A stretch of DNA of 64,000 bases. It comes from Oculina patagonica. Taxonomy: Eukaryota. The stretch covers positions 26,164,001 to 26,228,000 of the forward strand of contig NC_135762.1 of assembly GCF_052425735.1 (NCBI RefSeq), written 5' to 3'. Both the position numbers and the translations under genes were made by a program. Below the pieces are notes generated by a model that searched no databases, was not told the DNA's origin, and saw only the letters and a list, made by a program, of their open reading frames with translations. Position 1 is the first letter of the stretch; each line of letters starts with the position of its first letter. This document shows positions 1 to 64,000 of this stretch, piece by piece.

Positions 1-2202
1 AATACGCTCCTTTTACTGGAAGCCACCAGGGAGCTGCCGCAACCTGACATTTTACCAAAGAGTGGAAAATTAGTTGCTAAGCATGGCCAAACTTGATGGT
101 ACCCTAAACAATGATCAGAACTATTGTCATCATTGTCACTATTAAGAATAATTTTTTTACTCACTGCTTGGTGTATATTCTTCTTTATCTCTTTGCTAAT
201 CTTTCCTTCAAGTACAAATGAATCTCCAAATTTTTCAGCCTGTGAAATGAAAATAAATACGGGTAAATCCATAAATCTGCCATGATGACATAATTTTTAA
301 TATTAATTAAAATGATGAACATGTTGATGTCATACTTGTCGTTTTCAGTCATTTGTCATTATATTACACTACTATATATACCATTTGTGTTATTGACTGT
401 CACTGAGCATGCTTGGACAATAAAGGATTTATTAAATGGGCAAATAATGTCACGAATTGAGAACTGACGTGGAATGACTTCTTGAATTGTAACCTTAAAG
501 ATGAATTCCAGTCCGTACTGCGTAATCTCGGCTGCAATGTTTATGTGAGCCTCACACGAAGGGAATGTTTACAAGCAAAACTAAAAATTCCGCGACAAAC
601 TTACCTTTTTCTTCATTATTAACGCCAGATATCCTTGCAGAACAAATAATAAGGAGTAGAAGAACCTTGACGCCATTTCAAACCGACGTTTCAGCTCATC
701 GAAAAATTCTAGAACGAAACGAACTGTAATGGCGGACTAAAAAACGTCATGTATGCTGTCACCGAAGTGTAACGTTTCAACGAATTCAAAACAAAAACGT
801 AAACAAACCCCGAGTCTGCGCAGTACGGACTGGAAGTCAGCTTTAAGGAAGCCAGTTCAAAGCACGAGTAACCACCCCAGGGGGGGTACTCCGGGATCCA
901 AGTGACGGGGATGTGCGAAGGATTTTTTTGGGGTTGAAATTTTCGATTTCGGGATTTTTTTGGGTAGGAGAATTTGGCAGGTATTTTTTTGGGTGACTTG
1001 ATTTAAATAGGGGATTTTTTTGGGTATTAAAATCAAACTAAAGTGCCTTGGCGCGGCCTTGGCAATTAAGGGGTAATTTGACTAGGGATTTTTTTGGGCG
1101 TTTTTTTTTTTTTTGGTCCAGGGATTTTTTTGGGTAATGTCGGGAGACTCAGGGATTTTTTTGGGTCCTGAGTTTTGCCTCCATTCGATCATCCCCGTCA
1201 CTTTGATCCCGGAGTACCCCCCCCTGGGGTAACCACACAAACTCTTTGTCGTCATTGGATTAAACAATAAAAAATAAATTAGTTGATTTAACTGATTAAC
1301 AAGTTTAAAGAAGGAAAATATTTTTCTTCACATAAAATTTCAGTGTGAGAGCTGGCAGCAGTCACGGAGAAGAGGAAAGGAGGATTGGAGGCCACTAACA
1401 AAATGGTACCTGTACAAGTATGCCCACAAAAAAATATTATCAATTGTAAAGTGGACGATGGCTATTCACTTATTTGTTTTATTACATGGCTGTGCTTCGC
1501 GAGCAGGCAAGATGAGGTGAACCCTGCATTCTGATTGGCTACCTGAGCTGGCAAGATCGGCCTATTTTGCCGCTCGGGATTGTCTGTGATTTTCCCGCAA
1601 ATTAATTTGTTGTTGCCCACATTCTCCCTACCCACCCACAAGGATGACATATTATTATAATGATATTATTTTGTGTACTTCTGCCACCCTTGTACGTGTA
1701 GGGCTTGGGCAAAGATCCCCGTAACCGGCATTTTAAAGTATTAAATAACTACGATGTATTCTACCTCTGTGACATGACCAGTACTGTTAACAAAAAGTTC
1801 AAACTCTGCATTGCTGGCCTCGTAAATGTCCATATAAAAGGAATCAACTTTCACTTCTCTCGCTGGTCCTTCACCATCCATTGGTAGAAAGGGTTTATCA
1901 GTACCCATTGTAAATCGTCCACCTTTCACAAAAGCCATTTGATTCGTCCTTTTGAAAGGTGATTTCAATTTGATTTCGTTGTCTTTGTTTCCTCTGTTTA
2001 GCGACGTTGCTTCTTTATTTAAAGCATTATTTCGCTTTAACGCAGAACATCCACAAGTTTTCTTGCTTTCCAAGTGAATAGAGTTCGAATTTAGTCCAGA
2101 ATTGAATAAACGAATACTATAGCCAAAACTTGGGCAAGTTTCTTGACTGGTGAACACCAAAGCTGCTGCCATTTGCAGCCAGATTAAAAGTTCTATCCAC
2201 AT
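1..2202 (-). CDS. SUMF1: Formylglycine-generating enzyme (sulfatase-modifying factor 1), exons 1-3; gene runs off the left edge
   Basis: Exons 2202-1765, 239-165 and 43-<1, GT-AG, phase 0. Signal peptide, CGC motif, and GGRFTMGTD..DGEGPAREV..FYMDIYEASNAEF..VTE|AEKFGDSFVLEG..QA|VAAAPWWLPVKGA, matching the FGE N-terminal region. Confidence 0.93.
499..842. mobile_element. Kolobok-like MITE
   Basis: Imperfect TIRs (AGATGAATTCCAGTCCGTACTGCG / CGCAGTACGGACTGGAAGTCAGCT) flanked by TTAA at 495-498 and 843-846. Confidence 0.7.
876..1228. mobile_element. MITE with CCCAGGGGGGGTACTCC termini and 8-bp TSD
   Basis: TIRs of about 35 bp; exact TSD GTAACCAC at 868-875 and 1229-1236; internal GGGATTTTTTTGGG repeats. 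Confidence 0.85.
1480..1600. repeat. Interspersed repeat fragment, possibly a Crypton-like end
   Basis: TACATGGCT..GCAAGATG..TTCTGATTGGCTACC..GCAAGAT..CGCTCGGGATT pattern recalled from cnidarian repeats; not verified. Confidence 0.35.
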
Positions 2203-2383
2203 GCTGCCAGTTGTAGGGATATATGAAAAAGAAAAGATTTGACAAATGTATAGATAAAAGTTTTACAACATAAACATTCTGTTTTGATCACATGCTTCTC
2301 AGAAGCTCTCGTGCTTGGTAACCGCGGTCGCTTATGAGCCGTCATTTTTTTGCAGCGGTATATGCCATATCAATAGAAACAAA
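2203..2383. promoter_or_regulatory. Bidirectional promoter between SUMF1 and NXT
   Basis: Only 181 bp separate the divergent ATGs at 2202 (-) and 2384 (+); CpG-containing core; repeated at 8963-9145. Confidence 0.7.
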
Positions 2384-4477
2384 ATGGCGGCCAGAGTCGG
2401 AGTAAGTTGTCTTTATAGAATTTGAGCTTTTATCTTTATCAAGCTCAATCTGCTGAACTTTTTTTACCTCTTAACTAGGATTTAAGAAACGCAATCGATC
2501 AAGCAACTCAAGCAGGCGAGGAATTTAGCAACGTTTACTACGAAACATTCGACAAAAGACGACATGTGAGTTCGTTTTTATACACCATAAGAAATTCGAA
2601 ACGTTGCGATTTTTTCCTTCTTTGTAGATAGCTAGGTCTTATTTTTTCTCCGTCTGATCATATTTTGTTTGTAGCTCATGTCAAAATTGTATTCGGAGAA
2701 CACGACAATAATATGGAATGGAAATCTAGTGAATGGTGGATCAGCCAAAGTGACGGAATTCTTCAATGGCCTTCCTGCCACTGAACACACCCTTCATTCT
2801 CTCGACTGCCAGCCAGTATCAGGTATTTAGAAAAGAGAATATATCTAAGAAACACTTCAGTCAAATATATCTTTCTTTGCGTGTTTCTGTTTTTGTCGTA
2901 GTTTACTCATGTACAGTAGATCGTTAAAAACAGTGGTCTGGCATACATGTAGCTTGGACTTACATAATTAGCATCAATCAAGATAACATAATTAGCATAT
3001 TTAGCATAATTTGGACTTTCATAATTACCGGTAGCATGTAACACAGTGTAAAGGTAAAGCCTGCGTCAAGAAAAGTGGCCCATACCACTGGATCATCAGG
3101 GATTATCCTGGTTTCTGTAGCATACAATTAGGAGTATTTGCTAGTCTATTGCAGGGTTATTCCTCAGCATTTACATTAATGTGCCGGTACCCATTTATAT
3201 TATACAGTACACCTGGCCCTGGTTGCTCAAATGATGGATAACGCTATCCACCAGATACAAATTGTAAATCACTATCCGGTGGATAAGTGTAGCTTGTTTT
3301 GTCAGCTGGGCCCTTGGTGGAGAGGGGCATAGCACAATGCCCCTGAATTGGCACTTGAATCCACTTGTGCGCTTATGGCCACAACATCTCCCATTACATA
3401 CTGTCTTGTGGTTCTTTATTAAATAATATCAATGCCAATGATAACCTTAAATTTGAAGGTTATCCTTGGCATTGATATCCCTGCCTCCTTTACTTTTTTT
3501 TAATCAAGGAAAAGTTGAAATTCCAATCCTTATTATTACAGTCTATGAAATCTGATTTCTGAAACCCTCAGTTTCTCAAACTTCCCTGTAACTCGAACCA
3601 AAAGTTATTTTCCCTCGGATTTGCTTCACTAAGAAAACTGGGATTCCACTATAGTCTTGTGCGGGCAAAAAACAATATCTAATGCTTGATTTGCTCAGTT
3701 GTGTAATGTGAGGATTTCATTTAAGGAGAAGTTCACTTCAGAATGGCCATTTATTTTTTTTACGCCAATAAAAAGTTTATACAAAGATATGTTATTCACC
3801 AAAATTTCAGCCTCCTACGTGCACAATAACCCTACAAAATCTTTCTTAAAACTCGACAACTGAATGCCGCCATCTTGGAGCTGGTAATGTATGCGTGACA
3901 TCAAAGAGCTCAGCCTGAAGTTTGGCGGGAAAATTTAAATACTCAAAACTCCTTGTTTTTCTCGTAGTGACTTTTGTTTGTCAAAATGCCTGTTTGTGCA
4001 TTTCCATGTTGCTCAAACAGAGCTCCAAGAAATACAGAAAACAAGGAGTTTTGACTTTTAAAATTTCCCGCCAAACTTTAGGCTGAGCTCTTTGACGGCA
4101 CGCATACATTACCAGCTCCAAGATGGCGGCGTTCAGTTGTCGAGTTTTGGGAAAGATTTCGTAGGGTTATAGCGCACGTTGGAGGCTGAAATTTTGGTGA
4201 ATAACATATCTCTGTATAAACTTTTTATTGGCGTAAAGAAAATAAATGGCCATTCTAGAGTGAGCTTCTCCTTTAAATATCAATTATATATATTCAATAT
4301 CTATTTTGATCCTCAGATCAGGCAATTCCTGGACAGACTACAGTTCTGGTGGTAACTGAAGGAACAGTCAAGTATGATGGCCACCAAGCAAAACAATTTT
4401 CTCAGAACTTTTTGTTGACTGCTGAGGGTGGAAAGGTGTGGAAGGTTGCAAGCGACTGCTTCAGATTTATCGGATGA
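2384..4477 (+). CDS. NXT1: NTF2-related export protein (NXT/p15), copy 1, 137 aa
   Basis: Exons 2384-2401, 2479-2565, 2675-2822, 4317-4477 (414 nt, GT-AG, phases agree). [81 protein letters not shown]1 vs NXT2 cannot be assigned. Confidence 0.92.
3052..3392 (-). mobile_element. Degenerate SINE with a nested GGATAA/TATCC mini-element at about 3215-3313
   Basis: Shares blocks (GTTTCTGTAGCAT, GCAGGGTT, ACCCATT..ACACCTGG) with the SINE at 24465-24701; second copy near 9811-10151. Confidence 0.5.
3721..4276. mobile_element. Kolobok-like fold-back MITE in NXT intron 3
   Basis: Inverted arms of about 240 bp (GGAGAAGTTCACTTCAGAATGGCC.. / ..GGCCATTCTAGAGTGAGCTTCTCC), bounded by TTAA. Confidence 0.8.
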
Positions 4478-5069
4478 AGGCCAAATAATCTATGCGTACA
4501 TGCCCCTCAAACTTGAAACAAACCTTTATAAACCGTGTATATAATTACTGTTGCCTAAAATAGTGCGCATGTAAAAGATTGTGGGATGAAAACATCTCGC
4601 CAACATCCAGGAATTGAAGGAACAGCCACCTCCTTGGCTTCCAGTATTATTATTATAACAGTGTGAAGACCAGAAAAAAAGTGATCACAAGCCAGTGGAA
4701 GTTTGATAAGATTGTACATGTACTGAACATAGCTGAAACACTGTTATTATATGTGCAATACATTACAGCGTACATGTGTATATACAGGTTTAGCCCAAAA
4801 TTTCAAGATGACATTGGACAAACCTAGTTACTGTAATGTTTGCATTTAATGAGCCTTACTCAAGTCAGTGATGTTCTAAATTCACTGTGCTTAATCTCGT
4901 AATTTATTTGAAATCACTCTTGAGAATAAAAGGTGGATCAAAACTTCTGCAGGCCCTGGGTCAGGTTGTTCAAAGGTGATTGACCTTAACCCAGGATTAA
5001 ATTTCCTTATCATGGGAGAACAACTAGGGCCTGTGTTCTATCCACACAGCCAACAACAAACACCTTTAA

Positions 5070-5872
5070 AGTGTATATGACATGAAAAATATTTTCTGCT
5101 TATTTGAAAGGCCTTTCGAAATACAGAAGAATAGCGTTTTTCTTTTCGAAATATCTTTTTCGTTTTAGAGATATTGACGTTTTTGTATTATGCAAATTAG
5201 ATCAGTGATGACGTCACAAGATTTGACTCAAAAAATGGTAAAATTCTGAATAAACAATATCTCTAAAACTATTGAAGCAGTGTTCTTGAAACTTGGCACC
5301 ACAAATGTGCATCACAAAAGAAACAAAAATATTATTAATGTTACTCTTAGTATTGTTGCCATAGCAACTCTTTCAGCTCCAGTCTCTCTCTGTCAAAAAG
5401 ACAAATATCCCCATATCTGACCTCTAAAGTGAGACAAAGGGTCCTGCTTAGAACAGACATAGTTCCCATATTGCCCAAATTCCCACCATTGGTTTGGCTG
5501 CACTAGATGGTTCTTGGTTTACGACAAAAACTGGGAATTTCAGTTTTTTATTGAGACAGCACCAGCGGCAAAACTGTTGTCATGGCAACAGCCCTAAGAG
5601 TATCATTTTGTTTCTTTTGTGATGCACATTTGTGGTGCCAAGTTTCAAGAACTCTGCTTTAATAGTTTTGGAGATATTGTTTATTCAGCATTTTACCATT
5701 TTTTAGAGTCAAATCTTGTGACGTCATCACTGATCTCATTTGCATAATACAAAAACGTCAATATCTCTAAAACGAAAAAGATATTTCGAAAAGAAAAACG
5801 CCATTCTTGAAACTTCTGTATTTCGAAAGGCCTTTCAAATAAGCAGAAAATATTTTTCATGTCATATACACT
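5070..5872. mobile_element. Kolobok-like fold-back MITE
   Basis: AGTGTATATGACATG..CATGTCATATACACT; arms over 250 bp; TTAA at 5066-5069 and 5873-5876. Confidence 0.85.
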
Positions 5873-6938
5873 TTAAATATCTAAACAAAGTGCACTTTAC
5901 TTTTTGTTAGTAAGCTGGTTGTTGCAAATGCACTAATAATTTATTAACAAATGCCACTTTTCAAAATAATTTACATGTAACTCCATGTAGACAGTTCTGC
6001 ACTATTTAAGCTGCAAAACACAGTAACTGGTTTACGGTAAGCACTTTTTAAAAAAAAAACATTTAGAACTGACTAAAATCATGTTCCTATTGAAAACTTC
6101 TATGGAGCCAAACAAATTTCTCCATCTGAATGCAAGTTCGAGATTTATCTCTGCTAACCAGGCCAGCCCACTTATCTGGCTGGCTTGCCTCCATACAAAG
6201 AAGTTCTTTGTTTTTGTACAATTTTGTATCAGTCCTGGAATAGCTTTGCCCAGTCTAAAATGTCAGTTTGACTCCCAAGTCTCCTGTGTGTTATGACACC
6301 TTTTCAGAGATGATCAAGTGCTAATTCTCACAACTTGCCTGCTTGAAATTCTTGTAAAAAGGAACTGAGAAGTTGGAAATTAATCACTGTTGTGGACTAA
6401 GCTATTACTACGAAAATCACTAAACTGTGGAATAGGCCCAAATTTTTTTGTAGCTGTCCCGCCCACTTTCCTCTGAAAATTCCAACCATCGCCTTGTGGC
6501 ATATAATTCACAGCTTGCTGATTACATCACGATGGTTGTTAAATAAAGCCTCAAATAAACAGTCGGTAAAAGAGAAACTCAATAAAAGCTTGGTTTAACG
6601 AAGTGCTTGCAATTTTCCTTAAACGGTCATGTCAAAATTTGGCACTAATTTTATGTTTTGGTGCGAAAAAAAAAATTAAATTAAGCCAAGATTTTTTTTC
6701 AAGCACAGTTCAAACAAACGATCGTAAACAACAGTGTCGGCAAGGAGGTACATGAGCCACAGCAATATCTGGAATTTGTCAACGAAAGAGGGTGAGGCAG
6801 CATTATAAAAATTCCTGCCCATTCCACAGTTTGGTAATTTTCATAGTACAACAAAGCAACTTTTCTCCTCTTGTCCTAATCACATTGTAGACAACTACTT
6901 GTACTGTGATTTTGCCCAATTTTAGTCATCTTCAATGT

Positions 6939-7880
6939 CTATTTTTGCCATTCTTTCCATTCCATTCCATCAGGAGGTTTACAATCTACATGCTTTTGTT
7001 TAACTTCATCCCAGTTAGTACTCAAGACTGTCCCGCCTGATTCAACAAACGATTTATTCATTGCTCTTCGCACTTCCTCGTTGCCATCACCATAAATCTG
7101 TTGAAATAATTGATTGAGAGCAGCTTCTCCTTCGAGTTTTTCATCCTTCTCATCCTTTGCAATTTGCGCCGCAACTTTATCCCAGTCTTTTCCAACATGT
7201 CGAGATGAAGGATATTTATACACAGGGTCATCTGAAGCTTTTGATTTTTCTGAAATAAAATAATCTTGGTATAAATCTTTATGTAAACAAATTCATTTTC
7301 ATTTACACTTTTACATGTATTGTAGCATGGTACTGAGTGTACATGTATCTTGTCTATGGGAGGTAGGATGATGTACATGAAACAACCCCACCACTGATCA
7401 TGTGATGTGCTGCCACGACCCCTAAGATTTGAAACAGAGTTGACTTTGTTAAAGGAGCTACGTCGCAGACAACACATTTTGAAAAAATCGGCAAAGTTTT
7501 TCAAATTTGTCGTTTCGAAATATTTATTAGTCGAAACCATTCTTGGTTATTTTCTCCTTTTTATCACTCCTTTGTTGTTTTTCTATGTTAGAAAACTATT
7601 ATTTTGAAGTTTTCTTCAATTTGAAAGGAATCAGAAAAAAATGACTTACTATTATACCATGACATTGCTCTTTTAATGATTTTCACTAAGGTCTTACTTC
7701 AGAGAACTTTTCACCTTGACGGACGCACTAGGCAAACTTTTAATCATAATTAGATGGTAATTATACTCTGCAGTTGTCGATGCACTAACCTTTTGTCGGA
7801 AATGGTTTTACAGCAATTTCATCAGCGGCTTCCAGTGATGACCACCTTATTCCTTCAGCTTTTTTCATCTTCAGTTCAAT
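6939..7880 (-). CDS. SUGT1: SUGT1 last two exons, duplicate/haplotype copy, cut 5' by the assembly gap
   Basis: Exons 7880-7790 ([17 protein letters not shown], end of CS domain) and 7249-6939 (SGS domain: [28 protein letters not shown]); ORF intact. Confidence 0.8.
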
Positions 7881-8033
7881 CTGCAAGTCAGAGCATATCT
7901 CAAAATATTAAATCTCCGTCATGATTACTGTAAATCAAATCAACTTACATTTTTTTTACCCGCAATAACACTGAAATTATCACTGCAGTTCTGCTTTACC
8001 ACAGTGAAGTACATTGAGAAATTATTTGGAGGG

Positions 8034-8533
8034 NNNNNNNNNNNNNNNNNNNNNNNNNNNNNNNNNNNNNNNNNNNNNNNNNNNNNNNNNNNNNNNNNNN
8101 NNNNNNNNNNNNNNNNNNNNNNNNNNNNNNNNNNNNNNNNNNNNNNNNNNNNNNNNNNNNNNNNNNNNNNNNNNNNNNNNNNNNNNNNNNNNNNNNNNNN
8201 NNNNNNNNNNNNNNNNNNNNNNNNNNNNNNNNNNNNNNNNNNNNNNNNNNNNNNNNNNNNNNNNNNNNNNNNNNNNNNNNNNNNNNNNNNNNNNNNNNNN
8301 NNNNNNNNNNNNNNNNNNNNNNNNNNNNNNNNNNNNNNNNNNNNNNNNNNNNNNNNNNNNNNNNNNNNNNNNNNNNNNNNNNNNNNNNNNNNNNNNNNNN
8401 NNNNNNNNNNNNNNNNNNNNNNNNNNNNNNNNNNNNNNNNNNNNNNNNNNNNNNNNNNNNNNNNNNNNNNNNNNNNNNNNNNNNNNNNNNNNNNNNNNNN
8501 NNNNNNNNNNNNNNNNNNNNNNNNNNNNNNNNN
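8034..8533. other. Assembly gap (500 N)
   Basis: Run of exactly 500 N. Confidence 1.
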
Positions 8534-8962
8534 ATGACCAGTACTGTTAACAAAAAGTTCAAACTCTGCATTGCTGGCCTCGTAAATGTCCATATAAAAA
8601 GAATCAACTTCCACTTCTCTTGCTGGTCCTTCCCCGTCCACTGGAAGAAAGGGTTTATCAGTACCCATTGTAAATCGTCCACCTTTCACAAAAGCCATTT
8701 GATTCGTCCTTTTGAAAGGTGATTTCAATTTGATTTCGTCGTCTTTGTTTCCTCTGTTTAGTGACGTTGCTTCTTTATTTAAAGCATTATTTCGCTTTAA
8801 CGCAGAACATCCACAAGTTTTCTTGCTCTCAAAGTGAATAGAGTTCGAATTAAGTCCAGAATTGAATAAACGAATACTATAGCCAAAACTTGGGCAAGTT
8901 TCTTGACTGGTTAACACCAATGCAGCTCCCATTTGCAGCCATATTAAAAGTTCTATCCACAT
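8534..8962 (-). CDS. SUMF1: SUMF1 exon 1, duplicate/haplotype copy, cut by the gap
   Basis: ATG at 8962; same protein as 2202-1774 with 6 amino-acid differences. Confidence 0.8.
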
Positions 8963-9145
8963 GCTGCCAGTTGTAGGGATATATGAAACAAAAAAGAAAA
9001 GATTTGACAAATGTATAAAAGTTTTAGAACATAAACATTCTGTTTTGATCACATGCTTCTCAGAAGCTCTCGTGCTTGGTAACCGCGGTCGCTTATGAGC
9101 CGTCATTTTTTTGCAGCGGTATATGCCATATCTATAGAAAACAAA

Positions 9146-11236
9146 ATGGCGGCCAGAGTCGGAGTAAGTTGTCTTTATAGAATTTGAGCTTTTATCTTTA
9201 TCAAGCTCAATCTGCTGAACTTTTTTTACCTCCCAACTAGGATTTAAGAAACGCAATCGATCAAGCAACTCAAGCAGGCGAGGAATTTAGCAACGTTTAC
9301 TACGAAACATTCGACAAAAGACGACATGTGAGTTCGTTTTACACCATAAGAAATTCGAAACGTTGCGATTTTTTCCTTCTTTGTAGATAGCTAGGTCTTA
9401 TTTTTTCTCCGTCTGATCATATTTTGTTTGTAGCTCATGTCAAAATTGTATTCGGAGAACACGACAATAATATGGAATGGAAATCTAGTGAATGGTGGAT
9501 CAGCCAAAGTGACGGAATTCTTCAATGGCCTTCCTGCCACTGAACACACCCTTCATTCTCTCGACTGCCAGCCAGTATCAGGTATTTAGAAAAGAGAATA
9601 TATCTAAGAAACACTTCAGTCAAATATATCTTTCTTTGCGTGTTTCTGTTTTTGTCGTAGTTTACTAATGTACAGTAGATCGTTAAAAGCAGTGGTCTGG
9701 CATACATGTAGCTTGGACTTACATAATTAGCATCAATCAAGATAACATAATTAGCATATTTAGCATAATTTGGACTTTCATAATTACCGGTAGCATGTAA
9801 CACAGTGTAAAGGTAAAGCCTGCGTCAAGAAAAGTGGCCCATACCACTGGATCATCAGGGATTATCCTGGTTTCTGTAGCATACAATTAGGAGTATTTGC
9901 TAGTCTATTGCAGGGTTATTCCTCAGCATTTACATTAATGTGCCGGTACCCATTTATATTATACAGTACACCTGGCCCTGGTTGCTCAAATGATGGATAA
10001 CGCTATCCACCAGATACAAATTGTAAATCACTATCCGGTGGATAAGTGTAGCTTGTTTTGTCAGCTGGGCCCTTGGTGGAGAGGGGCATAGCATTATGCC
10101 CCTGAATTGGCACTTGAATCCACTTGTGCGCTTATGGCCACAACATCTCCCATTACATACTGTCTTGTGGTTCTTTATTAAATAATATCAATGCCAATGA
10201 TAACCTTAAATTTGAAGGTTATCCTTGGCATTGATATCCCTGCCTCCTTTACTTTTTTTTAATCAAGGAAAAGTTGAAATTCCAATCCTTATTATTACAG
10301 TCTATGAAATCTGATTTCTGAAACCCTCAGTTTCTCAAACCTCCCTGTAACTCGAACCAAAAGTTATTTTCCCTCGGATTTGCTTCACTAAGAAAACTGG
10401 GATTCCACTATAGTCTTGTGCGGGCAAAAAACAATATCTAATGCTTGATTTGCTCAGTTGTGTAATGTGAGGATTTCATTTAAGGAGAAGTTCACTTCAG
10501 AATGGCCATTTATTTTTTTTACGCCAATAAAAAGTTTATACAAAGATATGTTATTCACCAAAATTTCAGCCTCCTACGTGCACAATAACCCTACAAAATC
10601 TTTCTTAAAACTCGACAACTGAATGCCGCCATCTTGGAGCTGGTAATGTATGCGTGACATCAAAGAGCTCAGCCTGAAGTTTGGCGGGAAAATTTAAATA
10701 CTCAAAACTCCTTGTTTTTCTCGTAGTGACTTTTGTTTGTCAAAATGCCTGTTTGTGCATTTCCATGTTGCTCAAACAGAGCTCCAAGAAATACAGAAAA
10801 CAAGGAGTTTTGACTTTTAAAATTTCCCGCCAAACTTTAGGCTGAGCTCTTTGACGGCACGCATACATTACCAGCTCCAAGATGGCGGCGTTCAGTTGTC
10901 GAGTTTTGGGAAAGATTTCGTAGGGTTATAGCGCACGTTGGAGGCTGAAATTTTGGTGAATAACATATCTCTGTATAAACTTTTTATTGGCGTAAAGAAA
11001 ATAAATGGCCATTCTAGAGTGAGCTTCTCCTTTAAATATCAATTATATATATTCAATATCTATTTTGATCCTCAGATCAGGCAATTCCTGGACAGACTAC
11101 AGTTCTGGTGGTAACTGAAGGAACAGTCAAGTATGATGGCCACCAAGCAAAACAATTTTCTCAGAACTTTTTGTTGACTGCTGAGGGTGGAAAGGTGTGG
11201 AAGGTTGCAAGCGACTGCTTCAGATTTATCGGATGA
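9146..11236 (+). CDS. NXT1: NTF2-related export protein (NXT/p15), copy 2
   Basis: Exons 9146-9163, 9241-9327, 9434-9581, 11076-11236; coding sequence appears identical to copy 1. Confidence 0.9.
10480..11035. mobile_element. Kolobok-like fold-back MITE (copy of 3721-4276)
   Basis: Same sequence inside the duplicated block. Confidence 0.8.
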
Positions 11237-11828
11237 AGGCCAAATAATCTATGCGTACATGCCCCTCAAACTTGAAACAAACCTTTATAAACCGTGTATA
11301 TAATTACTGTTGCCTAAAATAGTGCGCATGTAAAAGATTGTGGGATGAAAACATCTCGCCAACATCCAGGAATTGAAGGAACAGCCACCTCCTTGGCTTC
11401 CAGTATTATTATTATAACAGTGTGAAGACCAGAAAAAAAGTGATCACAAGCCAGTGGAAGTTTGATAAGATTGTACATGTACTGAACATAGCTGAAACAC
11501 TGTTATTATATGTGCAATACATTACAGCGTACATGTGTATATACAGGTTTAGCCCAAAATTTCAAGATGACATTGGACAAACCTAGTTACTGTCATGTTT
11601 GCATTTAATGAGCCTTACTCAAGTCAGTGATGTTCTAAATTCACTGTGCTTAATCTCGTAATTTATTTGAAATCACTCTTGAGAATAAAAGGTGGATCAA
11701 AACTTCTGCAGGCCCTGGGTCAGGTTGTTCAAAGGTGATTGACCTTAACCCAGGATTAAATTTCCTTATCATGGGAGAACAACTAGGGCCTGTGTTCTAT
11801 CCACACAGCCAACAACAAACACCTTTAA

Positions 11829-12631
11829 AGTGTATATGACATGAAAAATATTTTCTGCTTATTTGAAAGGCCTTTCGAAATACAGAAGAATAGCGTTTTT
11901 CTTTTCGAAATATCTTTTTCGTTTTAGAGATATTGACGTTTTTGTATTATGCAAATTAGATCAGTGATGACGTCACAAGATTTGACTCAAAAAATGGTAA
12001 AATTCTGAATAAACAATATCTCTAAAACTATTGAAGCAGTGTTCTTGAAACTTGGCACCACAAATGTGCATCACAAAAGAAACAAAAATATTATTAATGT
12101 TACTCTTAGTATTGTTGCCATAGCAACTCTTTCAGCTCCAGTCTCTCTCTGTCAAAAAGACAAATATCCCCATATCTGACCTCTAAAGTGAGACAAAGGG
12201 TCCTGCTTAGAACAGACATAGTTCCCATATTGCCCAAATTCCCACCATTGGTTTGGCTGCACTAGATGGTTCTTGGTTTACGACAAAAACTGGGAATTTC
12301 AGTTTTTTATTGAGACAGCACCAGCGGCAAAACTGTTGTCATGGCAACAGCCCTAAGAGTATCATTTTGTTTCTTTTGTGATGCACATTTGTGGTGCCAA
12401 GTTTCAAGAACTCTGCTTTAATAGTTTTGGAGATATTGTTTATTCAGCATTTTACCATTTTTTAGAGTCAAATCTTGTGACGTCATCACTGATCTCATTT
12501 GCATAATACAAAAACGTCAATATCTCTAAAACGAAAAAGATATTTCGAAAAGAAAAACGCCATTCTTGAAACTTCTGTATTTCGAAAGGCCTTTCAAATA
12601 AGCAGAAAATATTTTTCATGTCATATACACT
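11829..12631. mobile_element. Kolobok-like fold-back MITE (copy of 5070-5872)
   Basis: Same TIRs and TTAA flanks. Confidence 0.85.
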
Positions 12632-13702
12632 TTAAATATCTAAACAAAGTGCACTTTACTTTTTGTTAGTAAGCTGGTTGTTGCAAATGCACTAATAATT
12701 TATTAACAAATGCCACTTTTCAAAATAATTTACATGTAACTCCATGTAGACAGTTCTGCACTATTTAAGCTGCAAAACACAGTAACTGGTTTACGGTAAG
12801 CACTTTTTAAAAAAAACATTTAGAACTGACTAAAATCATGTTCCTATTGAAAACTTCTATGGAGCCAAACAAATTTCTCCATCTGAATGCAAGTTCGAGA
12901 TTTATCTCTGCTAACCAGGCCAGCCCACTTATCTGGCTGGCTTGCCTCCATACAAAGAAGTTCTTTGTTTTTGTACAATTTTGTATCAGTCCTGGAATAG
13001 CTTTGCCCAGTCTAAAATGTCAGTTTGACTCCCAAGTCTCCTGTGTGTTATGACACCTTTTCAGAGATGATCAAGTGCTAATTCTCACAACTTGCCTGCT
13101 TGAAATTCTTGTAAAAAGGAACTGAGAAGTTGGAAATTAATCACTGTTGTGGACTAAGCTATTACTACGAAAATCACTAAACTGTGGAATAGGCCCAAAT
13201 GTTTTTGTAGCTGTCCCGCCCACTTTCCTCTGAAAATTCCAACCATCGCCTTGTGGCGTATAATTCACAGCTTGCTGATTACATCACGATGGTTGTTAAA
13301 TAAAGCCTCAAATAAACAGTCGGTAAAAGAGAAACTCAATAAAAGCTCGGTTAAACAAAGTGCTTGCAATTTTCCTTAAAAGGTCATGTCAAAATTTGGC
13401 ACTAATTTTATGTTTTGGTGCAAAAAAAAAAATTAAATTAAGCCGAGATTTTTTTTCAAGCACAGTTCAAACAAACGATCGTAAACAACAGTGTCAGCAA
13501 GGAGGCCCAGCACGTGAGCCACAGCAATTTCTGGAATTTGTCAACGAAAGTGGGTGGGGCAGCAATATAAAAATTCCTGCCCGTTCCACAGTTCGGTGAT
13601 TTTTGTAGTACAACAAAGCAACATTTCTTCTCTTGTCCTTATCACATTGTACACAACTACTTGTACTGTGACTCTGCGTAATTTTAGTCATCTCCAACCA
13701 GT

Positions 13703-25358: not shown

Positions 25359-25936
25359 GAGGGGGGTAAATAGGTTCGCGGATCGACGGATTTAGCCTTA
25401 AAAAGCGCACAGATTGTGGATTTTTGCAAAATCTTGAGCAGATTCGCGGATTTCAAAAATACAGCGGATTGCGGATTAGCTGAGAATTTTGGGGCGGATT
25501 TCGGTCTCTTCATGTCAGGAAGTTCGGATTGTGGATACCAAATGGCGTTCGGATCACTTTGTTCGGTGGTAGGTATGTTGGCGGAAATAGGTAAGGTAAG
25601 GTAAAGTCTTTATTTAACGAGGGTAGCACTAAAATAGCATAAAAACACTAACAAACCAGTGGCCCTCAATAATTATTTACAATAAAATATAAAAATACTC
25701 AGAACAATACGAATATTAAAACTATGGATGAAATGTCGCAAAAGCAAGCAATGAAAAGAAACTTCTTAAAAAATTGACATGAAAACAACATTTACTGTCC
25801 GTTGGAGTGAAACTATACCACACAAAGTTTTCAAGTAATGTGGATTCGGACTTGAACGAAAATAGTGACGGATTGACGGATTTAGCCAAAAAATAGCACG
25901 GATCAGCGCATTTGCGTACCCCTATTCACCCCGCTC
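25359..25936. mobile_element. MITE about 160 bp upstream of the SUGT1 ATG, with a nested LINE-like 3' end near 25590
   Basis: GAGGGGGGTAAATAGG / CCTATTCACCCCGCTC termini flanked by TTTATA on both sides; CGGATT repeats. Confidence 0.65.
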
Positions 25937-27940
25937 TTTATAGGACCAAAAGAAATGCTAAAACAAACCTGCTGCAGTATAAAAATGGTGATTTTCCGCT
26001 AAATTGTAGCGTGTAATGTCTATGTTGTAGTTTATAATGATTTCAGGTCAAAATTTCAAACTAGTTTTATCTTCCTTTCAGTTCTCGATCCGCTAACCAG
26101 CTGTTTGAAATCATTTTGATCTGAAACAGTTTTTGAACTACAACATCTACATGGCCGAGTCATAGTCCGGGAAAAATGAATCATCAAAACAAATTTAACT
26201 GAAATTATTTGTTTTTCGTGGCTGCCTCTTTCTTCTTTCAAATGATAGAATTTGTAATCACAAACTGGTCTGTCAATGTACAGAAGATTCCGAGAATTCT
26301 CTCGGTTATGGTATAAATAGAAATAGCTTTCAACACTCAGAATATCGCTTGTTTTCTCAAATGTGCTACAAGCCTAGCAAAAACGTTTGGGGTACTTTCT
26401 CTTTCTTTATGAAAACAGCAATATAATTTACACAAACAACCTCCCTCCTCCACCCCCTTCCCAAATAATGTTGAGTGAAGATATAGGCCTTTTAAAAACC
26501 ATACCTATTTAAAGCTTTAACTTACGCACAATTAATTTCCAGTTTCATTTCTTGCTATCACGAGCACTATTTCTTTACAGGATAGTGTGAGAGTGGGAAA
26601 TTTAGAATGACAGTAAGCCACCCCTTCTCACGTACCTTTAGGGCAAGTTAAAAAAACAAAAACAAATGTTTCTCGTCCGGAATTCTATAAAAAATAGATC
26701 GGGCGGGCGCTATTTTTGTTATTTTTTATTTATTATTTTGTTGCATTCCTTACCTGTGTTGTTAGAATATCGATGTTTTTCCCTCCATCGTCAAATCCTC
26801 CGGAAGCGACCTATCCAGTATGGACCTAGCGGACCAAGGCTTTAAAATTTTGGCCTGAGTTCGTGCCATGCTACAGAATTTTCAATTACGTACAAAGTGG
26901 AAGTAACGCCTGTTGGGTTTTGTTCGTTCCAACGTTTTCAAAACCAATAATAAAAAGAAAGAAACGCGGCCCCAGAAAATGAAGCGTGCGGAAACGAGAA
27001 ACATTTGTATGTTTTTACTTGGCCTTATCCGTCGGATAATATTAAGACTACCTCTATTGTTTTAAAGGGTAAACGCATTTTTAACGTGTACTGTTTTTAG
27101 AACAAGTGGTGTGTATCTTTTCCGAGTGCTAAGGTTCGACTGTTATTGTAGCCTACATCACAGCCGTTATTTATTGGGAGGAGAAGCGTAGTGGCTGTTA
27201 AAGAGACTGCTGTATCTGATGCATATTACATGTCTACCCTGATTTGACAAAACGTGCATTTCGGGATCCATGCCTGAAGCCGAAGTCAGTCGGTCTTCAA
27301 GCTTCTCCCTGCGAAAAAATTGAGGTCGGGGGGAGTGGGGAATCCACTTTCGAAGCTTGTGCCGGGTAACTCAGTCAATGACCTGAAGCCCTAGGAAACC
27401 CCGAATCAGGTCGTGAATTGCTTACTTGCTATAGAGGGGTGGGGAAAGTCAGGTTTTGGTCACTTTCAACAGAGACTTTGCTTCACCAAACTATCATGGT
27501 ATTCTTCATGATTGTGAATTTTGGCAGCTGAATTCAGCTGCCTGCAACCCTGTGACACTTTGGCTGTGATCGAGGATGGCAAACGTTATTCATATTCACA
27601 CTTTTCTTTTGTTGTCAACCATAGCTCCATTTAATAATATAAGAATTAAAACAACATTCCGGAATGTGCTTTAAAGTTCCTTGCCTTTTCAACTAACCTA
27701 TAATTATTCTTCTGTTCAGGTCAGTGGCTAGTTTACTGACTTCATAGTAGACCCATAGTAACTACATTTTAGTGTAGTAAACTTTATTATTATCATCTAA
27801 CTACGACATTTCTTCTCCATGCAGCTATGGACGTCACGTGATCTTTTCAATATGTCGATGACTTCCGTCTTCACGTTCCCAGGAACCGCGCCTTGCAATC
27901 ACGTGACTTTCAGATCGAGTTGCCGTCTACCAATAGAAAA

Positions 27941-28954
27941 TCACGTCATGTTCAATTCTGCCATTGAAATCGCAACTTTCCTTCTTCTAAACAAGGAACA
28001 GCGCACAGTTTTTAACAGTTGTATAATTTCCCCTCTCACCTCCCTGTTAAAAGCGCCATAGAGTATTGGGCTCACTGCGGCCGTGCTGCCGACCACAATG
28101 CTGTAAAGCACATACACAAGGCGCGGCGCGAAATATTGTCCACAAAACACTCCCATTAGATCAATGACGTAAAATGGAGTCCAAGAAAATGTGTATGCAA
28201 ACACCATAGCAAACAATATTTTCGTGATTCTTATATCCCTGGCGGATATTCTGTTACCGCTGGCTAGTCCTGTCTCGGGACGCCTTAGTTGTGCGTTGTG
28301 CAGTTTCACTTTTTGGTAAATCTTGAAATACGAAAATGAGATGACGATGTATGGAAATTGAATATTGAAGAAACCAGTTAGAAATGCGTGGACCAGATTC
28401 AACTTTTCCACATCGAAAATACAGATTCCCTTGCCAGAATGGAACTCAAAACTGTTTCCAAGAAGGACGTATGACAAAGGAAAATTTGCCGCCAAGATCC
28501 ACGACACAGCAATCGATATGTAAACGTTCCTTCTTGTAAAGTATCTCCGATGAAGGTTCGATTTGACCATGAGGAAGTATCGATTTATCGCTATTAAAGC
28601 CATGGCATAAATAGACCCGGTCGCTAGCATAGCTGTTGCAAAACCTACAAATTGGCAAGACCCATCACCAAATGTCCATTTTCCAGTGATAATCACGTTT
28701 GGAAGAAAAATCAATACGCAAAAAGATATTATCAACTCCAAGGCGCATAAAGAAACGATGAAATAGTTAGAGACAGTTCTAAGTGACGGAGTTTTGAATA
28801 TTGCCAACGATACCAGGAAGTTGCCAGCCAGTCCGATCAGACCCACTAGAAGTACCACAGTGAATTCTATAAAGATCTCGGCTTTGCTTCTTGTTGCTAG
28901 CTGTAAAGCGAATTCTTCAGTCAAGTTCTGCTGAGTTTTATCACCCTTGCACAT
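27941..28954 (-). CDS. Class A GPCR, melatonin-receptor-like, paralog A (337 aa)
   Basis: Seven TM segments; GN in TM1, AINRY, W4.50, SWTP, SPILY; intronless CDS. Confidence 0.92.
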   Translation of the reverse strand: MCKGDKTQQNLTEEFALQLATRSKAEIFIEFTVVLLVGLIGLAGNFLVSLAIFKTPSLRTVSNYFIVSLCALELIISFCVLIFLPNVIITGKWTFGDGSCQFVGFATAMLATGSIYAMALIAINRYFLMVKSNLHRRYFTRRNVYISIAVSWILAANFPLSYVLLGNSFEFHSGKGICIFDVEKLNLVHAFLTGFFNIQFPYIVISFSYFKIYQKVKLHNAQLRRPETGLASGNRISARDIRITKILFAMVFAYTFSWTPFYVIDLMGVFCGQYFAPRLVYVLYSIVVGSTAAVSPILYGAFNREVRGEIIQLLKTVRCSLFRRRKVAISMAELNMT

Positions 28955-29401
28955 TTTAATTTGTTTCTCCTCCTGTATTTTAACGCGATCTGTTTGAAAA
29001 AAACAAAGTAAAGGTATAAGATTACTGCAAGTGACAAAATAACTTGAATTGCTTTTAAAATTTTACAACAAAACACAAAACAAGGCCAATATTGAAAACC
29101 ACAAATTGTTGGTTCTTTCATAAAAATGAAAAAGCCTGGTAAAATTAAAGGCTTTTTACCTAACAAGTATTCTTGCATAAAGGGGTGCCGTTATCTAATC
29201 TCTTTCACATTTTTTTGGTTAGTAGTCATCACCAAAAGCGTAGTTTGGTCACCTTTGACAAAAAAAGCTCTCTGGGAACGACTGATCATCCATCAAAAGT
29301 TTGTCGTGTTTTGCGCAAGCTCTGTTGTGCGACTGTTTGAATGTAATTTGTTTTATCGCAAACGGTGGCCTATAAATTATAATCCTGATATAGCTAATAC
29401 C

Positions 29402-29550
29402 CAGCCTAGTCCCTAGGCGTTCTCCTCCTATCTCGGGCGAGCGCGAGGTCCACGTAAGGGCCTGGGAACGGGTTGGCGTGTCATTCGGTGACGTCACGAA
29501 ATTTCGCGCCAAATCGAGAAGCGGGAAGGGAACGCCTGGGTACTAGGCTG
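29402..29550. mobile_element. 149-bp MITE specific to unit A
   Basis: CAGCCTAGT..ACTAGGCTG; 9-bp TSD GCTAATACC; empty site at 44851 in unit B. Confidence 0.9.
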
Positions 29551-32427
29551 GCTAATACCTAGTTGGTCGGTTGTATAGTTGCAACTGAATACGGTATGAA
29601 AGCGAGGCAAATTTTTTCTTTGTATTGTCCCTCGCTTTCATGCTGCATTCGCTTCATTACGCACCAAATGTGGAAAGTCCCGGCCTGATGTGGGAAGTCG
29701 ATATCCGAGTCTTAATTTCTTCCTTGTAGCGTAATGGCATACACTTGAATGCTCGCTTATCAATTGTTCGATATTGGAAGCGTTTCTTAAGCACAGCATA
29801 ATGTCTTGGCATAATCAATTCATAATCAATTTAAATTCTCTTTGTCGATAAGCTTTCCCTCTGATAAAGGTGGCTCTGCTCGATTGTTTTGACTGCCGCG
29901 AACGCATTAAGAACATGCTCTTATCATGGTTTTGACCGGCGCTTGCTTCTAGTATTTGTTTTGTATTTTTTAAACTGTTTTAATAAAAACATGTTAGTAT
30001 GGCGGATATCTTAGCGGAAGAGTTACAGAATACGTGTATAAAAAATGAACTAATGATGACAACGCATACGCTCTGCATTTTAAATAGTATTTTCTAAATT
30101 TGCTCCTTTAGGATAGATTTGCAAAATTGGCTTCGTAATATTGTACTTATTTCAAATTTTGGAACCCTCTTACGCTATCAAGTTAGGCTACGAAAACGAT
30201 GAAGTGGTTCCTAAATTTAGCAAAAAAGTAGGTTCTCACCATTACAGAAAATAAAGTTTGGAAATTTTCTCCCTCTTTTTACGATCAACTTAATTAAGTA
30301 AACGAGAAGACTAAAATATGAAAATTATTCAGTTATACTGACTCTGAAATTATATATATGCCTTACTTGTGTGCTAATCAAGAAGGAACTAATTTAAAAA
30401 AAAAAAATGTTTAAAATACGGCTCTCGCTGGGACGTCAGTGTTTCAGTGATTCTCAATTTTTCAAATAATTATCATCTCCCCTATAACGCAGTCAAGGTG
30501 ACAAAGATAGTCAAAAGCCTTTTCTAGTTCGCAGTTGAATGCGTTAATTCAAAGTCACTTGCAAATTGATTTCTTTTATCAAATGAATGACGAAGTTTCG
30601 AAATGTTGTTTACATTGTTGTTTGACCACCTTTCATGTTACGGAAAGTCAAAATCATGCATGCTCTATCGTAAGTTAACCCCTAATACAGAACCCCTTTA
30701 ATTAAGAGACTTAGTTTTGTTTTTGGTTCCAGTTCAGTCTAAACAGAAGCCATTATAGTAATCAGAACAGGCTTATCCCCAATAAGAGTCAAATCCTGGT
30801 CCAAAGAGTGTTTGTTTTAAGCAAAATTCCGTCGCCTTTCTAATTGATTTTTTCCACTAAAGCACCATATAGAATTAATTAAAAAGCATATAAAATCAGG
30901 CTTGAGTTCTACGCTCCAAATTATTCTATATACGCGCGTTTGCATTGAGTCCGATCAGAAGAATTTCACATGATTTATTAGAGCACGGGATAATACAAAA
31001 TGGTCCAAAATATATTCTGCCATCTCAAGTTGACATGCAGACCCGTTTTCCAAGATCGGAGGGCTTTGTCATTCCAAAAATTGCAAGCTTTATCTTGATC
31101 TATTTTGATGTTTCAATTTTAAGATCATACTTAAAACCATTTTACTTACCTTATCCTATTTCGCCTTCCGAAAATCCTTGTCGATTTCAGACGCGTGCTT
31201 TAATCAGTGAAATATATCCAAAGTGAATCGAACGCGTCCTCGCATTCAGCGTATTTAAAACTACTTGAATTGTATTTCTCCTCTGTACCTCCGTTTCTCG
31301 GGGCCTCATTAATTTTTGATCATTCAAAAGCTCAACAAATTTTAATTACGTGCTACAATCGTTTGACGTCGTAGTGATGCCTTGAACCAAAATAAAAATG
31401 ATTAATTCGTAGTCCACTCTGCTTTCAAACACCTGTCACGAACGGCTATTATATTACATGACTGTTGCTAGCTTGACCAAATTAAAATGACAGTTAACAA
31501 TGGTAATCAGAAAAGAAAAAAAAGAAGAAATCAGAAACGGATTTAAACGCCATGTACATGTCACTGAGCGATCCTTCTCTGGACAACACAACGATACAAT
31601 TTTAAAACAAACCGATCCTTCAAAGAAATTGTTGCTCTTTCTATCTCTCGATTTGTTAATATCATCATTTATGATTTAATAAAATACTCATTGAGCAAAA
31701 CCAGTGGGGCTTATGAAAATAATAACTTTGTTGAATCTATTTTTTGTATTGTTTACACACCATACCTTATGTTGTGCTTTATGAAATGAAAAAGAAAGTT
31801 AAAGAGTACTTTGAATACGTTCTTATAAGTGTTAATTCTTTACAGTTTTTTTTTCTTGAAAACGTTTGTACTACTCCATCTTTGTGTTTTTCCATTATTC
31901 CGTCTAAATATTTTTGGTAATTACATGAAATATGTTAAACGTCCGAATGTAAATTTATTCTGGTCTGTGATAATTTTATAATTTTGTGCCAGACCACCGG
32001 CACAAACCCTTTCAATACTATCATTGGTATAGAAATAGAGAAAATCGTTGGCAACTAAAACGGCGTTGAGCTTGTAATGAGAATCAAATCGGTGCTAAGA
32101 GTTTGACTTGAGAAACAAACTGTTCTTTTCTGTTAACATTTAGTTGACGTCTTTAAGCTGGCTTCTTCACTGTTTGCTCAATCAGAAATTGAGCCCGAGA
32201 GGTGGAGCTGTCAGGAGTAAAGCCAATGAATTACGCGTAATGTTATCTCCTGCTTGATTGGCTGAGAAACAACTAAACATATTTCGAAACCTTTATCGAG
32301 TCCTGGGTTACTTACCATTAATTTTAATTAACCAAAAATCCCGGAAATTTCGGTTGGAAAACAAAAGGAACTCAACAGTTATTGTCCGGAAAATCCGTTC
32401 GAAAATTGTGAACCACGTTTTAAGATA

Positions 32428-32837
32428 CCGTATTTACTCGAATAAGCGCCGCGGCGCTCATTAAATTTTTCGCGCCTCGAATGCGGCGCTAAATCGAGGG
32501 CTGCGCTTATTTGAGGGCGGCGCTTATTTAAAATGTGGACGCAGCCAAGTTAAGAATCTTATCTTTTACAGTAATTGAAAATAGCGTCTTTTGATTGTCA
32601 GTATTCGTCTCTTGCTAAAGAAAGAAGTGGAGCTAGCTATCCTGGCAAAGTTAGAGGATTTCACAACATTTAGAGAACTACGTGTTGTAAGAATGTTGGA
32701 TAGAAAACTAATGGGCAAGCAGTAAAACAATCACTTAGAACTGCAAAACATCGCCTTTGTTGTTTTAGAGTTGTTTTGTAGTGCTGTTTTAAGTTAAACG
32801 GAATTCCTCGAACGAGCACCGCATCGGTACTGCGCCT
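32428..32837. mobile_element. pogo/Tc1-like MITE, left arm only
   Basis: TA-CCGTATTTACTCGAATAAGCGCC with GCGGCGCTTATT repeats; starts at the TA where A/B homology stops. Confidence 0.65.
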
Positions 32838-34227
32838 AGGTCTTTCCACAAGTTGCTCGAGATTTCCCCCCAAAAGTTGCCCGTAATTTCTCAAAAAGTT
32901 GCTCAAAAGTTGCTCCAAAAATCCAAAAAAGTTGCTTCTGATAATAAAAGTTGCTCGAAAGTTGGTCCAAAAAATCCAAAACGCTGCTTCTAATCACGAG
33001 AATTTCTCTAAATATATGCTAGTTTCTATTTGAGAGTAAGATTTCCAAGCAGTTTTATGCAATTTTACAGCAAAACAAGTATCTAAATAACAAATTAAGG
33101 GAAAAAATTTTAATTAAGGTCGCGCGGGACCCTTGCTCATTAATAAATTCATTAGCCAAATTTCTTGACGGAGTGCTATCTTGTAAAGCTTTAATTCACT
33201 ACATTTTGAACATTGATTCCTCTAAAATTTAACAAGGATATTCGGAGATGATGGAATTATATCATGATTGTCCTTATACTGAGAGGTGATCGTTGTCTGT
33301 GATGTTACAAGCCCTTAAAAGTTTAACTGCAGATAATGCGATTTTGTGTCCAAGTTTTCAGCTAGCACAGCGCACCGAATTAAATGATTATATAGCCTAG
33401 TGATAAATCATAACCCCTTTTGTGCTATGGCTGGAACGAAATTTTCGATTTCAAAAACTGCTACAAGTTAATGGCTTCTAAGAGAGCAAAAATGTGAAAT
33501 CTAAACTTTGAAACGTGCTATCTTCATTTTGAGAAGGAAATTTAAAAATTCGCTCTAGTCATAGCACAATAGAGTACATCAAGTTTATGTTCCCCGCGAA
33601 TCAACTCTTGAAATTCTATGTCGGCGGAGAAAACTTGGACACAAAATTGCAGGTTTAGAGGCTTCCGAAGACCTTCCGAATCAATGTTTACAACAACGTG
33701 TGATATAATTATTCAAAGCTGTGAATCTAATTATGATAATTCCCTATGTTCCAGCGCACGTGGCACAAAGCTGAGAACAATTACTAGTAATTACTTGTAC
33801 AAAAGAGTTTAAAAACAAACATTCTCATGAATATTTCGTTTGTTGTCGGCTTCAGTCGTCCGGCAGTTCGTGCATACTCTTTAAATAAATACATACTAAT
33901 GACTGCAAGGGTCCTGCGCGACCTTAACAAGGATTTCTTTAACTGAGAAAAATCGTGAAGATATCAATGACGTCATGTTTGCTGACGAGTTTTGTAATGT
34001 TTTAATGCAAAATGAGCCGAAAGTTGAAATGTCTTCAGAGGTTCCTCGAAAGTCTTCGGCAAACTTCGTAAATCTTCGGAAACGTTCGTATTGCCTTTGA
34101 ACAACACTCGGATAATCTTCGGAGATCTTTGGTCTGGAAATTGCTCAAAATGCAAGTTGCTCGAGAGGAAAAAAGTTGCTCGAAGGGGAAAAAGTTGCTC
34201 GAGAGGAAAAAAGTTGCTCGAAGGGGA
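32838..34227. mobile_element. AAAAGTTGCTC-repeat element, truncated; same family as 54592-55100
   Basis: Colinear with 54592-55060 and interrupted by the element at 33118-33923. Confidence 0.75.
33118..33923. mobile_element. Kolobok-like non-autonomous element
   Basis: TTAA-GGTCGCGCGGGACCCTTGC..GCAAGGGTCCTGCGCGACC-TTAA. Confidence 0.8.
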
Positions 34228-36772
34228 CATACGCAGCTTGGATTTACGCCATGATGAACTACCAGCACAACGTTCTCTAGGAGTCTTTTGGGATTTGGAG
34301 AGAGACGTATTTACGTACAAGGTATCGACGCCTGACAGACCCTTCACCCGTCGCGGAGTCTTATCACTGGTGAACTCAATCTATGACTCTTTGGGTCTAG
34401 CTGCGCCGGTCTTGTTGGAGGGCAGATTACTTCTTCAAGAGCTAGTAGCCATGGGCAAGAATACGACTGCCACTGCACCTCTAGGCTGGGATGACCCACT
34501 TCCAGAGGGTCCTGCGAACAGATGGAGGAGCTGGAGAGATGCTCTCCCAGACTTGGAGAAAGTCCATGTGCGACGATGTTATCACCCGAGAGAATTCGGA
34601 CCAATCACCAGAGCCGAAATCCATGCATTCTCAGATGCAAGTCAGCGAGCAATTGGAGTAGCCGTTTACCTCCGCCTGTTCAACGCCAGGCAGGAAGTGG
34701 CCGTATCCCTCGTATTTGGCCAGGCGAAGGTAGCGCCTATCAACCCCGTGAGCATTCCACGTCTCGAACTCTGTGGTGCCGTACTGGCAGCTCAAGCCGA
34801 AGACAAAGTTGCAAAGGAGTTAGATATGGCAGTATCGGAAGTGGTGTTCTACACCGACTCGAGGGTTGTCCTCGGTTATATTCGCAACGAAAGCAGAAGG
34901 TTCTATGTCTACGTTGCAAACCGCGTAGAGATCATACGCAAGATATCTAGCCCAGACCAGTGGAGGTACGTGGAAAGCAGCAACAACCCCGCTAACCTGG
35001 CGACACGCGGCCTACAGGCGAAAGACCTGACAGAATCGGGTTGGCTTAGCGGACCCGCCTTTTTAAGAAACGCGAAAGGCATCGCCCCAGTACTCGACGC
35101 CAATCACGTTTCCATTAGCGCAGATGATCCAGAGGTACGCAAGGAGGTCAAGACCTGTGTAACTAAACGACAGGAATCCGGTACACTTCACAAAGGAGTT
35201 TTCGAGACGTTTTCGTCCTGGCAATCACTCAGGCGCGCCATTGCAGTCCTTATTGCCAAAGTTAGGCGATTCAAGCGGAGGAACAAAGCAGACATAGCAT
35301 CTCAACGTGAGCCAGACCAGCGATTGTCACCAGAAGTAGTAACCCAGGCCACTAATATCATTATTAAGGCAGTCCAGCACGAAGGCTTTAAGGATGATCT
35401 TCGCACCCTAACAGAATCTGCAGCACAGAGTGGAGATGACCGTAACGGTGTTAAAGAAAGAAAAAGGTCACTGAAGAAATCCCATCTCTATCGACTGGAC
35501 CCCTACGTTGCCGACGCCGGAGTATCGAGAGTTGGCGGTCGTCTCCGCCAGACTAACCTCAGTTCAAAGGAGAAGCATCCAGTACTTCTACCAAAGGGAC
35601 ACCATGTTTCAAAGCTGCTGCTACGTCACTACCACGAAGAAGTCCATCATCAAGGCCGGCAAATCACCCATGGAGCCCTTAGGAACGCTGGATACTGGCT
35701 GGTGGGCGGCCATGGAGCCGTTGCAAGTCTAATTGGTTCCTGCGTGACATGTAGGAAACTCCGAGGTTCTATGCTAGAGCAGCGCATGGCAGACCTGCCA
35801 CCGGATAGAGCAGAGCCTGGACCACCTTTCACAAATGTAGGGTTCGATGTGTTTGGGCCATGGACGGTGCAGACCAGGCTAGGAGAGCACGAGGAGGAGT
35901 CGCAAACGCAAAGCGCTGGGGTCTTGTCTTTACATGCTTGGCCAGTAGAGCGATCCACATCGAGTTGTTAGAGACAATGGACGCCAGTTTATTTCTCTGT
36001 GCCCTAAGGCGTTTCCTTGCCATACGGGGACCTGCATTACGCCTGAGATGCGACAGGGGGACCAACTTCGTCGGCGCAAAGACGGAGGTTGATGAAGCCT
36101 TAGCGAACATGGAAACGGAGTCTATTGCTAAGTATCTTTCAGACCAAGGTTGCGAGTGGTTATTCAATCCCCCCCCCCCCCCCCATGCATCCCACTTTGG
36201 CGGCGCTTGGGAGCGTCAGGCGCATTCTAGATGCCATGCTGTTGGAGCTAGGGACAAGACAACTGACCCACGAGCTGTTGAATACCTTAATGTCAGAGGT
36301 TGCAGCGATAGTGAACGCCCGACCAATCACAGCCATACCGTCGGACGTCGACGAACCTCAACCATTGACACCAGCAATGTTGCTCACGCAAAAATCGCGC
36401 CCACTCGGCCCCCTTCCTGGAAGCTTCACGGCACAGGACCTCTACGCCAGACGACGGTGGAGAAGGATCCAATACCTTGCAGATCAGTTTTGGACCAGAT
36501 GGAGGCGGGAGTACGTCCACAACCTGCAAGCTAGGACAAAGTGGAACCAGGAGCGTCGGAATTTAACGGACGGAGACATCGTGACGATGAAGGACGATCA
36601 AGCCCATCGGAATAACTGGCCTCTCGGCAAGGTGGTGGGTGCAGTCAAAGACAAAGACGGGAGAGTGAGGAAGGCAGCAGTGATGGTCTACAGAGACGGA
36701 CAGAAGAAGGTGTACGAGCGACCAATCAGTAACCTCGTGCTGTTAGTTGCCTCTGACGATCCGTTCGCTTAA
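34228..36772 (+). pseudogene. Frameshifted BEL/Pao pol (RT end, RNase H, integrase, DUF5641-like tail)
   Basis: SLGVFWD, TRRGVLS, HAFSDAS, SIPRLELCGA, YTDS, VANRV, RVGGRL, HH-CC zinc finger, GFDVFGP, CDRGTNFVGA, FGGAWER, WPLGKV, ERPISNLVLL; spread over three frames with shifts near 35880 and 36170-36220. Confidence 0.9.
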
Positions 36773-37220
36773 ACGAATAAGCCAAGATTCAACGACTAAA
36801 GTAAAGACAAGGATCCACGAGGATCCTTGGGCGAGGAGTGTGGCGTTACTCACGCTAATTTCCGGACTTGACTTTTACCAGTTAATGTTATTAATCAGTT
36901 ACTATGTTATCGGATCATCTTTGTAATTCAACTTAGGTACGCCCTCGATCAATCTCGTAAAGTGATTTATCCTTCGTTCTGTCGTAATTTTCGTGTGTTT
37001 TGGAGTGTTTATCGGAGTATTTCTCTTGGAGTTTGGAGTAGGACTGTGTAAGTTTGATTTCCTGTGATTTTTCCTTTTGATTTTTTCTATTGTTGTACCT
37101 TATCCTGATCGCATCTCTATGTTGTAATTGTAGTTTTTCACCGCGTGCCACGAAAGTAAGAGAATAAAGGCAGTGTTAAAGTTAAAGCAAGAATCGTGGT
37201 TCTTGGTTGAAGCGGCGTTT
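34228..37220 (+). mobile_element. 5'-truncated BEL/Pao LTR retrotransposon
   Basis: pol remnant, polypurine tract GGGCGAGGAG, 3' LTR starting TGT at 36839 with AATAAA near 37163; right end approximate. Confidence 0.88.
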
Positions 37221-37921
37221 GACCCCTTTTCAAGTTTTAAGACCCCATTTTTCCTGCCCATCATATCCATTGCCACACTACTTTTTGACAATTTTCATGA
37301 TTAGTACAGTACGTTTTAGCAAGGCCAGGCAATCTTCATTGCATTTTCAAGTAGCACTAAAACATGGTGACACTGCCCCTTTAATTCACCTTGTGGACTG
37401 GTTCCAAAAGTCGTTTTTGGGTTGTAATCTATGCATGGGCGGCTTGGTTCATTTTTTCTCTTTTGTCGCCCATATGGCATTATTTTAATTACTTTCAACT
37501 CAGTTATAAGCTAAGAACTAAGGGTCTTATACTTGCCTATGTGTCTTGTTCCAAAGCCATTTATGGGTAAAAATCTATGCATGAAAAGCATACAACTTTT
37601 CTTGTATTGACACCCATAGCTCCATTTATAATATAAGCTTAACAACTAAAACCAGATTCCGAAACGTAACAGTCATCGTATCTTCCAGAATTTGCAATGC
37701 GCTTAAAAGTTTCTTGCCTTTTCAACTAACCTATTTTAATTTCTCTGCTCAAGTCAGTATCAGCGCTTGTTTACTGACTTCATTGTAAAATACATTTCAG
37801 TGACACCTATTCTCCATTCAGTTTTGCATGTCTCGTTATTTTTTCCGTCTTCACTATTCTGAGAAACCGCGCCTTGCACATCACGTGACTCTCAGATCGA
37901 CTTGTCGTGACCAATAGAAAT

Positions 37922-38932
37922 TCAGGTCATGTTAAATTCTGCCATAGTAGTTGCAACTTTTCGTCGTCTGAACAAAGAACAGCGCAGAGTTAACAGTTGT
38001 ATAATTTCCCCTCTCACCTCCCTGTTAAAAGCGCCATAGAGTATTGGGCTCACTGCGGCCGTGCTTCCGACCACAATGCTGTAAAGCACATACACAAGGC
38101 GCGGCGCGAAATATTGTCCACAAAAAACTCCCATGAGATCAATGACATAGAATGGAGTCCAAGATAGCGTGTATGCAAACACCATAGCAAAGAGTATTTT
38201 CGTGATTCTTATATCCCTGGCGGATATTCTGTTACCGCTGGCTAGTCCTGTCTCGGGGCGCCTCAGTTGCGCGTTATGTATTTTCACTTTTTGGTAAATT
38301 TTGAAATACGAAAATGAGATGACGATGTATGGAAGTTGAATATTGAAGAAACCAGTTGGAATTGCGTGAACCAGATTCAACTTTTCCACATCGAAAATAC
38401 AGATTCCCTTGCCGGAATGGAACTCAAAACTGTTTCCAAGAAGGACGTATGACAAAGGAAAATTTGCCGCCAAGATCCACGACACAGCGATCGATATGTA
38501 AACGTTCCTTCTTGTAAAGTATCTCCGATGAAGGTTCGATTTGACCATGAGGAAGTATCGATTTATCGCTATTAAAGCCATGGCATAAATAGACCCGGTC
38601 GCTAGCATAGCCGTTGCAAAACCTACAAATTGGCAAGACTCGTCACCAAATGTCCATTTTCCAGTGATAACCACGTTTGGAAGAAAAATCAATACGCAAA
38701 AAGATATTATCAACTCGAAGGCGCATAAAGAAACGATGAAATAGTTAGAGACAGTTCTAAGCGAAGGAGTTTTGGATATGGCCAACGATACCAGGAAGTT
38801 GCCAGCCAGTCCGATCAGACCCACTAGAAGTACCACAGTGAATTCTATAAAGATCTCGGCTTTGCTTCTTGTTGCTAGTTGTAAAGCGAATTCTTCAGTC
38901 AAGTTCTGCTGAGTTTTATCACCCTTGCACAT
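37922..38932 (-). CDS. Class A GPCR, melatonin-receptor-like, paralog B (336 aa)
   Basis: Intact ORF closely similar to paralog A; AINRY, SPILY. Confidence 0.92.
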   Translation of the reverse strand: MCKGDKTQQNLTEEFALQLATRSKAEIFIEFTVVLLVGLIGLAGNFLVSLAISKTPSLRTVSNYFIVSLCAFELIISFCVLIFLPNVVITGKWTFGDESCQFVGFATAMLATGSIYAMALIAINRYFLMVKSNLHRRYFTRRNVYISIAVSWILAANFPLSYVLLGNSFEFHSGKGICIFDVEKLNLVHAIPTGFFNIQLPYIVISFSYFKIYQKVKIHNAQLRRPETGLASGNRISARDIRITKILFAMVFAYTLSWTPFYVIDLMGVFCGQYFAPRLVYVLYSIVVGSTAAVSPILYGAFNREVRGEIIQLLTLRCSLFRRRKVATTMAEFNMT

Positions 38933-39030
38933 TTTAATTTGTTTCTCCTCCTGTATTTTAACGCGATCTGTTTGAAAAAAGCAAAGTAAAGGTATAAGAT
39001 TACTGTAAGTGACAAAATAACTTGAATTGC

Positions 39031-40125
39031 TGTAGGAGCATATTTTGGGATTATTTTAAAAATATATTTCTTAATACGCGCTCGAGCGTTAAGATTATTT
39101 ATTTATCTGCGGAAAACAAGAATTTCAATTATGAGTCAAGTGTGAGCTCGCGTTTGAACTAGGTGAGAACTGACTCACGTCGCAGATTGCTTTAAGATTA
39201 TCCTTCAGCTTTATCTACTTTTCCGTAGCTACTGAATGGTTGCTCATAAATGTAGCTTGTTAAAAGGAATCCTTGTTTCGACCTTTTACTTCATCTTTAA
39301 CTTTAAAAATAATTTCGGTTAACCGCTACTGTACACTTTAAGACTTAGGAAACACGAACACTTAGCTTTAGAAAAGATATTTATCAAGCTTAAAATCTGC
39401 TTTCTATTGTAGCTTATTGTAAAACTTATTGCTTTCCGCAAGAGGTGTTTTCAGCGGCGATAATGCAAGATAACTAATTTTGCCGAAACGAACTATTTGA
39501 TTAAGTTGCGGAATCGTTCGCACTTTTACAGCTCAACCTCGCATATTGATAAGTTCTACAGTTCTCATTAAAAACTAAATTCGCTCGCAAGAGTTTACAC
39601 CTTCGAGTTTTCGTGTTCGCAGGTGATTTGCTTTTTGCTGAATTTCATATAGATTTTCGTTAGTAAACTAAAATATTTTAACAACACTAGCTTCGTTGAG
39701 TTACTAGCTTTCGATCTAGCCGATTGTTTTTCTGTAAGGAATTTTAGTTCCTAAGATATTTCTTACTTTGCAAAAATTTTCACTAACAAAGGAAACATTA
39801 CATCATTTCGGTTTCCTTTGCTCTCGGAAGTTAGAACATCTGAAAACACCTTACTTTCGCATATGAATAGCACGGAAACTTGTGAAAAGTAATTTATTTT
39901 AGTATTTTCCTTTAAATAGAGCTGCCTTGTAGCTCTCGATGATTCATAATCAGTAACAATCAGAGTCATAACCAGAGATGTAATAAGAAACAACACACGA
40001 CGAATGACTCTGGACACTCTCAACTACGCTAAAGTGAGAACTTGTAGCAGAAGTACAACCCAGAATTAAACGCTGTTAACCGAAGACCTTTGGCTCTTTC
40101 ATCTTACTTAATCTGTCCCGCTACA
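39031..40125 (+). repeat. 5' LTR
   Basis: TGTAGG..CTACA; I could see only 3 differences from the 3' LTR. Confidence 0.95.
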
Positions 40126-40662
40126 GATCTGGTTGGAGAACTCCGCGGTAGACGACCTCCGGTACCTCCCGCAACGAGCAATCCTCCTCTCGACTACAAG
40201 CACATCAGCAGAACGTCAAGAAAATCGTACAACAACAATAAAAGATGGTTAGTACCTTTCCCGAAACGAAACTGCAGGATGCTGTGAGTACAAAACTGAA
40301 CTGTGTAATCATGGTATAGAAAATTCAAGCCAGAAAAAAAAAACTTAAAAAAAAAATAGAAAAAATAAGACAGTATAGATTTTGTTTCGTTAAGTAGTAC
40401 TACCTTTTCTGCCAAATGTTCAAGTCATAGCGTGCGTTTAGCGAGATTAATTAATAACAGAATGCCTACGAAGTTTCATATGATGTTGTTTCAATGCTCT
40501 TTTCAACGCCTGCATGCCTGTTTAGTTATCTTTATTTCTTTTCTATTTTCGTCTTTTCTTTCGAGTACCAAACTGTTTTTCAAACAAAAATCCGAAATCG
40601 CTTACGCAAGCTGTTAAGTAGTCAAGGAACATTTCGGCTAAGAATTGTTAGATTCGGAAAGC

Positions 40663-42432
40663 ATGGCCGTGAGTTACGAAGAGTTCGAATTAGATGGTAT
40701 TCCGATACCTTATTTTTCCGGTGACTCGGACGAAGATGTCAAACAATTTTTGTGGCAGTTTAATGGGGTTACAAATTTTTATCAGTTTTCCGACGCACAG
40801 AAAGCCGAGCTGTTACCGTTATTGTTAACAGGGAATGCGAAAGTATGGAGAAATTCAATTGCTGATTTAGACACAATGACTTTCGAACAGCTTTGCAAAG
40901 CGCTCGTTGAACAGTTTCATACAGAAGCAGATATTTTGCTGTTGGAGCAGAAGCTTTCAAATAGGAAACAGCTACCTGGTGAAACTGTAGTGCAGTTTGC
41001 ATGTGAGATTCGAAAGCTCTGTCTGCGCCTGGATATATCAAATGATCGGACTATGAGGCTTTATTTTGTAAACGGCCTGCGACCAGAATTAAAACGTTAT
41101 GTCTTTCTACAGCAACCAAAAACCTTTTCAGAGGCAGAATCACTCGCCAGATTAAAAGAGGCGCTACCCGAAGAAAGGCCAGTAGACAGTACAATTGAAA
41201 TTCTTAGGGCAATCGCACAATTACCGCAAAATGCTACAGGCATCCAATCAGAAGTAACAGCTTATGATCCAACACCTTACAATAACAGCAATGATAATAG
41301 AGGACCAATTTTTCAGAATGATAAACCCCTCGGCAGGGAAGAGGTTGGTCAAATAGTTGCTCAGGAGATACACAATATACAAGAAGAGAGTATTCAAAAT
41401 TACAGAAGCATAAAAACTTTTAATAACAGGCTGATTTGTAATTATTGTGGGAAACAAGGTCATGTTTCTTCTGTCTGTTGGAAACGTCAATATGACGAGC
41501 AAAGTAGCTATTCCAGAACTAGGCCATCTCAAAACAGGCAATACGACACAAACACAAGGCGCTCGCATCCAGTAGAACGGCACAGGCGCAAGGAAAGGGT
41601 AAACGTGAAAATAACACCAACTCGGCACATGTTGTCCAATCATACAAAACTAGAAAATTTAGATAAAAATGTGTCAAGTGAAACTGAACAAAAGATCGTT
41701 GACTTAAATGCTTCCATCGAGGAAGAGAAAAACATTTTGCTTGTGGACAAAGAGAGAAAAACTTGTTCTAGTACGACTACAGACAATAATATTGAGGCAA
41801 ATATAACAAACAATGAACAAATGAATGGCGAAAAAGGCTCCTTTCATCATGAAGTTGAAATTGTGGAAAAGATTAAATCAGAAAACTCAGACACATTTAA
41901 GCTTATAGACGATGAACAAAAGGAAATCTGGTTTCTAGAGAATAATGAAATAAATGAAATAGAGATATCAAAGGAAAATTTTTCAGAAGATTCAGCAGAT
42001 CATGATGAAGTCGAAGCTAACTTAAAAGAGAGCCATGAAGATTACATACAAATTGAAGAACAGACATTAGATTTCGTAGTGGTACACCCTCTGCAAGTTC
42101 AGATTTACGAAACGAGCCAAATCCTATATGAAGACCATGAAGTTTATTGTCGACAAATATCACTAGAGACAGCAGACACAGGAAAAAATGAATTTATTAC
42201 AGAAGGCAACAGTAATCGCAGTATTCAGCAAATTGGTGCCAAAGATGTTTTGTCTCACGATGTAAAAGGATTAACGTCGTTATGCCTAAATTCCTTGAAA
42301 TTCATTCATTTCTTTATTTTCTTCATGTTAAAATTCATGAAGGTGTTTCCACCACCTTACACATTCAGGATACCCCGAAAACGGAAACCACCTGATAAAT
42401 TTTATTCAGCTGACTTCTCAGTTTGGGCTTAA
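40663..42432 (+). CDS. gag: Retrotransposon Gag with CCHC knuckle and extended acidic/hydrophobic tail (589 aa)
   Basis: ATG at 40663. IPYFSGDSDEDVKQFL, LLTGNAKVW, RKQLPGETVVQF, FVNGLRPEL, PKTFSEA, CNYCGKQGHVSSVC. Confidence 0.88.
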   Translation: MAVSYEEFELDGIPIPYFSGDSDEDVKQFLWQFNGVTNFYQFSDAQKAELLPLLLTGNAKVWRNSIADLDTMTFEQLCKALVEQFHTEADILLLEQKLSNRKQLPGETVVQFACEIRKLCLRLDISNDRTMRLYFVNGLRPELKRYVFLQQPKTFSEAESLARLKEALPEERPVDSTIEILRAIAQLPQNATGIQSEVTAYDPTPYNNSNDNRGPIFQNDKPLGREEVGQIVAQEIHNIQEESIQNYRSIKTFNNRLICNYCGKQGHVSSVCWKRQYDEQSSYSRTRPSQNRQYDTNTRRSHPVERHRRKERVNVKITPTRHMLSNHTKLENLDKNVSSETEQKIVDLNASIEEEKNILLVDKERKTCSSTTTDNNIEANITNNEQMNGEKGSFHHEVEIVEKIKSENSDTFKLIDDEQKEIWFLENNEINEIEISKENFSEDSADHDEVEANLKESHEDYIQIEEQTLDFVVVHPLQVQIYETSQILYEDHEVYCRQISLETADTGKNEFITEGNSNRSIQQIGAKDVLSHDVKGLTSLCLNSLKFIHFFIFFMLKFMKVFPPPYTFRIPRKRKPPDKFYSADFSVWA

Positions 42433-43406
42433 AGACTTGTTTGAATGTCTCCAGGGTGTTTGCTTACTCGAAAGAAATAACGAAGGCAACAGATACACTC
42501 TCGGAAATTTTTCAGGCTTGAATCGTGGCCCGAATTGACGAGACAGAGCATCAGGATAAGCATCATGATAATATGACTTAGCATTCTTATGATGCATGAT
42601 ATGATCATGATGACATTTTCCAATATAAGTTTTTCGTATTTTAAAATTATTTAGTGAAAGTAGTTACCTTCAGTCTAGCTAGTTCTATAAACACTCAACT
42701 GGCTTGATTTTCTCATAACCTTGATATTAAACTCACTTTACCGCCACGGATGTCAACCAAGTAGACTCACACCCTCTCAAGCTAACAAGAACAAGACGCG
42801 CACATTCCCTACGCCACACAGTGGAACACTTAGTGAACTGAGTTCAGCTCATTATCTAGGGGCAAACAAATCATTGGCACAAGACGCACAAAAGACACAA
42901 ATCATGATGGAAAAACGCATACGATGGTGAGGCTCTATGATTCCTAGCCTCTTGACGCACATTTGTCTCAAACAGCACTCTTGAAGCGTAACGTTATTGA
43001 TTTGAGGAAACAACAAGCTTCTCCAAGAAACACGAAGAAGCACTGCAGAGCAATACAAGTGACAATAGTTTTCGCAACTAGAAATTTCTTCACATCCATG
43101 AAAACAAGCTTGTCGACATTGAAAGTGCGAAAACAGTGCCTGTCTGCCTGAATCAGAGCGACCAGCCACTAATTTTGAGGTGTGCATCAATCATCATTGG
43201 AGCCATAATGAAGAATCTCATGGACTATCAAGTGAACAAGAACCTTCCAGCTGAACTTTGTAACACTTAACTTTTACTACCTTCAACTAAATTATTGTAT
43301 TAATGATCATTTATTTATTATTCACTATGTGGTAGTTTAGACGTAATCGTATGTTTTTGATTATTTTAGTCGCCGGGAGGCGACTTACTTAAAAAGGGGA
43401 ATAATA

Positions 43407-44501
43407 TGTAGGAGCATATTTTGGGATTATTTTAAAAATATATTTCTTAATACGGGCTTGAGCGTTAAGATTATTTATTTATCTGCGGAAAACAAGAATT
43501 TCAATTATGAGTCAAGTGTGAGCTCGCGTTTGAACTAGGTGAGAACTGACTCACGTCGCAGATTGCTTTAAGATTATCCTTCAGCTTTATCTACTTTTCC
43601 GTAGCTACTGAATGGTTGCTCATAAATGTAGCTTGTTAAAAGGAATCCTTGTTTCGACCTTTTACTTCATCTTTAACTTTAAAAATAATTTCGGTTAACC
43701 GCTACTGTACACTTTAAGACTTAGGAAACACGAACACTTAGCTTTAGAAAAGATATTTATCAAGCTTAAAATCTGCTTTCTATTGTAGCTTATTGTAAAA
43801 CTTATTGCTTTCCGCAAGAGGTGTTTTCAGCGGCGATAATGCAAGATAACTAATTTTGCCGAAACGAACTATTTGATTAAGTTGCGGAATCGTTCGCACT
43901 TTTACAGCTCAACCTCGCATATTGATAAGTTCTACAGTTCTCATTAAAAACTAAATTCGCTCGCAAGAGTTTACACCTTCGAGTTTTCGTGTTCGCAGGT
44001 GATTTGCTTTTTGCTGAATTTCATATAGATTTTCGTTAGTAAACTAAAATATTTTAACAACACTAGCTTCGTTGAGTTACTAGCTTTCGATCTAGCCGAT
44101 TGTTTTTCTGTAAGGAATTTTAGTTCCTAAGATATTTCTTACTTTGCAAAAATTTTCACTAACAAAGGAAACATTACATCATTTCGGTTTCCTTTGCTCT
44201 CGGAAGTTAGAACATCTGAAAACACCTTACTTTCGCATATGAATAGCACGGAAACTTGTGAAAAGTAATTTATTTTAGTATTTTCCTTTAAATAGAGCTG
44301 CCTTGTAGCTCTCGATGATTCATAATCAGTAACAATCAGAGTCATAACCAGAGATGTAATAAGAAACAACACACGACGAATGACTCTGGACACTTTCAAC
44401 TACGCTAAAGTGAGAACTTGTAGCAGAAGTACAACCCAGAATTAAACGCTGTTAACCGAAGACCTTTGGCTCTTTCATCTTACTTAATCTGTCCCGCTAC
44501 A
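43407..44501 (+). repeat. 3' LTR
   Basis: Follows the PPT, ends CTACA, then the TSD. Confidence 0.95.
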
Positions 44502-47500
44502 TTGCTTTTAAAATTTTACAACAAAACACAAAACAAGGCCAATATTGAAAACCACAAATTGTTGGTTCTTTCATAAAAATGAAAAAGCCTGGTAAAATTA
44601 AAGGCTTTTTTACCTAACAAGTATTCTTGATTAAAGGGGTGCCGTTATCCAATCTCTTTCACATTTTTTTTGGTTAGTAGTCATCACCAAAAGCCGAGTA
44701 GGTTGGTCACCTTTGACAAAAAAAGCTCTCTGAGAACGACTGATCATCCATCAAAAGTTTGTCGCGTTTTGCGCAAACTCTGTTTTGCGACTGTTTGAAT
44801 GTAATTTGTTTTTTCGCAAAAGGTGGCCTATAAATTATAATCCTGATATAGCTAATACCTAGTTGGTCGGTTGTATAGTTGCAACTGAATACGGTATGAA
44901 AGCGAGGCAAATTTTTCTTTGTATTGTCCCTCGCTTTCATGCTGCATTCGCTTCATTACGCACCAAATGTGGAAAGTCCCGGCCTGATGTGGGAAGTCGA
45001 TATCCGAGTCTTAATTTCTTCCTTGTAGCGTAATGGCATACACCAGGAGCCAATTGTTCGATATTGGAAGCGTTTCTCAAGCACCGCATAATGTCTTGGC
45101 ATAATCAATTCATAATCAATTTAAATTCTCTTTGTCGATAAGCTTTCCCTCTGATAAAGGTGGCTCTGCTCGATTGTTTTGACTGCCGCGAACGCATTAA
45201 GAACATGCTCTTATCATGGTTTTGGCCGGCGCTTGCTTTTAGAATTTGTTTTGTATTTTTAAACTGTTTTAATAAAAACATGTTAGTATGGCGGATATCT
45301 TAGCGGAAGAGTTACAGAATACGTGTATAAAAAATGAACTAATGATGACAACGCATACGCTCTGCATTTTAAATAGTATTTTCTAAATTTGCTCCTTTAC
45401 GATAGATTTGCAAAATTGGCTTCGCAATATTGTACTTATTTCAAATTTTGGAACCCTCTTACGCTATCAAGTTAGGCTACGAAAACGATGAAGTGGCTCC
45501 TAAATTTAGCAAAAAAGTAGGTTGTCACCATTACAGAAAATAAAGTTTGGAAATTTTCTCCCTCTTTTTACGATCAACTTAATTAAGTAAACGAGAAGAC
45601 TAAAATATGAAAATTATTCATAATCAACTACAACCAGAAAAGGACAGTTATACTGACTCTGAAATTATATACATGCCTTACTTGTGTGCTAATCAAGACG
45701 GAACGAATTTTTTAAAAAAAATGTTTTAAATACGTTTCTCGCTGGGACGTCAGTGTTTCAGTGATTCTCAATTTTTCAAATAATTATCCTCTCCCCTATA
45801 ACGCAGTCAAGGTGACAAAGATAGTCAAAAGCCTTTTCTAGTTCGCAGTTGAAAGCGTTAATTCAAAGTCACTTGCAAATTGATTTCTTTTATCAAATGA
45901 ATGACGAAATTTTGAAATGTTGTTTACGTTGTTGTTTGACCACCTTTCATGTTACGGAAAGTCAAAATCATGCATGCTCTATCGTAAGTTAACCCCTAAT
46001 ACAGAACCCCTTTTATTAGAGACTTAGGTTTGTTTTTGGTTCCAGTTCAGTCTAAACAGAAGCCATTATAGTAATCAGAATAGGCTTATCCCCAATAAGA
46101 GTTAAATCCTGGTCCAAAGAGTGTTTGTTTTAAGCAAAATTCCGTCGCCTTTCTAATTGATTTTTTCCACTAAAGCACCATATAGAATTAATTAAAAAGC
46201 ATATAAAATCAGGCTTGAGTTCTACGCTCCAAATTATTCTATATACGCACGTTTGCATTGAGTCCGATCAGAAGAATTTCTCATGATTTATTAGAGTACG
46301 GGATAATTCAAAATGGTCCAAAATATATTCTGCCATCTCAAGTTGACATGCAGACCCGTTTTCCGGGATCGGAGGGCTTTGTCATTCCAAAAATTGCAAG
46401 CTTAATCTTGATCTATTTTGATGTTTCAATTTTAAGATCATCACTTAAAACCATTTTACTTACCTTATCCTATTTCGCCTTCCGAAAATCCTTGTCGATT
46501 TCAGACGCGTGCTTTAATCAGTGAAATATATCCAAAGTGAATCGAACGCGTCCTCGCATTCAGCGTATTTAAAACTACTTGAATTGTATTTCTCCTCTGT
46601 ACCTCCGTTTCTCGGGGCCTCATTAATTTTTGATCATTGAAAAGCTCAACAAATTTTAATTACGTGCTATAATCGTTTGACGTCGTAGTGATGCCTTGAA
46701 CCAAAATAAAAATGATTAATTCGTAGTCCACTCTGCTTTCAAACACCTGTCACGAACGGCTATTATATTACATGACTGTTGCTAGCTTGACCAAATTAAA
46801 ATGACAGTTAACAATGGTAATCAGAAAAGAAAAAAAAGAAGAAATCAGAAACGGATTTAAACGCCATGTACATGTCACTGAGCGATCCTTCTCTGGACAA
46901 CACAACGATACAATTTTAAAACAAACCGATCCTTCAAAGAAATTGTTGCTCTTTCTACTTTTCGTTTTGTTAATATCGTCATTTATAATTTAATATTACT
47001 CATTGAGCAAAACCAGTGGGGCTTATGAAAATAATAAATTTGTTGAATCTATATTTTGTGTTGTTTACACACCATACCTTGTGTTGTGCTTTATAAAATG
47101 AAAAGGAGTACTTTGAATACATTCTTTAAAATGTTAATTTTTTTACAGTTTTCGTGAAATCTTTGTGTTTATCCATTATTCCGTCTAAATATTTTTTGGA
47201 AATTACATGTAACGTCCGCATACTGATCTATACTGGTCTGTGATAATTTTATAATTTTGTGCTAGACCACTGACAGCCGAATCTTAAGTCTTGGCCAATT
47301 TCAACCCTTACAATGCCATCATTTGTACGTTGGCAACTGAAAAGCATTTGGCTTGAAATGAGAATCAAATTGGTGATGAGAGTTTGACTTGAGAAACAAA
47401 CTGTTCTTTTTTGTTAACATTTAGTTGACGTCTTTAAGCTGGCCTTTTCACTGTTTACCCAATCAGAAATTGAGTCTGAGAGGCGGAGCTGACAGGAGTA

Positions 47501-47737
47501 AAGCCGCCAATGATGTCGTGTACGCGTAATGTTATCTCATTTTTGATTGGCTGAGAAACTAGTTTGGAAAACCGAATAAACATATTTCGAAACCTTTATA
47601 GAATCCTGGGGTTCTTACCATCTCATTAACAAAAAATCCCGAAAATTTCGGTTGGAAAACAAAGGGAACTCAACAGTTATTGTCCGGAAAATCCGTTCGA
47701 AAATTGTGAACCACGTTTTAAGATAGTCCTGTGATTC

Positions 47738-47961
47738 CACAGTCAGGGGAATAAGTGCCAGTTTTGGCAAATCTTCGTTGAAGCACTCGAAGGATTTCCG
47801 AATCATTTCATCCAATCAAAAAACTAGCGCGAGCGCTCACGAGTATGTACTCCGAAAGCCGTCGCGCGTATAAATACGTCATGTTGCTTAGCAACTTCTG
47901 GGACGAAAACCGCGGGCTCAGTCACTTCTCGCCATCAACTGGCACTTGTTTTCCCTGACTG
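47738..47961. mobile_element. MITE
   Basis: ACAGTCAGGGGAATAAGTGCCAGTT / AACTGGCACTTGTTTTCCCTGACTGT. Confidence 0.7.
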
Positions 47962-48214
47962 TCCGGTTGATACGATCCATCGGAGAATTCTGTTCTATTT
48001 GTTTATTTCTTCCGTTTCCAGTCTCCTATCAAGGGAAAACAATAACCAGAAACTGAATTATTAATTATATTTTTTATATTAAATAAATAAATAAAATAAA
48101 ATAAATAAGAAATCTTTATTTCGCCCATTAAAATGCATAACAAACGTTACAGTACAAATCGTAAAAATCGCGCAATTTACATATAACGTTTTCTAAGATA
48201 TCACACTATATTGC

Positions 48215-48354
48215 ATAGAGTGTTTTCATGGCAGCCATGTTGGAGGAGTCAAACAATAAAATATGTTTGCATAAAAAATGATTTTTATTTTTTCCCAAAG
48301 GAAAATCATTTTATTGTTTCGCTCCTCCAATATGGCCGCCATGAACACACTCCA
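48215..48354. mobile_element. Small MITE abutting the stop codon of GPCR C
   Basis: Near-palindromic: GAGTGTTTTCATGGCAGCCATGTTGGAGGAG / CTCCTCCAATATGGCCGCCATGAACACACTC. Confidence 0.7.
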
Positions 48355-48359
48355 TAAAT

Positions 48360-49385
48360 TTATTTTTCTTTATTGTCTTGTATTGCGTTTTTCCTGTTTA
48401 TAACATGTACTCTAATTGGTGGCACTACTCGATTTGAATTATTCCCACCAATTTTACCAAGAATCCTTTTAAATTCGGTTTTAAAGTCACGATTGAAAAA
48501 TGCATACACGATTGGATTCGCAGCGCTGTTAACACCGACCATATAGGAATAGAGCTGGTAAATTTGACGAGGGAAAATGTACTGGCCAGTAAACATTTCT
48601 GTGGTGTCAACAACTAACAGAGGAAGCCAACAAAATACATAAACAACCACAACGGCGAATAAAAGTTTAGTTACGTTCAAATCTTTTGCTGAAATCCTTG
48701 GAGAATTGTCTTGTCTGTGATTCAGATTTGCATTGTGATTCCGAATCGTTCGAAAAATTCTAAAATAACTGAAAGCGATTGTATTGAAGGTAAAGATCGC
48801 AAATGTTATGTTTACAGCAAGTCCTTCCGCAAGACTCACTTGATCGAGGTCGTAAATACAGCAAAATTTGCCAGGATGATAGCTGAAGACTCCCTTCACT
48901 AGAAAATAAACCGGCCAGGCCAAAGCGATCAGCCAGGCAAGTAGCAAAGACATCAAGACGGGCTTCACTTTAAAATAAGCTCTGTACTGGTTGGGGCGCA
49001 CAACTTTAAAATAACGATTTACAGAAGTTAATGTCAGGATCAGAATCGATGCTGATCCAAGAGTTGTCGCCGTGTAACCGTGATACGCACATGAGACTTC
49101 GTTGAAAGGCCAGCGGCCCGCGATCAAGACGCTAAGAGACAGCGGCATTACAAGAATTGACATGAGCAGATCTGTCAGTGCTAAGGCCGTGACGTAGTAG
49201 TTTGGCGTAGTGCGCAGTCGCGGATTGCACTTTACTGCCCATAGAACCAAAGAGTTGCCTAGAAACGCGGTCAGCATGACGAAAACCAGTGGAAAGCTTT
49301 CCAGCGCGGTTCGTAGGGGTCCTCTTTGAGCAATAACGAGCGCCATTCGTAAGGCCTCATTTCTGTTACCATCGTGATTAAGCAT
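48360..49385 (-). CDS. Class A GPCR, melatonin-receptor-like, paralog C (about 341 aa)
   Basis: Likely ATG at 49385 (MLNHDGN), which aligns with the A/B N-terminus; GN, LALTD, SVNRY, CWLP, NPIVY; YHPGKFCC parallels FHSGKGIC in A/B. Confidence 0.9.
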   Translation of the reverse strand: MLNHDGNRNEALRMALVIAQRGPLRTALESFPLVFVMLTAFLGNSLVLWAVKCNPRLRTTPNYYVTALALTDLLMSILVMPLSLSVLIAGRWPFNEVSCAYHGYTATTLGSASILILTLTSVNRYFKVVRPNQYRAYFKVKPVLMSLLLAWLIALAWPVYFLVKGVFSYHPGKFCCIYDLDQVSLAEGLAVNITFAIFTFNTIAFSYFRIFRTIRNHNANLNHRQDNSPRISAKDLNVTKLLFAVVVVYVFCWLPLLVVDTTEMFTGQYIFPRQIYQLYSYMVGVNSAANPIVYAFFNRDFKTEFKRILGKIGGNNSNRVVPPIRVHVINRKNAIQDNKEK

Positions 49386-49802
49386 TGTGCTGTTGGTTTT
49401 TTTGTTGTTCGCTGTTGGAGTACTTTTGGACTGTGGAGCTATAAAGAAGAGGGTCACGTGATTAATAGCAGGCTGTTTGACTATCAGCATTCCATCGTAA
49501 GAAAAAAGATGGCGGCTGTACATTTTACCACAATACCTTGCGAACCTAACATAGCCAATAGGAACATGGAAAGCCACATTTTTTCCCGAAATTTGTCCCT
49601 GAACTAACAACAATGCGTATGCCAGGTTTGAAGATTTTAGAACTTATGTGTGCGTTGTTATAAGCGTTTTAGGTTTTTAGTGCGCTAAAAATTATGGGTA
49701 AATGTACCAGTCGCCATCTTTTTGCCTGCAGTGGATTAAATTTGCATTTTTAATTAGAGCTTACCGATTTTTGCATACGTTTACAGCTTAGTACGCCGGT
49801 AC

Positions 49803-50076
49803 TAAAGGTCGGCACGCACTACGGGACTTGTCGCAGGGACTTGCCTCGGGGACCAGTCCCCTTGTGTGTACTCGTATTTTGCATCGAATTTCTAGTCGTA
49901 TAGGACCACATTTTTGGTCCCTGCGACTAGTCCCACTTATTAAGCTGGTTTGATTTCTGGGACTAGTCGCAGGGACCAATAGCCCCACAAGTCGGTCAAT
50001 TTTCTAGTGTACACACTAAGGGATAAGCCCCTGCGACTATTCCCTGCGATTAGTTCCCTAGTGTGTGCCTAGCTTT
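49803..50076. mobile_element. MITE with GTCGCAGGGAC / CCCTGCGACTA internal repeats
   Basis: Inverted ends AAAGGTCGGCACGCACTA / TAGTGTGTGCCTAGCTTT. Confidence 0.6.
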
Positions 50077-53000
50077 GCCGGTGTAGTTTTATTCAAAAGA
50101 CGACTTAAACAACATTTTTATTTTTCTTTAATCAGCACTGAATAGTTTTCGTGAATGCAGTTACCCAAACGAATTACATTACTTACCAAAAAATTTTGAT
50201 GTAAAAATTCCAGACGTTTTATTTTGGACGTTTAATTTTCCGACACTTTAATTTCTACCTAATTGCGGACAAGTTTAGGACAAAAATTTCGGTCACTGCT
50301 GAAACATAGTAAAAACCAATTTACGCCTACGAACACGAATTAGACTGAAACAACATCTGTGAAAATGATAGTTTTACTGTGCCCTCAAGGTTTTACAGAT
50401 ACACCGACGTGAAAATAATGCAAATTCTGTCTGAACCGTTACGTAACTGCATAATGTTTTCATAAAAATTTTTCTTTTCCGGTGATAAAAAAGAACAAGC
50501 ATATCCTAATCCGAGTTCTAGTTCTATCGAGTTCTATCGTGCATATCGTCCTTTAATACATGTGATAGCGTCACCCGAGATAGTACATACCTTAAAGTTT
50601 TATACAGTACTGTAAATATTTCGGGCGATTAAAATTTCGAACGCTTAAGAATTTCGAACGGTTTTAGTTTCGGACACTTTTTTGTCCGAAATCAAAATCG
50701 TCTATAACGTATACGTCAAAAATAGGGTATTGTTAAACAGCTGAGAAAATCCAGGAATCTTCCCTGCCTCTCTGAAATGTAAACATCTGAAAACCAGTGT
50801 CGATAACTACACTCTGTCTTCCATTTAGATCTTAGCATCCTTCAAATTTGATCAGTATATTTTGAGTCAAAAGATTTCCATATGCGACGACAAAATCTGC
50901 ATGTTAGTTGCATGCATGTTTGCACCTTGTAAGTTTTGCCATCCAACGTTAAAGAATTAGAAATCGAGAAGAGTAGCTTAACGAGAGTAATACTCACCGT
51001 AAATGCGAGTGTTTGTGACCGTTGATGGTTGACTACTAATATGATTATATGCTCTTAACTGTAACCCAGTTTTAGCAATACAGAACAAAAATATGTACAC
51101 CTTTTAAACTGCAGTGGTAATTTCACATCCCAAGACAAATTAACGAGGACTTAGCTTTCCCCAGATTGCTTTCTCTGTAATCGAAATCTTCACAGCAGAA
51201 ATGTTCCGTAAAATACACGTTGTGCAGTAATAGGCTCGGAAACGATTTTTATAATCCACCTGTCCCTTGGTAAAATAAAATTCCATATTTTATTAAAAAC
51301 TGATCTTTTTGAAAGCGAAAAATCATCAAAGCTATAATTAAACTGGCTTTTAATTAAAGGCGCAGCACGATCTCTTTCAGGGCTGAGAACGAAATTGTTT
51401 GGATTGAGAATTAAATGGTTACAAACCGTTCCATGAAAATCTAAAATTAGTATCCTTTTTTTCGACTTTTTTTGCTTGTTTACAAGCAAAAAGAAGAAGA
51501 ATAGCGTTTACCTGGGCTAAAATCTGAACCGGAAGGGATTGCATTCTTGTTAACTCTCAAGGGACTGTTTTAATTTCTCTAGGGAATACTTTCCGCTGTG
51601 GGTGATCAAAGCGCGTGACTTGTAAAGTGTCACTCTATAGTTGTGCTTCAGCACTTCCGTTCTTGTAGAAAAAACGTGACTTGTCAAATTTACAAACATT
51701 ATGTAAGAATCAAAAACGTGAGTAGCCCAATCTTACGTCAAATAACCAATTAAGGATGTAAGGGGTTCAGCGCTTGAAGGCAGCGAAGTTTAAAACGATT
51801 AAGAACGCAATTTTTACTAGTACAAGTCTTTAGGCGCTAATATTAATTTAACCTAAAATCACATAGCGAAAACAAAGACCGCTTGGACATGTCCAAGCTA
51901 TTTAAAACTACCACTACGTCAGACCCATGTCACGCGATCTCTCGCTTGTAGCTATAAATAATCATTCACCTATTTTCAGTTTGAATACTCTGCGCTCTGT
52001 TTGTGTGAAATATTTATTGTTGTGTTACTCAAGCGTTTGGCTCGGAGCGAGTACAAGTCGTACAATTTACCCGGAACGTGTTAAATATTGCAAAACAACG
52101 ACTTATTTTCTGGATATCCCAATTTTTGTTTTGAGTTTACGGTATTTTGAGAATCGAAACGTTATCGAAACGTAAGTTGCAAGCTCAGCAAGAATGTGTC
52201 AAAGCACGGGATACACGTCATCGCGCCAGGGGAATTACCAAAAGCTTGTCGGAAGACGCTAAACGGAGAAACACAATGGGATAGCCTTTATAGTCTACTC
52301 TTTATTTTGGCGTGATTTGGCTTTAGTTTAAATGAACTGGTTTGGGTTATTTTATTGAACATTCGGAACAAAATAAATATTTGCATGCGTAAGCAGGCAT
52401 TTTTCCGGCTAGGCATGTGGTTTTAAAAAGCAAAAGATGACGTGGTAAAGGAAATTCATGTCACGTTCACTCCGTGACTAACGCAAAAACGACTTGTGTG
52501 TTTCTCAAGTGACTGCTTTTCTAAAGATTTTACTGTGCGGCGCCGTGCCTTTAATTTAGCCAAAGCACTGAAAGAGGTCAGGAGGTCAAATATTACCCGC
52601 ACGAACACACTAAAACGTTGCTAATAGTTAACCAAAGGGAACTCATTTCGTGACAATTGATTATTTCTGCTGAGTTGCACAATTTAGAATTGCAACATCA
52701 TCTAGCAAAGCGCACTATTACTAAAAATAGATTTCGCCACATGATACCCCCCCCCCCCCCCTGCGTGAGTCGGACAACAATTTTAGTTTTGGCAAAGGCT
52801 TTGTATGGAGGGGACGCATTCTTGATAAGAAAAAAAAGGGCGAGAAAGGCACAATTTGAGGCCGAGATTCTCGAAAGGCTCGAAAAATGATAGATTTCAA
52901 ACATTTTTGCTTTAGTAAGTGAAAAACAGATTGAAGGTATCCAAAAAATGGCCCAAAATTGAATTTATTAGTCGAAGATCCGGTAATGACACCTTGATTT

Positions 53001-54591
53001 CCACTGCAAAATTATTCAGGCTGCCGAGAAATTTAAGCGGCGGATAGCGAATTACTATCGAATTATATAATTGCGAAGGATAGCACTTGTATGTTTGCTT
53101 CATTTAGGCACCGGAAAGATCGTCGGTTGCAAGAAGTTCAGAATTCTTCCCGAATTTGACGGCACTGATCGCCGGCCATCCGATCTGTTTCGACACATGA
53201 TAGATAGAGGGCGAAAATATTATGCTGTTTGACAAACCTTTTGTTTCAAACCACGGTTTAAGCTTTCTACGTTGCACAGGTAAGGCTTTCCGAAGTCCGA
53301 GCCAATCTGGCCATGGTTTTGTCAACAATCGCTAAATATGCCTCCAAAGTGCCCGCCAACCATACATTGCTCTTACAGAGCGGTTTGTTTGTCCGAATTT
53401 TGACTTACACCGGGGGTCAAATTCTGTGACGTCATTAGTGCGCTTCGCTAATTGCAACATCATTAAATGTGTTAAGTGATATTTATAAGTGTTTTTGTAG
53501 CCTGTTGTGAAATTACTTCCGGTGGAAGCAGTAAACGTTAAACATTTCTTCCGTTCAGAAGTTAATGCATCGCCATTAGAAAAATAAACAGCAACTGTTT
53601 TGCTGGAAATGTAGTCGTTAGAAATGGGATGTGTAGCCGTAAGGTAAAGAATAACGAGGAGAAGCGGCTTTTGGTAATATCCAAACGAAAATTTACTTCT
53701 CAATGTGGGGTTAAGATTGCGTGACGAGACAAAAGGTAACTCTGTCGTGCGTAACCTAACCTGCGATCAGGCGTTATTTTTCTGCATTAAGCCGAGTAGA
53801 AATCTTTCTAACTCGAAAGGAAACAACTATTTCGATTAAACATGTTAAAGGCAAACGTCAAAGTTTACCTTTTTTAACCAAGCCAAAGTATATGAGTCGC
53901 AAAGCACCCAGCCGTCGCGACTGACAAGTACAGCATTTACTCCGCGAAAATAAAAAAATGCTTGAACTGAAAGACGTTTGAATTCTTCCATGATATGTTC
54001 GAACAACAATGCCCAGGATAAACCTTCTACTCATACTAACTTCATGCAAAAAAAGTCGATATCTCGAAGAGATCTTTGATTTTGTTCGCCGCCTCCTTTG
54101 TCCACCCCTGGTCCACGTGATCCGAAATCAATATTTCCCAGTCTCCTTAGCCTGCAATGTAATCCATCCGTGCGGAAAAAAATGGGACCTGCTACATTTA
54201 CCCATAATTCTTAGCGCACGTAAACCCTGCGGAAACGAATCGAACATAAAAGTTTTAAAATTTTCAAATCTAGCATGCGCGATGTTGCTCAGAGACAAAG
54301 TTTTTTTAAAAAAACTATGGTTTTCTATTTGCCTGTTGGCGTTGTTAGGTTTGCAAGGTTTTTGAGGCAAACAAGTCGAAGAAACAAGCGCCATCTTTTC
54401 TTGATTTTCAGAAAACAAGGGAGGCTTGGGTGAAAGTCCAAGATGGCGGCCAGTGACGAAAACGAAATCATCCAGCGGACGCCTCCACTGTACTTGCTAT
54501 AGGCTACCATCTGCTTCCAAATTTATCGTCACGGGCACTGTCTTTTTCGTTTAAGATTATTTGTTTTGTTTTAGGGCTTTCCACAAGTTGC

Positions 54592-55100
54592 TCAAGTTTC
54601 CCATAATTTTCTATAATTTCTCAAAAAGTTGCTCGGAAGTTGCTGCAAAAAAAACAAAAAAGTTGCTTCTGATAATAAAAGTTGCTCGAACGTTGCTCCA
54701 AAAAATCCAAAACGCTGCTTCTAATCAAGAGAATTTCTCTAAATATATACTAATTTCCCTTTGAGGGTAAGATTTCTAAGCAATTTTCTGCAATTTTACA
54801 GCAAAAGAAGTATCTAATCGTGAAGATATCGATGGCGTCATGTTTCCTGACGAGTTTTGTAATGTTTTAATGCAGAATGAGCCGAAAGTTAAAACGATCT
54901 TCAGATGTTCCTCGAAAATCTCAAACTTCGCAAATCTTCGGAAACGTTCGTATGGCCTTTGAACAACACTCAAATAATCTTCGGAGATCTTTGGTCTGGA
55001 AATTGCTCAAAATGCAACAAGTTGCTCGAGAGGAAGAAGGTTGCTCGAAGGGGAAAAAGTTGCTTGAAATATGAAAAGTTGCCAAAAAGTTGCCGAGCCT
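54592..55100. mobile_element. AAAAGTTGCTC-repeat non-autonomous element about 120 bp upstream of the DNAJA3 ATG
   Basis: Second copy of the 32838-34227 family. Confidence 0.7.
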
Positions 55101-55220
55101 TCTGGTTTTCCATCATTTTCCCATTCACTTTTCATTTCATCGTCTTTCATCCAAATATGGTATATCCACATTGCGTCATACTGCTGTTGTACGCATGTAC
55201 TTTTCCAGTCGGTTGCCAAT

Positions 55221-56427
55221 ATGGCGGCTCGGCGGAGTGGAAGTTTGTTACTTCAGAGATGTATTTTCTGTTCAAGAGAAACCCTAAAACGGAATCGTAA
55301 CTTCAGTGTGCATAGCTTTTCAAGGATAGGGAATAATTTGCTTGTTGCGTCAAGTAGAGGTGGAATATTCTTTGCTTCGGGTAAGAATCAGCTGACAAGT
55401 TTGTGTTGAGTATTTTTATAGCGATCTCGCTTACTAATTTTTTTTGTCCTTTTCAACTTTTGTGTATTTCCAGCGCCAGCACGGAAGATTAACCCTTCGT
55501 TTATTGGAGCTATCTCTTGCCATGGTCGGGAATTTCACACATCAGGTTAGTAAATAAATGTAATCTTCGGAAATTCTCTCCACGAACGATCGGTATGTGA
55601 GTTCCACGTGTTGTCGATGGACCACTTAAAATTACGCAAGTTAAAAATATAAATTATCTTTTGTACATAGGCTGCATGCATCTTCGTTAGTTGTTCTTTA
55701 GATCTACATATAAATTTACAATCCAGCCTAATTTGTGATCATTTAGTAGAAAAGGCTCCCGAAAACTGCCTACCTAAAGTTTTATACTTGCATTTCTTAT
55801 GTAAGCTTCATGTAAAAATATGTTAGGATAAAGTTATCAAATTTTTATGTTGTTGAATTTTTTATCTACAGATCCAACCCACAGAAAAGATTTCTACAAA
55901 ATTCTCGGAGTATCACCCAGTGCTGACCAAAAAGAAATTAAAAAAGCGTATTTTGATGTGAGTTCAGTATTTTCTTACAGGTGGCATCCTTAGTGGGACA
56001 TTCCTTTCTTTTTCTTCACCCTCTCCCCTTCCCCCTAAGGCGTGGTTCCGAAACCCTGTTGTTGTTTTTCTTGTTGCTGTTGTTTTTCCAGCAAGCTTCT
56101 GACAGCCCAAATTTTTTGTTGGCATCCTTTGAAAATATTTTTCCAACAATCCTTTGCTGTCATCTTAATTTGGAAAAAGTCCTACACCCCTCGTATTCCC
56201 TCTAGAAAGGGGGTTCAGAAAAAAATTTAATGCCCCCCATTTTTAGCTGTTCCATTTTACACAGTCAGATCTTATTACAAATTAATAGGCCATTTCCGAG
56301 TTACCCTTTGCCTCTGTAGTTAAGTATAATATTTGTAGTAAGTATGTAATATGTAATTAATTAGGGAGGGCCACATTGTAAACTACTGGGCCACCAGTAA
56401 ACTATGTTACCCTCATTAAATAAAGTC

Positions 56428-56483
<56 letters not shown>

Positions 56484-57769
56484 GTTGTTTCAAAACGAGT
56501 CTACGTGCGAAACCATTCGTATGAAAATGAGTTTCATCTACAGGTCCATTTTCATGCAAATCAATTTCATTTTCATTTGAATAGTTTCGCACATAGACCC
56601 GTTTTGAAACAGAGGCAAAGGGTAACTCGGAAATGGCCTATTCAGACATATCAATGATCTATTTCCATATTAAAGTGGTTGCTTCCTTGCTTCTTTAAAT
56701 AATTAGCCATGTTGTTCATTAAAAATTCTTGTTCCTCATTTCAGTTAGCTAAAAAATACCACCCCGACACAAACAAAAGTGCTGGTGCTGCGGAAAAGTT
56801 CCAAGAAATAAGTGAAGCATATGAGGTACATTATTAAATTTGTTCTCTTTGATGCTGAACAGACAGCAGGGCGCAATTGTTTCAAATAGGGGAGGTTCCT
56901 CAATACAAGTAGTTGCAAGCAACTTGGCAATTTCTGCTCATTGGTGATCAGGGATGTAGCTAAGAAAACACTAAGCCAGTTCATCAACAAGCCCAGCTAG
57001 CGTTTCTGCCTTGGCAGCTCTAAAAATTTAATGTTTACCTAAGTCTTTGGTTTCATGTGAAATTTTGGTTGGATTTCAGTTCTTTTTCAGCCGGTGAAAT
57101 TAACCGGCAACCGGCCCTTAGCGACTACCCTGGGTGATTTGTGTGACCAGTCTGTTTGAATATTTTGGTATTGTGGGTTGAAATTACAAGAGATGACATT
57201 TGCATATTTAACCCAGTTTGCAGGGGGTTTGAAACCCAGTTTGGACCAAATTGGAACACTCGATAAGGCATTTTTTCCTATCATGGAAGGCTTCATTTTT
57301 CAATTTTCCCTGAACATGTATTGTAAGTAGTTTGAGTCATAACCCTTGTTAATTCACCTTGATGGAACTTAGCCAATTTTGTGCAAATTGTCTGCCTTAA
57401 CAATTGTACTTTACAGTGGGATACTTTTTTTCTTGAAACCTCAATTCTTTGACCCTCCTGATAACTCAAATTGAAAGGCATTTTGCTTGACTTTGTTTCT
57501 CTCAGTGGAACACTACAACTGTCAGTGCCCCCAATTTCCTGAGACAAAAATTTTTCGTTTCCCTTGAAGCTAAAAAAATCAGGATTCTGTGGTATTTTAG
57601 GCATTAGCTGATTTTATGTTTTTAGTAACATATTTCAATCATATTTTAAAGTGTCTTAGTGATGACAACAAAAGAAGATCATATGATAATTTTGGAACAG
57701 CAGATTTTGGAGGAGCTGCAGGTACAGTTTCTTACTGGGCTAACTGAAGCTTGGTCATTTTTATATAAC

Positions 57770-57820
<51 letters not shown>

Positions 57821-60800
57821 GCTTTTATTTATACACGATAAATATTGCAGCATAATAGCTGATGTGGTCGTGTCTTATGAAAATAATAATAAATTAAGAA
57901 ATCAATAAACTACGCTAAATCATTAAAGTCCCTAGTATCCAACAGATTTAAAAATAGGGCCCCAATGGGTCCATGTGTTTTGCTGCTAGAGCAAAGTCTT
58001 AGGGAACATGTTGATGAAAGACAAGTGAGTCGAGATTGAAATCCAACGTCTTTTATTGTCTGTCACTTGTGTGCAGGTTAATAATTGCACTATATTGTAG
58101 TCACTTTGTGTTAATTCAATCCTGATAATTTTACTGATCAAAATTCAGAAATTATAAATAATCGCACGCGCACCGGCGTACAACAACAGAAAGACGGCGT
58201 TGAACGTAACGCAAAGTTCATTTTGAAAGCGAAAGTTTACAAATAATTATTATCATTCGTCAGTCATCCCTTCACGCATGAACACTCGTCGAATTTCAGT
58301 GTCTTCACAACAAGATCGGAAGATCGATAAGGACCAATTTTTGATTCTGCGAAAGTTCGTTTTCTTAAAGTTTTAGAAATTTGTGAAGTTGGAGGATTCA
58401 CTGAGGACTGCGTAGCCGAAGATGCAGTGGCTCGCTGGACATCAAATTCTATTTTTCACGGCGTTTAATTAATCTTCACAAAATAAACATGTGGCGCCAG
58501 CGCGTCTGGCAGTCAAAAATTCATTTTTCAAAAAACTTTCCCTTTCCAGCTATTTTAGCGGGGCTTATACTATAGTACCTACCTGTCAGTCGTAGAAAAG
58601 CTGAAATTTAAGGATGAACTGTTTATTAAATGAAGACCGTATTATTTTTTAATAACTAGTAAACAAACTGGTCGCCACGCATTTAAACACGAACTGACGA
58701 ATGTTGCATCTGATGCAGTGAATCTGGTGAATGAGAACTTCCTTTAATATTTCTTTGTTTTCGACGGTGTGAACCACTGAATAAGTTTCTTTCCCATTGT
58801 GATGTTACTAGTATTAATTCGTTTCTAGCTGTCTTTTATATAGCTCGAATACAGCTACAATTAGCGGTGCAGCCTACCAGCATGGTATATTCCTTTCCAG
58901 CTGTCTTTGCGTGACAAGTTACACGTTCATACATTTTATTTTAAAATATGAAGTTCAGAGTTAATACAGTACTAGTATGCTGTAGACAGTGTAGACAAGG
59001 TGAGGGTAAGTTTATTTTCAAAGCGAAAGTTTACAAACTGTGCACTAACCGGTCCTTTGGAGAAAATATTTATGACCTTCGGCGAGGTTCCAAGTCTTCG
59101 CTCTTTTCGTAAATGATGAAAACTGCAGAATAATTTTCTCATAAAACTGGAGTGGTCGCGCCACAGTTTGTTTTCTTTCCCAATGCGATATACTTTTAAA
59201 TCGGTTTTCTGTTTTCCAACGTGTCCAACGTGGTTTGCGTTCGAATACTTTGGCCCATAACTTCGAATGCGATCAGCGCTACGGTTCATTGGTTTCGATT
59301 TTGTTTGTTCATGGATTTGATTGACATCGGTAGTTCAGATTTCTCCTCTGTTACGGCACTTACACCTTACGGCACTTACACCTTACACCTTACGGCACAA
59401 ACTTCAGCTCTCAATGTGTTTTGCTTGCAGCCATTGCGGCTGCAGCAAAACACAAAAACCATGTTCTATTAATGAACTTTTGAAACCCGCCAAAATAACA
59501 TAGACGTAGACAGACATAGGTCTACATAGTCTATTTGACCACAGAGAACTAAGGAGCCATAGCTTGGTCTTGTGAAATAAAAGGGTTTAATGATTTACAT
59601 GATTTTCTTTGACTGCTTAATGTAATACATTCAAAAGCTTGGTTCAAAATGTTTGCTAATTAACAATTACTATCAGCTGGTAGAAACCTCGAGCTTGCCG
59701 TCTAATTATTAAATAGAAGGCACCTGTGTAGGCAATCAGATCGCGTGTTTTGCCAATAGACGGCCACTGGATTATGCTAATAAATGTTAGAAACACCAGA
59801 TGTTTTGAGGGTTCTCCCTCTTCTTTAGTGGATACATGCCTTGATAAACATTTACTAGGGCACATTTAAACCATTTTTTTTTTCAACTATGATGCTACAC
59901 AGTTTTATCTAGATTTCCATCTGCTTAATGTACTGCAACTGGATACTAAAGTTTTTTGGGTACATTTAAAAAGTCCACTGCAGAACGCAAAGCTCTCTAG
60001 AGATTTTATGAAGAGTGCAAACAGTATATCAGCGAAGACGTGTACTTGCTTCCTGGATTGAGGGATGGCTAATAATGGATTTGTGCTTCTTAGGTGGTAA
60101 CCCATTTGGTGGTGGCAGTCCATTTGGACAAAATGTTAATGCAGAAGAAATCTTCAGAAGTTTCTTTGGTGGGCGAGACAGTCCCTTTGGCTTTCAGTCA
60201 GCAGCGGGAGGGTTTGGAGAATATGAACAAGTTCAACAGGTATTATAAAAACATGTAGCTATTGAAAAGTTCATTTAAAAAATATTGTGAATCAATGTTG
60301 ATCTGCTGTTCAGATGTACCTTAACAATATTATTCAGTTTTCGAGGGTTCGAGTCAGGGTTCGAGTCCCGGCAAGCCTGATTTTTTCAGGCTTATTTTCA
60401 CAACTGCTTAAGTTGTGTTCATAACTGCGAGGATCTTCTCTTCATTTATTCTTCATCCGCAGTTCAAATATATGATTTCATATATTCATTATTTCATCTT
60501 TCCCGGGTATATTACGAACCAATTTAATGACCAGCTCCCAGTTGGCTTGTTAGCTCAATTGGTTAGAGCGCTACACCGGTATCGCACAGGTCAGGGTTAA
60601 GTCCCGGCAAGCCTGATTTTTTCAGGCTTGTTAACTGCTTAAGTCGTGTTCATAACTGCAAGGATCTTCTCTTCATTTATTCTTCATCCGCAGTTCAAAT
60701 ATATGATTTCATATATTCATTATTTCATCTTCATCTTTCCCGGGTATATTACGAACCAATTTAATGACCAGCTCCCAGTTGGCTTGTTAGCTCAATTGGT

Positions 60801-63016
60801 TAGAGCGCTGCACCGGTATCGCACAGGTCAGGGTTAAGTCCCGGCAAGCCTGATTTTTTCAGGCTTGTTAACTGCTTAAGTCGTGTTCATAACTGCAAGG
60901 ATCTTCTCTTCATTTATTCTTCATCCGCAGTTCAAATATATGATTTCATATATTCATTATTTCATCTTCATCTTTCCCGGGTATATTACGAACCAATTTA
61001 ATGACCAGCTCCCAGTTGGCTTGTTAGCTCAATTGGTTAGAGCGCTGCACCGGTATCGCAGAGGTCAGGGTTTGAGTCCCGACAATCCTGATTTTTTCAG
61101 GCTTGTTAACTGCTTAAGTCGTGTTCATAACTGCAAGGATCTTCTCTTTATTTATTACTCAAACTGTTAGTGACAACTTACGGTAATTTTATGATTATTG
61201 AAGAGTATCATTTTGTGATACTTGGAGAATTTGTTCAACTTTTCTTTTTCTTTGTCATAAACAACAGTTCTTTTCAGAACTGCATGCTCTCACCAAGATG
61301 ATCACACAATACAAACAACATTTCTTTTATTACATAAACTGCTTTCTTTTTTTCACCACCTTTAAAATTATTTTTTCGTGACGTAATGTTTAATAAAATA
61401 ATGAGCAGCAGTGTTTTATCAAGTTTAAAACACGAGGCGCAGCCGAGTGTTTTAGACTTGAAAAAACACAAACTGCGAATTTATTGAACGGCTAGAAAAT
61501 CTTCTGATGTAGATCAACTCATTCTTGCACTAATATTTCGATTTGGGGCGTTTTTGGCCTAGAAAAAAGGAGGTAAAGTTTAGCCGTGTCTTTATCAGAT
61601 ATAAAGACACTCATTAAACATTATTTTCTTTTGTATTTTCTTTATGAATTATTAATGAGTTTTTTAATTATGTAATAAAGTAGTTCTACCTTCTCTTGCA
61701 TCAAGTGATCAAGCTTTCCCTAATGAAACTTACATGTATGATTATTTTAAATTACAAGGAATCTCATGTCATGCCTAAGTGAAAGTTTTTCTGCTTTTTT
61801 TTCCAGCATGTTTTAAACCTGTCTTTCATGGACGCTGCTAAGGGTTGTAACAAAGACATTACAACAAGAACACGAGTGATATGTAATCGATGTAATGGCA
61901 AGCGAGCAGAGCCTGGCACAACTTATTCTCAATGTTCTACTTGTAAAGGAACTGGAGAGGTAGGTTGTGGTGCGACAATTCTTTCTTTTGTACAGGGTTT
62001 GTACGCGCCTTGAAAACCCTTGAATTTCAGGAGTTCGATTTCAAGGCCTTGAAAGTACCGGTACTTAAAATTGGTTTTCGGTCCTTGAAAGTCCTTGATT
62101 TTTTTTATTGAACATCAAAACAGAAGGTTTCAAGGTTAGGAGAAGACTGCCAAAATAAGCGATTTTTTTAGTTCTTCAGCAAGCACATCAACATCACAAC
62201 AGACTGGAAATCGTTGATTTGGGATAAATTTCATGAAAAAAAGTCCTTGAAATTTCCAAGAAGGGTCCTGAAAGTCATTGAAAAGTCCTTGAATTTTTGG
62301 CCTGAAAAAGTGTATAAACCCTGTTTGTAGCATTTTTATTAGTAAATAAAATCTTGGTTGCACTATTGGTGTCTTAGGACTGCGTTGTTGAGATGATAAC
62401 GATGATTATGATGATGATGATGATGGGTGAAGGTTTATTTTTATGTATAGCTTAAGAAGTCTCTTTGCTAGCCTAACTAATACAGTATTTCACCCTTTTA
62501 AACCACTTGAAGTGAATCTGCTTCTTGTATTGTTCAATTGAGTGTTGACAAGCCAAAGTTTTTTTGGTACCACAAAAGTGTCCGTAATTCTGTAATACCG
62601 AGACTCCATAATAGTAGGAGTCATTTGCAGTCAAACCTTTCTAACTTTAGCCAGTGATCTGGATTTTGTCCGTAATAACGAGTGTCCATAATAGGGGGGT
62701 GTCCGCAAGGCGAGAGTTGATTGTACTGCGCATTGTACGCACCTCAGAAGTTAGAAACTTTGATAATAACCTGAGAACTATTTTGTGATATAAGACCTTC
62801 TGGTTAGATAACTTATGAGCTATAATTATGCAGTAATGAATCGATCAAACTTGTTCAAACTCTTGTAGGAAACAGTGAACACTGGCTTCTTCCACATGCG
62901 ATCAACATGTCGGCGTTGTGGTGGACAAGGTGTCATCATAAGCACGCCGTGTAAGAAGTGTCGGGGAAAAGGAAGTGTACATGAGACCAAAACAATAACC
63001 ATCCCAATTCCAGCAG
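55221..63016 (+). CDS. DNAJA3: Mitochondrial DnaJ homolog subfamily A member 3 (Tid1), exons 1-8; continues past the right edge
   Basis: Exons 55221-55380, 55474-55545, 55872-55957, 56745-56825, 57652-57721, 60094-60239, 61807-61959, 62869-63016; phases agree. Arg/Ser-rich presequence ending REFHTS, J domain ([16 protein letters not shown]), G/F region, four CxxCxG repeats. Confidence 0.93.
56284..56642. mobile_element. MITE with a nested LINE-like 3' end and (ATT)n tail (about 56318-56483)
   Basis: Perfect TIR AATAGGCCATTTCCGAGTTACCCTTTGCCTCTGT; the insert ends AATAAAGTCTT(ATT)n. Confidence 0.8.
57771..57950 (-). repeat. (AAT)n microsatellite (57771-57820), probably the tail of a LINE 3' fragment
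   Basis: Minus strand has AATAAA followed by (TAT)n. Confidence 0.65.
60340..61157 (+). repeat. Tandem array of about 3.4 units of 237 bp, each with a tRNA-like cloverleaf (pseudo-tRNA-Thr, GGT)
   Basis: Period 237 (60355, 60592, 60829, 61066); cloverleaves start at 60544, 60781, 61018; A box TAGCTCAATTGG; T-run after each. Confidence 0.9.
61993..62323. mobile_element. MITE with AAAGTCCTTGAA repeats
   Basis: CAGGGTTT..AAACCCTG flanked by TTTGTA on both sides; 33 bp downstream of the DNAJA3 exon 7 donor. Confidence 0.8.
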
Positions 63017-63850
63017 GTATCACTACAGTAAATCAATTTTGTCGGCTACTCTGTTAATATTAATGTAAATTAATTTATTTTTATATGTTTTTAATTATTA
63101 AGCATTACCTTTACCAGTAGTTATTTATTTTATCCATTTAATTTATAAATTGTTAGTGCCCCAATTAGCGCCATAGCGCTAGAACGCATTTGGCACTCTA
63201 AAGGGACACTGTACAAGCTTACTTCAAAAATTCAAGAGCCTAAACACGTTGGAAACTCTCAAAAAGTGATCCAGTGTTGTTAAAAATTTCCATGCTAGTG
63301 TACTGAATCTTTAATTTATGTGATGCCATCAAAAATTTAAGATCTCAACTTGAAAAAGTCAGGCTGATTTTTTCAAGTTTTGCCCTTGTGGTCTGGAAAA
63401 ACAGCCAAAACTTACAACTTCTTCCTTCTTCCTTCAATAACAATAGTATTTACTGTAGTCGCCGTTTTTTTTCTTACTTTATATCTTTAGCTCGATGTTC
63501 TTGGCATATTTTATGTACCAGCTACATGTATATTGTCTTGCCAATTTTAGTATTTTTTTCGTGCAAAGCAGAAAAATTCTTATGACAGTGTTGCTTTAAT
63601 AAAGTTACTTACTTACACCATAGACGTACATCTATATGCCCTGTGCTCCATGGAGAGGCCATGCATTAAGAGAGACACTTGTCGTGTAATCATTATACAA
63701 AATGGTCATGAGAATTCAGGAAATAATTAGTCACAAAAAAGAAGTTGTTAGCCTCAAAAAGTCAGAAATAGGGTATTTTTGACATCTTTTGACATTGCTG
63801 TGGCAACAAAATTAATGTTGACATCACAGCAACATAAATTAGTTCATTCA

Positions 63851-64000
63851 AGGCGCGTTTACACAACAGAAAATTGGTGCGGACCACACCAATTTTGTAG
63901 AGAAACAGTCAAATCAAAACGGGGCCATAGGCGCCTATGGCCCCGTTTTGATTTGACTGTTTCCCTACAAAAGTGGTTAGGTCCGGACTATTTTATTCTA
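63851..64000. mobile_element. Palindromic MITE cut by the window edge
   Basis: GGCGCGTTTACAC start; perfect palindrome at 63902-63963. Confidence 0.65.

Follow-up and report, generated by a model that had tools for sequence, protein, structure and literature searches.

LTR retrotransposons that encode a Gag protein and no enzymes are known from several host groups. In mammals, the ERV-L-related MaLR elements possess a gag-derived ORF and no pol. The TR-GAGs of plants (Chaparro et al. 2015, PMC4350172) are given as under 4 kb in the abstract of that study, which used a search filter of 1-6 kb, and the zebrafish BHIKHARI elements Bik-1 and Bik-2 and chicken ENS-1 are described as endogenous retroviruses (PMC12067270). 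TR-GAGs and BHIKHARI pose a common question, namely by what route an LTR element that has a Gag of its own but lacks enzymes gains those of a helper. Additionally, cnidarian genomes harbour chromodomain errantiviruses with an F-type env, which are complete gag-pol-env elements (PMC13524379).

We analysed a window of 64,000 nucleotides from the coral Oculina patagonica (contig NC_135762.1, positions 26,164,001 to 26,228,000), which contains a young insertion, 5471 bp in length, that belongs to a Gag-only family of Gypsy elements (Table 1). The structure given in a preliminary description (LTRs of 1095 bp with 3 differences, a target-site duplication, and a single intact 589-aa ORF without enzymes) was confirmed: the LTRs have TG..CA ends and differ by 3 substitutions, the empty site, with one TTGC, lies in a paralogous GPCR gene of the same window, and no protease, RT, RNase H or integrase was detected in the element, the Gag ORF being its only one. 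The suspected primer-binding site (PBS) is one for tRNA-Ala, which pairs at 18/18 bases in copy L031. A 12-base PBS pattern taken from the window copy was uninformative as a genome probe (56 matches versus 62 in the control). Moreover, the locus is not a one-off deletion of a full element, given four further open full-length ORFs (670, 670, 676 and 796 codons, stop to stop), one copy with a frameshift, solo LTRs, and homologues from other assemblies; those protein homologues that are named come from stony corals. LTR pairs of the copies differ at 3, 2 and 5 sites, and 4-bp target-site duplications flank 5 solo LTRs as well as 3 full insertions.

Table 1 Features of the element and its insertion site, in window coordinates
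Feature	Position	Strand	Remarks
Host rhodopsin-family GPCR coding exon	37922..38932	-	coding frame intact
Left target-site duplication TTGC	39027..39030	+	matches single TTGC at paralogous empty site 29049-29052
5' LTR	39031..40125	+	
Primer-binding site for tRNA-Ala	40130..40150	+	three single-base insertions in window copy
Single 589-aa ORF, Gag plus in-frame tail, apparently derived from Pol leader	40663..42432	+	
Capsid domain, aa 26-167	40738..41163	+	omega 0.38 over aa 1-175
CCHC zinc knuckle, aa 259-272	41437..41478	+	
Acidic low-complexity spacer	41503..42027	+	in-frame indels vary length between copies; omega 0.65, not significantly <1
Conserved block, apparently homologous to pre-protease Pol leader of RT-bearing L057/L043	42028..42252	+	omega 0.23
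Hydrophobic predicted helix, aa 540-558	42280..42336	+	marginal as membrane span
C-terminal motif, aa 563-578	42349..42396	+	common to five RT-less lineages
Faint remnant of helper env-like gene, 3' non-coding region	42685..42742	+	
Polypurine tract and LTR junction	43391..43406	+	common to L057-type env-bearing elements
3' LTR	43407..44501	+	
Right target-site duplication TTGC	44502..44505	+	

The element resembles TR-GAGs in its LTRs, PBS, polypurine tract (PPT), target-site duplication, single ORF with a Gag domain (Retrotrans_gag) and knuckle, lack of RT, and several recent copies, yet it resides in a coral rather than a plant and exceeds the 4 kb of the TR-GAG abstract, while remaining within the 1-6 kb filter (PMC4350172). 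Furthermore, the accessible part of that account describes neither a selected Pol-leader tail nor a common terminal motif, although the C-terminus of TR-GAG1 is faintly protease-like. With Bik-1, Bik-2 and ENS-1 it shares an animal host, recent activity, a gag without pol or env, and the failure to find a partner in the reference genome (PMC12067270), and the novelty implied for animal gag-only LTR elements in the preliminary description is consequently forestalled by zebrafish Bik-1/2. However, the available text on Bik-1 attributes membrane association of its Gag to an N-terminal coiled coil, unlike the coral tail, and describes no such tail or motif (PMC12067270). Unlike BHIKHARI and MaLR, the coral element is not retroviral, and the nearest RT-bearing relatives of its family are chromodomain Gypsy elements.

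The Gag protein contains a Ty3-type capsid and a CCHC knuckle. An AlphaFold model, as called for in the preliminary description, recovers the capsid fold confidently (its best Foldseek matches are dArc capsids), whereas the tail is of low confidence and mostly unstructured, with a hydrophobic stretch that is marginal for a transmembrane prediction. A tail was correctly placed after the knuckle in that description, but it comprises 317 residues and not about 250, and since Glu and Asn account for just 53 of the 205 residues at aa 331-535, it is better termed acidic and of low complexity than mostly Glu/Asn-rich. Under a codon model fitted on four family ORFs, omega is 0.38 for the capsid (p 1e-6), 0.53 for the tail (p 0.002) and 0.23 for the block at aa 456-530 (p 0.003); dN/dS is thus significantly below one in capsid and tail, as had been anticipated, and both evolve under purifying selection, although region 531-589 taken alone counts against this (omega 0.50, p 0.19, not significantly below one). 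Indels within the ORF have lengths divisible by 3 in 5/6 pairwise alignments, which is mostly not so for those of the 3' non-coding region.

The tail itself appears to be the pre-protease leader of Pol, joined in frame to Gag. In relatives, Pol is a -1-frame ORF2 whose leader precedes the protease, and when a tail-block profile built on RT-less proteins was applied to RT-bearing elements, the Pol leader of L057 reached 28 bits (maximum of 300 shuffles, 5.4) and that of L043 14 bits. An AVRS.Q motif also occurs both in longer tails (L032, P0001) and in the leaders of L043, L046, L049 and L057. It counts against this reading that two short blocks and intermediate proteins carry the homology, and a profile of the whole tail was not significant against leaders of RT-bearing elements. 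The preliminary description had named a neutral tail, or one of frameshifted pol, as evidence against itself; a Pol origin agrees with the letter of that clause, but the tail does not behave neutrally.

A new observation from our analyses is that a C-terminal peptide of putative function, xPPYx(Y/F)xxPxxRKPPD, with fixed spacing and a near-invariant KPPD end, marks enzyme-less elements in five lineages that do not form one Gag clade. Among 68 fetched loci (selected for similarity in Gag or in the motif and trimmed to 10 kb, which left some RT-bearing loci without their 3' ends), 19 carry the motif, 12 carry RT or RNase H, and none carries both (0/12 RT-bearing loci), while a motif profile reaches at most 0 bits on the RT-bearing loci. 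A pattern search yielded 11 matches against 0 in the control. In a search of 1.84 billion proteins, which favours ORFs with the motif in frame, 19/20 matches possess it and none has a protease, RT or integrase domain; in 35/37 proteins, 2-25 residues separate the end of the motif from the C-terminus. A single clade for the 16 motif rows is rejected in the Gag tree (p-AU 9e-68), and the motif is kept with synonymous changes between lineages whose Gags are about 30% identical. Codons vary at third positions in 15/16 columns, at first positions in 8 and at second positions in 6, a pattern of conservation as protein. An RNA structure was rejected as the basis of the motif, because 11 copies have no common fold and changes are concentrated at third positions.

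In one lineage (L055) the motif lies at a Pol-deletion junction: as far as the protease this locus matches RT-bearing copies at 87-98% identity, after which follow 68 bp that are 94% identical to the family of the window element, and then env remnants at 71-77%. The out-of-frame position of the motif relative to the upstream ORF in L042 and L055 counts against our main reading, and because seven RT-less loci (L078-L081, L082, L085, L088) lack it, the motif is not required for life without RT. PPxY or LPxY is present in 12/28 distinct motif cores, including a conserved (P/L)PxY in the window element's family; the other 16/28 have neither, which again counts against that reading, and an upstream LP(S/T)YEEA occurs in 8/11 proteins with T in first place. 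What the preliminary description recorded as a basic end (RIPRKRKPPDK) proves its most interesting part, being the motif common to RT-less lineages; descent of this end from the C-terminus of a helper integrase was rejected, as the integrases of helpers terminate in a chromodomain and score no higher than 0 bits. A literature search, with most subscription journals and Repbase outside it, returned no account of either the motif or coral elements of this kind, and Repbase may catalogue the families.

A Gypsy lineage that has a chromodomain, an env-like ORF and the same PPT/LTR junction is the likely helper. RT-bearing relatives (L043, L046, L049, L057) have the order PR-RT-RH-IN, and both SH3-like and chromo domains are present in helpers. 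A genome search with the PPT/LTR pattern gave 10 matches (control 0), comprising 6 family copies, 1 small element and 3 L057-type copies that retain remnants of env or SGNH, and the PBS of L043 starts TGGTGGA; the element and the L057/L043/L049 lineage thus have cis signals in common (PPT/LTR junction and primer tRNA). The env remnant is 78% identical to the L057 env region over 45 bp (E 3e-4), and its counterpart in copy L032 67% identical over 98 bp (E 2e-5). Dependence on a Gypsy partner, as first proposed, is thereby supported, and the related junction and tRNA-Ala signal expected of an autonomous partner were found, but only in broken copies: no intact helper with the family PPT was present in the one assembly searched, where L057, L043, L049, L094 and L095 are broken and counts are lower bounds. 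Following LTR matches into the flanks examined led to solo LTRs, truncations or a host zinc-finger gene and to no helper. Among RT-bearing copies, the closest Gag has about 47% identity to that of the family, which counts against our main reading with regard to co-assembly.

The errantiviruses of PMC13524379 are the likely helper class, given their chromodomain integrase, F-like env (as in relative L050) and tRNA-Ala PBS, the latter in 5/13 anthozoan entries of the supplement. For the env-like ORF of L050, a fold search suggests a likeness to paramyxovirus F (low-confidence model, mean pLDDT 42), and alignment against sequences of solved structures gave nothing below E 0.07. Unlike these errantiviruses, whose main text (PMC13524379) does not contain the word "non-autonomous", the coral element lacks pol and retains just a faint remnant of env, and is therefore not itself an autonomous errantivirus-like element.

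We consider it probable that the element is a Gag-only Gypsy satellite with a Pol-leader tail that replicates via the enzymes of a chromodomain, env-bearing helper, its C-terminal peptide serving as a docking signal. The Gag-tail protein would co-assemble with helper Gag-Pol, the peptide likely opening particle assembly to the element's Gag; element RNA would be packaged together with helper enzymes, and helper RT and integrase would copy and insert it. Template switching in mixed particles could move the motif between lineages. PPxY- and LPxY-type motifs bind NEDD4 WW domains, and the favoured candidate for the partner, although still on the unlikely side, is a host WW-domain (NEDD4-type) ligase of a budding or sorting pathway. 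A peptide restricted to enzyme-less elements may thus be their means of exploiting helpers. More speculatively, and as a tentative possibility, a mobile cassette of 15 residues may parasitise coral Gypsy/errantivirus-like lineages, replacing the enzymes at the Gag-Pol end, recombining between lineages, and making each Gag it joins a satellite of helper particles.

Several alternative hypotheses may explain the motif or the tail. PP-containing and polybasic peptides slow ribosomes, and a nascent-chain arrest peptide, whose pause would tether new Gag to its own mRNA for cis packaging into helper particles, would account for the near-terminal position (35/37 within 25 residues), fixed spacing and near-invariant end, and, being independent of helper lineage, would fit exchange between lineages; we think it unlikely, as the same position is expected of a cassette set before non-coding DNA and the protein search is biased towards in-frame motifs. 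A hook for a helper Pol domain (protease, RT, integrase or its chromodomain, for instance via the invariant lysine), pulling enzymes into particles of diverged Gag, would be needed by RT-less elements only and suits both the Gag divergence (about 47% identity) and the SH3-like and chromo domains of helpers. It is distinctly improbable, given that the same motif occurs in lineages with different likely helpers and is missing from RT-less lineages close to other chromodomain helpers. Membrane anchoring by the hydrophobic stretch as a peculiarity of the element, raised in the preliminary description, is similarly very doubtful: a helix is predicted at 531-559, Kyte-Doolittle values are 1.58-1.91 across family members and L044 and P0046 have similar segments, yet the peak of 1.58 over 19 residues (2.72 in a GPCR helix) includes 4 charged or polar residues at a pLDDT of about 49, P0002 reaches just 1.22, and lineages D and E have no such segment. 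As RT-bearing Pol leaders carry stronger ones (L046, 2.21; L050, 2.77), the stretch is at most an inherited feature.

Finally, tail and motif could be a passenger remnant of Pol deletion, open only through fusion to a needed Gag, with the motif the decayed end of an older ORF; the finding would then reduce to an ordinary non-autonomous Gypsy family. The omegas of spacer (0.65) and region 531-589, neither significantly below one, would agree with this, as would a spacer length that differs between copies by up to about 200 codons and the loss of the knuckle in P0002. However, this reading is already disfavoured and seems highly improbable in view of the omega of block 456-530 and the synonymous changes of the motif across diverged lineages; moreover, a premature stop after the knuckle could shed a useless tail, yet four diverged ORFs retain it. 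Otherwise, a short protein-level motif across five lineages and other coral assemblies offers a small, testable handle on helper exploitation. It also provides annotators with a means of recognising non-autonomous LTR families of corals, several of them entered as hypothetical host genes.

Expression of the family has thin support, with 20, 36 and 10 matching reads from polyA sets of about 3 million apiece, mostly to the LTR and at family level. The X1 contigs, whose RNA nature is a guess, span the element and are not counted as expression. The element lies antisense to the host GPCR, approximately 60 bp upstream of what is likely a splice acceptor and presumably within an intron.

The gag-only element belongs to a real, young, non-autonomous Gypsy family and is the product of a recent integrase-type insertion. 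As the preliminary description held, its 1095-bp LTRs are near-identical (3 sites differ) and a target site duplication is present; a single TTGC at the matching place in a paralogous GPCR gene of the same window represents the empty site. The interior likewise proves to hold one intact 589-aa ORF with a Ty3 capsid and CCHC knuckle, and no protease, RT, RNase H or integrase. A structure model of Gag recovers the capsid fold with confidence (nearest structures: dArc capsids), with the tail, the residues after the knuckle, modelled at low confidence. The PBS is of tRNA-Ala type, with three single-base insertions in this copy and an 18/18 match to tRNA-Ala in the related copy L031. The insertion is antisense to a GPCR gene, approximately 60 bp upstream of the likely splice acceptor of an exon whose frame is intact, the intron itself being inferred. 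The window also contains a BEL/Pao fragment and a 5.5-kb duplication, the latter of which may be an assembly effect.

Coordinates of features in the window and in related loci
Feature	Sequence	Positions	Strand	Remarks
Focal LTR element	window	39031-44501		TTGC duplication at flanks
Rhodopsin-family GPCR paralogues, tandem	window	27944-29062, 37922-39055, 48363-49643	all minus	first is source of empty insertion site
BEL/Pao retrotransposon fragment	window	34028-36769		Peptidase_A17, rve, DUF5641
5.5-kb duplication	window	1774-7290, 8534-14057		98% identical; flanks 500-N gap
SGNH/GDSL hydrolase ORF	L046	7577-8119		between integrase and env-like ORF
SGNH/GDSL hydrolase ORF	L057	7315-7770		between integrase and env-like ORF
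Small element	L037	565-3720		3.2 kb, 1-kb LTRs

Four further open ORFs of the family exist in the genome (529 Mb): one in L031, one in L032 and two in tandem in L040. The genome also contains one copy with a frameshift (L033), fragments, and solo LTRs flanked by 4-bp TSDs (replaced by a 6-bp repeat at L012). The gag-only structure is shared among copies. The tandem copies (L040-L041) have their middle LTR in common and are 99.98% identical. Other assemblies hold proteins of the same build (P0001, P0002), and named homologues are stony-coral proteins. A codon model of four ORFs, excluding L033 and fragments (also left out of indel counts), upholds the earlier expectation of dN/dS below 1 for the capsid (omega 0.38, p 1e-6), the whole tail (0.53, p 0.002) and tail block aa 456-530 (0.23, p 0.003), and omega is not significantly below 1 in the spacer, at 0.65, or in aa 531-589, at 0.50. 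Within the ORF, indels as long as 594 bp preserve frame, and those in the 3' non-coding region are mostly of frame-breaking length.

Related elements encode, after Gag and in the -1 frame, an ORF2 in which a long acidic leader precedes the protease. Sequence comparison indicates that the focal tail is such a Pol leader, fused in frame to Gag, given two short shared blocks and the existence of intermediates. A profile of the conserved tail block, built from RT-less proteins only, gave 28 bits for the Pol leader of L057, an RT-bearing locus (maximum of 300 shuffles, 5.4), and 14 bits for that of L043, and was not clearly above shuffles for L046, L049, L050 and L053. An AVRS.Q motif occurs both in the longer tails and in the leaders of four RT-bearing loci. 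Whole-tail comparison yielded no significance against leaders of RT-bearing loci and was significant against ORF2 of RT-less L044. The hydrophobic stretch previously noted in the tail is present but marginal, and RT-bearing leaders hold stronger ones.

The PPT/LTR junction pattern has 10 matches in the genome and 0 in the control; of the 10, 6 lie in copies of the family, 3 in L057-type copies and 1 in a small element. L057 contains gag, protease, RT, RNase H, integrase, a chromodomain, SGNH and env-like pieces; the env-like ORF of L050 is 41% identical to that of L057, with a fold resembling paramyxovirus F in a low-confidence model, and a faint env remnant persists in the focal 3' non-coding region. 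These features agree with the clade of cnidarian chromodomain errantiviruses described in PMC13524379, where 5 of 13 anthozoan entries have a tRNA-Ala PBS, as in the focal family. The anticipated autonomous partner probably belongs to this lineage. All of its copies that were found are broken, in counts that are lower bounds from one assembly that need not hold an active helper. The helper's RT would prime on tRNA-Ala and the shared PPT, its integrase would insert the copied element, and the focal Gag-tail protein would enter mixed particles. The small element L037 has the focal PPT/LTR junction and no Gag match. L083 and L084 each consist of one open frame, about 2700-3000 codons long, that extends from gag across pol and into an env-like region. 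GDSL ORF3s, comparable in kind to the hydrolase ORFs of L046 and L057, are known from rotifer elements.

The interest of the family lies in a terminal peptide common to enzyme-less lineages: xPPYx(Y/F)xxPxxRKPPD, the last conserved residues of the tail. A tight pattern finds this motif at 11 genome places (0 in the control), and protein queries at 15 and 8. Among 68 fetched loci (selected by Gag or motif similarity, non-independent, and taken as up to 10 kb each), 19 have the motif and 12 have RT or RNase H, with no overlap between the two sets. The carriers form five lineages (the focal family; L044/45/58; L042/55; L070-73, 75, 77, 98; L074/76) with Gag identity as low as about 30%. Placing all carriers in one clade is rejected on a 36-row Gag tree (LG+G4), in which long branches are present. 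A search of 1.84 billion representative proteins gave 20 matches, 19 with the motif and one spurious, with no Pol domain among motif-bearing matches. The 27 matches of a second search, none longer than 2000 aa, have Gag as their sole Pfam domain or lack Pfam domains altogether. In the mosaic locus L055, a helper-like 5' half is followed by a 68-bp segment with 94% identity to the focal family and by older env remnants, an arrangement that points to motif transfer between lineages by recombination. The motif's generality is weakened by its absence from seven RT-less loci (L078-L081, L082, L085, L088) and its out-of-frame position in L042 and L055.

What the motif does is best addressed tentatively. 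PPxY and LPxY motifs bind WW domains, and with 12 of 28 motif cores of these forms, and a second LPxY motif in most T-type proteins, a host WW-domain ligand is our first, if still doubtful, candidate. An arrest peptide ranks next and is unlikely; a direct hook on helper Pol, placed third, is unlikely too, and derivation from the end of the helper integrase was rejected. That the peptide is a mere passenger is the least probable reading; its changes fall mainly at third codon positions. Family-level transcription is low (20, 36 and 10 polyA reads).

MaLR is a gag-only animal element. So too are Bik-1, Bik-2 and ENS-1 (PMC12067270) and the non-autonomous Troyka (PMC12440569). In its workings the focal element resembles TR-GAG (PMC4350172), as the preliminary description proposed, but it is longer than the 4-kb limit and its host is not a plant. 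Literature searches, with Repbase and most subscription journals outside their scope, turned up no description of the motif or the retained Pol leader.

Other young RT-less families (L044, L045, L070-L077) pair Gag with an ORF2 in the -1 frame that is intact and has the motif at its end, and ORF2 of lineage D, one of the five, has an omega of 0.56 (p 2e-7) and carries an LP(S/T)YEEA motif. The motif-less RT-less loci are also young families, some with protease retained, and their ORF2 ends contain hydrophobic segments. In other assemblies, the P0002 cluster (7 members) encodes an in-frame Gag-tail protein that has lost the CCHC knuckle and kept the motif, and P0046 is a second in-frame Gag-leader fusion.
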